Source of the DNA: Phycisphaerae bacterium
GTDB taxonomy: Bacteria; Planctomycetota; Phycisphaerae; UBA1845
Direction: 5' to 3'
DNA length: 64,000 nucleotides
Assembly (NCBI GenBank): GCA_013360585.1
Contig: JABWBH010000027.1
Location: 24,657 to 88,656, forward strand
Position 1 is the stretch's first letter. Every line of letters starts with the position of its first letter. This document shows, piece after piece, positions 1-64,000 of the stretch. The position numbers were made by a program, and so were the translations under genes. The notes under the pieces were generated by a model. That model was not told the DNA's origin, made no database searches, and saw only the letters and a program-made list of their open reading frames with translations.

Positions 1-612
1 CTCGAACACCGCCTGCTTCGCCAGCGGCGTGAAGAACCCGTCACCGTCCCCGTCCACCTTGATGAAGAAACGCTCGCCGCGCTCGGCGTACCGGTCGCTG
101 AAGCCCGCCGCCTGAGGGTTGCGCCCGCCTCCGGTGTCGCCGTAAATGAATGTCAGACGGTCGCCGGGGCTTAGCGCTTCCGGCCCCTTCACGACCGCGA
201 ACACGAATCCGTCCCGCGGCAGGTCGCGCACCTCCAGTTCGACCCCCGCTTTCGAGCAGGTCACGGTCGTGTACCCGGTCGCCGTCGCGTCGCTCGTCTG
301 CGGAGGCGCCCAGCCCCAGAACTTCGATATCGACAGCCGCACGCCGCCGCCAACCGCGATCCCCGCCTCCCCCACCGTGTACGTGCAGCGCATCGTCACC
401 CGGCTGGACACGTCCACCACCGACGGCTCGATCGTCGCCCAACCCCCGCCGTCCGCGGGCGAAGCCTTGAACCGGGACTCGTCCGGCAGCACCAGCCGCG
501 GCGCCGGATCCGGCTCATCCGACGGCGGAGGCTCACGCGTCGCCTGCTGCGCGCAGGCCGACCCCGCGAAGGCGAGACTGAAGATCAGAAAGTGCCGCGC
601 TCCGTCAGACAT
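1..612 (-). CDS. hypothetical secreted protein (N-terminal part; gene runs off the left window edge)
   Basis: The frame is open from the window edge, so it is absent from the ORF track. ATG at 612-610 shares one base with the TGA of the upstream DUF1501 gene (TGATG). The N-terminus MSDGARHFLIFSLAFAGSACAQQ is signal-peptide-like. Codon bias matches neighbours. Confidence 0.55.
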   Translation of the reverse strand, partial: MSDGARHFLIFSLAFAGSACAQQATREPPPSDEPDPAPRLVLPDESRFKASPADGGGWATIEPSVVDVSSRVTMRCTYTVGEAGIAVGGGVRLSISKFWGWAPPQTSDATATGYTTVTCSKAGVELEVRDLPRDGFVFAVVKGPEALSPGDRLTFIYGDTGGGRNPQAAGFSDRYAERGERFFIKVDGDGDGFFTPLAKQAVFE

Positions 613-2087
613 CACGCCAGCAGATCACGAACGACCTTCCCGAATACGTCGGTCAGGCGGTAGTCGCGCCCCTCGTGACGGTAGGTCAGGCGCTCATGAT
701 GAAACCCGAGCAGATGCAGCATCGTGGCGTGCAGGTCATGCACCTCCACCGGCTTGTCCACGATGTTGTAGCTGTAGTCATCCGTCGATCCGTAAGTGAT
801 GCCGGGCTTCACGCCGCCGCCGGCCAGCCAGACCGTGAAGCACCTCGGATGATGATCGCGCCCGTAATTCTCGTGCGTCAGCGTCCCCTGACTGTAAACC
901 GTCCGACCGAACTCGCCCGCCCACAATACGAGCGTCTCGTCCAACATCCCGCGACGACGCAGATCCTTGATGAGCGCCGCCTGAGGCTGATCGACCGCCT
1001 TGCACTGCGCCCGCATCTCCCCGGGCAGATTGTTGTGCGCGTCCCACCCGCGCATGTAAAGCTGGATGAAGCGCACGCCGCGCTCCGCCAGCCGCCGCGC
1101 CAGCAGGCAGTTCGCCGCGAAGCTCCCCGGCGTCTTCACATCCGGTCCGTACATCGCCAGCGTATCTTCATCTTCGTCGGAGAAATCCGTCAGCTCCGGG
1201 ACGGACATCTGCATCCGGTAGGCCATCTCGTACTGTGCGATGCGCGTCTGCACCTCGGGGTCGAGCGTCCGACGTGACTCGCGCTCGTTCAACGTCCCCA
1301 CCAGGTCCAGCATGCGCCGCCGGTCTTCGCGCGTAACGCCGGGCGGATCCTTCAGATAAAGCACTTCTCCGCCCGCCCGAAGCTTACACCCCTGATGCGC
1401 ACTGGGCAGAAAGCCGCTCCCCCAGAACCGCGCCGACAGCGCCTGCATGTTCCCGAAACCCTGCGTGATCAGCACGACGAACGACGGCAGATTCGCGTTC
1501 GCACTGCCCAGTCCGTAGCTGATCCACGAACCGAACGAAGGCCGGCCCGGCTGCTGATTCCCGGTCTGGAAGAACGTGATGCCCGGTTCGTGGTTGATCG
1601 CCTCGGTATGCATCGAGTGAACGAAGCACAGCTCGTGCGCGACGGACGCGGTGTGCGGGATCAATTCGCTCAGCCAGACCCCGTCCTGGTGATTGCGGTA
1701 GCGCGTGAACTTGAAGATCGACGGAGCGACCGGAAAGCGCGCCTGCCCGCTGGTCATCCCCGTAAGGCGCTGGCCCATCCGGATCGAGTCCGGCAAATCC
1801 TGGTCGAACCGCCGGCGAAGCAGCGGCTTATAATCATACAGATCGAGCTGGCTGGGCGCCCCCTCCATGTGAAGGTAGATGACGCGCTTCGCCTTCGGAG
1901 CGAAGTGCGGACCCGGCGGCGACGCCGATCCCGACCGGCCGACGGCGTCCGCGCTCGCGGACTTCGGCGACAACAACGACGCCAGCGCCGCCGTCCCCAG
2001 CCCGGCGCCGATCGACCGCGCCGCTGTTCCGAAGAACCGCCGACGGGTCATGTCCAGATACGTCGTCTCGAGCGGATCCATCAACAC
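612..2087 (-). CDS. DUF1501 domain protein (sulfatase-like, Tat-type signal)
   Basis: 491 aa. Twin-arginine leader TRRRFFGTAARSIGAGLG. Blocks such as HSMHTEAINHEPG and ENYGRDHHP are typical of the planctomycete DUF1501 family. Confidence 0.85.
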   Translation of the reverse strand: MLMDPLETTYLDMTRRRFFGTAARSIGAGLGTAALASLLSPKSASADAVGRSGSASPPGPHFAPKAKRVIYLHMEGAPSQLDLYDYKPLLRRRFDQDLPDSIRMGQRLTGMTSGQARFPVAPSIFKFTRYRNHQDGVWLSELIPHTASVAHELCFVHSMHTEAINHEPGITFFQTGNQQPGRPSFGSWISYGLGSANANLPSFVVLITQGFGNMQALSARFWGSGFLPSAHQGCKLRAGGEVLYLKDPPGVTREDRRRMLDLVGTLNERESRRTLDPEVQTRIAQYEMAYRMQMSVPELTDFSDEDEDTLAMYGPDVKTPGSFAANCLLARRLAERGVRFIQLYMRGWDAHNNLPGEMRAQCKAVDQPQAALIKDLRRRGMLDETLVLWAGEFGRTVYSQGTLTHENYGRDHHPRCFTVWLAGGGVKPGITYGSTDDYSYNIVDKPVEVHDLHATMLHLLGFHHERLTYRHEGRDYRLTDVFGKVVRDLLA

Positions 2088-2282
2088 GCTCCCCGGAGGC
2101 CCCGACGCGCTCTCCCGCAGTTGCGCCGCGTGCGATAACGAAGCCGCGATCGCCGCTCACAGCAACCTCCGGCCGCGCAAGCCTCCCGGCCCTCAGTATA
2201 CGCCCTCCGCATCAAAAAAACCCCCTCCGAAGTCTCTGCCCGGCTGCACTCACCGGGCGTTGAGCTTCCCAGGGAACTTAGA

Positions 2283-2356
2283 CGCTGTTTCAAAACCGAG
2301 CCGCGCCCGTAAGGAAGCGTGCCTTTCGGGCCTTTCACGCGGGTTTTGAAACAGCG
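2283..2356. repeat. Repeat family A copy 1 (74-bp hairpin element with CGCTGTTTCAAAACC terminal inverted repeats)
   Basis: cgctgtttcaaaacc ... ggttttgaaacagcg. The interior closely matches the reverse complement of the copy at 46725-46798. Confidence 0.8.
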
Positions 2357-2840
2357 ACTTAATGATCATGCGGAGACCTCCCTGCGACAGGCCCCGCTTC
2401 GCCGGGGCGGCCGCCCCTCACCCGTCCCGGGAGAATCTTCCGAGAATCGTCTCCCCCGAGGGTCATCCGAGAGTCGTAGCCCCGGCAGGGGCGTCAGACA
2501 ACAGCCCAGCCCGCAAGGGCTGGGAAGGAAGCCGTCGCGGACAATCCGCAAGTCCCGGAGGGACGACAGAAGTTAAGCGAGGAAGGATCGCCGCCGATCC
2601 GCCGCCCCTCCTGGACCCAGGCGCACATCGCGTCCCAACGACAGAACATCCCGGATCCCGGGCACCGAAGTCCGATAGGGACTCAGCATCCCTCTATCAA
2701 CCGCGGGATACCGAACACCAGGCCGGAACGAGGGCGGACGCCCCCCGCTAACCCTGACGCAAATCTGGTGTCCTCTTTCCCGGAAGCCGCCGGGCGCGGT
2801 TTGAATTGAACGCCCGCACGGCCTTCAGAGGAGGTTTGTC

Positions 2841-3113
2841 ATGCGAAGTCGAATGCTCAAACTCGGACGCACGCTCTTCACCGTCGCCGCCGGTGCGGCG
2901 GTCCTCAGCGGTTCCTGCAACGTCGGCCTCGACGGCGTCAGCGTCTTCCTCACCCCGGGCGGCGACTGCTGCGATGACGGGTACTTCGAGTTCGGAGGCT
3001 CGTTCTACGAGGAGGAGTATTACGAGGAGTATTACTACGACGACCTGTTCTACGAAGAAGACTACTACTACGAGGAAGAGTATTACTACGACGACGGGTA
3101 TTACTACCCCTGA
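2841..3113 (+). CDS. small secreted (possibly lipo-) protein with an extreme Tyr/Glu/Asp-rich C-terminus
   Basis: Strong SD agaggagg sits 6 nt upstream of the ATG. Signal peptide MRSRMLKLGRTLFTVAAGAAVLSGSC. Tail is FYEEEYYEEYYYDDLFYEEDYYYEEEYYYDDGYYYP. Confidence 0.55.
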   Translation: MRSRMLKLGRTLFTVAAGAAVLSGSCNVGLDGVSVFLTPGGDCCDDGYFEFGGSFYEEEYYEEYYYDDLFYEEDYYYEEEYYYDDGYYYP

Positions 3114-3129
3114 AGCATTACTCGCACCG

Positions 3130-3207
3130 GTGGAGCGCCCGCCTGAAGAGCGGAACGCCCCCGAACCGCAGGCTTCAGCCCGTGCAAATGCTCGTTCAGC
3201 GTCGCGG
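3130..3207. repeat. Repeat family B, diverged partial copy
   Basis: gtggagcgccc ... ccgcaggcttcagcccgtgcaaatgctcgttcagcg aligns with the family B core (gtggagcgccc...ccgcgggcttcagcccgcgcgaacgcttgtttcgcagcg), with an insertion and substitutions. Confidence 0.4.
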
Positions 3208-3553
3208 GTGACAAATCGGGCGGGGTGACGCTGGCCCATCCCCTCGCCCGATTCGATAAAGTTCGGCGCGCGAGCCGTCTTGTTGTCGATGCGGACTCCC
3301 AAGAGGACGCCGGGGGACCGGGCATGTTCGCCGCGAACACGAGGGTGGAAATCCCAACCTCCCTCGCACAGTCGCCCTTAAAGTGTAAATCGTTTTTTGA
3401 TTGAATTTCCCTCTTTTATGGGTCATACTGAGGTCAGTTCGCCCGGAGCGAGCCGTCCTGATTGAGCCGGGGAAATGTGTCGCAGAGACGCCTCCGCGGC
3501 CACGAGGGGCTCCCGTCAGCTCGCACCAACAACCGCATCATGGGAGGATACAA

Positions 3554-4003
3554 ATGTCCAGCGCACGCGCATCGTACCGTGTCACCTCAAACATCACGAT
3601 GTTCAGTATTTCAGCGATCCTCAGTCTCCCGGCTCCAAGAGCTTTCGCGCAGGGATCCGCTGTTTGTGGGTAGGATGGCGGAGACACTTGTACTGCGGAC
3701 CTTCTCTGCACCTGTTTCAGCGGCACATGCACACAATACCGTCAGTTCTCGTTCACGCTTCAATTCGTGGACCTCGATGAAGAAGGGTACTGCTGGGAAG
3801 TTATTCCCGATGAAGTCTGCCACTTTGTCTGCGACTGTCCTCGTGCCGGTCAAACATGTGGCGCGACTCAGCCATGTACGCAACCGAACCCTTTGACATG
3901 CCTCCCGGTGGCCGACCCCGTATTGGTGGATGATTATGTGTACTCTTCGGCGTGCTGTAGTTGCGACTGCGGCATTAGCGCATGCTGTCCTGTAGAACCA
4001 TAA
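3554..4003 (+). pseudogene. Cys-rich secreted protein ORF interrupted by one in-frame TAG (3671-3673)
   Basis: SD gggagga precedes ATG 3554. It encodes a signal peptide (MSSARASYRVTSNITMFSISAILSLPAPRAFA/QG). After the TAG at 3671 the same frame stays open to 4003. That stretch encodes a very Cys-rich sequence (DTCTADLLCTCFSGTC...ACCSCDCGISACCPVEP). Track ORFs 3401..3673 and 3767..4003 are in the same frame. Confidence 0.4.
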
Positions 4004-4085
4004 TCATGATGTCCTTGCCTTGCTCGCAGCAGGTCAAACGTGACAACCCTTCTGTTGTTCATTCTTTGCTTCAGGGAGCGGCCGC

Positions 4086-4484
4086 ATGACCTTCATTGTA
4101 ATAGGTTTGTTATCTCTTTTGCAGACTCGTTCCCAACCCATTCCTGTACGGCAGATGGAGATCCCGGCGGAATTGCAGCGGATGCAGGACTACCGGGCGA
4201 AGCTCTTTGACCGCGCGAGAATCGAAGGGTCGTTGGAAAGCGGCGGCGTGACGGGATCCTTTTCGTCTCAGTATGCCGGCGAGGATTTTCTCCTTGTGTC
4301 GCACGGAACGGAAACGGGTCTCGCGAACATTCACATGGACGGCTGGCAGTATGCCTACTCCAAGCGCCGGCTGCTTTTCAAGGATAACCAACAATGGGGC
4401 TATCAATCAGAGCATATAATACTTGACTTATCTGGTATTGCGGGCAATCTACCTGGATGGCCACTCAAGACGCACGGACGTTAA
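4086..4484 (+). CDS. hypothetical protein (hydrophobic N-terminus)
   Basis: 132-aa ORF in a visibly AT-richer patch. No family recognised. Confidence 0.35.
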   Translation: MTFIVIGLLSLLQTRSQPIPVRQMEIPAELQRMQDYRAKLFDRARIEGSLESGGVTGSFSSQYAGEDFLLVSHGTETGLANIHMDGWQYAYSKRRLLFKDNQQWGYQSEHIILDLSGIAGNLPGWPLKTHGR

Positions 4485-4690
4485 TGCCAGAGGCCCAGGA
4501 GGCGCTTCGGCGGCGGGTGATGGAGGTGATCGACAACGGGATGAAGCCCGCGGCGGCGGCGCGGACGTTCGGCGTCAGCCGTCAGGCGATTCACAACTGG
4601 AGGACGCGGCGATCGCGCGGCGGACCCGACCCGCTCAAGTCGCGCAAGCACGGACGACCGCCCTGCCGCCGGAAGCGGCGATCCGTTTGA
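4457..4690 (+). pseudogene. IS630-family transposase remnant (N-terminal HTH only)
   Basis: The 77-aa ORF contains LMPEAQEALRRRVMEVIDNGMKPAAAARTFGVSRQAIHNWRTRRSRGGPDPLKSRKHGRP. This matches the N-terminal HTH pattern of IS630/Tc1-type transposases. The DDE catalytic part is absent. Confidence 0.6.
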
Positions 4691-4753
4691 ACGTCCCTCC
4701 TGATGATGCTGCGGCTTTTGAGCTTCCGATCCGGGTTATTGCGGGACAGTAGA

Positions 4754-4875
4754 GTCCCGAGTTGCAAATTCGCTGCTCAATTCGGGAGCGCGGACCTCCG
4801 GTCCGCCCGGGCGGAGCAGAGCTCTGCGCTCCTCATCAAAGGCTATGAACTGATGATTCACCCCGGCAGCGGTTT
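4754..4875. repeat. Repeat family C copy 1 (structured intergenic element)
   Basis: cccgagttgcaaattcgctgctcaattcggg / gcggacctccggtccgc / ggagcagagctctgcgctcc hairpins. Alignable with 10936-11062 and 18225-18305. Confidence 0.75.
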
Positions 4876-4895
4876 ATTGCAGATCGGCGAGCACG

Positions 4896-5714
4896 TCACA
4901 GCGGGTGGATGAGGATGCGGCAGCGGCCCGGGGTGATTTCGATGTTGTCGACGGTGAACGCGCGGTTTCCGTTAGGCCAGCGAAAGCGATTGCGGATCGG
5001 GAATCCGTCGCGTGCGAGGGCTTCGGGGTCGTCAAGCCCGGAAAGGACGGAGCGCAGTGAATCCGTCGAGGCGGAGCGGGAGGATGAAGCGGAGTGGGAG
5101 GATGAGGCGTCGGCGGTGCGTTCCAGCCACGACCGGACCTCGCCGGTCCAGAGGAACGCCGGGAGCGCGACAACGCCGGCGCGAACCGCATCGAGCCGGA
5201 CCCGCAGTTCGGCGTCATCCGGCGACGCGCGGAGCCTCAGTCCCGCGCTGACGACCACGTGATCGCCTTTGCGGCGCAGGATCGCGCCGACGCGGAGTTC
5301 GTCGGTCAGGAACGCGACGGCGGGCGCCTCCAGCGCAGCGGGCCAGGAACCGCCCGAGTCACGACCGTCCCGCCGGGCGCCGGCGAGGAGCCGGTTGGCC
5401 TGCGCTTCGGTCATTTCGATCGTGAACGAGCGCCCCTGAACCATCTGATCGCTGATCCAGTCGACCCACGCGGTCGCCTCGAAGCGCACGTCGGCGACAT
5501 GTTCATCCGCAAGCGACATCGGTCGGTACCAGGCCGGGATGCGGTGCAGGGCGAGCCAGAGCGTGATCGCGCCAAGCAGGATCAGAACGCACGTGATTCC
5601 GAAGGCGCGGCGCCGGCGTCGCCGGCGCGATCGTGCATTGTCGGCCGACGTCTGCTCGGGGGCGTGCGGCGTCCGGGCTTCACGCACGGGAACACTGTCA
5701 GTCCGCGTCGTCAT
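4896..5714 (-). CDS. hypothetical membrane-anchored protein
   Basis: 272 aa. Arg-rich N-terminus followed by one TM helix (AFGITCVLILLGAITLWLAL). The start overlaps the stop of the upstream gene by 4 nt. Confidence 0.55.
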   Translation of the reverse strand: MTTRTDSVPVREARTPHAPEQTSADNARSRRRRRRRAFGITCVLILLGAITLWLALHRIPAWYRPMSLADEHVADVRFEATAWVDWISDQMVQGRSFTIEMTEAQANRLLAGARRDGRDSGGSWPAALEAPAVAFLTDELRVGAILRRKGDHVVVSAGLRLRASPDDAELRVRLDAVRAGVVALPAFLWTGEVRSWLERTADASSSHSASSSRSASTDSLRSVLSGLDDPEALARDGFPIRNRFRWPNGNRAFTVDNIEITPGRCRILIHPL

Positions 5715-6337
5715 TGTTTCGGCTGCGGCGTGGGGGTTTGCGGCGTTGGATCGGCGGGTTTCGCCGGCGGGTCAGAGCGTGTCGGGGTCGCTTCCGGCGT
5801 TTTCGTGGACGAGGGGGCGGGTTCACCGGGGGGTGAGTTCAGCGGCATGATCTGCCCGGACATGATTCCGCCGTAACCGGCGCCGAACCAGCATCCGCTG
5901 TAGAATCCGCGGTAGATCATGACGCGGGCGGAGTAGGTTCCGACGAGCGGGATGGAGACGTTGTCGAGAGTGATGACCGGGGTGTCGCCGGCCCAGGCGA
6001 CGCGGACGACCACGGGAACCTCGACGTCGCGGTCGGCGTATTGAATACGGGCTTTGATCATCCAGGAGTCGTCGACGATCTTGGAGACCTCGCTGATGAC
6101 GTAGCGTTCGTCGATCGGTTCGGAGAGGCGTGTTTCGTCGCGGTTGAGTCCTTTTCCGATCATGCGGAACGTTCCGACGAGTGCGACACCGCTGAGCGAG
6201 CGCTGAAACTCGCGTTCCAGTTCGTCCTGCGATGGCGCGGCGGTGCGGTTCCGGTCGGCGGGCTGAGGGGCTGGCGCGGGAGGCGGCTGCTGTCGGGCGA
6301 GAAGCAAGACAAGCGTGATGCAGGCGACGGCGAACAT
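5711..6337 (-). CDS. hypothetical exported protein with Pro/Thr-rich C-terminal tail
   Basis: 208 aa. N-terminal hydrophobic segment MFAVACITLVLLLA. Translationally coupled to 4896..5714. Confidence 0.6.
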   Translation of the reverse strand: MFAVACITLVLLLARQQPPPAPAPQPADRNRTAAPSQDELEREFQRSLSGVALVGTFRMIGKGLNRDETRLSEPIDERYVISEVSKIVDDSWMIKARIQYADRDVEVPVVVRVAWAGDTPVITLDNVSIPLVGTYSARVMIYRGFYSGCWFGAGYGGIMSGQIMPLNSPPGEPAPSSTKTPEATPTRSDPPAKPADPTPQTPTPQPKQ

Positions 6338-6390
6338 GTGACGCTCCTGAAGGTCGACAACCGAGCCGGCGGCCGCTCGGTCGCCGGGCG

Positions 6391-8433
6391 TCAGCCGCGG
6401 CTGTCCGCCAGAGCGGCAGCCTTGTCGCCGCGGTCGGCGGCGCCGTGTGAAGGATGCGGGAAGAGGTTGGATTCCGCAAGCCTGTCCAGCAAAGCGTCCG
6501 GGAGCTTCCGCAGACTTTCGTAGCGGGTCGGGTGCTCGACGCTCAGGTAGGCAATGCCGGCGCTGGCGATCAGCAGGCTCAATCCGAGGGTGATCGCAGC
6601 GGGGGCGAGGACGACACGTCGGATAAGGCTGCGTCGGCGGTCGGCGGATGTCACGATGACGTCGATCGTCTCGAGGATGGTCAGCCCGACGGAGCGAGCG
6701 ACCTGCTGAGAATTGCGGAAGACGTGGTCAATGACCTCTGCGAGGATGACGAACGCAATCCCGGCGCAGCACCCGAGCAGAAGGGCGACGATCATGATCG
6801 TCCGGGTCTGCGGGGAGACGGGAACGTGGGAGCCTCGGGCGGCCTGGTCTTCGGTGAACGTGACCGCCCGCCCCTGCTCATTCGCGGCGAGGATCGGTTC
6901 GATGCGCCCGAGGACGTCGCGGTATCCGTTGCACTCGGCCGTGGCGAGGTCGATGTCTCCGATCAGGCGGGCGAAGGTTTCCTGCTGATCCAGGACGCGA
7001 TCCTTCGCGACGGTGAGCTTATCAATTTTCTCGATCGTGGCGGCGAGGCGCGTCTCGAACTCGCGGGTGTGTTGTTCGAGAGTGTCAATCTGGTTTTTGA
7101 TGCGGTCGTTTTCCTGGCGCCACTGAATGAGGATGGGGTCATCGTGTTCGACAAGCTGGGGGTCGGCGGTTTCGATCGGCTGGTTGGAGGCGACCTGATC
7201 GTCCGCGCGGCGCTGGGTAAAGAGGCGCTCCTCAAGCCGGGCGCGTTCAGCGCGAAGCTGGACGATCTCCGGGTGCTCGTCGAGCATGCCTCGATCGAGC
7301 CTGAGCTTCTCGATCTGGTCATCGATGGACTTGATCGCGGTGGCGATCCGGACGGCTTCGGCGCTGAAAAGCAGCCCCGGTCCCGGTTCGGCGCCGTCCC
7401 GGGCGCCGACGGCGATGCGCATCTGCGTGGAGCGGTAGAGTTCCTGAAGCCCGGACATATCGATCGCCGCGGTCTTGAGACGCAACTCCAGGTCGCGGCG
7501 CTCGCGCTGCAGATCCTCGAGACGATCGGCGACCGTCGAGGGGTTGTGCGGATCGATGTAGGGATTCTCGAGACGGAGCAATGAAAGCTGCTTCTGAGTC
7601 GCGGTGAGGTGCGCGGTGGCGTCGTCGAGGCGCTTTGTGTACCAGGTCTTTTTGCCTTCGAGAACTTCACGAATGCGCGTCCGCGTGTCTTCGACGTAAA
7701 TGCTGCGCAAGGCGTCGACAAGCTTGACGCCGAGGTCGGGGTCGGGGCCGGTGTAACGGATTTCGACCAGATCCAGATGCTGAGTCCGCTCCTTGCTGGA
7801 GACGGAAATGCTGCCGATCAGCGAACGTCCGAGCGCTTCGGCGCGGGCCCGCGCATCCGGCGAGAGTTCGTCGTCGGGGCCGCGGTCGCTCAGGTCGATC
7901 AGCCCGAGCTTGATGACCGCCTTCGTCATCGCGGCGGGCGCTACGATGTCGCGTTCGAGCGTCTGACGGAAGTAGGCGAACGAGCCGATGCCTTCGGTGG
8001 TCGGCAGGTCGATCAGGATCGGGTCGTCGCGGCGCTCAAAGCGCGTGCTGGCGGTGTACGTGCGCGGATAGTTCAGACTTGTGATGAACGTTGCGGCGGC
8101 AACGATGCAGAACGGGAAAAAGAACAACCACCGGCGAAGCGAGATGATCGCCAGACCGTTGTGGACGGCCTTGCGAAGCTCATGAAACGGCCGATCCGCC
8201 AGATCGGGCGGGGCGGCCGGAGCCCGCGAAGCGGTTTCCGCGTAGACCGTGCTAGATGGGTTCTGCTTTTTTTTCAAGGAACGCTTCCGTCCCGAGACAC
8301 TCGCGCGATCCGCAACCGTGTACGACTGATAAGCCGCAGTTGTGTTTTCGGACACGTCCGACGCCTTCTTAAAGCTGTTGTGGAACACAGAGGGAAAAGA
8401 GACTTCCGGGCCGATCCGGCGTGACCTGAGCAC
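6391..8433 (-). CDS. polysaccharide co-polymerase / chain-length determinant (Wzz/GumC-like, no kinase domain)
   Basis: 680 aa. An N-terminal TM helix follows LRRWLFFFPFCIVAAATFITSL. Then comes a long coiled-coil periplasmic region and a C-terminal TM helix IMIVALLLGCCAGIAFVILAEVID. This topology and the motifs are typical of the PCP family. GTG start; the exact start is uncertain. Confidence 0.65.
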   Translation of the reverse strand: MLRSRRIGPEVSFPSVFHNSFKKASDVSENTTAAYQSYTVADRASVSGRKRSLKKKQNPSSTVYAETASRAPAAPPDLADRPFHELRKAVHNGLAIISLRRWLFFFPFCIVAAATFITSLNYPRTYTASTRFERRDDPILIDLPTTEGIGSFAYFRQTLERDIVAPAAMTKAVIKLGLIDLSDRGPDDELSPDARARAEALGRSLIGSISVSSKERTQHLDLVEIRYTGPDPDLGVKLVDALRSIYVEDTRTRIREVLEGKKTWYTKRLDDATAHLTATQKQLSLLRLENPYIDPHNPSTVADRLEDLQRERRDLELRLKTAAIDMSGLQELYRSTQMRIAVGARDGAEPGPGLLFSAEAVRIATAIKSIDDQIEKLRLDRGMLDEHPEIVQLRAERARLEERLFTQRRADDQVASNQPIETADPQLVEHDDPILIQWRQENDRIKNQIDTLEQHTREFETRLAATIEKIDKLTVAKDRVLDQQETFARLIGDIDLATAECNGYRDVLGRIEPILAANEQGRAVTFTEDQAARGSHVPVSPQTRTIMIVALLLGCCAGIAFVILAEVIDHVFRNSQQVARSVGLTILETIDVIVTSADRRRSLIRRVVLAPAAITLGLSLLIASAGIAYLSVEHPTRYESLRKLPDALLDRLAESNLFPHPSHGAADRGDKAAALADSRG

Positions 8434-8448
8434 GGATGTCTTATCGGA

Positions 8449-8547
8449 CTAAATCGTCATTCTCGGTTCCGCGGCGCGCTGCGAAACGAGCGTTCGCGCG
8501 GGCTGAAGCCCGCGGCTCGGAGGGCGCTCCACATTCGTGAATCTTGA
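8449..8547. repeat. Repeat family B copy (inverted relative to 10831-10934)
   Basis: Differs at 1 position from the reverse complement of 10831-10934 over about 99 nt. Central perfect hairpin cgcgggc-tgaa-gcccgcg. Confidence 0.85.
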
Positions 8548-8654
8548 CCGGACGGGTATAAGCCTGCCGGAAACGTCGTCGGATGGACCGCCCCCTCGGT
8601 CATCGGTACAAACGCGGCGTATTTCGAGAGTTTGAAAGAGCAGGAGGCGCAAAC

Positions 8655-10133
8655 ATGAGGTCGGGCTGGAAAGCGTCAAAAATGAGGCTGAACCCCGTGA
8701 CAGCGACGGCGTGGACCGGTCTTGTGATGATCGCGGGAATCTGCGGATGCGCGCCCGGTGGCGGAGGTGGCGACACGCTCAGGGTTACGGTTTCGGGCGG
8801 GCTGAACCGCATCGCATGCATCGGTGACTCGCTGACCCTGACGGCGGCGGCGTCAGGGGGGACGACGCCGCGCACCTTCCGGTGGTCGCAGGAGCGTGGA
8901 GCTGACGTGCTGGGGGACGCGGTCGTGACCGGATCGACGTTGACGACCGGCGCGTTCGCTGAGGAGGGGGAGTACTCGTTCCGCGTGCTGGTGACGGATT
9001 CGGACGGTGCGGTTGAGGATGCGTGGGTGCTGGTGCGCGTCGGACCTGAGGGCGGCTGCGACGAGGGATTTGAGGTCATCATCGACGGACCGGAGTCCGT
9101 CGGGTTTTCTGAGTCGGCGACGTTGACGGCATTTGCGGCGTCGGCGGGCGAGGTAGAGTTCTCGTGGGAGGTTCGGTCGGGATCGGCTGATCTGACCGCA
9201 ACCGAGGGCGCGAGCACGTCGTTTGAGGGGGCGTCGCTGGGGCGGGTGACGGTCCGGCTTACCGCGCGGGAAGCGGACACGGGCCTTACCGCAACGGCGG
9301 AGGCGAGCGTGGACGTCGTGCCGGCAATCACCGTGCAGAATCTGCATCTGCTGCGCATCGGAGACACGCTGAATATCGAGGCGACCGTTGAACCGCAGAC
9401 CGAGGGGGCGACGTTTGCGTGGACGGTGGAGGGGGGCCAGGCGGAACTTGTGAATGCGGACGCTGCCGAGGTGACGGTTTCGTCGGACGCGGCGGCGACC
9501 GCGACGCTGCGGATTGCGGTGACGGCGCCGGCGCAGTCCGGGGACGCCGAGACGGTGACGGCGACGCGGGATGTTTCCGTCGTCGTTGTTGCGGATTTTT
9601 CGCCGCGAGTCGTTCTTGAAACCGAGCTGGGCGACCTCGTGTTTGAGCTGGAGGGCGAGGCCGCGCCTCTGAACACCGCAAACTTCCTGCGCTACGTGGA
9701 CGAGGGATTCTACGACGGCGTGACGCTGCACCGGTACAGTTGCGAGCGCGACTTTCAGACGCAGGAATGCCGCCTGCCCTTCGTCATTCAGGGCGGCGGT
9801 TACACGGTCGGGGATGCGGGGCTGGAGTTGAAGGAGCCGACGCATGATCCGGTCCCGGGCGAGCAGGATAACGGACTGAGCAACACGCTGCACACGGTGG
9901 GGATGGCGCTGGCGTCGAACGATCCCGACACGGCGAGTACGCAGTTTTACATCAACCTCAACGATGAGAACGAACGTCTCGACGGGACGTTCACGGTCTT
10001 TGCCCGCGTCATATCAGGGACGGAGATCGTTGACGCGATCACCGAGTTGGAAACGCGGGCGGACCCGATCACCGGCGGGCGGGATGAGTTGCTGGTCGAT
10101 CCCGTGGTCATGTCCCGCGTTCGGCGGGAGTAA
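8655..10133 (+). CDS. cyclophilin-type peptidyl-prolyl isomerase lipoprotein with N-terminal Ig/PKD-like repeats
   Basis: SD caggagg precedes ATG 8655. Lipobox-like MIAGICGC. The C-terminal domain (LFELEGEAAPLNTANFLRYVDEGFYDGVTLHRY...FVIQGGGY...STQFYINL) matches cyclophilin PPIases. Confidence 0.85.
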   Translation: MRSGWKASKMRLNPVTATAWTGLVMIAGICGCAPGGGGGDTLRVTVSGGLNRIACIGDSLTLTAAASGGTTPRTFRWSQERGADVLGDAVVTGSTLTTGAFAEEGEYSFRVLVTDSDGAVEDAWVLVRVGPEGGCDEGFEVIIDGPESVGFSESATLTAFAASAGEVEFSWEVRSGSADLTATEGASTSFEGASLGRVTVRLTAREADTGLTATAEASVDVVPAITVQNLHLLRIGDTLNIEATVEPQTEGATFAWTVEGGQAELVNADAAEVTVSSDAAATATLRIAVTAPAQSGDAETVTATRDVSVVVVADFSPRVVLETELGDLVFELEGEAAPLNTANFLRYVDEGFYDGVTLHRYSCERDFQTQECRLPFVIQGGGYTVGDAGLELKEPTHDPVPGEQDNGLSNTLHTVGMALASNDPDTASTQFYINLNDENERLDGTFTVFARVISGTEIVDAITELETRADPITGGRDELLVDPVVMSRVRRE

Positions 10134-10168
10134 GCGCGGCGGACAGACTTGCGGCAGCATCAGGGAGG

Positions 10169-10834
10169 GTGGATTTGGCCGAGATCACCGGATTTGCGCT
10201 CCTGACGTTCTCGGCGGTATTCTTCGTCGTCGATCCTTTTGCGGTCATCCCGATGTTCCTGGCGGTGACCGCGGGGGACACCGCGGAGAAGAAGCGGAAG
10301 ACGGCGTTCCGTGCCGCGGGGGCCTGCACGATCACCCTGCTGACCTTCGCGCTGGCGGGCAGTCTGATCTTCAAGGTGTTCGGGGTGACGCTGGCGGCGT
10401 TCCGCATTGCGGGAGGCGTGCTTCTTTTTCTGATGGCGCTGGACATGCTTCGCGCGCAGCGTTCGCGGACGCGCAGCAGTCCGGAGGAAGAGCGCGAAGG
10501 CGTGATGAAGGAGGAGGTGGCGATCGTCCCGGTGGGGATTCCGATGCTCGCCGGACCGGGGTCGATCGCGACGGTCATCGTTTTGATGGGGCAGGCCGGC
10601 GGGTCGTGGGTGCGATCCGCGATCGTGCTGGCGAGTATTGCGGCGACGGGCGCGGCGACGTACCTGCTGCTGCGCAGCGCCGGGGTTCTGGAGCGGGCGT
10701 TGAAGCAGACGGGGCTGAACATTCTTAACCGTCTGATGGGCCTGATGCTGGCGGCGATGGCGGTGCAGTTCATCATTCTTGGGGTGAAGGAGGCGGTTCC
10801 GCAGGTGCTGGGTTCGACCGCAGTTTCCGGCTAA
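10169..10834 (+). CDS. MarC family (UPF0056) integral membrane protein
   Basis: 221 aa, multi-TM. N-terminal FFVVDPFAVIPMFLAVT and FRIAGGVLLFLMALDML blocks are typical of the MarC family. Confidence 0.85.
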   Translation: MDLAEITGFALLTFSAVFFVVDPFAVIPMFLAVTAGDTAEKKRKTAFRAAGACTITLLTFALAGSLIFKVFGVTLAAFRIAGGVLLFLMALDMLRAQRSRTRSSPEEEREGVMKEEVAIVPVGIPMLAGPGSIATVIVLMGQAGGSWVRSAIVLASIAATGAATYLLLRSAGVLERALKQTGLNILNRLMGLMLAAMAVQFIILGVKEAVPQVLGSTAVSG

Positions 10835-10934
10835 ATCAAGATTCACGAATGTGGAGCGCCCTCCGAGCCGCGGGCTTCAGCCCGCGCGAACGCTTGTTTC
10901 GCAGCGCGCCGCGGAACCGAGAATGACGATTTAG
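10831..10934. repeat. Repeat family B copy with ctaaatc/gatttag termini
   Basis: See 8449-8547. This copy overlaps the MarC stop codon. Confidence 0.85.
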
Positions 10935-10935
10935 T

Positions 10936-11062
10936 GTTCCGAGTTGCAGATTCGTTGCCCAACTCGGGATCGCGGACCTTCGGTCCGCACGGGCGGAGCA
11001 GGACTCCGTGCTTCTCATCAAATACAAAGCACTTATGACTCACCCCGCCAGGGAAGCGGTTG
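10936..11062. repeat. Repeat family C copy 2
   Basis: Aligns over its whole length with 4754-4875. It directly abuts the family B copy. Confidence 0.75.
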
Positions 11063-11481
11063 CGGTCATGATTGTAAGCCTTCGCGGCAACAAGTCTTGC
11101 GCTGCATGTGACAGGTCAGGTCGGAGAGGCTGGGGAGCCTCCCGTCCCAGCGGGGCCGAAACGAGGCGCCCCGCTCCGGGTTAATCTTGTCTAACGAAGC
11201 TTCTCGGACAGTCCGCGGGATCATTAATGTACGCGGAGGGAGACGAGAGCTGGTTGCGAGGTCGTGATCCGACGGGCGAAGCGCCATCGTCCGAGCGTCG
11301 CGGGCGTGGGGTAGGCCGGTGAGGCTTGGATCGCGGGCGGATGTTGCAGGCCTTGTCCGAAGGATCCGACCTCGCGGCCCTCTCGCAGAGATTCCCGGCG
11401 GAACTCGACGCCGTCCGGTACCGGGCTGGTCGGCGGCCTGGGTGATCGAGATCCGCCGTCGTCAAACGAGGAGGACACGCG

Positions 11482-11868
11482 ATGAAAAAGGTTCTGGCGG
11501 TCGTGGCGGTGGTCTTTGCGGTCGGGGTTTACGCGGAAAGCGCGTTCGGGCAGTGCGAGCGGCGCTGCCACCGCGCGGCCCGGGAAGGTCAGGCGGCGTG
11601 CGATGAGCAGTTGCAACAGCATCTGCGGCAGTGCGCCGCGGAATGCGGCGACAACCGCGAGTGCCTCGAGGCCTGTCGCGCGCGAGCGGAGCATGCGCAT
11701 CAGGAGTGCCTGGAGAACGTGCGCTGCAATTTCGGCTGCTGCGTAGGCGTGTGTGAAGGTCTCGAGCATTGCCGCCGCGAGTGCGCCGGCGACCGCCGGT
11801 GCTACCGCAGGTGCAAGCAGGGCGTGCTTGAGCGTGGTCAGCGCTGCCGCCGTGAGTGCGCGGCCTGA
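11482..11868 (+). CDS. small secreted Cys-rich protein
   Basis: SD gaggagg precedes the ATG. Signal peptide MKKVLAVVAVVFAVGVYAESAFG. About 20 Cys in a helical-looking, Arg/Glu-rich sequence (ECGDNRECLEACRARAEHAHQEC...). Confidence 0.55.
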   Translation: MKKVLAVVAVVFAVGVYAESAFGQCERRCHRAAREGQAACDEQLQQHLRQCAAECGDNRECLEACRARAEHAHQECLENVRCNFGCCVGVCEGLEHCRRECAGDRRCYRRCKQGVLERGQRCRRECAA

Positions 11869-11943
11869 TTCACGTAGGACTTGCAGGTCAGTCGAGGGAG
11901 GCCGGTTCGGGGGACCGGCCTCCGGTCTTGCGCCCCGGACCGA

Positions 11944-12103
11944 CAGGGCAACCGCATTCCGACTTCGAATCCGGGTGGCTTGGCCTGGCGTACTCACCTG
12001 GCCAAGCTACAGGAGCAGAACGCCCGCCTCTTCCGACCACGTGTCCGCTGCCGCGGACCCGTGCCGCCCGACATGCCGGCAGATCTCAGAATGCGGTTGC
12101 CTG
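11944..12103. repeat. Repeat family D copy 1 (MITE-like, ~160 bp, 16-nt terminal inverted repeats)
   Basis: Termini are cagggcaaccgcattc ... gaatgcggttgcc(c)tg. Aligns along its full length with 43892-44051. Confidence 0.8.
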
Positions 12104-12204
12104 CCCGGACCGGTCGTTCACGCCGTTACGAATTGCCTCCGCGGCGGTTTGCGTTCACACTTGGCGCGGGTTCGGATGTCGGCGTCCGGTCCGGAGCGTG
12201 CCTC

Positions 12205-13809
12205 ATGTACAAGTGGTTTCTGGTCGGGCGATATCTGCGCACCAAGCTGGTGGCGTTTTTCGCGATCTGCGCGGTCATGCTCTGCGTGGCGATGATGCTC
12301 GTCGTGCTCAGCGTGATGGGCGGTTTCCTCGACATGGTCAAGGAGCGATCGCGCGGGCTGCTGTCCGACCTGGTGGTGGACAACGGCTCGCTCCAGGGGT
12401 TTCCCTTCTACGAGGAGTTCACCGCGCACCTGAAGGAGAAGCATGCGGACCTCGTCGCGGCGGCGACGCCAGTGATCTACAACTACGGGGTGCTGCGCTC
12501 GCCGCGCAATTATTACACCAAGCCGGTGCGCGTGGTGGGCGTCCGGCTTGATGAGTACCGGACGGTCAACGACTTCGGCGCGAGCCTTTATTATGAACGC
12601 TACTACCCCGGCACGACGCACCTGGGTCCGCAGCAGCAGCCGCTGGCGGGCGTGGGCGAGGACAACAAGCTTCGGTTGCCGGACGAACTCGAGGCCGCGA
12701 ACCGAGCGTGGCGCGACCGCGAAACCGACCGGAGCGACGTGGCGACCTATCTGGCGCGGCCGTTTTCGGTGATCGGCGGCGACGAACGCGTGTTCGCCAC
12801 CGCGGCGGACACCGAGGATTTTCAGGATCTTCAGGCGGAGCCGGATCTGCGCCCCCGCTGGCACGGTGATCCGCGCCACGGGGTCATCATCGGCACCGAC
12901 GTGATCAATGACCGCACCGTCAGCGGCGGAACCCGGCGCTTCTTCAAGAAAGGCGAGGCGATGGTGCTGACGGTCATCCCGATGACGGCGTCGGGAGTCA
13001 CCAGCGCCGAAGGCATGCCTGCGTTGCCCGTCCGTTACGCCGACGACTCGCGCACCGGGGTCTACGAGATCGACAGCCTCTGCGTCTACGTGGATTTCAA
13101 TTACATTCAGGAGCAGCTCGCGATGAACGCGCAGACGCTGGACGACGGTACGGTCCAGCCGGCGCGGACATCGCAGATTCTCATCAGCCTCAAGCCCGGC
13201 GTGGACTATCGCGCCGCCCGCGAGACGATCGAGGAGACGTGGATCTCCTTCCGCGACTCCCTGTCGCTGGCGTTCGACGCCCCGGAGCAGGAGCTGCTTT
13301 CATTCGTGAAGGTGCAGACGTGGGAGCAGATGCAGGCCGGGTTCATCGCCGCCGTCGAGAAGGAGAAGAACCTGGTGACGGTGCTCTTCGGCGTCGTCAT
13401 GCTGGTTGCGGTGGTGCTGATCGGGCTGGTGTTCTGGATGATCGTGGAGAAAAAGACGAAGGACATCGGCGTCCTGAAATCGATGGGGGCGTCGAGTCCC
13501 GGGATCGCCGGGGTGTTCGTGGCCTACGCGGTGGCGATCGGGATCGTGGGGGCGGTGCTCGGGTCGATCGGCGGATCGGTGTTCGTGCATTACATCAACG
13601 AAGTGCAGGATCTGCTGGCGAGCATCAACCCAAGCTTCCGGGTCTGGAGTCCGGACGTGTACTCCTTCGACCGCATTCCGAACGTGGTCAAGACGCACGA
13701 CATTATCTGGATCAGCATCGCCGCGGTGGCGGCGTCGATCCTCGGGGCGCTGATCCCCGCGATTCACGCCAGTGCGGTCTGGCCGGTCCGGGCGCTGCGT
13801 TACGAGTGA
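12205..13809 (+). CDS. ABC transporter permease, FtsX/LolC/LolE-like
   Basis: N-terminus MYKWFLVGRYLRTKLVAFFAICAVMLCVAMMLVVLSVMGGF, a large periplasmic loop, then a C-terminal FtsX-type 3-TM bundle (KDIGVLKSMGAS...). I chose the ATG downstream of the family D repeat rather than the track start 11881. Confidence 0.8.
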   Translation: MYKWFLVGRYLRTKLVAFFAICAVMLCVAMMLVVLSVMGGFLDMVKERSRGLLSDLVVDNGSLQGFPFYEEFTAHLKEKHADLVAAATPVIYNYGVLRSPRNYYTKPVRVVGVRLDEYRTVNDFGASLYYERYYPGTTHLGPQQQPLAGVGEDNKLRLPDELEAANRAWRDRETDRSDVATYLARPFSVIGGDERVFATAADTEDFQDLQAEPDLRPRWHGDPRHGVIIGTDVINDRTVSGGTRRFFKKGEAMVLTVIPMTASGVTSAEGMPALPVRYADDSRTGVYEIDSLCVYVDFNYIQEQLAMNAQTLDDGTVQPARTSQILISLKPGVDYRAARETIEETWISFRDSLSLAFDAPEQELLSFVKVQTWEQMQAGFIAAVEKEKNLVTVLFGVVMLVAVVLIGLVFWMIVEKKTKDIGVLKSMGASSPGIAGVFVAYAVAIGIVGAVLGSIGGSVFVHYINEVQDLLASINPSFRVWSPDVYSFDRIPNVVKTHDIIWISIAAVAASILGALIPAIHASAVWPVRALRYE

Positions 13810-13883
13810 TCCGCGCGGGAACTTCCGGCGGAACCCCGCGTCGAACATCGGGTGCGGATCCGCGCCAACGCTCGGGAGACGTT

Positions 13884-14693
13884 ATGATGGAAGCCCAGCC
13901 GGGGGGATCATGTCGTACGATGACGGCGGCGCTGGTCGTGGTGCCGCTGGGCGCGATGGCGCTGGCGGGGCTGGCGTTGTTTAAGACGGCGTCCTCGTCC
14001 GAGTTGAACTCGAGACTCGCAACGGTGGACGCGCAATTGTCGCGGCTGGAGAAGGAGCTGGACGAAGTCCGGCGCGAGAACCGCGAGCTTCGGCGCGATC
14101 TGGACGCCCTGCAACGCACCGCGCCGCCGGAGGCGCAGCCCGCCGCCGAACCGCCGTCGCCCGTCCCCTCTTCCGCGTCCGTCGAGAACCCGGTGGAGAA
14201 GCCGGTCGAGAAGCCGAAACCAACCCCGTCGACGTCGCCGCTGGGACCGCCCCGTCAGCCTCCCGGAGACGTGCTCCCGCCGCGCCGACCCGGTGACCCC
14301 GCGCCGACCCCGCCGCAAGCGCCACAACCGAAACCCGACAAACCGGACGCCCCGGTCACCGGCGCCACGGGAACGCTGACGTTCCGGATTGAGTCGCTGC
14401 GTTGGATGAACCCTACCCGCCGTGACAAGTCGGATTGCCTGCTGGTGCGGTGCGCGATCACGAACACGGGCGCCGACCCGGTGAAGGTTCCGATCCTGAC
14501 GTTGGAGGAGCTGCGCGACGACGGAAAGCATCAGTCGCACGTCCCGACGGAGCATTGCCCGACCGGAGAGTTCCCCCCCGGCGACGAGATCGGACCGAAA
14601 GAAACCGAGATGCGCTCGGCAGGGTTCTTCGTTCCGAAGGCGTCGCGCTACCGGTTCAGGCTCGGCGACGGCGCCATCGACATCAACCCGTGA
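13884..14693 (+). CDS. hypothetical membrane-anchored coiled-coil / Pro-rich protein
   Basis: An internal ATG of track ORF 13239..14693, downstream of the permease stop. One TM helix (ALVVVPLGAMALAGLALF), a coiled coil, a Pro-rich linker and a small C-terminal domain. Confidence 0.55.
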   Translation: MMEAQPGGSCRTMTAALVVVPLGAMALAGLALFKTASSSELNSRLATVDAQLSRLEKELDEVRRENRELRRDLDALQRTAPPEAQPAAEPPSPVPSSASVENPVEKPVEKPKPTPSTSPLGPPRQPPGDVLPPRRPGDPAPTPPQAPQPKPDKPDAPVTGATGTLTFRIESLRWMNPTRRDKSDCLLVRCAITNTGADPVKVPILTLEELRDDGKHQSHVPTEHCPTGEFPPGDEIGPKETEMRSAGFFVPKASRYRFRLGDGAIDINP

Positions 14694-14879
14694 GACGGGA
14701 ATCCGGCGCGGAGGCGCGGTTCTCGTTGCTTCTTGAATTTCCCGTCATCGTAAGTCGCAACCTCGACGCACAGGCGCTGAGCCGACAGGCCCTTGTTTCC
14801 CGCGCGGTGCGGACCGGAGGCTTGCGATCCACGACGATGCGGGCGGATCTGAAAACGCTTCCTGACGGGTGCGAAGCGA

Positions 14880-15836
14880 TCATTCCTCGAGCGTCCACGC
14901 CGGCAGCACGCCACCTTCCGGGTTGGACTCATCCGGAACGAAGACCTCCTCGAGCGGGATCGACTCTTCCCCGCCGTCAACGCCGCCTGATGCCGTCAGC
15001 GTTCCGGTGATGCTCGTCCAGGTGATCGTCGAACCGTCTTCAGACACAACGCCGGTCGCCGTTCCCGTATAACGAGCGTCGCTGATCACCAGCAGACCGC
15101 TGACGCTCATTTCGACGGAGACATCGAACGCCCACGTGACCGCGCCGTCTTCAAAAGCCACGTCGAACGCGGTCAACTCGACGATGATGCCGAGCGTCCC
15201 GGACAGACCGAGGTCGCCGCCCTCGAAGTCCGCGCGGACGAGCGTTTGTGCCGTCCCGAGGGTTGCCGTGTCCGCCGCCACCTCCGCTTCGATCAGGAAG
15301 CTCGTACCGCCGCCGTCTCCCGTGTCGCCGCCGTCACCGCCGTCTTCGCCGCCGCCGAAGTCACCGAGTCCGCCCAGCAGGTTCAGCAGTGCGACCAGCC
15401 CGTCCAGCTCGTACCGCGCCTGCTGAAACTCTCCGGCGCTGGTCATCTCATATGTCGCGGGCACCAGCGCCAGGAGCGGGCTGACAAAGGGGTCGGCCTC
15501 GCTGCGCCAGGCGAATACGCGCGTGCAGCCGTCCGCGTCCACCTCGAGACCGGCAGGCGTGTCGGTGCAGGCGTCCGCGGCGTTACTGACACCGTCCTGA
15601 TCCGAGTCGAGCTGCGAGGGGGCGCAGCCGTCGGCGTCCACCGTCTCGCCCGCCGGCGTCACGGGACAGAGATCCGCATCGTTGGCGACGCCGTCGCCGT
15701 CAATATCTCGCGCGGAGGTCGAGCCGGCACTGTCGTCCACGCCGCCGGTCGGAGCACATCCCTCCGAAGCGACGAGCCCGAGGAGCAACACCGCGACAAA
15801 GGTCCGCCCGACAGGATTAACATTCATAAGACGCAT
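14880..15836 (-). CDS. lipoprotein with thrombospondin type-3-like Ca-binding repeats
   Basis: Lipobox LVASEGC. Repeated DxDxDGxxDxxDxC motifs (DIDGDGVANDADLC, DSDQDGVSNAADAC). Confidence 0.65.
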   Translation of the reverse strand: MRLMNVNPVGRTFVAVLLLGLVASEGCAPTGGVDDSAGSTSARDIDGDGVANDADLCPVTPAGETVDADGCAPSQLDSDQDGVSNAADACTDTPAGLEVDADGCTRVFAWRSEADPFVSPLLALVPATYEMTSAGEFQQARYELDGLVALLNLLGGLGDFGGGEDGGDGGDTGDGGGTSFLIEAEVAADTATLGTAQTLVRADFEGGDLGLSGTLGIIVELTAFDVAFEDGAVTWAFDVSVEMSVSGLLVISDARYTGTATGVVSEDGSTITWTSITGTLTASGGVDGGEESIPLEEVFVPDESNPEGGVLPAWTLEE

Positions 15837-16068
15837 GTTGGTTCATCTCTTGTGTAATCGCCCGTGCGACAGACGCGCGGCAGGACAGATTCGCCGCCGA
15901 CAGTGCCCGATGCGACTGAGCGGCCTGCTTATTGTCCAAATTCGAGGGGGCAACTGCAAGCCCCGGATCTGGACGGTGGAACCGTCGCAACCGCAAGGAA
16001 GGCCCCGGATGCACGAGTGCGACCGACGCCCGGACGGAGCCGGGAAGCCGCGCCTCTTGCGTCAGCCG

Positions 16069-18039
16069 TCATCTTCCCGGCTTTGGCGCCGCACCTTGAA
16101 GCTGCTGCAGCGCCTGCCGGTACTCGGGGTTGTCGGGCTCCAGTTCCGCGGCGCGGCGGATCGACTTCAGCGCCTCGGCGGGGCGGCGCAGGCTCAGAAG
16201 AACTACGGCGTGATGAGCGTGGGCTTTTGCGGAAGCGGGATCAAGACGGATCGCTTCCTGCACGGCGACGCAGGCCTCGTCCCAGTCACGCCTCGCCGCC
16301 AGCGCCAGCGAGAGGTTCAGGAACGCCCGGGGCAGCGGAGGCTCAATCTGCGTCGCGGCACGGTAGGCCAGGATCGCTTCGTCAAAGCGCTTCAGCTTTC
16401 CGAGAGCGTTGCCGAGGTTCGTCAGCGTGGCGGCGTCGCCCGGATTCCGTGACAACGCCGCTTGAAAGGCCTCCACGGCTTCGTCGAACCGCTCCTGTGC
16501 GAAAAGCGCCCGTCCGAGCAGAACATGGGCGCGGAAGGGTGTCGGCGTCGCGGGATCCCGACGCTCGAGAAGGTCGCGCAGCGTCTGCTCCGCTGCGGCG
16601 AAGTCGCCGAGGTTCAGTTGCGCCGCGGCGGCGGACATGCCGTCGATGGCGTCAAGGTTGTCCTTCGGATCGGGACCGTGAGGAGAGAAAAGACTGATCT
16701 CCGTCTCGCCCAGGTCTTCCACGCTGACGGATTCCGTCGACAGATACCCGAGCGCCTGCAACTGGCCGGCCACCTCCTCCGACGCGCCCTGCGCGCCGCG
16801 CCCCCGGTGAATTGGGCGGGTCGAAGCGATCAGGCGCCGCAGCTCGCTTCTCATCCCCGCGAGGCGGTTCGGATGCGCGGAGGCCAGGTTCTGAAGTTCT
16901 CCGGAATCCTGCGACAGATCGTACAACTCCGGTTGCGGGGCGTGGACGTACTTCCACCCGTTCATGTACAGGGCGCGAAGCTGCGAGTAACCGTAGCTGA
17001 ACCGGGGCAGGAACGTCTCGCTGTAGGCCGCCAGATTCAGATTCCCGCCTTCGATCAGCGGACGCAGACCGACCGCGTGCGGCGCGTCGAGCGGATCCAG
17101 TCCCGCCAGGTCCAGGAGCGTCGCCGCCACGTCGATCGTGCGCACCTGGGCCTCGATGCGACGCGGTTCGCTCGCGGGAGAGCGGATGATCAGCGGCACG
17201 CGCATCGTGGATTCGTAGATGAACGCGCCGTGCGTCTGCTCGCCGTGATCCCCCCGACCCTCGCCGTGGTCGGCCACAATCACCACGTGTGTCCGCGAGT
17301 CCAGACCCAGTTCGTCGAGAGCGCCCAGCAACCGTCCGATCTGAGCGTCGACGTGGGCGATCTCCGCAACATAAGGGTCGTCGAACCGCTCCCCGTGCGG
17401 CGCGGGCGCCTGATACGGATCATGCGGATCGAAGTAATGCACAAACAGGAAGAAGGGTTCGTGGGTCACGGTCTTCAGGAACTCGATCGCCAAGTCGCTC
17501 GTGACGGATCCGCAACGTTCCGCGCCCTGCCCCGGACCGTCCCGACCCGGAGCTGCACGCATGTCCACGTACTGGTCGAAACCCTGATCGAGTCCGAACT
17601 CGGCGTTGAGCACCGCCGCGGACAGGAACGCGGCGGTCCGATAGCCCGCGTCCGAGAATCGCTCCGCCACGGTCGTGAACTCCTCCGCGAGGGCGAACGC
17701 GCCGTTGTCGCGCACGCCGTGCTCGAAGGGGTACAGCCCGGTGAACAAGCTGGCGTGGGAAGGGGTCGTGAGGGGAACGCTCGACGTGCATCGCAGAAAC
17801 ACCGCTCCCCGCGCCGCCAGCGCATCGAGGTTCGGCGTCGCCCCGCCGCTGTGCCCGTAGCACCCGAGATGATCGGCGCGCGTGGTGTCCAGACTGATCA
17901 GCAGCACGCACGGCGCTTCAGGCGGGCGTAACGCCCACCACGCGCAGAGCGAGACCGCCGCCAGCGCGACCACCAAGGCGCTGATGCGGAGTACGCGCAC
18001 GTCAACCGAAACCAGTGTTGAATCGGGAGGCGGCGCCAT
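16069..18039 (-). CDS. sulfatase-like (alkaline phosphatase superfamily) hydrolase/transferase fused to C-terminal TPR repeats
   Basis: LISLDTTRADHLGCYG and PLTTPSHASLFTG blocks, then ADHGE. The C-terminal ~200 aa have a TPR-like periodicity. Confidence 0.8.
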   Translation of the reverse strand: MAPPPDSTLVSVDVRVLRISALVVALAAVSLCAWWALRPPEAPCVLLISLDTTRADHLGCYGHSGGATPNLDALAARGAVFLRCTSSVPLTTPSHASLFTGLYPFEHGVRDNGAFALAEEFTTVAERFSDAGYRTAAFLSAAVLNAEFGLDQGFDQYVDMRAAPGRDGPGQGAERCGSVTSDLAIEFLKTVTHEPFFLFVHYFDPHDPYQAPAPHGERFDDPYVAEIAHVDAQIGRLLGALDELGLDSRTHVVIVADHGEGRGDHGEQTHGAFIYESTMRVPLIIRSPASEPRRIEAQVRTIDVAATLLDLAGLDPLDAPHAVGLRPLIEGGNLNLAAYSETFLPRFSYGYSQLRALYMNGWKYVHAPQPELYDLSQDSGELQNLASAHPNRLAGMRSELRRLIASTRPIHRGRGAQGASEEVAGQLQALGYLSTESVSVEDLGETEISLFSPHGPDPKDNLDAIDGMSAAAAQLNLGDFAAAEQTLRDLLERRDPATPTPFRAHVLLGRALFAQERFDEAVEAFQAALSRNPGDAATLTNLGNALGKLKRFDEAILAYRAATQIEPPLPRAFLNLSLALAARRDWDEACVAVQEAIRLDPASAKAHAHHAVVLLSLRRPAEALKSIRRAAELEPDNPEYRQALQQLQGAAPKPGR

Positions 18040-18224
18040 TCCCCTATGCGCGACCGCCTGATGACCACTCTATGTAATAAGCTTAGCGACTTCATTGCAC
18101 TTTCGCAACCCGGACGTCTGTCGTTTCTTGCAATGAACCCTACTTACACCGCAGACGCACCGCGTGGACGCCCCCGACGCACCGCGTGGACGTCCCCGAT
18201 GTCCGCCACTGCACACCCTTACCG

Positions 18225-18305
18225 GACCGCGGACCTCCGGTCCGCACGGACGGAGCAGAGCTCCGCGCTCCTCATCCAATCAAAGAACGGATGACTCACC
18301 CCCAC
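18225..18305. repeat. Repeat family C copy 3 (partial, right arm only)
   Basis: accgcggacctccggtccgcacggacggagcagagctccgcgctcctcatcc... matches the right two-thirds of the other copies. Confidence 0.7.
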
Positions 18306-18734
18306 TCGTGCCAAGCCCCCCGGCGATCAATCGCTGGGCAATTCTCGGCTGCCCCTGCGGGGCACAAAGACGCGCCGCCAATCCGTCGTCTCTTCGGGGC
18401 ACAAGGGCGAGCCGTGTCGCGACCTTAAGACCCTCCAGGCGCTACGCACTGGAGTCAGATGGAACCTCAGGAGGCGTCTTTCCTGCTGCGGGAGGGCGTT
18501 CCTGGGGCGGGATGCTGGACAACGGGACGTACTTCCGAAATATTAGGCGTTGGTCAAGTCGGTCTGAACGGTTGCAAGTGCGGAACCGTCCGGGCGGGCC
18601 GGGCCGGCAAGGGAGGCGGGCCGGAGGCGCGCCCCGGGAAGGGGCGATCGTTTCCGCGGCGCCGGGAACCAGGCCGTCCTGTGCGTTGTTGAAGATGAAG
18701 ATGAGGTTGAACGGAGCCTACGGAGGAAGCACCT

Positions 18735-19043
18735 GTGCAATTGACTGTAAAGAGCCGTCACGTGGAGGTTCCCGAGGAAATCCGCAAATACGCGGAGACG
18801 AAGGCGTCGAAACTGCCGCGGTTCCTGGACCGCATTTCCGCGATTGAATTCGTACTGGATCAGGAGTCGGATCTGTGGACGGCGGAGCTGATCGTCAAGG
18901 TGGACCGGGCAAGCGACTTCGTGGCGAAGGAGACGGGACCGGACCGGTATGCTCTGATTGATTCGATCGTGGAGAAGGTGGAGCGGCAACTGATCCGGCA
19001 CAAGGAGAAGGTCAAAGACCACCACCCGCGTCAGAATCACTAG
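18735..19043 (+). CDS. hpf: ribosome hibernation promoting factor (HPF/RaiA family)
   Basis: 102 aa, GTG start. LTVKSRHVEVPEEIRKYAETKASKL...IVEKVERQLIRHKEK is the classic sigma-54-modulation / HPF pattern. Confidence 0.85.
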   Translation: MQLTVKSRHVEVPEEIRKYAETKASKLPRFLDRISAIEFVLDQESDLWTAELIVKVDRASDFVAKETGPDRYALIDSIVEKVERQLIRHKEKVKDHHPRQNH

Positions 19044-19085
19044 GGGGCACAGGTGGCGTGTACGGCCCCGGGAGCTAGAAAGATC

Positions 19086-19553
19086 ATGAAACTGGCGGAC
19101 CTGGTGATCACGGATGCGGTGATTCCGGACCTGGAGTCGACGGACCGCATCGGGGTCATACGAGAGCTGATCCACGCTCTGTCGGGCCACGGGGTGTTCG
19201 ACCCGGCGGACGAGCAGAAGGTGTTCGACAGCGCCGTGGCCCGGGAGAAGCAGGGGAGCACGGGTTTTGGCAAAGGTGTCGCCGTTCCGCACGTGAAGCA
19301 CGCGGCGGTGAAGAGGATGGCGGCGACGATCGGGCGTTCGAGCAAGGGGGTGGATTTCGCGGCACTGGACCGGGCGCCGGTGTATACGGTCGTGCTTCTG
19401 TTAAGCCCCGTGTCCGAACCTGAGGGGCATCTTGCGGCGATGGAGCGCATCTTCCGCCACCTTCAGCGGGACAATTTCCGTCGTTTCCTGCGTCAGGCGG
19501 ACACGAAAGAGGCGATCGGCGAGCTGATCGCCGAGGCGGATGAGACGACGTAG
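19086..19553 (+). CDS. ptsN: PTS EIIA (nitrogen-regulatory PtsN type)
   Basis: MKLADLV..., and GFGKGVAVPHVKH with the phospho-His. Position directly after hpf. Confidence 0.8.
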   Translation: MKLADLVITDAVIPDLESTDRIGVIRELIHALSGHGVFDPADEQKVFDSAVAREKQGSTGFGKGVAVPHVKHAAVKRMAATIGRSSKGVDFAALDRAPVYTVVLLLSPVSEPEGHLAAMERIFRHLQRDNFRRFLRQADTKEAIGELIAEADETT

Positions 19554-19619
19554 ACCACGCCGGCGTCGCGGCCCGGTCCCGCCGGTCTGACCCGGGTTGG
19601 AGAAGCATCCGCCTCGATC

Positions 19620-19913
19620 ATGAATTCCTCATGCTCATGCGAGGTCGAGGTCGTCAACGCCCAGGGGATGCACGCGCGCCCGGTGATGAAGTTTGTGGAT
19701 CTGGCGTCGCAATTTGAGTCCGAAGTCATGGTGCGGAACCTGTCGCGTCGAGGGGAGGATCTGGACGGGAAGAGCGCGATGCACCTGATGCTGCTGGACG
19801 CGGCGCAGGGGTCGAGACTTCGGATCAGCGCAAGGGGCGCAGACGCGGCGGCGGCGGTGGAGGCGCTGGCGGCACTGGTCCGGGACGGATTCGGGATGTC
19901 GGAAGGCGCGTAG
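19620..19913 (+). CDS. ptsH: HPr family phosphocarrier protein
   Basis: VVNAQGMHARPVMKFV (His15 motif) and GKSAMHLMLL (Ser46 region). Confidence 0.85.
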   Translation: MNSSCSCEVEVVNAQGMHARPVMKFVDLASQFESEVMVRNLSRRGEDLDGKSAMHLMLLDAAQGSRLRISARGADAAAAVEALAALVRDGFGMSEGA

Positions 19914-19925
19914 GCGGGAGCAGGG

Positions 19926-21668
19926 ATGGAGATCCTCAGGGGCATCGCGGTGGGACCGGGCATCGCCATCGGCGAGGCGGTGGTGCTGGACGCCGAGGAT
20001 TTCCGGATTCCCTGCCGCAGCGTCGCCCGGGCGGCCGTCGAGCAGGAGCGCGAGAAGTTCCGGCAGGCGGTGGAAGGCTCGATCGCCGAACTGGAGCGGC
20101 AGACGCAGTGGTTGCTGGGGAACCTCGGGCGTGAGGCGGCGAACGTGTTCGCCTGGCACATCGGCGTGCTGAAGGATGCGAAGCTTCAGCAGGGGATTCT
20201 TCGGAACATTCAGGAGAAGGCGTACAGCGCCGCGTACGCGACGAGCACGGTGATGCGGGAGTATCAGCGGCGGTTCCTGCAGATGTCGGATCCGCTGCTG
20301 GTGGAGCGGATCCGTGACGTGCGGGACATTGAGCGCCGGCTTTTACGCAACATTCTCGGGGATACGCGGGAGGATCTGGCGCACCTGACGAAACCGGCGG
20401 TGCTGATCGCGCACGACCTGACGCCGACGCAGACGGCGCAACTGGCGGACACGCTGGTGACGGGCGTGGCGCTGGACGTGGGGGGAGCCACATCGCACAC
20501 GGCGATCCTGCTGCATTCGTGGGGTCGTCCGTCGGTCATCGGGCTTAACGACGTCTCGACACGCCTCAGCGGCGGAGACACGGTCATCATCGATGCGGTC
20601 AACCAGCTCGTCATCGCCAACCCGGACGAGACGACGCTCAAGGAATACCGCGAGCAGGAGTCGAATTACACGCGCCTCGCGGCCGAGCTGGACACGCTGC
20701 GCGACCTGCCCTCGATCACCCGCGACGGAGAACCGGTTCATCTTCTCAGCAACGTCGAGTTCCCTCACGAGGCGCGGACGAGCCTGGCGAAGGGGGCGGA
20801 AGGGGTAGGGTTGTTTCGGACGGAGTTCCTCTTTCTCCAGCCGAGCGGATTTCCGTCGGAGGAGGACCAGTACCGGGCGTACGTGGAGACGGTGCGGGCG
20901 ATGGAGGGGCGTCCGGTGACGATCCGGACGTTCGATCTGGGGGCGGACAAATACACCCAGGAGAAGCGTTACGAGCATGAGCGGAACCCGATGTTGGGGC
21001 TGAGGTCGATCCGCTACAGTCTGGCCAACGTGGGGATGTTCAAGACGCAACTGCGGGCGATCCTTCGGGCGGCGGTGGAAGGGGAGGTGCGGCTCATGTT
21101 TCCGCTGCTGATGAGCCTGATGGAGTTCCGCCAGGCGAAAATGACGCTGCACGACGCGATGGAGGATCTGGAAGAGGCGGGGATACCGTACCGGCGGGAA
21201 CTGCCGGTCGGGATCATGCTGGAAACGCCCGCGGCGGCGATTCAGGTGAAGGAATTCTGCCGGGAAGTCGATTTTATCAGCATCGGAACGAACGACCTGC
21301 TTCAGTACCTGGTGGCGGTGGACCGGGGGAACGAGGAAGTTTCGCGTTTTTACGACCCGTCGCACCCGGCTTTGCTGCGGACGCTGGCGGACGTGGTGAG
21401 CGCCTGTACAAAGGCGGGTCGGGACTGTAGTCTTTGTGGAGAGATGGCGGGAAGTCCGCTTTATGCGTTGTTCCTGCTGGGGATCGGGCTGCGAAGTTTT
21501 TCGATGGCGCCCGCGAATATCCCCGAAATCAAGAAGTTGATCCGGCTGGCGACGGTGGCGCAGGCGCGCCGCGTCGCCCGCAGAGCCTTGACATTCGAGA
21601 CGGAGCGCCAGGTAACGAGTTACCTGCGCGAGGAAACCAGGAAACTTTTGCCAGAGGACCCGATTTAG
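19926..21668 (+). CDS. ptsI: phosphoenolpyruvate-protein phosphotransferase (Enzyme I)
   Basis: 580 aa. GGATSHTAILLHSWGRPSV (phospho-His) and a C-terminal PEP-utilising TIM barrel (GLFRTEFLF, SIGTNDL). Confidence 0.9.
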   Translation: MEILRGIAVGPGIAIGEAVVLDAEDFRIPCRSVARAAVEQEREKFRQAVEGSIAELERQTQWLLGNLGREAANVFAWHIGVLKDAKLQQGILRNIQEKAYSAAYATSTVMREYQRRFLQMSDPLLVERIRDVRDIERRLLRNILGDTREDLAHLTKPAVLIAHDLTPTQTAQLADTLVTGVALDVGGATSHTAILLHSWGRPSVIGLNDVSTRLSGGDTVIIDAVNQLVIANPDETTLKEYREQESNYTRLAAELDTLRDLPSITRDGEPVHLLSNVEFPHEARTSLAKGAEGVGLFRTEFLFLQPSGFPSEEDQYRAYVETVRAMEGRPVTIRTFDLGADKYTQEKRYEHERNPMLGLRSIRYSLANVGMFKTQLRAILRAAVEGEVRLMFPLLMSLMEFRQAKMTLHDAMEDLEEAGIPYRRELPVGIMLETPAAAIQVKEFCREVDFISIGTNDLLQYLVAVDRGNEEVSRFYDPSHPALLRTLADVVSACTKAGRDCSLCGEMAGSPLYALFLLGIGLRSFSMAPANIPEIKKLIRLATVAQARRVARRALTFETERQVTSYLREETRKLLPEDPI

Positions 21669-21675
21669 GGGGGAT

Positions 21676-22317
21676 GTGTCGGAAGCGCGGGAGCGACATC
21701 GGTTGGCGTTGACGTTTCGGATCGACGGCGATGTCCGGTTCATCTCCCATCACGACACCCTCCGCGTGTTTCGGCGGGCATTCGCCCGAGCCGAACTGCC
21801 GATCCGCTTTACGGAAGGCTTTAATCCGCATCCGAAGCTGAGCCTGCCTCTACCGCGGCCGGTCGGACTCGCCAGCGAGGCTGAAGTCCTGGTCGCGGAG
21901 ATGGAGGAGGCGATCCCGCCGAACGAGGTTCTGGAGCGCTTGTCGCGTCAGATGCCCGGGGGGATCGAGTTGGCGGCGTGTCGCGCGTTGGGCGCCAAGG
22001 AGCGTCTGTCGCCGGTCACCGCCACGTACCGCTTCAGCCCGGGTGAGCCGACCTCAGAGTTGGGAGAACGCATGACCCAGGTGCTCGCAACCGAGACCTG
22101 GATCGTCGATCGCGTGGATCGTCAGTCCGGTCGGCGTCGTCCGATCGACGTGAAGCCGTTTCTTATCCGTCTGGAGCTTTGCTCCGAGGGCGTGGAGTTT
22201 ACGCTTCGCGTCGGTGACGACGGATCGGCCCGTCCTGCCGAAATCGCAGCAGCACTCGGGTTCCACGCGGATGCGGTCTATCACCGCATGACGCGAGTGG
22301 AGGTGCGATGGCGCTGA
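21676..22317 (+). CDS. DUF2344 / TIGR03936-type radical-SAM-associated protein
   Basis: FRIDGDVRFISHHDTLRVFRRAFARAELPIRFTEGFNPHPKLSLPLP matches my recollection of this family. It overlaps the rne start by 10 nt. Confidence 0.75.
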   Translation: MSEARERHRLALTFRIDGDVRFISHHDTLRVFRRAFARAELPIRFTEGFNPHPKLSLPLPRPVGLASEAEVLVAEMEEAIPPNEVLERLSRQMPGGIELAACRALGAKERLSPVTATYRFSPGEPTSELGERMTQVLATETWIVDRVDRQSGRRRPIDVKPFLIRLELCSEGVEFTLRVGDDGSARPAEIAAALGFHADAVYHRMTRVEVRWR

Positions 22318-25193
22318 CGAAACTGACCGAGGAACGCACGGAACCCGCATCGACGACTGCGGCGGACCAACCCAACACAACTGACGAAAAGCCCGCGAAG
22401 CCCGCCGCACGGCGCTCCCGAACCGGGAGGCGAACCGCGAAGGGCGAGCCGAAGCCCGACGTCCCCGCGGTCTCGGCCGACGGCGGAAACGAATCCGCGG
22501 TGTCTGATCCGGCGCCGAAGCGAGGGGATCGCCGTCGCAGGGGATCCCGACGCGACAAGGTTGAAAAGCCAGTCGAAAGCGGCGAACCGGCGGAGAAGCC
22601 TTCCGAGACCGCGCCCTCTCGAGCGACGGAAGCTTTAGCGCAACCCGCGGCCAACATCGCGCGGCCTGCGTTCGGCGCGCCGCTGGGACCGCCGTCTCGG
22701 GCCGAGTCGTTTGATTTCGGAGCGGGGCTCTTCGACGACGAACCTTCGCCGGCCCTCGCGCCTCCGCCGCCTGCGCCTGTGCGAGCATCAGCGCCGCCGC
22801 CTGCCGCGCCGCACTTACGCCCGACGCCCGAGCCAGTTGCATCGCCTTCGGGGCCGGCGGGCAGCGACGGGAAGTCGGAAACCGAGGTTGCAGGGCAGCG
22901 CAGCAAGCCGCGACGGCGTCGCCTCGGACGAGGGCGTCGCGAGAATGAGGCGGTCGGCGATCCGCGTCGCACGGACGCGCCGCCGGGTCAGGATCGGCGG
23001 TCGGACGTCCCGTCTGACGAGCGACGCGCACCCCGACCGGAAGCTCGCCGCGAGGTTCGTAACGACGAGTCGGTGGAACCGGGCGCGTTTGAACCCGCCG
23101 ATGACGTACCGGATTGGGTGGAGGAGGGCACGTTCGAACCCGAGTCGGCGTCCGGAGAGGATCGTGGGTGGCACGATCATCATGAAGAAGAGGAGGGAAG
23201 CGCTCCGCGGTCCGAGCAAGCGACCCCCTCGACCGAGGACGAGGCCGCGGGCCGCCGCCGCCGTCGCCGTCGCGGCGGTCGTCGGCGTCGCGGACGCGGG
23301 GACGAAGCCGTCGGGGAAGAGCAGGCACCTCGTCGCGTGCCGGCATCGCCGGTTGCGGGGCGAACGACGGAAGCGACCGACGACGAGGAGAGTGAGGACT
23401 TTGACGACTTCGAGCCGGGCGCTTCCACGGACGTGGATGAGGATATTCCGATTGCGTCCGAACCGGCAGGCGCCGGCGAACGCGAGTTACTGATCAACAT
23501 CGCGGAATCCGAGGAGTGCCGGATCGCGGTGCTGCATCGCGGAAGGCTCGAGGAGATCTTCATCGAGCGTCAAAGCGCGCAGTCGCACGTGGGGAACGTG
23601 TACAAGGCGAAGGTCACGAACGTCGAGCCGAGCATTCAGGCCGCCTTTGTGGACTTCGGGTTGCCCAAAAACGGCTTCCTGCACATCTCCGACGTTCATA
23701 AGAAGTACTTCCCCGGCAGCGACAAGTCGAACGAGGACGTGGGGAGAAAGATTGCGAAGCGCGACCGCCCGCTGATCCAGCGCTGTCTGCGCCGTGGTCA
23801 GGAAATCATGGTGCAGGTCATCAAGGAGGGCGTCGGGACGAAGGGACCGACCGTGACGACGTACCTGTCCATCCCCGGGCGGTTTCTGGTGATGATGCCC
23901 GGGATGGGCAAACTGGGCGTCTCGCGCAAGATCGAGGATGAAGACCTGCGCCGCCAGATGCGCCACGTGCTGGGAGAGCTGACGCTTCCCGAAGGCGTGG
24001 GGTTCATCCTCCGCACGGCCGGGATGGGACAGACGAAGCGAGAGCTTCAGCGGGATCTGAACTATCTGACGCGCCTCTGGAAAAAACTGTGCGAGCGTGA
24101 GGAGAAGCTGCCCGCGCCGGCCGAGTTGTACCGCGAGCAGGATCTGGTGATCCGCACGATGCGCGACGTGTACTCGTCGGACTTCAAGCGCGTCGTCGTC
24201 GACGACGCGGAGACGGCTCGGCGCATCCGCGATTTTCTGCGGATCGCGATGCCCCGCGCGCAGCAGCGGATCGAGCTTTACGCCGACAAAGAGCCGATGT
24301 TTCACCGCTTCGGGATCGAGCGGGAGCTGGCGCTGCTCAACTCGCGACGCGTACCGCTTCCGTCCGGCGGATCGATCGTCATCGACACCGGCGAAGCGAT
24401 GACCACGATCGACGTCAACAGCGGAAAGTTCCGCCGCCCGGACAACGCGGAGGAGACGGCGCTGGCGATCAACCTCGAAGCCGCGGAAGAAATCACGCGG
24501 CAACTGCGCCTCCGCGACATCGGCGGGATCATTGTCTGCGACTTCATCGACATGGTGCAGCTCTCGAACCGCCGCAAGGTCGTGAACGCGATGCGCGAAG
24601 GCCTGCGCAAACACAAGGAGCGCGCCCGTGTGCTGAACATGAGTCCCTTCGGACTGGTCGAGATCACGCGCCAGAGGCAGAGGCATTCCTACGCCCGAAG
24701 CCTGTATTCGCATTGTCCGGTCTGTGACTCGACCGGCTGGGTCAAGACGCCGGAGTCCGTCGCCCTCGACGTGATCCGGATCCTGCGCTACCTGGTCGCG
24801 CAGCCGCAGGTGCATCGCATCCGCTGCCACGTGGCGGCGGGGGTGGCGCTGGCGGTCCTCAACCGGAAACGCGCGGAGCTGAGCCGTCTCGAAGGCGACA
24901 CGGGAAAATCGATCGAGATCTTCGCCGAGGACGGGCTTTTCGGAGAGCAGATGCGCGTTGAGTGCGAGGATGTCCGGGGGGTGGCGCTGAACCTTCCGAG
25001 CCTGCCGGACGCGCCGTCGGTCCGGGCGGACAACGAGCGTCGCAACGGATCAGGGCGTCATCAAACCGAGCGCGAGTCCGCCGCCCCGGTGGAAGCGGCG
25101 CCGGAATCGGCTTCCGGAGAATCCTCGGGGCGCGAGGGCCGGCCTCGCCGCAGGCGTCGCGGTGGACGCGGACGCAACCGCAACCGGGATTAA
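22308..25193 (+). CDS. rne: Rne/Rng family ribonuclease (RNase E/G) with a ~390-aa disordered N-terminal extension
   Basis: S1 domain GNVYKAKVTNVEPSIQAAFVDFG. Catalytic region with VIDTGEAMTTIDVNSG and IVCDFIDM. Arg/Pro/Glu-rich low-complexity N-terminus and an RRRRRGGRGRNRNRD tail. Confidence 0.85.
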   Translation: MALTKLTEERTEPASTTAADQPNTTDEKPAKPAARRSRTGRRTAKGEPKPDVPAVSADGGNESAVSDPAPKRGDRRRRGSRRDKVEKPVESGEPAEKPSETAPSRATEALAQPAANIARPAFGAPLGPPSRAESFDFGAGLFDDEPSPALAPPPPAPVRASAPPPAAPHLRPTPEPVASPSGPAGSDGKSETEVAGQRSKPRRRRLGRGRRENEAVGDPRRTDAPPGQDRRSDVPSDERRAPRPEARREVRNDESVEPGAFEPADDVPDWVEEGTFEPESASGEDRGWHDHHEEEEGSAPRSEQATPSTEDEAAGRRRRRRRGGRRRRGRGDEAVGEEQAPRRVPASPVAGRTTEATDDEESEDFDDFEPGASTDVDEDIPIASEPAGAGERELLINIAESEECRIAVLHRGRLEEIFIERQSAQSHVGNVYKAKVTNVEPSIQAAFVDFGLPKNGFLHISDVHKKYFPGSDKSNEDVGRKIAKRDRPLIQRCLRRGQEIMVQVIKEGVGTKGPTVTTYLSIPGRFLVMMPGMGKLGVSRKIEDEDLRRQMRHVLGELTLPEGVGFILRTAGMGQTKRELQRDLNYLTRLWKKLCEREEKLPAPAELYREQDLVIRTMRDVYSSDFKRVVVDDAETARRIRDFLRIAMPRAQQRIELYADKEPMFHRFGIERELALLNSRRVPLPSGGSIVIDTGEAMTTIDVNSGKFRRPDNAEETALAINLEAAEEITRQLRLRDIGGIIVCDFIDMVQLSNRRKVVNAMREGLRKHKERARVLNMSPFGLVEITRQRQRHSYARSLYSHCPVCDSTGWVKTPESVALDVIRILRYLVAQPQVHRIRCHVAAGVALAVLNRKRAELSRLEGDTGKSIEIFAEDGLFGEQMRVECEDVRGVALNLPSLPDAPSVRADNERRNGSGRHQTERESAAPVEAAPESASGESSGREGRPRRRRRGGRGRNRNRD

Positions 25194-25280
25194 GCAGACG
25201 GACAAGACGCGGCACGACGGTGGCGGTCGGCGCACCATCCCGGACGCGCCCGGGCGGCGCTGAAGGCGCCCGCTCGCGGT

Positions 25281-26585
25281 TCAGGCGTCGAAGCTGCGGA
25301 CGATGACGGCGTCATTCTGCCCGCCGAAGCCGAAGCTGTTGGACATCGCCGTGCGCACCGGATGCGGGCGCGCCGCGTTCGGCACGTAGTCCAATTCGCA
25401 GAAGGGGTCCGGCGTCTCGTAGTTGATCGTCGGGGGGACGACGCCGTCGCGGATCGCCAGAATGCAGGTGATCAGTTCGACGACCCCAGCCGCGGCGATC
25501 AGGTGTCCGAGCATGCTTTTTACGCTCGAAATCGGGACGAGGGGGGCGCGATCGCCGAAAAGCCTGCGGATCGCCAGCGTCTCGATCTTGTCGTTTTCCT
25601 GCGTGCCCGTGCCGTGCGCGGAGATGTAGTCGATGTCGTCGATCGCAAGCCCCGCGGTCTGAAGCGCCATCCGCATCGCCGCGATCGCGCCGCGACCCTC
25701 CTCGTGAATGTCCGTGATGCGGAAGGCGTCGGCCGTCGATCCGAACCCGACGATCTCCGCGTAGATCTTCGCGCCGCGCGACCGGGCGTGCTCCAGTTCC
25801 TCGAGGATGATCATTCCCGCGCCTTCACCGAGGACGAAACCGTCGCGGTTGCGATCAAACGGACGGGAGGCGCGCGGCGGATCCTCGTTGTGCGTGGACA
25901 GCGCCGTCAGGCGGTTGAACCCGGTGACGCCGAGCGGGTGAATCATGCTGTGCGTGCCCCCGGAGACAACCGCGTCCGCGTCGCCGTGACGGATCATGTG
26001 CATCGCTTCGCCGATCGCCTGCGTGCTGGCGGCGCAGGCCGTCAGCGTGTTCAGGCTCGGACCTTGAACATTGAAGTGAACCGCCAGGTGGCTGGCCGCC
26101 AGATTCGGATCCTGTTCGAGTTCGTTGACCGCGTTGAGCCGCTGAAGCGCGCGGCGCGCCCAGCGGATCGTGTCCAGCGGGATGGCGCGGCCGGCGTCGT
26201 CCCGACAACCGGCGACCGCCGCCTCGGCGAAGGCATCGAAGTCGATCGGACCTTCTCCGCCGCCCAGATAAATACCGATCCGCGCCGGATCCGCGGGAGG
26301 GGTTCGGTCGAATCCCGCGTCCTTCCACGCGATGTGTGCCGCGGCGAGCGCGAACTGGGTGTTGCGGCTCGCGCCCGCGTGCGCATCCGCCGCGGGACCG
26401 AGGAAATCCGCCAACCGGAAATCCTTCACCTGTGCGGCGAAGGTCGTCGGATACGCAGCGGCGTCGAAAAGCTCATTCCGGCTGACGCCGCTTTCCCCGC
26501 GCAACAGCCGCTTCCAGACCGTCTCGATCTCGTGTCCGAGCGGCGTCACCCAGCCCAGCCCCGTGATGACCACCCGGCGTGACAT
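25281..26585 (-). CDS. fabF: beta-ketoacyl-ACP synthase II (FabF-like, canonical Cys-His-His)
   Basis: LTACAAS (Cys), SAHGTGT (His) and KSMLGHLIAAAG (His). Confidence 0.9.
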   Translation of the reverse strand: MSRRVVITGLGWVTPLGHEIETVWKRLLRGESGVSRNELFDAAAYPTTFAAQVKDFRLADFLGPAADAHAGASRNTQFALAAAHIAWKDAGFDRTPPADPARIGIYLGGGEGPIDFDAFAEAAVAGCRDDAGRAIPLDTIRWARRALQRLNAVNELEQDPNLAASHLAVHFNVQGPSLNTLTACAASTQAIGEAMHMIRHGDADAVVSGGTHSMIHPLGVTGFNRLTALSTHNEDPPRASRPFDRNRDGFVLGEGAGMIILEELEHARSRGAKIYAEIVGFGSTADAFRITDIHEEGRGAIAAMRMALQTAGLAIDDIDYISAHGTGTQENDKIETLAIRRLFGDRAPLVPISSVKSMLGHLIAAAGVVELITCILAIRDGVVPPTINYETPDPFCELDYVPNAARPHPVRTAMSNSFGFGGQNDAVIVRSFDA

Positions 26586-26588
26586 GCC

Positions 26589-27920
26589 TTATTCCTCAAT
26601 CCGGCGCACGACCAGCGCCGCCACCTGAGAACCCGCCAGTGCATACGCAGCGCTGACGAAAACGCTCAACCGCGCATCCGCCGGATCGCCCGAGGCGAAG
26701 CGAAACCCCGGCGCGGATGCGGCGTTCAACGAGGGCGGGACCGTCCGGTGATGCAGCGACAGAACGCCGGTCGCGAAGTCGATCGCACCCGAACCGGCGC
26801 CGTTGTTTCCCAGCGATCCCTTCACACCGACCGCCCAGGGCTTTTTCGCGGCATCGCCCAGCGCCGCGTTCCAGCCGGCAAGCTCCGACGCATCGTACGC
26901 CGGTATTCCCGCGCCGAAGGGGACGATCAGGTCGACGTCGTCCGGACGCACCGACGCCTCCTTCATCGCCGCACGCACCGCGAGTTCGACGGGGCGACCC
27001 GTCGGATCCGGACGGGACCAACTGTGCGCATTGCTCGCCGCGCCGAACCCCACGACTTCACCGTAAATCCGCGCTCCGCGACGATGCGCGTGCTCCAGCG
27101 CCTCCAGCACGATCAATCCGCCGCCCTCTCCCGCCACGGTTCCCGCTGCGTCCTCGCTGAAGGGGCGGCAGGCGCGCAGCGGATCGGCGTTCGAAGCCGT
27201 GTTCAGCTTGCCCAGCAGCAGCGGCCGGGTCAGCGCCATCGGGTTCACTTTGCTTTCGGCGCCGCCGCAGATGCACAGGTCCGCCGATCCGCGCGCGATC
27301 GTCCGGTAGGCCTCGCCGATCGCCAGGTGGCTCGACGCCTCGCCGCAGGTGATCGTGTTCGAGTTCGCCTGCGCGTCATGCACGATCGTCACATGACAGG
27401 CGAGCATGTTCGGAAGGAACTTCAGCAGCCACAGCGGCGTCAGATTCTCCATCCCGGCCGATCCCCACAACCGGTGGCTGAACCGGCCGGCGTCGTCCAC
27501 CGCGGTGTTCAAGGCGCCGGCCAGCTCCGCCAGATCGGCGCACACCAGACCCGCCCCGATATTCGCCCCGAACCGCGCCGGATCCACGTTGGGCGGTCCG
27601 GGCGACTCCCCGCGTCCGATCAGACACGCCGTCACCAGCCCCGCATCCTTCACCGCGTGATACGCGCACACCACCGCGATCTGCGTGTCCCGCGACATGA
27701 CCTTCGCCGCTTTGCGGTAGGACTTCGGGATCGCGTCATTCAACGAGAATTCAGGGAGTTCAGCCGCGATCCGGCAGGGCAGGCCCTCCGCATTGAACGA
27801 GCGCACCGGTCCGACGCCGCAACGTTGCGCCAGCAGCGCCTCCCAGTACGCTTCCGCGCCGATGCCGATCGGCGTCGCCACCCCCAGCCCGGTGATCACG
27901 ACTCGGCGCGATCCGCTCAT
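26589..27920 (-). CDS. beta-ketoacyl synthase-like partner lacking both catalytic histidines (CLF-like)
   Basis: KS fold throughout. Cys retained (NTITCGEASS). At the His positions it has VPFGAGIP (His->Phe) and KGSLGNNGAGSG (His->Asn). Confidence 0.8.
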   Translation of the reverse strand: MSGSRRVVITGLGVATPIGIGAEAYWEALLAQRCGVGPVRSFNAEGLPCRIAAELPEFSLNDAIPKSYRKAAKVMSRDTQIAVVCAYHAVKDAGLVTACLIGRGESPGPPNVDPARFGANIGAGLVCADLAELAGALNTAVDDAGRFSHRLWGSAGMENLTPLWLLKFLPNMLACHVTIVHDAQANSNTITCGEASSHLAIGEAYRTIARGSADLCICGGAESKVNPMALTRPLLLGKLNTASNADPLRACRPFSEDAAGTVAGEGGGLIVLEALEHAHRRGARIYGEVVGFGAASNAHSWSRPDPTGRPVELAVRAAMKEASVRPDDVDLIVPFGAGIPAYDASELAGWNAALGDAAKKPWAVGVKGSLGNNGAGSGAIDFATGVLSLHHRTVPPSLNAASAPGFRFASGDPADARLSVFVSAAYALAGSQVAALVVRRIEE

Positions 27921-28429
27921 GCGCCGCCCCCGCGGACCGCGTCGCCGACCGGTTGAAACGAACGCAGCAACGTCATGAAAGATTCGGTAAACACAAAGTT
28001 ATGCCTCGGCAATCCGGAGACCTGCGCCGCCCCGACATGCGAAAACATCAGGTCGACCCGCCCGAACTCCTCTCCGTTGCGACGGACAACGCCGCGCGTC
28101 GTCGCGCCGTGATCCTCCAGCGTCTCGATCCTCGCCTCGTACGCCAGCGTGTCGCCCGGGACGGCGTAGTCGTCAAACGACGCCGAGCGGATTTTCGCCA
28201 GAATCACGTTCTCGCGGAAATCTCGCGCTTGCCCCACCAGGATGCCCGCCGTCTGCGCCATCCCCTCGATGACCAGCGACGCGGGCATGACCGGAAATCC
28301 CGGAAGGTGATCGTGCAGGTGCTCCTCGGCGCGCGTGACGTTCTTGACCGCCACCGCACGGCACCCGGGCTCGAACTCGACAAACTTGTCGATCCAGATC
28401 CAGCGCATGAAAACCCCGCCGGAACGCAC
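27917..28429 (-). CDS. 3-hydroxyacyl-ACP dehydratase (FabZ-like hotdog)
   Basis: EEHLHDHLPGFPVMPASLVIEGMAQTAGIL carries the His and Glu of FabZ/FabA. 4-nt overlap with the downstream KS-like gene. Confidence 0.8.
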   Translation of the reverse strand: MRSGGVFMRWIWIDKFVEFEPGCRAVAVKNVTRAEEHLHDHLPGFPVMPASLVIEGMAQTAGILVGQARDFRENVILAKIRSASFDDYAVPGDTLAYEARIETLEDHGATTRGVVRRNGEEFGRVDLMFSHVGAAQVSGLPRHNFVFTESFMTLLRSFQPVGDAVRGGGA

Positions 28430-28516
28430 CCCCGACCGGACCGCGCGAGCCGCCGGCTCCGTTCCTGTCGCAATGCGGCACGTCTCCCGCAGACGGCGGG
28501 GCGCCCAAGGCGAGAC

Positions 28517-28912
28517 TTACGCCGCCCGAAGCTTCTGCTCAACGTAATTGACGATCGCATCCACCGTGAAAAGATCGCGGATGCGCTCGACCTGAGGATC
28601 TTTCTCGAAATCGGACAAGTCCGCATGCGGCATCGCCGACCGCAGCTTGCTGATCCCCTCGTCGGTCATCTTTCCGTTGTCGACGTAATCCGGATTACTG
28701 AGCACTTCCTCGGGAAACAACTCCGAGCGGTTGACCTTGATTCCGAACGCCTTCTCCAGGCGGAATACGATGTCGAGAAAATCAATGCTCTCGGCGCCCA
28801 GATCGCCTTGAAGCGTGGCCTCGGGCGTGACCTCCTCGCTGTCAACGCCCAGCGCGTCCACCAGCACGTCACGGACCCTGGAAAGCACCTCGTCGCGCGT
28901 CGCCGTTGTCAC
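28517..28912 (-). CDS. acyl carrier protein with a ~45-aa insertion before the last helix
   Basis: GTG start at 28912 preceded by ggagg. LQGDLGAESIDFLDIVFRLEKAFGI (phosphopantetheine Ser). Helix IV FTVDAIVNYVEQKL comes after an unusual insert. Confidence 0.75.
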   Translation of the reverse strand: MTTATRDEVLSRVRDVLVDALGVDSEEVTPEATLQGDLGAESIDFLDIVFRLEKAFGIKVNRSELFPEEVLSNPDYVDNGKMTDEGISKLRSAMPHADLSDFEKDPQVERIRDLFTVDAIVNYVEQKLRAA

Positions 28913-29025
28913 TTCGTCACCTCCGTCTGAACCGATCCGGACGACATCAGAACGAAACCTTAGCCCGCCCGCCGAAAGCGTCCCGCGGCGGCATGCCCGC
29001 CTTCGAGGTCTCACGGCTGAGCCCC

Positions 29026-29493
29026 TCAGGCCTGAAGCGCCCGAAACCGCTCACGCATCACCGAGACAATATGTCGATCCGTGTCTTCGTATCCCGGTCC
29101 CCTTGCCGCCGCCGTCAAGTGAGACAGCACGAACCGACCTCGAACGACTTCCTTCCCGCCACAGGCGCCCGCCCCGGAGAATTCACTCTCCACGCCCTCA
29201 AGCCGCCGAGTCTGCACGTCCACCTCAAGCACGTCGCCGGGGCGGACGAAGCTCTTATATGTAATGTTTTTCGCCTCTTTGAGCAATACAAGGCTCGGGG
29301 CAAAATCCAGCGACGACCGCACTAACCACGCGGCGGCCTCCACCATCGCCTCCAGCATGAACACGCCCGGCAGCACCGCAAACGTCGGAAAGTGATCGGC
29401 AAGGTACTCCTCGGCCGCGGACACCGCCTTCACCGCGCGCAAACGCACGCCGGGCTGCACCTCGACGATCCGATCCAGAAGTGCAAAACGCAT
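29026..29493 (-). CDS. second hotdog-fold dehydratase (FabA/FabZ-like)
   Basis: Internal ATG 29493 gives MRFALLDRIVEVQPG...AEEYLADHFPTFAVLPGVFMLEAMVEAAAW. The upstream part of the track ORF overlaps rpsA and is not credible. Confidence 0.7.
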   Translation of the reverse strand: MRFALLDRIVEVQPGVRLRAVKAVSAAEEYLADHFPTFAVLPGVFMLEAMVEAAAWLVRSSLDFAPSLVLLKEAKNITYKSFVRPGDVLEVDVQTRRLEGVESEFSGAGACGGKEVVRGRFVLSHLTAAARGPGYEDTDRHIVSVMRERFRALQA

Positions 29494-29504
29494 GTCCCGA
29501 TCCG

Positions 29505-31058
29505 TCAGCCGCGCCCAAGACCGCTGCCCATCCAGTCCCAGTCCGAACTCAGTCCGCCGCGCCGCGGACGATCCTTCCGCTCCGCCCGACGACCGGACGC
29601 CGCCGCCTCGATCGCTTCCGGCGCCGCGCTGTGCGCCGGCTTCAACGACAGCGCGATCCGCCGCTTCGGTCCGTCCACGCTGAGCACGCGGGCGTCCACC
29701 TCCTGCCCGACCTTCACCACCTCGTCGCACGTCCGGACACGCTTATCCGAAAGCTCGGAGATATGAATCATCCCTTCAACGCCGGGCGCAACCGCCACGA
29801 ATACGCCGAACGTCTCCAGCCGTGAAACCGTCCCCTTCACCGTCATCCCCGGCGCATAACTCTCGATCACCCCCGCCCACGGATCCGGACGCGCCTGCTT
29901 CATCGACAGCGCCATCCGCCGCTTCCCCGGCTCCAGCCGCAACACCGTCACGTCCACTTCGTCCCCGACCTTGACCGCGTCCGCCACCGAACTGATCCTC
30001 GACCAGCTCATCTCGCTGATCGGGATAAGCCCTTCAACCCCCTCCTCGACTTCCGCGAACGCCCCGAAGTCCGCAACCCGAAGCACCTTCGCCCGCAGCG
30101 ACATGCCTTCCTGAAGACGGGTCTCGATCCCGGTCCACGGATCCGGCCGCGCCTGCTTCAGACCCAGCGAAATCCGGTCCCGCTCACGGTCGATCTTCAG
30201 AACCTTGACCTCAACCTCCTGCCCGACGTCCACGATGTCCGTGACTTTCCCCACCGGCCGCCAGCTCAGATCGCTGATGTGGATCAGCCCTTCCACCCCG
30301 CCAAGGTCTACGAAGGCGCCGAAGTCCGTCACATTGCGCACGCGCCCGGTCCGCACCTGCCCGATCTCAAGCTCCGTCAGCAGCACCGCCTTTTTCTCGG
30401 CGGCCTCCTTCTCCAGAACTCGCCGTCGGCTCAGCAGGAGGTTCTTCCCGCGGCGGTCAACTTCGGTGACCTCGCAGCGCACCACTTCGCCGATCAGGAC
30501 CGAGATGTCCTTCATGAAATGAAGATCGACCTGCGACGCGGGCAGGAACGCCCGGATGCCCTGCACGTCGACTTCCAGCCCGCCCTTGTTCAGACCCGTG
30601 ACCCGCCCCTCCACCGTCATTCCGCGGTCCAGATTCAGCCACGTCGCCCGCTGCACCGCGCCTTTGCGGCTGCAAACCCACAACCCCTGCGACTCGTCGT
30701 GGCGCTCGACGACAACGTCCACCCGGCGGCCCGCGCTTACGTCCTCATTCTTCCCGAAGTGATTTCGCGGAACGACGCCCTGATCCTTCACTCCGAAATC
30801 CAGAAAAACATCCTCGCCGCGCGTTGCAACGACTGTTCCGGTGACTTCGGCGCCTTTCTCCAGCCGCCGGACCGCCACCGGCGCGTTCAATCCGCCGCTC
30901 AGCTCATCCAGGTCTTCAAGCGTCATGTGCGCCATCGCGTTCGCCACCTCGCGGTCGATCTCCGCTTGCGAGGAACCCGGATCCGGAAGGGATGGCTCAG
31001 ATGCATGCGCTCCCGCGGGCCCTGGGACGCTGGCGGGTGTTCCCGGTTGTTCGTTCAT
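29505..31058 (-). CDS. rpsA: 30S ribosomal protein S1
   Basis: 517 aa with repeated S1 domains (G.V..V..FGAFV.L...EGLIHISE pattern, several times). Confidence 0.9.
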   Translation of the reverse strand: MNEQPGTPASVPGPAGAHASEPSLPDPGSSQAEIDREVANAMAHMTLEDLDELSGGLNAPVAVRRLEKGAEVTGTVVATRGEDVFLDFGVKDQGVVPRNHFGKNEDVSAGRRVDVVVERHDESQGLWVCSRKGAVQRATWLNLDRGMTVEGRVTGLNKGGLEVDVQGIRAFLPASQVDLHFMKDISVLIGEVVRCEVTEVDRRGKNLLLSRRRVLEKEAAEKKAVLLTELEIGQVRTGRVRNVTDFGAFVDLGGVEGLIHISDLSWRPVGKVTDIVDVGQEVEVKVLKIDRERDRISLGLKQARPDPWTGIETRLQEGMSLRAKVLRVADFGAFAEVEEGVEGLIPISEMSWSRISSVADAVKVGDEVDVTVLRLEPGKRRMALSMKQARPDPWAGVIESYAPGMTVKGTVSRLETFGVFVAVAPGVEGMIHISELSDKRVRTCDEVVKVGQEVDARVLSVDGPKRRIALSLKPAHSAAPEAIEAAASGRRAERKDRPRRGGLSSDWDWMGSGLGRG

Positions 31059-31236
31059 TATGTCAGGCCTTTGTCAAACAAGAATCACACCCGCCGAGCC
31101 GGGTGTGAAATCCGCGTGAAGCGTTGCGATTATTATCCCCCAAACAGATGCGGTTTTTACAAACTTCGGTGCTGCAAGTCAAGGTTAAAGACGGGTCTCG
31201 CCGGAGGCGGAAAAACGTGGATTCGCAGGTCTGACG

Positions 31237-32100
31237 TCACTGCGGGCTGTTAATCCAGCCGTAAGGACGGAACGTCCCGGAGCGCAGTTCGAGCCGGAAC
31301 CACTGATCATCGAGACCCTTGACGTAAACGTCGTTCGCCTCGAAATCCGGCGCCTCTCGCGTCACATATCTTCCCCCCATCGGAGGCACAAAAAGATCAG
31401 CCCGTCCGTCCGTGAAGGCGACGTTGGCGCCCTTTGCGTGACGCGTCTCAAGCTGATCCTGATTGCTCCACATCCCGTCGGTGGCGTTCTCGTTCCACCA
31501 ACGCGTGCTTTCCTCCACCATCGCGATCATCCCGTCGAACCGGCGCACCGGCACATCCGCCGGAAGGATCGTCGGCGGCATGATGTTCACGGCGTAACGT
31601 TCAGGCTCGGCGAGGTACGCCATCGCTTTCGGGTTGTTCAGGCGTCCGCCCTGGATGTTCATAACGAAGGTGTAATCGAAATCCAGCGGCGCGTCCTTGT
31701 CGAACATGTTGTTGCCCGTGTCCCGATCGGACGACCGCCGGAGGTTCGAAGGACACTCCGCGATCTCATCGACCTGGCTGACGTAGTCGTACAACAATCC
31801 GGGACGCGGTCCGTCCGGTCCGGGGAGCCTCGCCCACGCCCCGCCGTATTGCGGCCAGCGCGTCACGTCCTCCGCGTTGACCGGCCAGACCTGGTCGTCG
31901 AAATCCTGCGCGTACAACATCAGGGCGTACGCGATCTGCCGGACGTTCGATCGACAGGCGACATTCTTCGCCGAGTCGCGGGCGCGCTTCAACGACGGAA
32001 TCAGGATGCTGATGAGCAGCGCGATGATCGCAATCACGACGAGCAGTTCGATCAGCGTGAACGCCGGTCGTCGCCCAGGTTGGCGGACTCGATTGCGCAT
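31237..32100 (-). CDS. DUF1559 protein with prepilin-type N-terminal cleavage/methylation domain
   Basis: PAFTLIELLVVIAIIALLISILIPSLKRARDSAKNVACRSNVRQIAYALMLY, typical of the planctomycete pseudopilin-like family. Confidence 0.85.
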   Translation of the reverse strand: MRNRVRQPGRRPAFTLIELLVVIAIIALLISILIPSLKRARDSAKNVACRSNVRQIAYALMLYAQDFDDQVWPVNAEDVTRWPQYGGAWARLPGPDGPRPGLLYDYVSQVDEIAECPSNLRRSSDRDTGNNMFDKDAPLDFDYTFVMNIQGGRLNNPKAMAYLAEPERYAVNIMPPTILPADVPVRRFDGMIAMVEESTRWWNENATDGMWSNQDQLETRHAKGANVAFTDGRADLFVPPMGGRYVTREAPDFEANDVYVKGLDDQWFRLELRSGTFRPYGWINSPQ

Positions 32101-32236
32101 GCATGATTATTACCGCGCTCTCGCCCGGACGACAAGAGAATTCGGGCGCCTTCAGGTTGATTCCGATCCGGACGGAAGGATGATGTCGAAAGGCGACCCC
32201 TGACCGGGAGCTTCGCATCACGGGACGCATGAAAGC

Positions 32237-32896
32237 ATGAAGCGCGGTATCGGGGTGGCTGGACTGGCGGCGCTGGGCGGATGTGCCTGGGCGGCGGGCT
32301 GTGCGGCGCCTGCCGCCGTGACCGTCATGCCCGTCCGGTTGCAGAAACTCAGTCCCGCTTCCCCCCTTCTGCACGAATTCCGCCCCACCGCCTGCTACGC
32401 CTGGGTGAATGATGCCGATCAATTATGCGTCGGTATGAACGTCCGCAAACGCGCGTTCCGCACCGCCTTCGATCGGGAAGAGTTTCACCTGTCGCTGGTT
32501 CTCGGTCCTCCCCCCGCGGGTGAGGGACGGACTTACGTCGTGACCGAGCAGACCGTCCGCGCCCGGACCCGCGACGGCCTGACGCACACCCGTTTTGCAT
32601 CCGTCGAAGGCGTGGCCCTCGCCTGGAAAGACGGACCGAGGCGACTTTCAGGACGTTTTCAGTTCCGAGGGATCGAGCAGTCTTATCTCGTCGTGCTGGG
32701 GTGGACGAACACCCGCCAGATCCTTTGCGTCGGAGAATTCAAGGCCCGCTGGGATCGGGAGCGTGGTGAACCGATTCTAAGACATACGGAGAACGACGGG
32801 ATGGCGCGAGATCAAAATCCGCATCCCCGTCTTGCGCCGCGGCCGAACGAGGGCAAGGCAACCTCGGGCCGCATCCCGGGTTCCGGAGTCAACTGA
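32237..32896 (+). CDS. hypothetical lipoprotein
   Basis: MKRGIGVAGLAALGGC lipobox. 219 aa, no family recognised. Confidence 0.5.
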   Translation: MKRGIGVAGLAALGGCAWAAGCAAPAAVTVMPVRLQKLSPASPLLHEFRPTACYAWVNDADQLCVGMNVRKRAFRTAFDREEFHLSLVLGPPPAGEGRTYVVTEQTVRARTRDGLTHTRFASVEGVALAWKDGPRRLSGRFQFRGIEQSYLVVLGWTNTRQILCVGEFKARWDRERGEPILRHTENDGMARDQNPHPRLAPRPNEGKATSGRIPGSGVN

Positions 32897-32897
32897 C

Positions 32898-33785
32898 ATG
32901 AAGCGGACACTCATCGTCATACTCGTCGGCGCCGTCGCGATCGTCGCCGCCATCACGTACAAGCGCGGTGAACACACGCAAACCGTCAAACAAGACATGC
33001 TGCGCATCCTCGGCGACGTTCGCGGCTCCGATCTGGAGCAACGCTACCTCGCAGGCCTGGTCGAGCTGCACCACGCGGCGGTGTTCGCCTCCGTCGCCGC
33101 GGGCGTCGATCATTCCCAGGTCCGGCGCGACGCTTACCTCGACGAAATGTTCAAGCGCCTCGTCGCCGACGCCCGCGACAACGGACGCTTTGCGCTGGCG
33201 ATGAAACTCGAACGTCTTCAGCGCCAGTACGCCGAACCGGACGATCCCCGCAGCGCCGACGACGAGGACGATGATGACCTGTCCAACCCCTGGGTCTGTC
33301 GCAACTGCGGCGCAGCCGCAAGGCTCACCGCCGCGCAGGTGGACGCCCTCGCCGCGAAGACGAAGGCCTTCGAGGCGGAACGCGCTGAGGACGGGACCGC
33401 GCCCGACCGCGAGGCGCGCGCGCTTCTCTGCGAAGCCTGCAAGACCGTCGGGTTCACTCCGGCCCGGAACTGCATCACATGCGGCGAGCCTTTCCTGCTG
33501 GACGCCACCACGATCGGGGCGATCTGTCACAAGTGCGACCTGACGCACTGGGCGTGCGAGGCGCCCGGGTGCGGACACGGGTTCACCCTCACGCTGCATG
33601 AGTTGTTCAAGTCCGGAAAATACGATGACGGCGTCCGGTGTCCGAAGTGCGGCAAGGGCGAGTGCCGCCGCTCGCATCAGTGTCATGCCTGCCGGGGCAT
33701 GATCCCGATCATCGGCCACGGCGACCTTCCGGATCATTGCCCGCACTGCAAGGTCCGCGTCTTCATTCCCCGTCCCGGAGGGTGA
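32898..33785 (+). CDS. membrane-anchored protein with multiple CxxC zinc-ribbon motifs
   Basis: ATG 32898 gives MKRTLIVILVGAVAIVAAITY (TM helix). The C-terminal half has at least 6 CxxC pairs (CRNC, CEAC, CITC, CHKC, CPKC, CHAC, CPHC). Confidence 0.55.
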   Translation: MKRTLIVILVGAVAIVAAITYKRGEHTQTVKQDMLRILGDVRGSDLEQRYLAGLVELHHAAVFASVAAGVDHSQVRRDAYLDEMFKRLVADARDNGRFALAMKLERLQRQYAEPDDPRSADDEDDDDLSNPWVCRNCGAAARLTAAQVDALAAKTKAFEAERAEDGTAPDREARALLCEACKTVGFTPARNCITCGEPFLLDATTIGAICHKCDLTHWACEAPGCGHGFTLTLHELFKSGKYDDGVRCPKCGKGECRRSHQCHACRGMIPIIGHGDLPDHCPHCKVRVFIPRPGG

Positions 33786-35181
33786 CGCGCCGCTCTTCCT
33801 GGTTCGTTCCCTGCTTGCTCGAAACCCGGTAGGTCAGATCCTTCTTCTCGCCCGGCGCGACGGTCGCCGCAAACCGCACGGTGCGGAAGTCGTGCAGCGT
33901 CGGGTTCAGCGTGCTGTGAAACGCCACGTCGCCGTCGAAGGACCGCCGGAATTCGACGTCGATCGGTTTGTCGCGGTAGTTGCGGATGCGCTCGGTCCAG
34001 ACCTGGTGCTCGTCCCAGCCGCAAACCTGATCGTTGATCTCGATCTTGTGTCCCTGCCCCGGGCTGAGCCGCACCTCCAGCCCGGTACGGCTGAACCAGA
34101 GGTTGTCGCGGTAGCTCCGCAGCGGGACTTGTTCGTGAATCACTTCCGGATCGGGCCCGAGGTTCAGCTCGATCTCCTGACCGATCGGGACATACCTGAT
34201 GTTCTGGTGGGCGAGCACCGACAAGCCGTCGCGGCCGTTGTCCTTGAGCAAACGAACCAACCCGTCCGGCAAAGGCGTCGTGCCCAGGTCGCTGGCCTCG
34301 TCGTTGCGGAGGATGAACAACCGCACGACCTGGTCGCCGTATTCCTGCGGGCGGTAGCGGTATTGAATGCGGAAAGGTGCGTCGGTCCCGGCGAACAAAC
34401 GCATGCGTTTCGACCAGGTGTTGCGGATCGTCTCCGTGCCTTCCACGGTGTAGATGAAATACTCGGACAGGCCTTCCTTAATGATTCCTTTCGGTTCGCG
34501 AAGCACTTCGGCTTCGGCGTAACCCAGCGCTTTCATCGCCTTGTCCGAAGCCGGTTTCTTCGCCTTCTGCCCCAACTCCGCGACCCTCCGGCGTCCGGCG
34601 CGATACTCGTCTGCATCGTGCTTCGAAAGAATCCCCTGTTGTGCGAGCTGCGCGATCGTCTCCACGAGATTGATCGTTCCGACCACGAGCCGCACCTGCG
34701 CATTCTCGTAATCCTCACCGGAGTTGTTGATGATGCGCACGAAGCCGTCGAACGAGGTCTTCGTCTCCTCGGGGTTGCTGACGCAGACGTAATCCGCCGC
34801 CCACGACAGGCCGCTGGTGAAGTAGGTGATCTCGACCGTCGCGTCGCCGTCGAGAGCGCTGCGGACGCTCCAGGTGAGCATCTGCGGCTTGTCATGCGGA
34901 TACGTCGTGTCGAGCAGATCGAGCTTGTCGCCCTGGGTTTTGAAGCGCAGTTGCACGCTGCTGGGGTCGATGAGCGTGCTGGCCCAGGAGAACTGGAGCG
35001 GGTTGACACCCGGCTTGAAGGTGACGGTGCGCGTCTCGCGCACCAGCGTGAGATCCTCACTGTTGTAGATCGTCAACTGCACCGTGTCCCGCGGCGGAAC
35101 GGTTGACAGGTCCACGTTCTGCTGCGCGTCAGCGCGGGCCGCGATCAGAACCGGCATCCACGCAAGGCGTCTTCGCATCAT
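33763..35181 (-). CDS. DUF4139/DUF4140-like (MuiA-like) secreted protein, paralog 1
   Basis: Signal peptide. Blocks TIYNSEDLTLVRETRTV.F..GVNPLQF and YFTSGLSWAADY fit my recollection of the DUF4140/DUF4139 family. Very similar to 35212..36621. Confidence 0.6.
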   Translation of the reverse strand: MMRRRLAWMPVLIAARADAQQNVDLSTVPPRDTVQLTIYNSEDLTLVRETRTVTFKPGVNPLQFSWASTLIDPSSVQLRFKTQGDKLDLLDTTYPHDKPQMLTWSVRSALDGDATVEITYFTSGLSWAADYVCVSNPEETKTSFDGFVRIINNSGEDYENAQVRLVVGTINLVETIAQLAQQGILSKHDADEYRAGRRRVAELGQKAKKPASDKAMKALGYAEAEVLREPKGIIKEGLSEYFIYTVEGTETIRNTWSKRMRLFAGTDAPFRIQYRYRPQEYGDQVVRLFILRNDEASDLGTTPLPDGLVRLLKDNGRDGLSVLAHQNIRYVPIGQEIELNLGPDPEVIHEQVPLRSYRDNLWFSRTGLEVRLSPGQGHKIEINDQVCGWDEHQVWTERIRNYRDKPIDVEFRRSFDGDVAFHSTLNPTLHDFRTVRFAATVAPGEKKDLTYRVSSKQGTNQEERRVTLRDGE

Positions 35182-35211
35182 GACATTCCCCCGGCGGCGG
35201 AGCGAGTCCGC

Positions 35212-36621
35212 CTACTCCCCGGCTTCCAGCACGATGTGCTGCTCTTTCTGGTTGTAGCCGGATTTCGTGGTGACCCGGTACTGAAGATCCTTCTTCTCCG
35301 CGGGGGCGATCGTCGCGCTGAACTTCACCGTGCGGTAGTCGTGAAGCGTGGGATTCAACGCGCTGCGGAATACAATGTCGCCGTCGAATGAACGCCGCAA
35401 CTCGACGTGGATCGGTTTGTCACGGTAGTTGCGGATGCGGTCCGTCCAGATCTGGTGCTCGTCCCAGCCGATGACCTGATCGTTGACCTCGATCTTATGC
35501 CCCTGTGTCGGGCTGTAACGCACGTTCACGCCGCTGCGGCTGAACCACAAATTGTCACGGAAGGATCGCATCAGCACCCACTCATGGATGACTTCAGGGT
35601 CGGGACCGAGGTTCAGCTCGATCTCCTGTCCGACGGGCACGTATTTGATCGTCTGCTGCGCCAGCAGGGACAGGCCGTCCCGGTTGTTGTCTTTGAAAAG
35701 CCGGACGGCGCCGTCGGGCAGCGGCGTCTGCCCCAAGCCGCTCGCCTCGTCATTCCGGAGGATAAACAACCGGACAAGCTGCTCTCCGTATTCTTCCGGT
35801 CGGTAGCGGTAGCGAACGTCAAACGGCGCGGCCTTCCCGGCGAACAACCGCATCCGCTTCGACCAGGTGTTCCGGATCGTCTCCGTCCCCTCGATGGTGT
35901 AGATGAAATACTCCGACAGTCCCTCCTTGATGATTTCCTTCGGTGCGGCGGTTTCGGCGGCTGCAAAACCCGCGGACATGGCGTCCTGAAGCTCGGCCCG
36001 CGCCCTCCCCGGCGCCTTCAGCACCGCCCGGCCTCGTTCCATCTCCTCCTGGTCCCGCTCGGAAATGATGCCCCGGCGGGCGAGGTCGGCGATCTTCTCG
36101 ACCAGGTTGATCGTGCCGACGACGAGGCGCACCTGCGCGTTCTCATAATCCTCGCCGGAATTGTTGTAAATGCGGACAAACCCGTCGAACGACATCCGGC
36201 TCTCGGCGGGATCGCTCACGCAGACGTAGTCCGCCGCCCACGACAGCCCGCTGGTGAAGTAGGTAATCTCCACCGACGCGTCGCCGTCCAGCGCGCTGCG
36301 GACGTTCCACGTCAACTGCTGCGGCTTGTCATGCGGAAACGTGGTGTCGAGAAGCTCCAGTTGATCGGCGTGGGTCTTGAAGCGCAGTTGCACGCTGGTC
36401 GAGTCGATCAAGGTGTTCGCCCAGGAAAACTGAAGCGGGTTGACGCCCTGCTTGAACGTCACCGTCCGGGTCTCGCGGACCAGCGTGAGGTCTTCACTGT
36501 TGTAGATCGTCAATTGAACCGTGTCGCGCGGCGGAACCGTGGACAGGTCCACGTTCTGCTGGGCGAAGACCGGCGCCGCGATCATTGCGGCCAACGTCAA
36601 CGAGAACGTGCGGGACATCAT
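35212..36621 (-). CDS. DUF4139/DUF4140-like secreted protein, paralog 2
   Basis: 469 aa, colinear with paralog 1. Long identical stretches, e.g. QQNVDLSTVPPRDTVQLTIYNSEDLTLVRETRTVTFK. Confidence 0.6.
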   Translation of the reverse strand: MMSRTFSLTLAAMIAAPVFAQQNVDLSTVPPRDTVQLTIYNSEDLTLVRETRTVTFKQGVNPLQFSWANTLIDSTSVQLRFKTHADQLELLDTTFPHDKPQQLTWNVRSALDGDASVEITYFTSGLSWAADYVCVSDPAESRMSFDGFVRIYNNSGEDYENAQVRLVVGTINLVEKIADLARRGIISERDQEEMERGRAVLKAPGRARAELQDAMSAGFAAAETAAPKEIIKEGLSEYFIYTIEGTETIRNTWSKRMRLFAGKAAPFDVRYRYRPEEYGEQLVRLFILRNDEASGLGQTPLPDGAVRLFKDNNRDGLSLLAQQTIKYVPVGQEIELNLGPDPEVIHEWVLMRSFRDNLWFSRSGVNVRYSPTQGHKIEVNDQVIGWDEHQIWTDRIRNYRDKPIHVELRRSFDGDIVFRSALNPTLHDYRTVKFSATIAPAEKKDLQYRVTTKSGYNQKEQHIVLEAGE

Positions 36622-36711
36622 TGCAATAAGCTCCCGGAAAGCGGGCGGATTCCGCCCGGCGTGGTTCGTTTCATCGTTCTGGCGTCCCGAGGCGTCGTTG
36701 TCCCGGCGCCT

Positions 36712-37917
36712 CTACCACTCATTTTTGATCAGGACGTGCAGCTCCTGCGTCGCTTTCACGGCTTTCTGGTCCCCCCCACGGGCGGGAAGCGGGACATGAA
36801 AAAGCAGCCGGTCGGCGGTGGACTTCTCCTTATCCAGCATCTCCGCCATCGGGGTGTCCTTGACCAGCTCAAACTCGACGTTGCGGCCCGTGTCGCGGCC
36901 GAGGATTTCCTGCCGCAGCGACCGCATCGACTCGGCGATGTCGAGCACCACCGGAGCGTCCTTGAAATTCTCAATCTCGTACTTCACGACCACGTCGTAG
37001 TGATAAAGATTCCCGAGCACGCGGTTCTGGTCGCGCCGGGCGATCGTGCGCTTGACGACCACGTCCTTCGCGACGCCCAGATACAGGCGCACTTCGTCGT
37101 CGCGCGGAGTGAACTTCATCCAGTCCTCTCCGAGAAACGCCGTCGTGCCGCGCCCGTCGTCCTGGTAGACGCGGGCTTTCCCGTACATGAACGGAAACCG
37201 GCCCAGCGCGTTAGCCGAGTCATTCTTCAACAGATAATGCATCGGCACGCGGAGCTGCTTCTTGCCCTCGTCGAGGTAGCCGAACTCCGAAAGATCCGCG
37301 GTGTACACCTTGCGCACCGGGACATTCTCGAACTTCGCGGACAGGAGCTGCTTCGTCTCATTGATGCCGATCGGACGCTCGAAGCGCTCGCCGAACCCCG
37401 GCCACATCCCCGCGTCTCCGAAGGTCTCATTTGCCCGGTTGTGAAGCAGGACGTACTGCCGAAGCGTCAGCGACTTCTCGTCGTTGGCCGCCACCGCTTC
37501 GTAGGCGAACGACTTGTCGAGCTGCCCGATCAGGTAGCTGATGCGCACCCGCGCGGACCCCGCCTTCGGCGACGCCACCTGCCACGTCAGCGCGTTCTCG
37601 TTCGGGGGGTAGGAGACGGAGAGCACCCGAACGCTTTCCGGGTCGGACAGCGGGCGGAACTGAATGCTCTCCTTGTCGATCTGCGTGTTCGCCCAGGCGA
37701 AGACGACCTCGTTCACGCCGGCGTTCAGCGGGACGACCCGCTCCTCCTCGACGAGCGTGACGTTCGGATGATCCAGTTGGATCTCGACGCGTTCACGCGG
37801 CGGCAGCGTAATCAGCTTGATCCCCGCGTCCACGCCGCGTGTCACCAGCATACCGGCGACGACGAAAGCGGTGGCAACGGTTCGGCGGGGCCTCACCAAT
37901 GCGGGATAAACGCTCAT
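36712..37917 (-). CDS. DUF4139-like secreted protein, divergent paralog 3
   Basis: 401 aa. Same architecture (LVEEERVVPLNAGVNEVVFAW..., ISYLIGQLDKSFAYE) but much lower identity. Confidence 0.55.
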   Translation of the reverse strand: MSVYPALVRPRRTVATAFVVAGMLVTRGVDAGIKLITLPPRERVEIQLDHPNVTLVEEERVVPLNAGVNEVVFAWANTQIDKESIQFRPLSDPESVRVLSVSYPPNENALTWQVASPKAGSARVRISYLIGQLDKSFAYEAVAANDEKSLTLRQYVLLHNRANETFGDAGMWPGFGERFERPIGINETKQLLSAKFENVPVRKVYTADLSEFGYLDEGKKQLRVPMHYLLKNDSANALGRFPFMYGKARVYQDDGRGTTAFLGEDWMKFTPRDDEVRLYLGVAKDVVVKRTIARRDQNRVLGNLYHYDVVVKYEIENFKDAPVVLDIAESMRSLRQEILGRDTGRNVEFELVKDTPMAEMLDKEKSTADRLLFHVPLPARGGDQKAVKATQELHVLIKNEW

Positions 37918-38024
37918 TCTGGTTACTCCTGTGACGGCGGATCCGCCGCCGATTCTCGTGCGGTTAGTCGCACATCGCGCCAGATAGTTCCTCGCTCGCG
38001 CTTATTAACGTTGTTCATCCGAGG

Positions 38025-39212
38025 TTATTTGACGGTCCGGTGCTTGCCGGTTTCGGCGTCCCCGGTCCGCCTCGCCTCCGACCTCTGCCGAAGTTGCCGC
38101 GCCAGCGCCTCGCGGACGATCCGCACGGCGTTCTCGACCTCTTCCGTGGTTGTAAACCGGGAGAGGCTGAAACGCACGGCGCCACGCGCGTCCCGCGCAC
38201 TCATGCCCGTCGCCAGCAGCGCGGGAGAGGGATCGAGCGACCCGCTGCCGCAGGCGCTCCCCGCCGAGGTGCACAACCCGGCTTCGCTCAGCAGCAGCAG
38301 CAGCGCCTCGCCGTCGATCCCCGGGAACACGATCGTCGTCGTATTGCCGACGCGCGGCGCGCCTGCGCCCGCTGCCCGAGCGCCGGGAACCAGCGCAACC
38401 AGCCGCGCTTCAAGCTCTCCGGTCAGTGCCGCGACGCGGGCGTGATTCCCGCTCAGTTCCCGCAGCGCGTGTTCGGCTGCAACCCCGAACCCGACAATTC
38501 CCGCAACGTTCTCCGTCCCGCACCGAAGATCCCCTTCCTGCCCGCCGCCGGCGGCCAGTGCCCGCAGCGCCGACCGATCCGCGACGTACAACGCTCCGAC
38601 GCCCTTCGGACCGTGCAGCTTGTGCGCTGAGACGCTGAGGAAGTCGATCGGCCACGTGCCGCAGCTCAGCCCCAGTTTTCCGGCGGACTGCACCGCGTCC
38701 ACGTGAACCCGCGCGCCGACCCCGCGCGCCTGCAACGCGAGTTCGGTAATCTCCTCGATCGTTCCGGTCTCCGGGTTGACATGTGTGAGGCTGACCAGCG
38801 CGGTCCGCTCATCGAGCGTGGCGGCGAACGCCGCGCGGTCCAGCCGGGCGTCAGCGTCCACCGGCGCCCGCACAATTTCGCACCCCTCCGCCGCCCGTGC
38901 TTCCGCCGCGCCGATCACCGCGGCATGATCCGCCGCGCCGATCACAATGCGCCACCGCCCCGGCGACAGAACCAGTCCCCTCAGCGCGAGATTAATGCTC
39001 TCCGTGCCGCCTGAAGTAAACACAATCCGCCCCGGCGCCGCGCCCAGCAGCGCCGCCACCTGTCTCCGCGCCGCCTCCACCGCAAACCGCGCCCGCTGTC
39101 CCTCCCGGTGCGTGCTCGACGGGTTGCCGTAATGCTCGCGCCACCAAGGCTGCATCGCCTCGATCACGTCAGGCAGCGGCTGTGTCGTCGCATTATTGTC
39201 GAGATAAATCAT
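38025..39212 (-). CDS. cysteine desulfurase (NifS/IscS class V aminotransferase)
   Basis: MIYLDNNATT, SVSAHKLHGPKGVGALY (PLP Lys) and GSACGSGSLDPS (active Cys loop). ATG 39212 overlaps the rsmA stop (ATGA). Confidence 0.85.
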   Translation of the reverse strand: MIYLDNNATTQPLPDVIEAMQPWWREHYGNPSSTHREGQRARFAVEAARRQVAALLGAAPGRIVFTSGGTESINLALRGLVLSPGRWRIVIGAADHAAVIGAAEARAAEGCEIVRAPVDADARLDRAAFAATLDERTALVSLTHVNPETGTIEEITELALQARGVGARVHVDAVQSAGKLGLSCGTWPIDFLSVSAHKLHGPKGVGALYVADRSALRALAAGGGQEGDLRCGTENVAGIVGFGVAAEHALRELSGNHARVAALTGELEARLVALVPGARAAGAGAPRVGNTTTIVFPGIDGEALLLLLSEAGLCTSAGSACGSGSLDPSPALLATGMSARDARGAVRFSLSRFTTTEEVENAVRIVREALARQLRQRSEARRTGDAETGKHRTVK

Positions 39213-40144
39213 GAACCCTTGAGCATTCGCACCCACTCCGCCGGCTCAACATCTTCCGGTCGGCGCGTCAAGTTGAAATCCGCTGCAAGCCTCTCCACGC
39301 GTTCCGCGCCCACGACGTACGCCAGCGCCGAGCGCAACGTCTTGCGGCGGTGTTCGAACGCGCCGCGCACCAGGCGCGCCAGCGCCCCCCGCTCCTGCGG
39401 TGAGATCAACGCCTCCTCCCGCACGTCGGCCCGGAGCATCACCGACTCCACCTTCGGCGCAGGCCAGAACGCCGAAGCCGGAACCCGCGCGATCATCCGA
39501 ACGTCGCAGCAGACCTGCATCATGACGCTGACCGGTCCGAAGTCCCGACTCCCTGGTGCGGCGAGGATTCGGTCGCCCACCTCCGCCTGCACGGTGAAGC
39601 ACATCCGGGACATCTCGGGCATCTCCAGCAGCAGGTTCATGACCAGCGGCGTGGCGATCTGATACGGGAGGTTCGCCACCAGCATCATCCGCCCGCGGGC
39701 GCCTCGGCCCGCTTGTCGGAGCGAGGCGACGACTTCGGTGTTCAATCGGTTCTTGCCCTGGAGCGCGTCCGTCGGGATGACGCTGACCTGACGGTGACCC
39801 GCGAACCGGCACCTCAGCAGCGCCGCCAGATCGCGGTCCAACTCAACGCAAACCACCGAAGCCCCGCTGGCGGACAGCAGGTCGGTCAGACCGCCCGTCC
39901 CGCCGCCGACCTCCAACACCACGTCCTGCGCCGAGATTTCAGCCGACTCCGCCAGGCGCCGCATCAGGTTGCCGTCGATCAGAAAGTTCTGCCCGAAGCG
40001 CTTGCGCGGGCGCAAACCGCCGGCGGTCAACACCTCAAGGATGTCGGACTTCGTTTGTACTCGGGTCGGCATGTGCGGTGTCTGCGGGAGGATCGTCGGC
40101 GTCGTCATTGTCAGGTCACCCTCGCCGGATGACAAGACCGTCAA
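39209..40144 (-). CDS. rsmA: 16S rRNA (adenine1518/1519-N6)-dimethyltransferase
   Basis: RKRFGQNFLIDGNL, VLEVGGGTGGLT and VANLPYQIATP. Confidence 0.85.
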   Translation of the reverse strand: MTVLSSGEGDLTMTTPTILPQTPHMPTRVQTKSDILEVLTAGGLRPRKRFGQNFLIDGNLMRRLAESAEISAQDVVLEVGGGTGGLTDLLSASGASVVCVELDRDLAALLRCRFAGHRQVSVIPTDALQGKNRLNTEVVASLRQAGRGARGRMMLVANLPYQIATPLVMNLLLEMPEMSRMCFTVQAEVGDRILAAPGSRDFGPVSVMMQVCCDVRMIARVPASAFWPAPKVESVMLRADVREEALISPQERGALARLVRGAFEHRRKTLRSALAYVVGAERVERLAADFNLTRRPEDVEPAEWVRMLKGS

Positions 40145-41775
40145 GGCTTTGCATCAGGATGAACCACCGGGTTCCCTGACGCGGGATGCACGACGAAGTA
40201 GCGGTAGGGCGGCAGAGCGTAAATATCCACGCGACGTCCGGTCGCCCGCAGCGTCGCGTCGAAATCGCCCAGCAGCGTCACGATGTGCAGACGTCGCGGA
40301 TCGGAAAGCGCCGCCGAGTCGGTCAACTGTCCACGTTTCTGCTCCCCGCGCATGCGCAGGATCGGCAGGTCGCTCCTCAGACCGTAATACTCAAAGCCCA
40401 TCTCAACCGGGTTGCGGTAGTTCGGACAGAAGGGAAAGTCCACCACAACGACCGCATCGTCCTTCCCGAGAGTGTCGTTCATGTGCCGGATGATGCCCGC
40501 CAACCCGTCGGGTCCGGACTTGCTGAGGCATTCCGTGACGGCGACCGGTGCGTTGCCGACGAGGAGAAGCGCCGCCGCCCCGATCAACGCCCGCGATCTG
40601 CGGAACACCGGCAGCGTCAGGACGGCGAGCGTCCCCGGAACCAGCGCCGTAATTGCGTATCTTGGTACGAACACGGGGTTGGACACGAGCGAGATGGCTC
40701 CGAGTCCCCCGACGACGAAGACCGCCCAGAACAACAGCAGCAGGCAACCGGCGGCCGCGTCCTCATCCTCTCGCGTCACGTCGCCACGCTGAGCGCCCAG
40801 CCGCGTGATTGCGCCGCAGAAGAGGGCGGCCGTGACGAACACCCCGGCCGCGACGTGCGCCCAGCGTGTCGCCGTCGAACCAGCGACACCCTCGTCAAAA
40901 AGACCCAGCACCGCATCACCCAGAAAGTGCAGGTACGCCGACCACGGCGCGGGTTGGATCCACCCGAGCTTGTTCGGAAGCACGTGGCGAACAAAGAAAA
41001 CCGCCAGCGGAGCATACAACAGGAGCGGCAGCACGAGGCACACAAGCTCACATCGCCCCCCGCGACCGGTCGCCGAGCCGCGCCCGTCAGGAAGTGGTCC
41101 GCCCGGCTCGGCATCTCGGATTACGCCTGTCGGATCGGCGCCAGCCGCCTCCGCGCGCCGTCGCAGCATCACGACCGCCGCCCACCACGCCACCTGCGCC
41201 GCCAGCGCCAGCGGAGCGAAGTAATGCGCATACAACATCGCCGTCGTGCTCAGAACGTAGCCCGCGCCCCACGCCGCTCGCGGCCGCCGCCGCGTCACCA
41301 GCGCGTACCAGCACAGCATCGAGACGGTCGTCGTCAGCGCCAGCAGCGAGTACATCCGCGCCTCTCGCGAGTACTTCACGAGGAACGCATTGAACGCAAG
41401 GACGATCAACGCCGCACACCCGATCCGCCGGCCGAACATCACCGCTCCCAGCGCCCCGCCCGCCAGCGCCGCCGCCGCGCCGTAGATCGCCGCCGGCAGA
41501 CGCAACCGCGCTTCACTCGGCTTCGGCTCGCCCCACGCCGCGACGCGGCAGGACAACGAATACAGCGGCGGATGCGGCATCTGCACGTAGCGAATGCCGT
41601 CCATCACCGTCCCTCGGATGCTCGTCCACGTCGAGAGTTCATCCTCCCAGAGGCTTCGGTCTCCTAGCCGATGCATGCGTAGTGAAAGACCGCCCAGCGC
41701 GACGAGTGCGACGAGCACTGCCGTCGACGTGGGAATCCTCTTGAACCGATCCTGTCTCAACTCTTTCCGTGACAT
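40141..41775 (-). CDS. GT39/GT83-like (ArnT/PMT-type) membrane glycosyltransferase
   Basis: 544 aa, more than 10 TM helices. N-terminal LSLRMHRLGDRSLWEDELSTW and HPPLYSL are typical of the PMT_2/ArnT family. Confidence 0.7.
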   Translation of the reverse strand: MSRKELRQDRFKRIPTSTAVLVALVALGGLSLRMHRLGDRSLWEDELSTWTSIRGTVMDGIRYVQMPHPPLYSLSCRVAAWGEPKPSEARLRLPAAIYGAAAALAGGALGAVMFGRRIGCAALIVLAFNAFLVKYSREARMYSLLALTTTVSMLCWYALVTRRRPRAAWGAGYVLSTTAMLYAHYFAPLALAAQVAWWAAVVMLRRRAEAAGADPTGVIRDAEPGGPLPDGRGSATGRGGRCELVCLVLPLLLYAPLAVFFVRHVLPNKLGWIQPAPWSAYLHFLGDAVLGLFDEGVAGSTATRWAHVAAGVFVTAALFCGAITRLGAQRGDVTREDEDAAAGCLLLLFWAVFVVGGLGAISLVSNPVFVPRYAITALVPGTLAVLTLPVFRRSRALIGAAALLLVGNAPVAVTECLSKSGPDGLAGIIRHMNDTLGKDDAVVVVDFPFCPNYRNPVEMGFEYYGLRSDLPILRMRGEQKRGQLTDSAALSDPRRLHIVTLLGDFDATLRATGRRVDIYALPPYRYFVVHPASGNPVVHPDAKP

Positions 41776-41983
41776 GCTCTGCGCCCGACCTTAACATCGC
41801 CCGCGGTCCGGCGTCCACGTCGAGGGTGTTCAGACGGGCGGCCTTCACCGACGAAGCGTCCGACGCAGCTCGGACTTCTCCCGATCGGGAAATCGACGCG
41901 ACGTTCGGTTTCCTGCGCCGGGAACCCAGCGTGGGGCGGGCTTTGCCTGCCGCAGGACGGCGGATAAGGACAAAAGGCGGAAC

Positions 41984-43882
41984 GTGATCTTCGATCGCTG
42001 GTTTGCACATCCCCGGTTCTGCGCTTCCGCCGCCGCGATCGCCGTCGCCCTGACCTCGATCTCTGTGGCGACCGGCTTTCAGGTGGATGATTACATTCAC
42101 CGTCTGCTGCTGCGGCCTCCGACGGAAAAGTCCGGAGTCGAGGGTCGGGTGCTGCTGGAAGGCCGGGCGCCGTGGGATCTTTTCGGTTTCATTCCGGGGG
42201 GGGCGGACGAGATCAGGCGGCTGATCAGGGAAGGACTTGTTCCCTGGTGGGCGCCGGAGTCCCTCAGGCTTTCCTTCTTCAGACCGCTGACCAGCCTGAC
42301 GCACTGGGTCGACTACCAGTTCTGGCCGGACGCGCCCGCGCTCATGCATGCGCAGAATCTCGCGTGGCTGGCGCTGCTGGTCTGGATCGCCTCGCGCTTG
42401 TATCGGGAACTGGCGGACGGAACGTGGGAGGCCGGGTTGGCGACGTTGATGTTCGCCGTCGATCATTCCCACGGTGTGCCCGCAGGCTGGATCGCCGCTC
42501 GCAACGCCCTCATCAGCGGATGCTTCGGTCTGCTTTCGGTGTACCTTTACGTGCGAGGTCGCCGGGGCGATCGCGCCGGCGCCATCGCGGCCCCGGCGGC
42601 GCTGGTCGCGGGGCTGGCGGGAGGGGAGATGTCGCTCGGTGCGCCGGGTTATCTGCTGGCGTACGCTCTTTTTCTCGATACCGGTTCTCTGAGGCGTCGG
42701 CTGACCGCCCTGATTCCCTGCGCCGCCGCGACGCTGGCGTGGATCGCCGTGTACAAGGCGCTCGGATACGGCGCGACCGGTTCACACATGTACATCGACC
42801 CCGCGTCCGAGCCGCTTCGTTTCGCGCAGGCGGCGGGGCTCAATGCGCCGACGCTGCTGCTGGGACAGTTCCTGCTGCCGCCTGCGGACGTCTTCGGATT
42901 CCTGGCCGACGCACTGAGGCCGGGTTATGCCTTCGGCGCCGCCGTGATGGTGACGATCCTCCTCCTGATCATGCGCGGACGACTGCGCGGCGACGCCGTC
43001 AGCCGCTTCTACCTCACCGGTACGTTACTGGCGGTGCTGCCCGCCTGCGGGACGGCGGCGCAGAACCGGCTGCTGGTCGTCGCCGGGCTGGGGGCGATGG
43101 GCCTGCTGGCACGGTACGTGGCGCGCCTGCGCGACGCGCGCGAGTATCCAACGTCGAATCATGCGGGAAGTCGGGTGACGGCGCTCGAACGTCTGACCCG
43201 ACGCGCAATCCTCGTCATTCACCTCGCAATCTCCCCGCCGGCGTTGATGGTCTCCGCTTACAGCACGGCGGCGCTCGGACCTTTGCTGCAGCGCCTCGCG
43301 GACTCCTTCCCGCGGGATTCGGCGATCGAAGATCAGAAGCTCATGATCGTGCAGGCCCCGACGGCGTTCCTCTTTCAGTACGCCGCCTCAATGAACGCTC
43401 TCGACGGGCGTCCGATGCCGGAGCATCTCTACGTCCTCGGCTCCAGCGCCGCCCCTCTCGAAATCCGTCGCCCGGACGCACGAACCTTCGTCCTGCGACC
43501 GTCAGGCGGGTTCCTCCCGCCGCCGGGATCACCCCCGGCAGCACGACAGACAGCGCGACCGGGCGCGCCGTTCGACTTCTCCTCCCCGGTCTCCCCCCTC
43601 TACATGATTCAGATGTTCGACGTCCTGTTCCGCGCATCCAGCCTCGGATTCACCGAGCAGGAGACGATCGACCTGCACGGATTCCGCGCCCGTGTTCTCG
43701 AGACGGACGCGGCGGGCCGACCACTCGAAATCGCCTTCGAGTGCGATGACTCCCTCGAGTCCGACCGCTACCGCTGGATGACCTGGTCCGACGGCGAACT
43801 GGTGGATTTTCATCCGCCGGAGGTCGGACAGAGCGTTCTCCTGCCCGCGCCGGATCTTCCCTTCGCGCCGCCCGCCCGGTGA
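41984..43882 (+). CDS. polytopic membrane protein, possibly glycosyltransferase-like
   Basis: 632 aa with many TM helices and a soluble C-terminal domain. Divergent from the GT39-like gene. No specific family recognised. Confidence 0.55.
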   Translation: MIFDRWFAHPRFCASAAAIAVALTSISVATGFQVDDYIHRLLLRPPTEKSGVEGRVLLEGRAPWDLFGFIPGGADEIRRLIREGLVPWWAPESLRLSFFRPLTSLTHWVDYQFWPDAPALMHAQNLAWLALLVWIASRLYRELADGTWEAGLATLMFAVDHSHGVPAGWIAARNALISGCFGLLSVYLYVRGRRGDRAGAIAAPAALVAGLAGGEMSLGAPGYLLAYALFLDTGSLRRRLTALIPCAAATLAWIAVYKALGYGATGSHMYIDPASEPLRFAQAAGLNAPTLLLGQFLLPPADVFGFLADALRPGYAFGAAVMVTILLLIMRGRLRGDAVSRFYLTGTLLAVLPACGTAAQNRLLVVAGLGAMGLLARYVARLRDAREYPTSNHAGSRVTALERLTRRAILVIHLAISPPALMVSAYSTAALGPLLQRLADSFPRDSAIEDQKLMIVQAPTAFLFQYAASMNALDGRPMPEHLYVLGSSAAPLEIRRPDARTFVLRPSGGFLPPPGSPPAARQTARPGAPFDFSSPVSPLYMIQMFDVLFRASSLGFTEQETIDLHGFRARVLETDAAGRPLEIAFECDDSLESDRYRWMTWSDGELVDFHPPEVGQSVLLPAPDLPFAPPAR

Positions 43883-43891
43883 TCCTGGAGG

Positions 43892-44051
43892 CAGGGCAAC
43901 CGCATTCTGACTCGAATCCGGGTGGCATGGCCTGGCGTACTCGCCTGGCCATGCTACGGGAGCAGAACCCCCGTTCCTTCCGGACACGGGTCCGCTGCTG
44001 CGGACCTGTGCCCCCCGACGTGCCGGCAGATCTCAGAATGCGGTTGCCCTG
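43892..44051. repeat. Repeat family D copy 2 (MITE-like)
   Basis: Perfect 16-nt terminal inverted repeats cagggcaaccgcattc / gaatgcggttgccctg. Aligns with 11944-12103. Confidence 0.8.
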
Positions 44052-44220
44052 AACCCTGGGGGTGGTTTCACGGGAAAATCATGCGCGCCGGCAGGCTCGG
44101 TCGGGTATCATGCCCGGATCGAAACAGGGTTCTCGCCTGGATCGCACCCCGGCTGAAGCGATTCCGGGCGGCGGCGGGGCTTACCGGTGTCGAAGGACCG
44201 GAGAAAAGGGGGACGGGAAC

Positions 44221-45162
44221 ATGACGCGATCTTCAATCGTTGGATTCGCGCTGTGCTACGGCCTCGGCGGTGTGTTGCTGCCGACGTTTTCGGCTCACGC
44301 CGAGGTGATACATGACTCCCTCTGGATTCATGATGACAATCTGACGGACGCCGGAGTGGGCCACGCGATCGGCGGGTGGCGCCCTTTCCCCGGTCTGGGG
44401 ACGATCGACTCCCAGGTGGTCGAGGATTTCACGTTGACTCAGCAGACACGACTCACCGTCGGCGTGATTGATGTGATGTCGCATGACGGCACGGTTCCGG
44501 CCGAGGGCATCTGGGTTCAGGTGTATGCCGACGCCGGAGGCAGACCGGCCGAAGAGACCGCGGCTGACTGGGTCGCCCTTCCGTCCGAGTACGAAGCGGA
44601 GGAAATCTCCAGCCCCCTCAATTTCCGTGCGTGGCGAATCACGATCAACCTGTCGGACGCCGATTTGGATCTCGACGAAGGAACGTGGTGGGTTGATTTT
44701 CAGCCGCTGGACATCAAGACGACGGGCGACTGGTTCTGGTCGATCGGGTCGGTGAGCATCGAACCGATCGGGTTCCCCAGTCATGTTCGCGACGGGTGGG
44801 AAGCGCACGGAAATAATTATTACGGGCTTTGGGGCAGTACCACGTGGATTCCCCACAGCTTTCGCGGCAACGCAGTTCTCTCCTGGCGTCTCGAAGGGGA
44901 TACCTCCGGCGGAGAGTGCACCGGCCGCGAAAAACTCTCCGCGTCCTGCGCCGACAGCGCCTGCGGACCGAGAGTCGTCGCGAAGGTGAAACGCGGTCTC
45001 CCCGACGCCGAAATCCGCTTTCGCATCGACGGCGGACAGGAAAGGCGGACCGTGGTCAACGCCCGTGGCAAGGCCAAGGTCAAGTGGTGCGGGTTGACCT
45101 CCGGACCGCACACGGTGTCGCTGGTCGAGTGCGGCGCGTCGATCGACACGAACTGTCCCTGA
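44221..45162 (+). CDS. hypothetical secreted protein
   Basis: ATG 44221 gives MTRSSIVGFALCYGLGGVLLPTFSAHA (signal peptide). 313 aa. Confidence 0.55.
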   Translation: MTRSSIVGFALCYGLGGVLLPTFSAHAEVIHDSLWIHDDNLTDAGVGHAIGGWRPFPGLGTIDSQVVEDFTLTQQTRLTVGVIDVMSHDGTVPAEGIWVQVYADAGGRPAEETAADWVALPSEYEAEEISSPLNFRAWRITINLSDADLDLDEGTWWVDFQPLDIKTTGDWFWSIGSVSIEPIGFPSHVRDGWEAHGNNYYGLWGSTTWIPHSFRGNAVLSWRLEGDTSGGECTGREKLSASCADSACGPRVVAKVKRGLPDAEIRFRIDGGQERRTVVNARGKAKVKWCGLTSGPHTVSLVECGASIDTNCP

Positions 45163-45346
45163 ACGAGGCTGACCCGCAGCGGTTCAGGTCGGCTTCGCAT
45201 CCTGCCGCGTAGGCCAACCGGGTCGCGCTGCTTGCGACATGCCTTCGCCGGGGACGCCAACGACACGAAAGCGCGACCTTTTTTCAACGGACCGAGACTC
45301 ACGGATAATCCCTGGGAACCCGTGACGGTCCGTTATCCCGGCGCCG

Positions 45347-46234
45347 TCAGGCGCCGGCCACCGTCGCCGGCGACCGTAGACGAAGCGCCGCCAGCGCGTC
45401 CCGGTGCAGGATCGCCCGAAGCTGATCGCGCGGGACCATCGGAAGGTTCGTTCCCTGGCAGAGCTGATTGATCGAGAACAGCGTGTCGATGCACTCCGAC
45501 GCCGTCGAAAACGGAAACCCGCTGCCGAACAACAGCTTGTCCATCACGCCCTGCTCGTGCGCCGACAGCAGCGACTGATAGGCCTGCCACGGATGCCGCA
45601 GCAAACCGCTGATCTCCGCATACACGTGTTCGTGCTTCGCCAGCAGGAAGATCGTCTCATCCATCCACGGCAGACCCATGTGCGCCAGGAGCATGCGCAT
45701 CTCGGGGAACTCCCGCGCCACCTCATCCAGAAGGAAGGGCCGGGCGTAGTCGAGCCGAATCTCCGGTCCGACCCAGATGCCCGGATGAAACAGCACCGGC
45801 ATGCCGAACTCGACCGCCTTGGCGTACACGCGCATCGCCCGGCTGTCGCTGGGGTGGAAGTTCTGCGCCGCCGGGGCGACCGCGATCCCCGCGAGCCCCA
45901 GATCGTTCTGGGCCCGCGACAACTCGTCGAGCGCCTCCTGCGGTCTTGAAGGGTCCACCCCGGCGAATCCGATCAGGCGCTCGGGGTGCCGGTTGACGTG
46001 CTCCGCGACGCGCTCGTTGGGGATCTTCGCCTCCAGGTGCGCGCTGACGAAACCGACCACGATGGTCAGGTCCACCGGTTTGCCGGCTTGCACGTGGCGG
46101 TCCGGTCCGGCATTGTTCAGCGGCGCCGCGCCGCCGTCCGGTCTGTGACCGGTGAACAACCGCCCCCCCCGGGCCGACGCCGGACCAAGCTGGGACGGAC
46201 TGTCCCAGAAATGCGTATAACAGTCGACAATCAT
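45347..46234 (-). CDS. amidohydrolase family protein (Amidohydro_2-like)
   Basis: MIVDCYTHFW..., ...LLAHMGLPW..., ...FGSGFPF, typical of the metal-dependent TIM-barrel hydrolase family. Confidence 0.8.
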   Translation of the reverse strand: MIVDCYTHFWDSPSQLGPASARGGRLFTGHRPDGGAAPLNNAGPDRHVQAGKPVDLTIVVGFVSAHLEAKIPNERVAEHVNRHPERLIGFAGVDPSRPQEALDELSRAQNDLGLAGIAVAPAAQNFHPSDSRAMRVYAKAVEFGMPVLFHPGIWVGPEIRLDYARPFLLDEVAREFPEMRMLLAHMGLPWMDETIFLLAKHEHVYAEISGLLRHPWQAYQSLLSAHEQGVMDKLLFGSGFPFSTASECIDTLFSINQLCQGTNLPMVPRDQLRAILHRDALAALRLRSPATVAGA

Positions 46235-46538
46235 CTCCGCCGCGGATTCTACTCTGCCCGTGGAACGCGCGATTTATATCCCACGCTCCGCAGGGGGTCA
46301 ACCGTCCGAACCCCCAGAACCGCGCGACGACAATGAATACGGCTCGGCGGGCACCTGCGTCCTTGTTCGGTCCCGACTCATCTGGATGATGATGCAGGCT
46401 CCACCCTGACGCGAGGAGCCGGGACGCGGGGGGGATCGGCGCGCCGGAAGCCGCAAGGGTTCCGCCTGGAGGGCGGGATGATTCGGAACCTCGATGGCGC
46501 GAGCGTTGAAACCATCGGAACCGCATGTGCGTGGTTCG

Positions 46539-46646
46539 ATGCTTCACGTCGTGAACGTGGAGAGACCCGTTGCATTTTATGAGTCGCTGGGCGTCTCCGC
46601 GACGAAACGGCTGCGAGCGGGGATCGGATGTCGCGGGCAGGGCTGA
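46539..46646 (+). pseudogene. possible N-terminal remnant of a VOC/glyoxalase-family gene
   Basis: The 35-codon ORF MLHVVNVERPVAFYESLGVSATKRL... resembles the first beta-alpha unit of VOC proteins (hHV.l.V.d...s..FY..LG). It then terminates. Confidence 0.3.
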
Positions 46647-46724
46647 CCCGCAGCCGGGCCCACCTTATCCTGGCGGTCGCCTCAAAGCTGACCGCCGCGA
46701 ACCAGCAGGCGATTCTGCTTTACA

Positions 46725-46798
46725 CGCTGTTTCAAAACCCACCTGAAAGCCCTGAGAAGCACGCTTTCTTACGGGCGCGATTCGGTTTTGAAACAGCG
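46725..46798. repeat. Repeat family A copy 2 (inverted relative to copy 1)
   Basis: Same cgctgtttcaaaacc / ggttttgaaacagcg termini. The interior is the reverse complement of the 2283-2356 interior with a few substitutions. Confidence 0.8.
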
Positions 46799-46956
46799 TC
46801 TTATTTGTCTTGCGAGAGGCTGCACGCGCTTCGACCCAGCCTCGTGACGTCGGAGATCGCCGCCGGCGGTCGATTCCGCGGGACGCCAACGCCGCAGCAA
46901 TGCCGAGCGCACAGCGCAAGGGTCACTGTGCAAACGAATACAGCGTCAGGCGGAAC

Positions 46957-46998
46957 AGCCACCGGCGGGACTCGAACCCGCAACCTGCGGTTTACAAA
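46957..46998 (-). tRNA. 3' fragment of a tRNA-Thr(UGU)-like gene (anticodon loop to acceptor end); probable att-site remnant, not an intact tRNA
   Basis: The minus strand reads tttgtaa-accgc-aggtt-gcggg-ttcgagt-cccgc-cggtggc-t. That is an anticodon loop (UGU), a 3' anticodon stem, a variable loop, a perfect T arm and a 3' acceptor strand. The 35 nt upstream cannot form a D arm, a 5' anticodon stem or a 5' acceptor strand. Confidence 0.5.
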
Positions 46999-47222
46999 GC
47001 AGATGGTTCCTGCGCAAGTTCTTGTCATCGGCGAACTTATGTGCGTTTTCCCGAAGGAAAACAAAGTGCGGACTGTCTACCGAAGGGGAGCGGAGTCATT
47101 GCGGACTGGCTGACGGATGAAAAATGACGCCCAATTGACGCCAATTCGTCACCGTATCCCTTTCATGTGGCGGCTTCAAGAGGACAAAACGAGGGACGGG
47201 TTGTGCCTGCCAAGCCTCAGCG

Positions 47223-47846
47223 CTATTCCCCGTTCATTAGCCTCACCGGCAACTGGTTCACCAAATCCCGAAGATTCAGGCCGTGATACTTCACGAGTTT
47301 TTCCGCCCACGCGCCGTCCTCGGGCAACGGAAGCCCCTCGCGCGCGGCAATGCTTTCCAGGTGCGCCGCGATGTCCTTCGACCTCGGCTTACTCAAGTCG
47401 AAACGGACAAAACGCGACAGCAGCACGGGACTCGCCCAGTTTTCCTCCGTCGTGGTTCCGATGAATAAAACATGTTTCGGCAAAGACTCCAGTAGCGACA
47501 ACAAACGGTCGGACGCCCTGCCTGTCAATGTATGAATTTCGTCGAGCATGTACAGCTTTCTGCCCTTGCCGCCGACGCCGTAGTACGGCAGGTGCTCGTA
47601 GAGCTCTCGGAGACGCGACACGTCGCACTCGGCCGACTCAACCTTCACGATGTCGAAGTCGTCGATGCCCCAGTATTGACCGGCGCAGTACGCGAGCGTG
47701 GTCTTGCCGGAGCCCGACGGTCCCGTAAGGAGAAAGGCATGCCCGCTGGCATTGGGCTGGTCGAGATACCACTTCATCTGCGCCACGATGCGGTCCTGGC
47801 CGACGACCTCGTCGAACGTCGTCGGGCGGTACTTCTCAGCAAGCAC
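47223..47846 (-). CDS. minimal clamp-loader-like AAA+ ATPase (RFC small subunit / DnaX-like, no collar domain)
   Basis: AEKYRPTTFDEVVGQ, Walker A GPSGSGKTT, Walker B LYMLDEIH, sensor-1 FIGTTT, and SRF at the RFC SRC position. Only 207 aa. Confidence 0.7.
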   Translation of the reverse strand: MLAEKYRPTTFDEVVGQDRIVAQMKWYLDQPNASGHAFLLTGPSGSGKTTLAYCAGQYWGIDDFDIVKVESAECDVSRLRELYEHLPYYGVGGKGRKLYMLDEIHTLTGRASDRLLSLLESLPKHVLFIGTTTEENWASPVLLSRFVRFDLSKPRSKDIAAHLESIAAREGLPLPEDGAWAEKLVKYHGLNLRDLVNQLPVRLMNGE

Positions 47847-47900
47847 GTTCGGAACGTGGTTGGACGTTCGAGGGCACGCAAGCTCTTGATCGCGAGCGGG

Positions 47901-49853
47901 CTAAGCGTCCAGCCATGAGACCTCCTTCCAGTTTTTGGCCAGGATGACCCGAACGCGCGTTGGCATCAGGAGACCAGCGCGGGCGAGTTGCTTCTCGACC
48001 TTCGCAAAGGCGCGCTCGTCGGTCGCCACGACGAGGACTCGATGAAAACCCTCGCGTAGATTCAAGCTGACATTCTTGACCGCATTCGACGATCCGGTTT
48101 CCACCTCGATTCCGCAGCGTTTCCGACCGCTTTCCGCCAGCAGGTCGACGCTTCCGATACGGCGTGGCGCTTCAATTTTCACGGTGTAGCCTCTTTTTTC
48201 CAAGACTCGCCTGTAGAAGCATTTCCAGTATTCGTGAGGCAGGGACTCCCTCGTTGGGGTGTGCAGGCCGAGGAACTCGCGGGCTTTCGCCGACAGGCGC
48301 AAGACGACCTTGCGCGTCCGCTCGACCGGGACGACGGCCTCGTCGAGCCAGTTCTCGGCGACGAGCTTCTCCTTCACCGCGTGCCCGCGTCCGATGCTCA
48401 CCGACAGCCGCCTGTATCGCTCCTTGACGCCGTCGTCCTTGTGCGTCAACACGTCCTCCAGGAAATCCAGTTCGACCCTGTCCAACGGGTCATCATCAGC
48501 CTGAACCCGCTGAACGCCCCCAAAATCGCGGGATAGAAGCCGTAATGACCCTGAACCCGTCGTCATTGAGGCGAATCGTTGAAGATCGCTATCGCTCACC
48601 GCTCCTTTCTGGATGGGTACAAGAGGGAATCGCAGAAGGAAGGGCAGGCGCCATCGATCCTGGAGCTTGATGATGCCTTGGCCGACAGGCAGTAAGGTCA
48701 GATACCGTCTCTCGTTTTCGTCGAGCAAGCAGAGGCCGGCGGCGCGGTTGATGTCGCTCGGATCTTTCAAGTTGAGGCAGAAGGTCGTGAACGTGTTGCC
48801 CAGCGCGGCGCTGGATATCAGGTGCGGGTGCTGGTCGACGATGATGAAGGCGATGCCGAGTTCGCGGCATTGACGAAGGAGCATGTTCATCAGCGACTCC
48901 TTGGCGCGGTTTTCCTGTCGGTAAAGAACGTGGTGCGCTTCCTCGACCACGATGACGAGCGAAAGCTTCTCACGCGGCGACGATGCCAGCTTCACTTGGT
49001 AGAGCCAGTAGCAGAGCAGGGGCACGAGGAACTTGCGGCCGCCCTGCGAGAGGGCGTCGAGTTCGAGGATCGTCGTTCTTCCGAGGAGCTGCTGCGTGAA
49101 TCGTTGCTGCGGTTCGGAGGTTGACCCCGCTGCGCGAGGCAGGCTCTCCAGCGCCCGTATCGCCGAGGTCTTCCAGGCGCGGACGCGCTCCTTGTCCGGA
49201 ATCTGTTCCAGCTCGCGCGTCGCATCGTCAAGGGACGCTTGTCCCTGTCCCTTGGTGTAAGCGGCGTTGAACGTCTTGTGCAGGAGGCTCTTCGCGCCGT
49301 CGCCGAGCGTGAAGGAATCGGCGATGACGTCGACGAGGTGATTCACGTAGACGCTGGACTCGACGCCTGGTGGTACAAGAAGCGGATCGAACGCAAACGG
49401 AGCCAGCGGGCGCCCGGGCGTGAACACGCCCACGTCGCCTTTCAGCAGCGGAAGCAGATGGCGACCCGTGCGTTTCCAGTCGAGGAAGAGCACGGGAACG
49501 TGGCGGCCGTGAAGCTGTTGAAGCAGATGAAAGACCGCGTTCGTTTTGCCGGCGCCCGAGCGGCCGAACACGGCCAAGTTCTGCAGGAGCTCGCTTTCCG
49601 ATAGAGAAAACGACCACTTCTCTCGTTCGTAGAGCACCGTGCCCAGGCGCAGTGTTCCTCGTGATTTCGAGCGCGGCGGCAGGCTGAGCAGGATTCTACT
49701 CCGGAAGTCGCCGAACACCCTGTAGGCCATGGACGTAATCTGCTGCTCGACGAGTTCACGCATTCCGGCGTCGAGGTCGCGGGTTCGCATCCATTGCTTG
49801 ACTTCGTTGGGCATCAACGGCTGAAGCTTGCGGGCGAGGATTTCGACATTCAT
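47901..49853 (-). CDS. HerA/DUF87-type ATPase fused to a C-terminal wHTH plus PD-(D/E)xK-like nuclease-fold domain
   Basis: Walker A VFGRSGAGKTN, Walker B LVIVVEEAHH and IIVDQHP. The C-terminus has GYTVKIEAPRRIGSVDLLAESGRKRCGIEVETG. This resembles the D...E.E/K core of DUF4143/DUF234-type nuclease folds found behind ATPases. Confidence 0.7.
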   Translation of the reverse strand: MNVEILARKLQPLMPNEVKQWMRTRDLDAGMRELVEQQITSMAYRVFGDFRSRILLSLPPRSKSRGTLRLGTVLYEREKWSFSLSESELLQNLAVFGRSGAGKTNAVFHLLQQLHGRHVPVLFLDWKRTGRHLLPLLKGDVGVFTPGRPLAPFAFDPLLVPPGVESSVYVNHLVDVIADSFTLGDGAKSLLHKTFNAAYTKGQGQASLDDATRELEQIPDKERVRAWKTSAIRALESLPRAAGSTSEPQQRFTQQLLGRTTILELDALSQGGRKFLVPLLCYWLYQVKLASSPREKLSLVIVVEEAHHVLYRQENRAKESLMNMLLRQCRELGIAFIIVDQHPHLISSAALGNTFTTFCLNLKDPSDINRAAGLCLLDENERRYLTLLPVGQGIIKLQDRWRLPFLLRFPLVPIQKGAVSDSDLQRFASMTTGSGSLRLLSRDFGGVQRVQADDDPLDRVELDFLEDVLTHKDDGVKERYRRLSVSIGRGHAVKEKLVAENWLDEAVVPVERTRKVVLRLSAKAREFLGLHTPTRESLPHEYWKCFYRRVLEKRGYTVKIEAPRRIGSVDLLAESGRKRCGIEVETGSSNAVKNVSLNLREGFHRVLVVATDERAFAKVEKQLARAGLLMPTRVRVILAKNWKEVSWLDA

Positions 49854-49934
49854 GGATCTCCGACGCTGCGCGTGATGAAAGGGCTTCGCCTGTCCATCAT
49901 TTGTGTGAAGAAGCAGTGAAAAGCATCAATACCC

Positions 49935-50171
49935 GTGCTCCCTGCATGTCGCATGAATCGGGCAATCGTTGCGGCGTTATCACGTCGCATGAGAGCCATG
50001 CAAGCGAAAATGGCCACGAAGGAAGAGCTGGAAGCGCTCATCGACACCGTCGAGATTCTCAGCAATCCACAGACGATGGAGCAGAGTCGCGGGAGCAAGG
50101 AAGCCATCATGGCCGGCAGGATCAAGCAGGTTCATTCGGTGAAGGACTTGCTGGCCGAGCTTGACGCATGA
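49935..50171 (+). CDS. putative antitoxin (Phd/YefM-like C-terminal region)
   Basis: KEELEALIDTVEILSNPQTMEQSRGSKEAIMAGRIKQVHSVKDL resembles the toxin-binding C-terminal half of Phd/YefM antitoxins. 4-nt overlap with the toxin start. The N-terminal DNA-binding half is not recognisable, so the start is uncertain. Confidence 0.5.
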   Translation: MLPACRMNRAIVAALSRRMRAMQAKMATKEELEALIDTVEILSNPQTMEQSRGSKEAIMAGRIKQVHSVKDLLAELDA

Positions 50172-50520
50172 CGCCGTGGCGTATCCTGCGCACCGAACGA
50201 TTCTTAAAGGCGCTGCGCAAGCACCGGCACAACGGGGAGTTGCTCAAGGCGTTGGACAAGAAGGTCAAACGCCTTGAAGAAGATCCAAAGAGCGTCGGAG
50301 GCATGCGCTCGGGGGAGTGTCACGGAAGTCAATCCACGCGGCTCGTCAGCACATTCCGGCTCGTCTTCAGCGTTTACGCAAAGCCCCACAGGGTTTGCCT
50401 GGAAGCCTCGATCATCGCAAAGGCGTTTACGACAGAGCCGCGACGACTCCCGATGTGGACGGTCACGTCCCGCCCGCAGCCTTGAAGGACGTGTCGCCGC
50501 GCAGCAGCGCTCGACGATGA
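50168..50520 (+). pseudogene. RelE/ParE-family toxin gene with a frameshift near 50405-50410
   Basis: Frame 1 gives MTPWRILRTERFLKAL...FRLVFSVYAKPHRVCLEA. The conserved family C-terminus LDHRKGVYDR is read in the +1 frame (track ORF 50317..50520). The ...gaagcctcgatcatcgc... stretch looks one C short. Confidence 0.55.
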
Positions 50521-50924
50521 AGAAGTGTCAAGAGCTTGTCCTGGAGCGGACGCATGCTATCCTCGCGTTTCAAGGCGAGCTTACGGCGCTCGTCTTCGAT
50601 GTGGAGGAGGCGACGACGTAGCATCTGCCGGTCGTGCCAGTAGCGGTCGTAGTAGAACGGCGGTCGCGGCGAACTCTGAATGATCTCGGTGTCCACGTAG
50701 CACTCCAGCAGGAGAAGCCGACGATCAAGGCTGGCGTGGAGCTTTCGGATGCCGGTAAGCTGGTCGAGCGTGAGGGCGAGCTCGTTGTCCACAACACCGT
50801 CGAGCGTGCCCGCGGGCGCGTCCTTTGGGCGATCCGAGAGCATGGCCTTGGCTCGTTCCTCCAACTTTTCGCCGAAGGTCTTCCTCGGTTTCTGCTCGAT
50901 GACGACGATTCGCTTACGGTGCAT
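50463..50924 (-). CDS. hypothetical protein
   Basis: 153-aa ORF, charged and helical. No family recognised. Confidence 0.4.
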   Translation of the reverse strand: MHRKRIVVIEQKPRKTFGEKLEERAKAMLSDRPKDAPAGTLDGVVDNELALTLDQLTGIRKLHASLDRRLLLLECYVDTEIIQSSPRPPFYYDRYWHDRQMLRRRLLHIEDERRKLALKREDSMRPLQDKLLTLLHRRALLRGDTSFKAAGGT

Positions 50925-50982
50925 GGCGCGGTGCTGAAGCCCGGGTTAATAAGCGTTCGCCCGACTCGCCAAGAGCCTACGA

Positions 50983-51348
50983 TTAGCTCGTTCTCAAATC
51001 ACCGTAGAAACGAAGTCGGTAGCGGTTGCGTTCATAGCCGGGCCAGAGACCTAAGAGCATTGCAGAACAAACAACGATGAACTCCAACTTCCAGTTCTCG
51101 CTCTGATCCAGCGGATGCGGTTGTCTTGAGGAATGGCTTAGGTAGCGAAGGAGGTCGCCTGCATCCGATTCCAGCTGGCACGCTAGGTCAATGTCGCCGA
51201 ACTCGTAGACTCGCCATAGAGATTCCGTGCGTGCCACGGTATACTTGGCTAGCCTGAGGATCGACGGCTCCACGTCCCTCGATAGTCTTGGCATCAAACA
51301 CCCAACATCCATGTCAACCCCGCTCGGTGCCTCAGAATACTTTACCAT
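50983..51348 (-). CDS. hypothetical protein (AT-richer patch)
   Basis: 121-aa ORF. Composition differs from the surrounding DNA. Confidence 0.35.
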   Translation of the reverse strand: MVKYSEAPSGVDMDVGCLMPRLSRDVEPSILRLAKYTVARTESLWRVYEFGDIDLACQLESDAGDLLRYLSHSSRQPHPLDQSENWKLEFIVVCSAMLLGLWPGYERNRYRLRFYGDLRTS

Positions 51349-51469
51349 CCTCCAACAGCGATCCTTGAATACTTAAAGTTTTGCATTACTTGCAAAGTCG
51401 TGCCGGAAATGCATGATTATGAACCCTTGGGACTTCAGACGCCCGCGCCGAGCCATGTAATCGGACGCC

Positions 51470-52579
51470 ATGATGAAAAAAACGAGCGGCTGGGAGCCAA
51501 AAATGCGTCGAGCACTTGACAGGGGGAAGAGTCATGTCAGCGGCATCCGAACCGCGTACCTGAAGGCATACTGCGAGGGTAAAACACTGCCAGTATTGCT
51601 CCCGGTGGCTATATTCGTACTCGCATTAGTTTTGGGCGCCTCATGGCAGGACGACCCATCTCCCGCGCGCACAGCTCACTGCTACTTTACCCTCGTCATC
51701 GCCAGTTCCCTCGAGTTGCTTCGTCAATACTCCGAATACCACCGGCGACGGTCATACAAAGATCTACTACAAGAGCTTAACGCGACGCGGGACGGCATGC
51801 GGTCGCTGCGCGAAGAAGTTCAGCGTCATTTTGCGTCGGTTCTGCAGCGTGACAAGTACCTGCAGGCTGAGGCACGGGATTTTCGGCGTGCCGCCCAAAC
51901 TATTCGCGAAGGTACGCATGCTGGAGTTTCGCCATATTCAGTGCTGAGCGACTTGAAAGACTCAAAGAAACGCCGCAATTTGCTTAGGTCTCAAGTCCAG
52001 GAACTTCAAATTAGATTGGAATTAAACAACCCAGGTATCCGGTTTCGCGTTTCCCTCTGGAATTTTGATCCTGTTCGCGGAAGACTTGTCCACGAATACA
52101 GTTGGTCTATCGACCAAGATGCGCCTTCTGTGTTTGCAGATGATCCGGCTGCCGAGGATATCCAGGTCGTTGGCACTGGCTCGCCGATGTCATTCCTTGC
52201 TACGAGCTGGCGAGGCCAATGGTATTCAATCCCAAACACGGCCGACCTAACTGTTACAACACCATACACACCACCCTCTGATCCACATGCGAGGGAAGAG
52301 ATTAAATCTATTTTTTGTCATAAGGTAGGATCCACAAGGGATCACCTGTTTGGCATAATCGCAGTTTTTGCAGATAGGGCCGGTTTTTTCGACGAGGATT
52401 CCAGCTCTAACTTCGTAGAGCTCAAGAACGTTGTCGAGGGCGCTTGTATTGCATTGGAGCACGAATATTCAAAACTGGAGCATTGTGACGCAGTTGTAGG
52501 ACTCGTCGCCTCCACGACCACTAGACGGTATGCTGTGATCGCACATTACGAGCTCAGAGGAAATGGAGAGGGAGTTTGA
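51470..52579 (+). CDS. hypothetical membrane protein: 2 TM helices + coiled coil + GAF-like C-terminal domain
   Basis: 369 aa. TM helices LPVLLPVAIFVLALVLGA and YFTLVIASSLELL. The GAF guess rests on the C-terminal pattern HLFGIIAVFADRAGFFDEDSSSNFVELKNVVEGACIALE. AT-richer than the flanks. Confidence 0.45.
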   Translation: MMKKTSGWEPKMRRALDRGKSHVSGIRTAYLKAYCEGKTLPVLLPVAIFVLALVLGASWQDDPSPARTAHCYFTLVIASSLELLRQYSEYHRRRSYKDLLQELNATRDGMRSLREEVQRHFASVLQRDKYLQAEARDFRRAAQTIREGTHAGVSPYSVLSDLKDSKKRRNLLRSQVQELQIRLELNNPGIRFRVSLWNFDPVRGRLVHEYSWSIDQDAPSVFADDPAAEDIQVVGTGSPMSFLATSWRGQWYSIPNTADLTVTTPYTPPSDPHAREEIKSIFCHKVGSTRDHLFGIIAVFADRAGFFDEDSSSNFVELKNVVEGACIALEHEYSKLEHCDAVVGLVASTTTRRYAVIAHYELRGNGEGV

Positions 52580-52797
52580 CTTGACGTTCGAGCGCCCGAT
52601 CGGTCATCGGGCATGAATGGCGCTGGATCACTATTCTCGGTTTCGCTGGGTGCCGCGACAGCAGCGTACGTGCGGGCTACAGCCCGTGGCTCAGACGGCG
52701 CTCCAAGTACGGGAATGACGACTTAGCGTCACATTGATAATCAGACGGTTTGTTGCTCGTTGTTTTGACATAGCTGTTCTGTAAAGAGTACGGGAAC

Positions 52798-53025
52798 ATG
52801 GACGAAAGGACGACGCTGATAAGACAGGCGGACGCTATCCGCGCCAATCTGCGAGGATCGCAGCTTGAGGCGGAGCATTACGTCAAGGTTCGCTTCAGTG
52901 GATATGGGTGGGATGATTTAGTCAATAGGAGTTTGGACTGGTTATACAAGAGTCCATGCCCTGGGCCGAACCGATTTGAGAAAGCGCTGCCGACAAAATG
53001 GCTTTTCGGTGGATTTCTGTTATGA
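52798..53025 (+). CDS. small hypothetical protein
   Basis: 75-aa ORF in the AT-richer patch. No other support. Confidence 0.25.
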   Translation: MDERTTLIRQADAIRANLRGSQLEAEHYVKVRFSGYGWDDLVNRSLDWLYKSPCPGPNRFEKALPTKWLFGGFLL

Positions 53026-53056
53026 GCCACGTTGTGTATACTAGTTAAGTCGACCA

Positions 53057-53665
53057 TCAGCGAGATTCTCGTATGCTACACGCGTACCCTGCGTGGAGCA
53101 TTAACTCTCGGATCGTCTGGCGCGCGCTTGCAACGCAATAGCTTGGATACCTCTCTCCGGGCTCCTGAACAGGCTCAACCAATCCAACCTTTCGCAGCCA
53201 GCGCATGACGTCTCTTGCGTTGTTCCCTGACATCCGCAGCGTCGGATCGAGCGCCCGGGCGCGTCGCTTGGCGGCGGCGGGCTGCATCGGATAAGCTAAC
53301 GCCTTTATGATCGCCGAGCGGTGCCGGTGACAGACCTGCCCGTACAAGTCCCAATCCACGTCGGGAACGAACGGCGCGGGCACCTCTTTTTCTTGATCGC
53401 GAAAGTATCGTCGCCGGCATACCAACCCGAGGCGACTGAGCCAGTAGACGCGATTGCGCTGGGCGGCGTCGTTCAAGCAGGTCGCCAGCTTTTTCAACGT
53501 GAACTCCCAGAAGACGTAGGAGCACGCGTCGAGAGACAGCCCGGTTCGCTTCGACATCTGATTCGCCGTTAACGGCTGCGAAAAGTTCAAGAGAACAAGT
53601 TTCCGCCTCGGACTCTTCAGGATCCAGGGATAGACTTTGGAGAGATTCATGGCGCGAGGAGGCAT
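53057..53665 (-). CDS. putative winged-helix DNA-binding protein
   Basis: 202 aa. Two wHTH-like segments (LLNFSQPLTANQMSKRTGLSLDACSYVFWEF...; ...NNARDVMRWLRKVGLVEPV). Confidence 0.45.
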   Translation of the reverse strand: MPPRAMNLSKVYPWILKSPRRKLVLLNFSQPLTANQMSKRTGLSLDACSYVFWEFTLKKLATCLNDAAQRNRVYWLSRLGLVCRRRYFRDQEKEVPAPFVPDVDWDLYGQVCHRHRSAIIKALAYPMQPAAAKRRARALDPTLRMSGNNARDVMRWLRKVGLVEPVQEPGERYPSYCVASARQTIRELMLHAGYACSIRESR

Positions 53666-53740
53666 CGCTATTACTTACGGCTTCAACCGCGTAGGCTTTG
53701 CGAAGTTGGCGGTTTCAACCCCTGGCAGGTGGCACCGAAT

Positions 53741-54058
53741 TCAGAACCAGCTCGCAAAGAGCGGACTTTCACCTGAATCGAGTTGCCGCCTCACGATAGC
53801 GAGCGCTGTTCGGTATTCAGCCATGTAGCCGCGATGATGCGCTCGAAGCCTTATCGCTCGCTCGACGGCGGGACGTGGGTTGCAGCGATAGCAGGACGCA
53901 ATCCACTCGCACCCGTTCTCCCTGCCTTCCTTCGCATCTTTCAGAATCCTCGCGGCCGTCGTGGGCGTGGCGTAGCCGAGCGATTCGGCGATGATGTGCG
54001 CGCAGATGCGCGGATACCGCTTCAGGTAATCGTCGGGCGAATCGAGACGATCGGTCAT
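53741..54058 (-). CDS. small hypothetical protein (third of three coupled genes)
   Basis: Internal ATG 54058 (MTDRLDSPDDYLKRYP...) overlaps the upstream stop by 4 nt. Confidence 0.45.
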   Translation of the reverse strand: MTDRLDSPDDYLKRYPRICAHIIAESLGYATPTTAARILKDAKEGRENGCEWIASCYRCNPRPAVERAIRLRAHHRGYMAEYRTALAIVRRQLDSGESPLFASWF

Positions 54059-54372
54059 GGCGCCGCCCTCGCCTCCGCGGGAGGAGATAGCGCGTCGTAA
54101 ACCCGCACGCGATGGAATCCGTCGTTGTCGATCCAAACTTCGACGGGCACATCGAGGTTGGAGACGGTGTTGGTCTCGATCACGCGCTCCAGCACTTCGT
54201 CGAGCGCAACGTGCTCGGGCCTACGCCCTGGAAACACATCCCGGATCAACTCGCTCCAGCGATCTTCAGGCAGGCTGGCCAACGCATCGACGATGCAGGT
54301 CGGCCTGTCACTCCGTTGCGGATTCTCAGGATCTCCGTAGAAGTCGGGCGAGAAGGAATGCGCGTACGTCAT
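54055..54372 (-). CDS. small hypothetical protein (second of three coupled genes)
   Basis: Internal ATG 54372 (MTYAHSFSPDFYGDPENP...) overlaps the upstream stop by 4 nt. Confidence 0.45.
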   Translation of the reverse strand: MTYAHSFSPDFYGDPENPQRSDRPTCIVDALASLPEDRWSELIRDVFPGRRPEHVALDEVLERVIETNTVSNLDVPVEVWIDNDGFHRVRVYDALSPPAEARAAP

Positions 54373-54716
54373 GGAAGCCAGCCTCGCTGCCGTGCCTCCT
54401 CGAAAAGCTCCTGACGAATCAGCGTGTCGATCGTCGAGACGTGAACGTCGCCGTACTCCCCTTCCGTGCAGGCGACCGAGAAGCAGTGGCAGAAACGATA
54501 ATGCCGCAATTCGGGTTCGCGCGGCGCTTCTTCCTGCTGAACATGGCCGTAGATCGGAAAGCCGTAGCCGCTGTCCCTTTTGAAATAGTCGCCGGGCTTG
54601 ATCGCAGCCTGCCACGGCTGCACGCGGGCATCCGCGGCCGTCCGCGCTTCCTCCATGCGTTGGAGCATCTCCTCCAGAGAGTCAAATCCTTCGATTTTCA
54701 CGTCGAGGAAAGGCAT
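54369..54716 (-). CDS. small hypothetical protein (first of three coupled genes)
   Basis: 115-aa ORF MPFLDVKIEGFDSLEEMLQRMEE..., divergent from the methyltransferase operon. Confidence 0.45.
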   Translation of the reverse strand: MPFLDVKIEGFDSLEEMLQRMEEARTAADARVQPWQAAIKPGDYFKRDSGYGFPIYGHVQQEEAPREPELRHYRFCHCFSVACTEGEYGDVHVSTIDTLIRQELFEEARQRGWLP

Positions 54717-54855
54717 TCAAGCTATAAAAGGCTTCCGCTGACTTGCGGATAACCGGCTCACGAACTTTCTTGCTCCACGACGCTGTTTCTCGCAGGGGCG
54801 CAACAGAGCAAGCCCTTTAAGCCTGGGCGCACGCGGCGCCAGAGGAGGTGCGACC

Positions 54856-55098
54856 ATGACTTATCACCAAGAGGAAGACGAGGACGACGAGGAATCACAG
54901 AAGCGCAGCGCTGAGCGGTGCGCACGATGCCGCCGTTCGATTGAGCCGGGCGCGGACGTGATCGGCTTGCAGGACGGCGTTTTAGGACCGCGAGGGTTCA
55001 TTCCCCTCGAAGAGCACCGTTTTTTCTGCAACGAAGACTGCCTGCGGGCTGACTTTGACCACGGCGACGTGGAGAAGCTGCCGCGGCGGATCCCTTGA
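54856..55098 (+). CDS. small acidic protein with a Cys4 zinc-ribbon-like motif
   Basis: 80 aa with CARCRRS...FFCNEDC. SD gaggagg upstream. The stop overlaps the methyltransferase start. Confidence 0.45.
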   Translation: MTYHQEEDEDDEESQKRSAERCARCRRSIEPGADVIGLQDGVLGPRGFIPLEEHRFFCNEDCLRADFDHGDVEKLPRRIP

Positions 55099-56537
55099 CC
55101 GCCCAGGAAGACTCCGGCTCCGGCGCCAGCGAGGTGCCGGGGTTGGACAGCATCGAGTGTCGTGACGCGCTGTCAGGGCTTCGTGCCCTGCCGGAGGCGT
55201 GCGTGGACTGCGTTCTCACCTCGCCGCCGTATTGGAGCATGCGCGATTATCATCTGGACCCTGTCATCTGGCCGGACGGCAAGGTCAACGTTCTGGGTTT
55301 GGAGGATTCGCCCGAGGACTACGTCGAGCACCTGTGCAGCGTTCTCGATGAAATCTCCCGTGTCCTGAAACCCACCGGCACGGTGTGGATCAACCTCGGA
55401 GACACCTATGCCGGAAGCTGGGGCAATTACGCGCCCCGCAGGCCCAAAGACCAGCCGTTTGCCGAGACGCCGTCGCACTGGCCGCGGAAAGGCCTGATTC
55501 CGCCGTCGGTGCGTCCACCGGCGTCCAAACCGCAACGAGTTCCTGATAAATCCCTGTGCCTGATCCCCATGCGCTTCGCCCTGGCGATGCTGGAACGCGG
55601 CTGGATTCTGCGCAACGACCTCTGCTGGCACAAGCCGAATCACATGCCGGCCAGCGTTAAAGACCGGTTCACCCCCTCCTGGGAGCATCTGTTCCTGTTC
55701 GTCAAAAGCCCAAGGTACTATTTCGACCTGGACGCGGTCAGGCAGCCGCACAAGTGTCTGGCGGAAGTGGCCGGACGTTGGAAAGACAAGATCACGCCGC
55801 GCGTCAATTATCATCCCAAGGGCGTGCGACGTCCGCCGCATCCCGGCGAACCCGGCTCCATGCACCCTCGTGGCAAGAACCCTGGCGATTTCTGGGAGAT
55901 TCCCGCGGAGACCCGCACGCTCGGCGCGATTCTCGGCGTGCGCGGCGCGGTCAAGGTGCCCGGGGGCAGCGGCTGGACCGGCCATGCAGAAGGCGGCGAG
56001 GCCCGGATTCTGCACGAGCAGGATCCGCGCTGGCTCTCTCCCTTGGGGAAGAACCCCGGAGATTGCTGGAGCATCTGCACGACGCCCTCTTCGCTGGGGC
56101 ATTTTGCTGTCTACCCCGAAGCGCTTTGTGAGCGGCCGATCAAGGCCGGATGTCCGGCACAGGTGTGCCTCAAGTGCGGCATGCCCTGGCTGATTCGCAG
56201 CCGGGGGGGCGGTTCGGCCTTCAACATCCGTGTCCGCGACGTCAAGACCGGGAAGCTGAAAGCTCCTGACCGGCGAGCCTCGGCGCAAGAGGTCGCCGCA
56301 TATGATGAGCGCGCCTACCGCCTTGAAGCCAAGGAAACACGAGTGCTCGGTTGTTCGTGCAACGCCGGCTTCGGCGCAGGTATCGTGTTGGATCCGTTCA
56401 TCGGTTCAGGCACGACCGCGGTGGTGGCCTTGCGTTTGGGCCGGCACTTCATCGGCTTCGAGGCCAATCCCGATTACGTGCAGATGGCCCGTCAGCGGCT
56501 GGCGAAGGCCGCAGCGCGTGAGGGCGGTGCGACGTGA
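55095..56537 (+). CDS. DNA methyltransferase, N4/N6 (beta class), SPPY motif (likely N4-cytosine type)
   Basis: VDCVLTSPPYW (motif IV) near the N-terminus and LDPFIGSGTTAVVA (motif I) near the C-terminus, with a large insertion between them. TTG start in the track; the start is uncertain. Confidence 0.8.
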   Translation: MTAQEDSGSGASEVPGLDSIECRDALSGLRALPEACVDCVLTSPPYWSMRDYHLDPVIWPDGKVNVLGLEDSPEDYVEHLCSVLDEISRVLKPTGTVWINLGDTYAGSWGNYAPRRPKDQPFAETPSHWPRKGLIPPSVRPPASKPQRVPDKSLCLIPMRFALAMLERGWILRNDLCWHKPNHMPASVKDRFTPSWEHLFLFVKSPRYYFDLDAVRQPHKCLAEVAGRWKDKITPRVNYHPKGVRRPPHPGEPGSMHPRGKNPGDFWEIPAETRTLGAILGVRGAVKVPGGSGWTGHAEGGEARILHEQDPRWLSPLGKNPGDCWSICTTPSSLGHFAVYPEALCERPIKAGCPAQVCLKCGMPWLIRSRGGGSAFNIRVRDVKTGKLKAPDRRASAQEVAAYDERAYRLEAKETRVLGCSCNAGFGAGIVLDPFIGSGTTAVVALRLGRHFIGFEANPDYVQMARQRLAKAAAREGGAT

Positions 56538-57928
56538 AGCCGTGTTTTGACCGCGACGGCCTGCAGTTGTTCCGCGGCGACTGTCTCGAGCTCATGCAGG
56601 AAATGCCCGCGGACAGCGTGGACACGATCATCACCGACCCGCCCTACGGTCTGGGCTTCATGGGCAAAGCCTGGGACACGATTGCCGACCGCAGGTTTGC
56701 GATGCCGGGTCTGGAGCGCAAAAAACCCTGGCCGCGGCTGGCCACAAGGGACGTTCGAAAGCGGTTGGCGGAAAGCAGTCTTCAGGAGTTTCATCGGCGA
56801 TGGAGTCAGGCCGCGCTGCGGGTGGCCAAGCCGGGCGCCTTGCTGCTGGCATTCGGCAGCACGCGGACCTTTCATCGCCTGGCGTGTGGTCTGGAAGACG
56901 CCGGCTGGCAGATTCGAGATTGCTTCATGTGGCTCTACGGCTGCGGGTTCCCCAAGTCGCTCAACATCGGCAAGGCGATGAGCAAGGCGAAGGAGGGAGA
57001 GTCGAAATCGTGGGCAGGCTGGGGCACGGGCCTCAAGCCCGCGTGGGAGCCGATCATCCTGGCGATGAAGCCGCTGGAGGGCACGTTCGCCGAGAACGCG
57101 GCAAGGCACGGTCTCTCCGGTTTGAACATCGACGCGGCGAGGATTCAAGGCGCGCCGGGCGAAGGCTGCTGGGGCTCCAGCAACGCGACCTGTCCGCAAG
57201 GCTCGACGTTCAATGGTTCCCCGAAGGCCGCAGAATACCGCAGCGAACGGCACGCCCGAGGGCGCTGGCCGGCCAATCTGCTCTTCACGCATCATCTGGA
57301 TTGTCAGTATCTCGGCGTCGCTCGAATGAAGGGCAGCGCCTCCTCAAAAGCGTTTCACAAGGCATACCCTGGAAAGTCCGTGACGCGGTTCCTGCGCGGC
57401 GATTCGCATCCCGGGAATCAGCACGCCGACCGCGACGGGCTGGAAACCCTCGAATCCTGGGATTGTCATCCCGAGTGTCCCGTGCGGATGCTCGACGAGC
57501 GAAGCGGGATGCGAAAGAGCGGCAGCCGCCTCACGGGCAACGAGCCCTCGCTCCCCGCGAAGCACGTCTACGGCGCCATGAAGCATCCCCGCAAGTGGGA
57601 GCCGTATCTGGACCGAGGCGGCGCGTCGCGCTTCTTCTACTGCTCGAAAGCCCCCCGAGCAGAACGCAACCTCGGCCTTTCAGGCGAAGACAATGATCAC
57701 CCGACCGTCAAGCCGCTGGGGCTGATGGAGTATCTCTGCCGGCTCACGGCCACGCCGTCAGGCGGGTTGATCCTCGATCCGTTCGCGGGCACCGGGACGA
57801 CTCTGCTCGCGGCAAGGAACGTCGGCCGACCTTGCGTGGGTATCGAGATTGAGGCGCAGTACGTCGAGATCGCCAAGAAGCGGCTCGAAGTGGTTGAACG
57901 TCCTGCGCTGAGTTCGTCCGCCGCTTGA
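56534..57928 (+). CDS. DNA methyltransferase, N4/N6 (beta class), DPPY motif (likely N6-adenine type)
   Basis: VDTIITDPPYG and LDPFAGTGTTLLAA. 4-nt overlap with the preceding methyltransferase. Confidence 0.8.
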   Translation: MKPCFDRDGLQLFRGDCLELMQEMPADSVDTIITDPPYGLGFMGKAWDTIADRRFAMPGLERKKPWPRLATRDVRKRLAESSLQEFHRRWSQAALRVAKPGALLLAFGSTRTFHRLACGLEDAGWQIRDCFMWLYGCGFPKSLNIGKAMSKAKEGESKSWAGWGTGLKPAWEPIILAMKPLEGTFAENAARHGLSGLNIDAARIQGAPGEGCWGSSNATCPQGSTFNGSPKAAEYRSERHARGRWPANLLFTHHLDCQYLGVARMKGSASSKAFHKAYPGKSVTRFLRGDSHPGNQHADRDGLETLESWDCHPECPVRMLDERSGMRKSGSRLTGNEPSLPAKHVYGAMKHPRKWEPYLDRGGASRFFYCSKAPRAERNLGLSGEDNDHPTVKPLGLMEYLCRLTATPSGGLILDPFAGTGTTLLAARNVGRPCVGIEIEAQYVEIAKKRLEVVERPALSSSAA

Positions 57929-58104
57929 CGGTTGCGCAGGACATCCCGACATTCTCAAGACGTCGCAGGAGCGAGGGTCGAACCTCGGAGAGCTCCAGGA
58001 GATAAAGCCGATGCGATTTCAAGGTTGACTCTCAGTTCGCACGGCGCGTCGGCAGCGGCGTTTCAAGGGACGGGTCCGCTGCAGTAATCGCCCAAAGCGG
58101 GGAG

Positions 58105-58881
58105 TCACCGCGCGACGGTGCGCCACTCGTACCAGCCGACGAGATCGAGTTCCCGCGCCCAAGCGTCCGCGGTCTCACGGTCGCCGGAGGCGCCACGGTC
58201 GGTCGCATTGAGTTCGTTCAAAGTCGAAGCGAGCTTCGGGAATCCCGCGCGCTCGTAGGGCTCCGCCAGGGCGGGTTCATCGAGGAATTCCGCCAAATCG
58301 TAGGCTGACGCAGCTTTCATGGCGTTCGACGCGCGATAAACCAGTGGCGGGGTCGCGTTCGCCAAATCGCTTCGTAACGCCTCGCGGGCTCTCCCGAAGA
58401 CGGCGCGCACGCCCTTGCGAACCTCGGGCTGAAGCCGGGGATGCTCCAGTAACAGCCGTCGGTGAATCCACGGATCTGCCGGCAGGTTTACAAGTTCGCG
58501 CAGCAGCCCATCGAGCAAGATGGGAAAAGCGTTCCGCCAGAGATCCGCAAGCACAGGACTGACCTGTTGAAGTTCGAGGCCCATGCTTCCGAAGGCTCGT
58601 GCCCGCGTGGCTTTCGTGGTCTGGATCAGGTATCGCGCCTCCGATGTGCCGAGAAATCGCTGAATATGGATCGCCTGATGGGCGACCGCGTAATCCGGGC
58701 TCGGAAAGAGCGGATTGTATCTGAGAACGACCTCTTCGGATTCCGGCTGGAGCAGCGAACGACCCACCTCGCTCGTGGAGGTGTAAACCAACTGATCGGG
58801 AAGCAGTCTGATACTCACGCCGATCGCTTGCTGCGCACGCTCGACCACTTCCCTCGTCACCTTCTTCAGCTTCGTCGTCAT
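58105..58881 (-). CDS. hypothetical protein
   Basis: Start set at ATG 58881 (MTTKLKKVTREVVE...) so it does not overlap the divergent DUF2958 gene. 258 aa, helical. Confidence 0.45.
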   Translation of the reverse strand: MTTKLKKVTREVVERAQQAIGVSIRLLPDQLVYTSTSEVGRSLLQPESEEVVLRYNPLFPSPDYAVAHQAIHIQRFLGTSEARYLIQTTKATRARAFGSMGLELQQVSPVLADLWRNAFPILLDGLLRELVNLPADPWIHRRLLLEHPRLQPEVRKGVRAVFGRAREALRSDLANATPPLVYRASNAMKAASAYDLAEFLDEPALAEPYERAGFPKLASTLNELNATDRGASGDRETADAWARELDLVGWYEWRTVAR

Positions 58882-58900
58882 CCTCGAAACAGGGAAGCGC

Positions 58901-59317
58901 ATGGATATAAACTTTTCGCAGCGGAAGGACACAGCGACACCTCAGGCGAACGTTTATGAGGCCGCTTGGCGTTCCGCGGGCATGTGGAATGAGCCCTCGG
59001 AACTGGAGCTTCGGGCGCTGCCGGCAATCGGCACGAACGAGGAAGTCGACTGGAAAGAGGTGCTTATCAGGATGCACTTCTTTATCGGCGGCTGTGATTG
59101 GTACGTCGCCGAGTACTCGCCCGCGGACAGGATCTTCTACGGCTACGCGATTCTCAGCAACGACCTGGACAATGCCGAGTGGGGCTACATGAGCCTCGAC
59201 GAAATGCGAGAAATTCACGTCCGAGGGTTTGAGATCGACCGCGACTTGCATTGGGAGGAGCGGAAGGCATCGGAGATTGAGAAGATTGCGGCCGCGTATC
59301 GGACACATGGCAGATAG
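58901..59317 (+). CDS. DUF2958 family protein (plasmid/ICE-associated)
   Basis: RMHFFIGGCDWYVAEYSPADRIFYGYAIL...EWGYMSLDEMREI...FEIDRDLHWE fits my recollection of the DUF2958 signature (FF.....W.W...E.D.....FG......ELGY.SL.EL...ERD). Confidence 0.65.
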   Translation: MDINFSQRKDTATPQANVYEAAWRSAGMWNEPSELELRALPAIGTNEEVDWKEVLIRMHFFIGGCDWYVAEYSPADRIFYGYAILSNDLDNAEWGYMSLDEMREIHVRGFEIDRDLHWEERKASEIEKIAAAYRTHGR

Positions 59318-59328
59318 CACGACTGTCG

Positions 59329-60105
59329 TCACTCAATACAACTTCTTACGTGCCGGGCAAGAACCTCCGCAAGTCTGGCGACATCGCGCGGAGTCAGGAC
59401 AATGATCTCATGCAAGACGAATGGCGCCAGTGCCTTCGGATTCAGAACCCATACTTCAATACCCCGAGGCTGCTTTTCGACGAACCATCCTGGGTAGAGG
59501 ACAACAGGACGCAACGGGACTCTCCTTTCCAAGATATTCGCCAACAAGTCACATATGAATGCCGCCGCTGCCCGCGCCTGGACTACTGGATCCCTATCAG
59601 GCCGAAGCCCGTTGACCAAGACACGCTCGCCGTCGTACTTGACGACCGGGCTCCCTTGCGCAAGTTTGCTCACTGCCTTGGTCTCAATGACGAATAAGCC
59701 CGCCGGTCCAATGAGCACATGGTCCACATTGAAGCCCTTGCCCGGGACATCGTGGAAGACCTCGTAGCCGAAGGCTCTCATTCGCTCCAGCGTCTGCCCG
59801 ACGCTTTGCTCGCCTTCCATGCCGAGGCGAAGTCGCTTGGTCTCCTTCAGGCCGCGATAGACCTGAATCACGGCCAGGACAACGATCGGAATCGCGATCG
59901 CCGTCGCGTATCCGGGGGCCGGAGTCGTCGGTACGAGAAAGTGCCACCACGACGTTAACATCGCGACAAGCAAGAGTGCCGCCACAAGCGCCCACATCAT
60001 GCATTTTGTTACGAGAACTTCGTAAACATCATGGAGCAGCGTTTCGCCTGCTTGCGGTAGGGGCGGGTCTTTCAACGGCGATCGTCGGGCGGAAGGTTTT
60101 CTCAT
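59329..60105 (-). CDS. NERD (nuclease-related) domain protein with two N-terminal TM helices
   Basis: GMEGEQSVGQTLERMRAFGYEVFHDVPGKGFNVDHVLIGPAGLFVIETK is the NERD core. It is preceded by the hydrophobic segments MMWALVAALLLVAML and AIAIPIVVLAVI. Confidence 0.75.
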   Translation of the reverse strand: MRKPSARRSPLKDPPLPQAGETLLHDVYEVLVTKCMMWALVAALLLVAMLTSWWHFLVPTTPAPGYATAIAIPIVVLAVIQVYRGLKETKRLRLGMEGEQSVGQTLERMRAFGYEVFHDVPGKGFNVDHVLIGPAGLFVIETKAVSKLAQGSPVVKYDGERVLVNGLRPDRDPVVQARAAAAFICDLLANILERRVPLRPVVLYPGWFVEKQPRGIEVWVLNPKALAPFVLHEIIVLTPRDVARLAEVLARHVRSCIE

Positions 60106-60246
60106 GCGGGCATGCTATCAAGCACATGATCGGAGGGCGAGGCCCGTGGACGCTTCACCGAGAGTAGATCGGAATGCCGGTTCGCAATGCCTTCGCTGCG
60201 ATGACACCATCGACGCAAGGTTTATAAACCAGCACCTCTTCTACCT

Positions 60247-60504
60247 TTGAGCATGGCGACGACAATCACGAACTCTTCGAAGAATAAGGTGCCTCAGAGC
60301 GCTTGGATTTCCATGAACCCCAAGACGCGCGAACTCATTCTTTTGATTTGGAAGACGAAGGCCGGCTCAATCTCATTCAGGTCGAAGAATTCCCATGAAG
60401 CTCGGATTCGCCAGAAGGCTTTGCGTCGAGCGCGGGCTCGCGGCTACATTAAGTTCAAATCCACGCAGCGCCAAGGCGTTGCGGTTACGGTAACGCTGCG
60501 CTGA
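60247..60504 (+). CDS. small basic hypothetical protein
   Basis: 85-aa ORF in the AT-richer region upstream of the recombinase. No other support. Confidence 0.25.
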   Translation: MSMATTITNSSKNKVPQSAWISMNPKTRELILLIWKTKAGSISFRSKNSHEARIRQKALRRARARGYIKFKSTQRQGVAVTVTLR

Positions 60505-60727
60505 GGCTCCGGAACTGGACTTATATTCATTTCTTCTTTGTTTCCGCTTTGGCAAATCACAGTAAGCAAATCCACTTCTGGCAGGGCTGAATATCCCTCA
60601 GCTTCGAGAAACATGGCTTACGCCTATAGGTGTGAACGAAACCGGTCGCGTCTTGCCGGGAGCGTTGCACCCTTTAGTTCCTGGCGTTAGGAGTAAAGTT
60701 TAAATAATTGCGTTTACTCGGGACTGC

Positions 60728-61945
60728 ATGACATGGAGGACGCGATACGAAAATGGAAAGGATGAACTGCTCGTAGACAACGCTATCTGCAAGGCCAATC
60801 GTAAAGTCTTCGCTGAGCTGTTCGAGTTCGAGGAATACAAGCTCAAGCGCAGAAACCAACTACCGAACCTCGATGACGCTTGCTATAAAACTCTCTACGG
60901 ATACATCCATAAACTCCGTAATGCAAACACGTGGTTTGAGAACAAGCCTTGGATAGCAATAACGAAGGACGACATCAAGAGAGTCTACGACGCTTTGGAA
61001 GACGGAAAGATCAAGAATGCCCGAGGGCAGCCGATTGCCGACCGGGCAAGCTATTACAACAAGATATTCAAAAGCAAGCCATTCCGAATCGTCCGCAAAG
61101 ATGTTCTGGCCAAAGAGGTGATCGAGTTCTACACCCGACGTAAAGAGGAAGTACGATTTGTCACCGAAGACACCTTCCGGAAAATGGTTTCGGTGCTGTC
61201 GAAACCGCAGCATCTCCTGCTGTTCTGGCTCGCGTGGGATCTCGGCGAGAACGTCGATGCTCTGCTCAAATTGACGAAGCGGGATTTCACGCGGCAGAAG
61301 AATCCGCACACGCACGAACCGGAGTATCTCGTCAATCTCCAAAAGGCCAAGCTGAAGCGCAGCCGGCAGGCGCGCACCGAGCCCACGCTGTACGCCGAAA
61401 CCGTGCGATACGCGGACATCGTTCTTGAACGTCTGAAAGCGGACGAGCCGCTGTTCACCTTTGGCTATCGCCAAGCCTTGAAGCTCATGCACTCCGCCGT
61501 CGAGAAAACAGGGGCCACGTGCCTCCCGTCAAACGGGCCCGTGCGCTGGAAAGACCTACGGTCGGGCATGGCCTGTCACCTCCTCAAGAACGGCTGGACA
61601 CGCGAGGAAGTGGACGCCCGCCTCGGACACACGCCGAACTCCTCGGCGTTGAACGCGTATCTCAACTACCTGGCGATTGACCGGCAGAAGCCGAAGAAGC
61701 GGCTGTTCGACTCTTCTCTTGAACACGTGCAAAGCGAGCTGGAAGAAGCAAGGCGGCGGGAGAAGCTTCACGGCGAGCGCCTCGAACGCCAGGCCGAAGA
61801 GAACCGCGAGCTGCGGGATGAACTGAAGGAGACCCAGACGACCGTCCGCGACATGAAAAAACTCATCGAGATCGCGATGCGGAAGCTGGATGCGCCGGGG
61901 GACGGGAGGCCGGTGACACGAGCGAAAGGAACGGCGCGCTCCTGA
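60728..61945 (+). CDS. tyrosine recombinase / phage-type integrase (divergent) with C-terminal coiled-coil tail
   Basis: WKDLRSGMACHLLKNGWTREEVDARLGHTPNSSALNAYLNY matches the R...LGH...Y end of the integrase catalytic domain. The first catalytic Arg region (LAWDLGENVDALLKL) is atypical. Confidence 0.6.
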   Translation: MTWRTRYENGKDELLVDNAICKANRKVFAELFEFEEYKLKRRNQLPNLDDACYKTLYGYIHKLRNANTWFENKPWIAITKDDIKRVYDALEDGKIKNARGQPIADRASYYNKIFKSKPFRIVRKDVLAKEVIEFYTRRKEEVRFVTEDTFRKMVSVLSKPQHLLLFWLAWDLGENVDALLKLTKRDFTRQKNPHTHEPEYLVNLQKAKLKRSRQARTEPTLYAETVRYADIVLERLKADEPLFTFGYRQALKLMHSAVEKTGATCLPSNGPVRWKDLRSGMACHLLKNGWTREEVDARLGHTPNSSALNAYLNYLAIDRQKPKKRLFDSSLEHVQSELEEARRREKLHGERLERQAEENRELRDELKETQTTVRDMKKLIEIAMRKLDAPGDGRPVTRAKGTARS

Positions 61946-62306
61946 AAACGGCCCAGCGGGACAGGCCAAGGCTCAAATAGGGCGGAAGCATGACGCGCCG
62001 CATGACCAGCAAAGCCAACCCCGAAGACGCAAGGCGCCAACCACGCAACTCCCAGAAACGCCGAAACGAAGCGGTTCGCCGGCTGCTCCTGGCGGCGCTC
62101 TCGCTGTCCAGAAGTCGTAAACATGAAACGACCGTGCAACGTTGAGACGCCCGACCCGTTGAGCAGCCTCCAGAAAAACCGCCCCCACCGGCGCCCCCTA
62201 AAGCCGAGCCCGATACCAGTGGTCGGGATCCAGAAAAGCACAAGCGACAGACCCATCATTGTATCATTGTGGACGTCTGCTTCAGCAAAAATGGCGATTC
62301 TCCGAT

Positions 62307-62828
62307 TCATCGGTGTCGCCCTCTTATTCCTATGTAGACAGCGATGCTCCCATTATCGGAATCACAGATTGCGATATCTAGTGGGTACGGACGCTCCGGT
62401 GGGCAAGCATCCAGTTGTGCGTACGACTTCGGCCTGACCCTCAGGCCGGCGAGGCTTTCAGAAAACGCAGATTGACGCGGCTCCCACTCATTCAGTTGGT
62501 TCTTAATACTAGGGTTTGCGTTCAAGAACGTTGTTAGCTCAGCCTGTCCGGGTAGATAGAAGTCCCATACCAAACCCAAGCGGTACTTAGGCATCCGTTG
62601 ACACACTATATGAGTCTGCTGCGGCGGCACAATCCCATCTTTGGCCATCATTATTTGATGGCGTGAGAGATCATGGTATAGAGGGCGGTTGTCAATAATA
62701 AGAAACCCCATGAAAACGGCGAGAGCCATTACAGAAGCAGCGAGGAGGCTCTTGATGGACTTACGGATCAGTGTTGCCGATGTCATTAGAGCCTTCCTCG
62801 CAGTCAGTATTACCGCTGTCATTATCAT
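62307..62828 (-). CDS. putative immunity protein for the upstream RHS toxin (membrane-anchored)
   Basis: It lies immediately downstream of the RHS C-terminal domain in the same orientation and is AT-rich. TM helix ALAVFMGFLII. The real start may be an internal Met (62786 or 62729), because 62828 overlaps the RHS stop by 68 nt. Confidence 0.45.
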   Translation of the reverse strand: MIMTAVILTARKALMTSATLIRKSIKSLLAASVMALAVFMGFLIIDNRPLYHDLSRHQIMMAKDGIVPPQQTHIVCQRMPKYRLGLVWDFYLPGQAELTTFLNANPSIKNQLNEWEPRQSAFSESLAGLRVRPKSYAQLDACPPERPYPLDIAICDSDNGSIAVYIGIRGRHR

Positions 62829-64000
62829 TAACCATATCGTTTTCGTTCGGTTGCTCGGCAGGTGTGGGTTTTGGGACGCGCGTCACGAGCCAGCGGAAGA
62901 ACGGCCAAGTCTTGCCTGGGGAAGCGGTGACTTCTATATTCAAATCCCACAAGGCCCATATCCACGCGGCCAGGAGATTAAGATCGCCTTGATTGCACGC
63001 GTAAATGTAGAAGCTGAAGAGCCTCCGGCCAGGTCTGAGTCTCCTCAACCTATCAGGTGTGAGAACTTCTGGTCGGCCGTCCTTCGTTCCGATGCGAATC
63101 TGAGCAGCATCAGAGTAGCCGTGACCAATAAATATGATTTTGTCCAGCGTATTATCTCTCCATACCGCCTGGAAAGCGCGCACTCTACCAATTTCCACAA
63201 TATCAACGTGATCTCCGAAGTAACGATGGATTTTGGCCAGTTGTTCAGCCAGTAGCCGCGATCCCCATGGCGCATCGTTGGCTATAACGATCATAATCTT
63301 GTCAAGACCCAATGGGTCTACCCAAGCCGCCGGATTACCGTCGCAATAGGCGTATAATGACGGCCCCGACGCGCCATACCCCAGCGGGTCGCGTTGGAGG
63401 AACGTCTTCAGCGTCGGGTGATACGTGCGGAAGCGGTAGAAGTAGAGGCCGGTTTCGGCGTCGAGGCGTCTGCCGGTGAAGAGGAACGGGTTGCCGTTGG
63501 GTGAGAAGCTGCGGTTCGCCACGACCATCGTCGTCGAGGCGGCCGGGTCGTTGTAACTGGCGTCCCAGGCTTCTTGGTCCGCGTCGCCGCTGGTGTTGCT
63601 CACGTCGCCGTCGAAGTCCGCGTCGAACGTGCGGTTGTACGTCGAGAGCGCGGCGGTGCGGGCGGTGTTGTCGGCGCTGTCCACGTCGCCGTCCGCGTCG
63701 CTGTCTCCGAAGGCCAGATGCCGCCGGATCTGCGGCGAGCCATACGGCTGATACTGCACCTCCTCCGCCACGTCGCCGTTGGGCGTGGTCAGCGCGATGA
63801 CGTTCCAGTTCGCGTCCTGATGCACGAACCATGTCCCGCCCGCCCCGCGGATCATCAGCAACTGGTCGATATACTCGTGGCCCCAGACGTACTGCTGGGT
63901 CACGGCCTCGGCGCCGTTGCGCTCCTCGATCTCGCGCAGGCCGTCGTAGAAGAAGTACGTGGTGCCGTCGAGGTCGCCGCGATTGCTGACGACCTTGCTC
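62761..64000 (-). CDS. RHS-repeat protein, C-terminal part with a variable toxin domain (gene continues beyond the right window edge)
   Basis: The frame stays open upstream of the track start to the window end (..YFFYDGLREIEERNG..). RHS core end FTGRRLDAETGLYFYRFRTYHPTLKTFLQRDPLGY...NPAAWVDPLGL is followed by an AT-richer ~195-aa C-terminal domain. Confidence 0.8.
   Translation of the reverse strand, partial: SKVVSNRGDLDGTTYFFYDGLREIEERNGAEAVTQQYVWGHEYIDQLLMIRGAGGTWFVHQDANWNVIALTTPNGDVAEEVQYQPYGSPQIRRHLAFGDSDADGDVDSADNTARTAALSTYNRTFDADFDGDVSNTSGDADQEAWDASYNDPAASTTMVVANRSFSPNGNPFLFTGRRLDAETGLYFYRFRTYHPTLKTFLQRDPLGYGASGPSLYAYCDGNPAAWVDPLGLDKIMIVIANDAPWGSRLLAEQLAKIHRYFGDHVDIVEIGRVRAFQAVWRDNTLDKIIFIGHGYSDAAQIRIGTKDGRPEVLTPDRLRRLRPGRRLFSFYIYACNQGDLNLLAAWIWALWDLNIEVTASPGKTWPFFRWLVTRVPKPTPAEQPNENDMVNDNDSGNTDCEEGSNDIGNTDP

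Follow-up and report, generated by a model that had tools for sequence, protein, structure and literature searches.

The 650-residue ATPase encoded at 47,901–49,853 (minus strand) of the window, by which we mean the whole 64,000-nucleotide stretch of a Phycisphaerae contig that was analysed, is the product of a signature gene that marks a widespread family of mobile islands, so far undescribed, that are integrated mainly in genomes of Planctomycetota. Its open reading frame, DUF87 match, alignment, AlphaFold model and Foldseek matches support the view that this protein, here termed c0, is soluble and joins in one chain an ATPase of the FtsK-HerA superfamily, a winged helix and a predicted PD-(D/E)xK-like domain. 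The relatives of c0 form 753 clusters at 50% identity (E ≤ 1e-30), nearly all of them full length, so the fused length is conserved. The original prediction had joined the gene to a small RFC-like AAA+ gene as a two-gene system; this HerA-RFC lead proved false and is replaced by a better-defined one, a large family with a conserved architecture.

Both open reading frames lie on the same strand with a 54-nt spacer (47,847–47,900) and have the lengths claimed for them. The motifs quoted for the large protein are FGRSGAGKTN at residues 96–105 (Walker A), VVEEAHH at 302–308 (Walker B), GSVDLLAE at 567–574 and GIEVETG at 581–587. Residues of the quoted motifs are invariant or nearly so among 40 homologs of the large protein and 33 of the small one, and the alignment of 40 c0 sequences has a mean column identity of 59%. 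The P-loop ATPase core spans residues ~66–420 (48,594–49,658, minus strand), and the protein matches DUF87 (PF01935) with an E-value of 2.4e-7 and 31.5 bits against a gathering score of 23.2 bits. Searching with the AlphaFold model of c0 (pLDDT 87), Foldseek matched the ATPase to HerA, the C-terminal domain of DndH, VirB4 and TrwB. The earlier designation as HerA-type is therefore right at the level of the FtsK-HerA superfamily and too specific below it, since in sequence and fold the core is about equally close to HerA, VirD4/CedD, VirB4 and DndH-C. Ahead of the P-loop the model shows three helices (residues 3–47) and one β-hairpin (68–84) with no obvious HAS-barrel, and Pfam gave no meaningful match for the isolated N-terminal 94 residues. 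The highest 19-residue Kyte-Doolittle mean is 1.26, showing that a transmembrane segment is absent. By homology, c0 would assemble into a hexameric ring.

The C-terminal half of c0 matched no Pfam family. Behind a disordered linker (residues 431–455) the model places a winged helix-turn-helix at residues ~459–520 (48,294–48,479, minus strand), with fold matches to MarR, ScpB and MukE. It is followed by a PD-(D/E)xK-like α-β-β-β-α-β module at residues ~538–638 (47,940–48,242, minus strand), assigned from the model together with profile and fold matches. The C-terminal model (pLDDT 93.6) contains the core fold, with a helix at 83–98, strands at 102–108, 113–120 and 123–130, a helix at 136–146 and a strand at 150–155 in model numbering. 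Foldseek matches of the nuclease-like domain to OkrAI (probability 0.99), R2 RLE, Bax1 and SfsA are modest (E 1e-3 to 1e-2), as are the profile matches to Hjc, Cas4, AF1548 and YraN (E 0.04–0.7), which align on the nuclease-like motifs. H540, W543, E561, D570, E583, E585, T586 and S589 are invariant in the 40-sequence alignment, and D570 and E583 line up with Hjc and Cas4. An invariant glutamate, E585, stands where the (D/E)xK motif has its lysine, and with this substitution catalysis is only putative. K544 in the first helix of the module, conserved in at least 90% of sequences, could substitute for the missing catalytic lysine. Confident models and weak but consistent nuclease matches thus bear out the predicted fusion of ATPase, winged helix and nuclease-like domain, and suggest a nuclease activity for the latter. 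A search for other architectures with the winged helix-nuclease module returned only fragments of the c0 family. In the libraries searched, 'DUF87' or 'hypothetical' is all the annotation that the family has, and PADLOC, Pfam and NCBIfam assigned neither the large nor the small protein to a system already named, as had been supposed.

The partner that accompanies the ATPase gene most constantly is c2, in the window a 153-aa protein with no family match (50,463–50,924, minus strand). A c2 gene, typically of ~143 aa, was counted within 3 kb upstream of the ATPase gene in 45 of 61 loci (74%). The stop-to-start gap between the two has a median of 2 nt across loci, and c2 is as a rule translationally coupled to the ATPase gene; in the window the gap is 609 nt. 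Here two overlapping toxin-antitoxin-like ORFs of 78 and 105 aa (49,935–50,485, plus strand), for which Pfam and NCBIfam gave no match, lie between c2 and the ATPase gene, an insertion limited to this lineage and present also in locus L001. The conserved first gene of the module is c1, which encodes a predicted tandem-winged-helix DNA-binding protein of 202 aa (53,057–53,665, minus strand; weak wHTH, MarR and Replic_Relax matches) and lies upstream of the ATPase gene in 38 of 61 loci (62%). Between c1 and c2 there are sometimes inserted either ArdC (1e-38) or methylases with no recognised cognate nuclease, which count as establishment or anti-restriction genes. A tyrosine recombinase was found within 6 kb of the ATPase gene in 19 of 51 loci. 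That of the window (60,728–61,945, plus strand) belongs to family c8, members of which flank the module elsewhere, and it shares 47–66% identity with the recombinases of other loci. In L032 the order is tRNA-Val, integrase, c1, c2 and ATPase gene. Recurrent smaller genes are c9, an 80-aa Cys-containing ORF divergent from c1 (54,856–55,098, plus strand), and c13, a DUF2958-like island accessory (58,901–59,317, plus strand).

The island has the small RFC-like gene at its left end, as was proposed from the sequence. From ~46 kb onward the G+C content of the window drops from ~0.65–0.68 to 0.55–0.62, and 220 bp past the small gene lies a partial tRNA consisting of the T-arm and 3' acceptor strand (46,957–47,003, minus strand), an att remnant marking the left end. 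The right end of the island was not found, and around tRNA-Val (L032) and tRNA-Asn (L050) no att repeats were detected within ±10 kb. The neighbourhood is indeed that of a mobile island: besides the toxin-antitoxin-like pair it holds a NERD-domain protein (59,329–60,105, minus strand) and two accessory N6/N4 DNA methyltransferases of 480 and 464 aa (55,095–57,928, plus strand; inverted here). The window carries the island backbone, and the RFC-like gene occupies a slot for variable cargo bounded by the ATPase gene and the att end. Elsewhere the cargo downstream of the ATPase gene is CBASS (L001), type I restriction-modification with Abi (L003) or an SbcCD-like system with SIR2-HerA (L032). No relaxase, T4SS, replication, capsid, portal or tail genes were recognised among the island neighbours, many of which match no family. 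A plasmid collection yielded only distant DUF87 proteins of 22–27% identity from actinobacterial and Bacillus plasmids, aligned over the ATPase core alone.

As to the biological role of c0, we infer either the processing of island DNA or an attack on foreign DNA. Our preferred reading, held at a little below even confidence, is that c0 is a backbone gene of tRNA-targeting islands that processes island DNA together with c2 and c1, and that the RFC-like gene stands outside this machine. The c0 ring would act as a soluble, ATP-driven dsDNA motor, its winged helix, reached through the flexible linker, would recognise DNA, and its PD-(D/E)xK-like domain would cut it. Working with its upstream partners c2 and c1 beside the tyrosine recombinase of the island, c0 might process the island's own DNA after excision by recognising a site, cutting or nicking there and pumping the DNA, a job comparable to that of a relaxase with its coupling protein, or of a terminase. 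Several findings count against this reading. The islands show no recognised relaxase, T4SS, replication or capsid gene that would point to a transfer route; c0 has no membrane anchor, unlike coupling proteins and FtsK/TraB; c2 and c1 are absent from a quarter to a third of the loci with enough flank. Ranked by E-value, the structural matches are headed by HerA proteins, several of them anti-phage, and this fits a role in defence equally well. A more far-reaching version, to which we lean distinctly less, makes the c1-c2-ATPase trio either the DNA-processing engine of an unrecognised class of Planctomycetota islands or a new single-chain motor-nuclease immune effector. As an island engine, one polypeptide would join winged-helix recognition, cutting by a variant with ExE instead of ExK, and an FtsK-HerA motor, and this single chain would replace the relaxase and coupling protein, or the small and large terminase.

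The possibility that c2 and the ATPase-nuclease form a self-contained module for defence or competitor exclusion deserves serious weight, even if we think it rather unlikely. The ring would load on foreign DNA, at ends or where it is unprotected, and the nuclease would degrade it, in the manner of a DUF4297-HerA, TdpAB or HerA-NurA machine made of one polypeptide. The best Foldseek E-values do fall on HerA proteins, SIR2-HerA, DUF4297-HerA and TdpA included, and on the C-terminal domain of DndH; PADLOC gives weak matches to HerA and mad8; the nuclease-like domain has invariant acidic residues. The islands carry further defence systems (CBASS, restriction-modification, SIR2-HerA), and in a paralogous arrangement a shorter HerA-like gene is followed by the nuclease-like domain as a separate gene, as in two-gene systems. 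DUF4297-HerA is moreover a proven ATPase-nuclease defence complex (PMC11291478). However, even where its sequence has diverged by more than 50%, the ATPase gene holds its place beside the recombinase, c1 and c2, in the way of a backbone and not of shuffled cargo, and one genome holds several diverged copies (43–90% identity). The scores against defence HerA are also far too low for family membership (27 bits for HerA_antiphage, where 800 are required; no better than E 1e-10 in PADLOC), and c1 and c2 have no PADLOC match.

Restriction guided by methylation is an improbable alternative to the processing of island DNA. The N6/N4 methylases would mark self and the ATPase-nuclease would restrict unmethylated DNA, much as MADS, type I/III restriction-modification or Dnd do. 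One or two methylases do belong to the same tight operon at ~38% of loci, in which c1, one or two methyltransferases, c2 and the ATPase gene follow each other with overlapping stops and starts, as in the complete genome CP050848 (L063); mad8 is also the best PADLOC match and DndH-C the best match by TM-score. Yet ~62% of loci lack a methylase within 3 kb while the ATPase is intact and its catalytic-type residues are invariant, anti-restriction ArdC occupies the slot of the methylases, no second mad gene was found, and the methylases of the window are inverted and 5 kb away. It is very improbable that the ATPase is a genome-packaging enzyme of a virus or satellite. Such a terminase analogue needs a motor, a nuclease and site recognition, as combined here, and phrog_2666 ('terminase large subunit') matches the Walker B region at 2.4e-11. 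This match spans only ~85 residues of the P-loop core, though, capsid, portal and tail genes were not recognised in the islands, and the absence of any c0 relative from 2.9 million IMG/VR viral contigs led us to reject a viral packaging ATPase.

The product of the small gene (47,223–47,846, minus strand) is a 207-aa phage-type AAA+ protein resembling DnaX and the RFC small subunit, identified by profile matches and neighbourhoods. Its quoted motifs EKYRPTTFDEVVGQ (residues 4–17), GPSGSGKT (42–49), DEIH (102–105) and SRF (144–146) were all found, and G42, P43, G47, K48, T49, D102, E103, T131–133, S144 and R145 are invariant in 33 homologs. It has the Walker A and B motifs, sensor 1, SRC arginine finger (S144, R145) and lid domain of clamp-loader AAA+ modules and matches AAA, DNA_pol3_delta2 and RuvB_N. 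The matches stop after domain II: dnaX_nterm (5.6e-31, 108 bits against a 250-bit cutoff) reaches profile position ~197 of 355, and the match to the RFC small subunit 2chg (6.9e-17) ends at ~205. The description as a clamp-loader-type AAA+ without collar is accordingly upheld; the C-terminal collar (domain III), which builds the pentamer, is absent and the protein ends at residue 207. The protein matches phrog_5846 at 4.9e-41. With lengths of 205–220 aa its relatives are a conserved ~210-aa family of their own, which appears in 551 phage records and is phage-borne on contigs with terminase. A single-sequence search of IMG/VR, which reaches close relatives only, found nothing, and five weak loci from a metagenome scan with the alignment were discounted as degenerate patterns are dominated by the generic GPSGSGKTT P-loop. 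Clamp-loader subunits (DnaX γ/τ, RFC small subunit, phage) share the AAA+ module with this protein but carry the collar. The 306-aa gene of phage R5C adjoins a DNA polymerase, whereas no polymerase, clamp or helicase lies beside the RFC-like gene in the window or in homolog contexts, where integrase, resolvase and small ORFs are found instead.

The proposal of a two-gene system failed on its own terms, as the adjacency of the two genes is not conserved. Of 389 loci in all, we counted 80 genomic loci with an ATPase homolog and found an RFC-like gene within 10 kb in only 2, one of which is the same element. Conversely, the ATPase is absent from all 5 independent contexts of the RFC-like family, which resemble temperate phages. 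The HerA-RFC pair was thus rejected in both directions, and the RFC-like gene is a phage-type passenger that stands beside the ATPase only in this lineage. In favour of a pair are the shared orientation and short spacer, conservation in both closest relatives (L001, 77% identity; L012, 99%), and a terminator-like site after the small gene with none between the two, in a scan whose counts did not exceed those of shuffled controls (promoter-like sites 1, control mean 0.8; terminator-like sites 3, control mean 5.2) and which therefore carries no weight either way. That fusion and RFC-like protein act jointly in sensing and degrading DNA has next to no credence with us, given adjacency confined to one element lineage, a phage-borne family and a slot that elsewhere holds CBASS, restriction-modification or SIR2-HerA.

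To our knowledge, the mobile elements and gene-transfer routes of Planctomycetota are almost uncharted. In this phylum c0 marks tRNA-integrating islands that ferry defence systems (CBASS, restriction-modification, SIR2-HerA) and anti-restriction genes. Should c0 drive island transfer or replication, it would open a way into horizontal gene transfer in a phylum where genetic tools are scarce; should it be an immune effector, it would represent a compact, fused form of the ATPase-nuclease defence complexes under structural study. A smaller puzzle of its own is posed by the collar-less clamp-loader-like family, which is phage-borne and has an intact arginine finger with no known route to a pentamer.

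Among named systems, MANTIS/Gao_RL is unrelated, using an AAA+ MtsA and a PLD-SF2 effector. MADS was rejected because the mad8 match (E 1.4e-11) covers the P-loop region only and ten neighbouring ORFs lack a mad match, with only MTase_II for the methylases. DndFGH and TdpAB are closer in fold, with DndH-C giving the top TM-score (0.71, rmsd 4.4 Å) and TdpA matching too. DNA-modification genes often adjoin the c0 module as well, but PADLOC matches to DndH are marginal (E 0.01), methylases occur in ~38% of loci only and no dnd, ssp or tdp modification genes were found.

Coupling proteins and VirB4 belong to the same superfamily as c0, whose gene is likewise borne by a mobile element, here one with ArdC-type genes. 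CedD, a VirD4-like DNA-translocating ATPase (PMC11823120), is the best NCBIfam match, and VirB4 and TrwB reach TM-scores of 0.58–0.69. The scores against T4SS models stay low (CedD 54 against 600; TraC 27.7 against 567; VirB4 23.5 against 643; TraD 11.5 against 521), and membership in CedD/VirD4 is ruled out by score and by the missing transmembrane segment. The C-terminal winged helix and nuclease-like domain are foreign to TrwB/VirD4/CedD and VirB4/TraC. The HerA-NurA resection machine likewise couples a soluble FtsK-HerA motor to a nuclease, and its 4d2i gives the lowest E-value of any PDB match. The c0 module differs in that Pfam and NCBIfam recognised neither NurA nor an Mre11/Rad50 operon context among window neighbours or conserved neighbour clusters, and HerA equivalog models score low (NF040937 29 bits against 800; NF040819 25 against 970); in the model a HAS-barrel is not obvious.

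DUF4297-HerA, which cleaves dsDNA and hydrolyses ATP cooperatively (PMC11291478), and SIR2-HerA also combine a HerA-type ATPase with a DNA nuclease, and their ATPase fold matches c0 (Foldseek E 1e-10 to 1e-13). The anti-phage HerA models remain distant (NF042943 27 bits against 800; NF042944 13.7 against 850), and those of PADLOC match partial stretches at E 1e-10 to 1e-2. No SIR2 or DUF4297 gene was found next to the ATPase among its neighbours, and although L032 does hold a true SIR2-HerA pair, this is a distinct system at a distance of 6 kb. In the HerA systems the effector is a separate protein in a ~1 MDa complex, whereas c0 has its nuclease-like domain and winged helix fused to the ATPase and, in place of a SIR2 or DUF4297 partner, keeps company with c2 and c1 at a fixed position in the island backbone.

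The two co-oriented ORFs of the original prediction were found exactly at the predicted positions, 54 nt apart on the minus strand, one encoding a 650-aa protein (window 47901-49853) and the other a 207-aa protein (47223-47846). All motifs quoted for them are present: Walker A FGRSGAGKTN (residues 96-105), Walker B VVEEAHH (302-308), GSVDLLAE (567-574) and GIEVETG (581-587) in the 650-aa protein, and EKYRPTTFDEVVGQ (residues 4-17), GPSGSGKT (42-49), DEIH (102-105) and SRF (144-146) in the 207-aa protein. Alignments with 40 homologs of the former and 33 of the latter show these residues to be invariant or nearly so.

An AlphaFold model of the 650-aa protein, computed with 40 homologs as input, is confident (mean pLDDT 87) and is composed of a helical N-terminus followed by the ATPase core, a disordered linker (residues 431-455), a winged helix (459-520) and an alpha-beta-beta-beta-alpha-beta-alpha-beta module (538-638). 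The protein is soluble, with no transmembrane segment. It matches the Pfam family DUF87/HerA-central with 31.5 bits against a threshold of 23.2 and falls far under the cutoff of every subfamily-level model, scoring 54 against 600 for CedD, a VirD4-like DNA translocase (PMC11823120), 25-29 against 800-970 for HerA models, 27 against 800 for the anti-phage HerA, 28 against 567 for TraC and 23.5 against 643 for VirB4. The top PADLOC matches, mad8 (1.4e-11) and several HerA models (1e-10 and weaker), are confined to portions of the P-loop core. Foldseek searches of the PDB place the core in the FtsK-HerA superfamily without singling out a branch: Sulfolobus HerA has the lowest E-value (9e-15), whereas the highest TM-scores belong to the DndH C-domain (0.71) and VirB4 (0.69), followed by TrwB, TdpA, SIR2-HerA and DUF4297-HerA. 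The label "HerA-type" is thus usable as shorthand for membership of this superfamily but over-specific for the sequence and fold data, given the undecided branch and the low subfamily scores. An exhaustive profile search yielded 753 clusters (50% identity, E <= 1e-30), and since nearly all of them are full-length (640-700 aa) and match the whole profile, the fusion of ATPase, wHTH and nuclease-like domain is the ancestral, stable form.

Pfam has no model for the C-terminal half. Modeled separately, the last 195 residues gave a pLDDT of 93.6 and a pTM of 0.85. The first half of this model matches the winged helices of MarR, ScpB and MukE, and the second half has modestly significant matches to PD-(D/E)xK nucleases, among them OkrAI (prob 0.99, rmsd 5.3 Å over 110 columns), the R2 restriction-like endonuclease, Bax1 and SfsA. 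Compared with the PDB as a sequence profile, the nuclease-like domain retrieved PD-(D/E)xK proteins exclusively, namely Hjc resolvase (E-value 0.04), Cas4 (0.12), AF1548 (0.41) and YraN (0.73), which align on the VDxxA and xIExE motifs. H540, W543, E561, D570, E583, E585, T586 and S589 are invariant among the 40 homologs. The predicted wHTH-like segment and PD-(D/E)xK-like fold therefore agree with a confident model and with fold and profile matches of modest significance, and the fold assignment is well supported. As the canonical lysine of (D/E)xK is replaced by an invariant glutamate (E585), the domain counts as a putative nuclease. On P0339, a 3.8-Mb MAG contig of a Planctomycetia bacterium, a 197-aa protein is 99% identical to part of this C-terminal half; in the assembly of this very close relative, the ATPase gene is apparently interrupted by a split or a frameshift.

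The 207-aa protein is a DnaX/RFC-small AAA+ module, matching dnaX_nterm at 5.6e-31, RFC-S (2chg) at 6.9e-17 and phrog_5846 "clamp loader" at 4.9e-41. Both the lid domain and the SRC-type arginine are present, and the protein terminates where the collar would start, in line with its description as a clamp-loader-type AAA+ without collar. About 65 clusters share this short form (205-220 aa, 55-67% identity), so that it is a genuine short family rather than a truncation. Its homologs occur in 551 GenBank phage records, where they are annotated as clamp loader. A member of the family also lies on a 49,446-bp contig recovered from three samples (L097, L098 and L099) with identical length and differing start points, implying a circular phage-like genome of ~49 kb, whose genes include a terminase large subunit and an integrase alongside many small ORFs. 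Based on this terminase-bearing circular contig and the phage records, the RFC-like gene family is essentially phage-borne.

The two genes had been proposed to form a two-gene DNA-sensing and DNA-degrading system, and their co-occurrence was examined in both directions. In a scan of one genome per species, relatives of the 650-aa protein were encoded at 389 loci; the best 80 were retrieved with up to 10 kb of flank per side. Searching these 80 by tblastn with the 207-aa protein gave a match in only two: L012, which is the same element (99% identity), and L084, where a 37%-identical gene lies 3.7 kb upstream on the opposite strand. This scarcity does not stem from missing sequence, because at least 1 kb downstream was available in 68 of the 80 loci. 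The pair is kept in L001, the closest relative (77%), and absent from relatives at 50-55% identity. Conversely, no HerA-like gene was found near any of five independent RFC-like homologs, which are surrounded by small ORFs with integrases and serine recombinases; the 49,446-bp contig is one of these five contexts. The RFC-like gene is not a conserved neighbor of the ATPase gene, an outcome that the original prediction had itself named as refuting, and the proposed two-gene system does not exist. A scan that was itself uninformative found no terminator-like site between the two genes, which may be co-transcribed in the window.

The conserved neighbors of the ATPase gene lie upstream on the same strand. 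All ORFs of the best 80 loci and the window were clustered, clusters were re-scored with HMMs, and only loci with enough flank entered each tally. The ~143-aa c2 lies within 3 kb of the ATPase gene in 45 of 61 loci, its stop typically a few bases from the ATPase start (median gap 2 nt). The ~190-aa c1 (38/61) has weak wHTH matches at its N-terminus and a consensus beyond that reads like a second wHTH. Neither c1 nor c2 has a family-level match in Pfam or any match in PHROGs, NCBIfam or PADLOC. One or two copies of an N6/N4 methylase are found in 23 of 61 loci, and 19 of 51 loci have a tyrosine recombinase within 6 kb; the recombinase of L032 abuts an intact tRNA-Val. Occasional neighbors are ArdC (1e-38), DUF2958-like and RadC/JAB-like genes, the last labeled by motif reading. 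The usual order is int, (c9), c1, [methylases or ArdC], c2, ATPase. Genes after the ATPase vary by locus and are often defence cargo: L001 has CBASS, L003 has type I RM and Abi, and L032 combines a genuine SIR2-HerA with an SbcCD-like pair and a T7-endo-I-like ORF. Several genomes hold two to four copies of the ATPase gene with 43-90% mutual identity, including two copies 420 kb apart on one complete chromosome. Copies of ~50% identity also occur in bins labeled Nanoarchaeia, Woesearchaeota, Babeliaceae, Chlamydiae, Gemmatimonadota and Actinomycetes (e.g. L053, L054, L061, L088, L038, L015), reflecting either mis-binned mobile-element contigs or genuine cross-phylum transfer.

The window carries the same backbone, and its G+C content drops from ~0.65-0.68 to 0.55-0.62 from ~46 kb through the window end. 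The tyrosine recombinase (60728-61945) shares 47-66% identity with its counterparts in other loci and is accompanied by a NERD protein (59329-60105), a DUF2958-like ORF (58901-59317), two methylases (55095-57928) whose orientation is reversed from the typical arrangement, c9 (54856-55098), c1 (53057-53665) and c2 (50463-50924). In the window lineage only, c2 and the ATPase gene are separated by an insertion of two overlapping small plus-strand ORFs (49935-50171 and 50168-50485), which read like a Phd/RelE-type toxin-antitoxin pair and have no Pfam or NCBIfam match; they break the usual translational coupling (gap 609 nt versus a median of 2 nt). A tRNA fragment (46957-47003, minus strand) lies 220 bp beyond the RFC-like gene and comprises the 3' part, with the T-arm GCGGG-TTCGAGT-CCCGC and the acceptor strand; the window holds no complete tRNA. 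This fragment is probably an att remnant marking the left end of the island, and it also terminates the island in L001 (position 16016) and L012 (position 6462). Because in L001 a CBASS-like cassette (13042-15831) of patatin effector, DncV-like cyclase and 182-aa ORF separates the RFC-like gene from the tRNA fragment, the RFC-like gene occupies a variable end zone; judging from this cassette, the tRNA-proximal end is a cargo hotspot. The right end was not found within the window, low G+C running to its end. There, adjoining the recombinase, a 380-aa Rhs-associated core ORF (62761-63903, minus strand; TIGR03696, 3e-20), followed by two small minus-strand ORFs (62307-62828 and 61768-62310), represents an Rhs toxin tip with candidate immunity genes. 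The sole Rfam family in the window is Acido-Lenti-1 sRNA (2478-2524, minus strand; 42.4 bits, gathering score 37).

Related arrangements were seen elsewhere. Eight loci (L017, L025, L030, L041, L042, L056, L058, L082) carry a second, shorter HerA-family paralog (~560 aa), located 7-10 kb downstream of the main copy; where flank sequence exists, a Cys-rich ~143-aa ORF precedes it. In four loci a ~155-aa protein is encoded after it, which starts with a hydrophobic helix and shares the nuclease-like motif IEIETS. The two together are a split version of the fused architecture, and the separate ~155-aa protein shows that the nuclease-like module can also be encoded independently. Some islands lie near ThiF/E1-like, JAB-like, ubiquitin-like and Cys-rich ORF clusters, labeled from motifs: c28/c29/c47/c48 in L015, L030, L040 and L056, and c40-c44 in L054, L063, L075, L079 and L080, the latter accompanying another HerA-like ATPase (~720-750 aa) with a C-terminal wHTH. 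They could encode ubiquitin-like conjugation machinery associated with a HerA-type ATPase.

By analogy with the FtsK-HerA superfamily, reportedly treated by Iyer et al. 2004 and also covered in PMC11823120, the 650-aa ATPase would form a hexameric ring that translocates dsDNA. HerA-nuclease complexes (PMC11291478) are a second basis for this ring and for DNA cutting, in which the tethered wHTH and nuclease-like domains would recognize and cut the translocated DNA. We favor a role in the island's own life cycle, because the ATPase is the sole large enzyme of the minimal core besides the recombinase, its gene position is fixed across deep divergence, and genes for establishment and anti-restriction belong to the same operon. 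One protein able to recognize a site, cut DNA and pump it could replace a relaxase together with its coupling protein, or else a terminase. The main rival, which is also plausible, sees the fused ATPase-nuclease as an immune or exclusion effector. A methylation-dependent restriction system is a weaker reading, as ~62% of loci lack a methylase yet keep the motifs intact. A packaging ATPase is likewise weakened, with no relatives among 2.9 million IMG/VR contigs and no capsid genes recognized in the islands.

In the libraries searched, the family is unnamed beyond DUF87 or "hypothetical", and full-text searches of openly accessible literature gave no description of such a fusion or such islands. 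ATPase-plus-nuclease machines of the FtsK-HerA superfamily are well known, and the main interest of this ATPase gene is as a marker for an uncharted island family in Planctomycetota.
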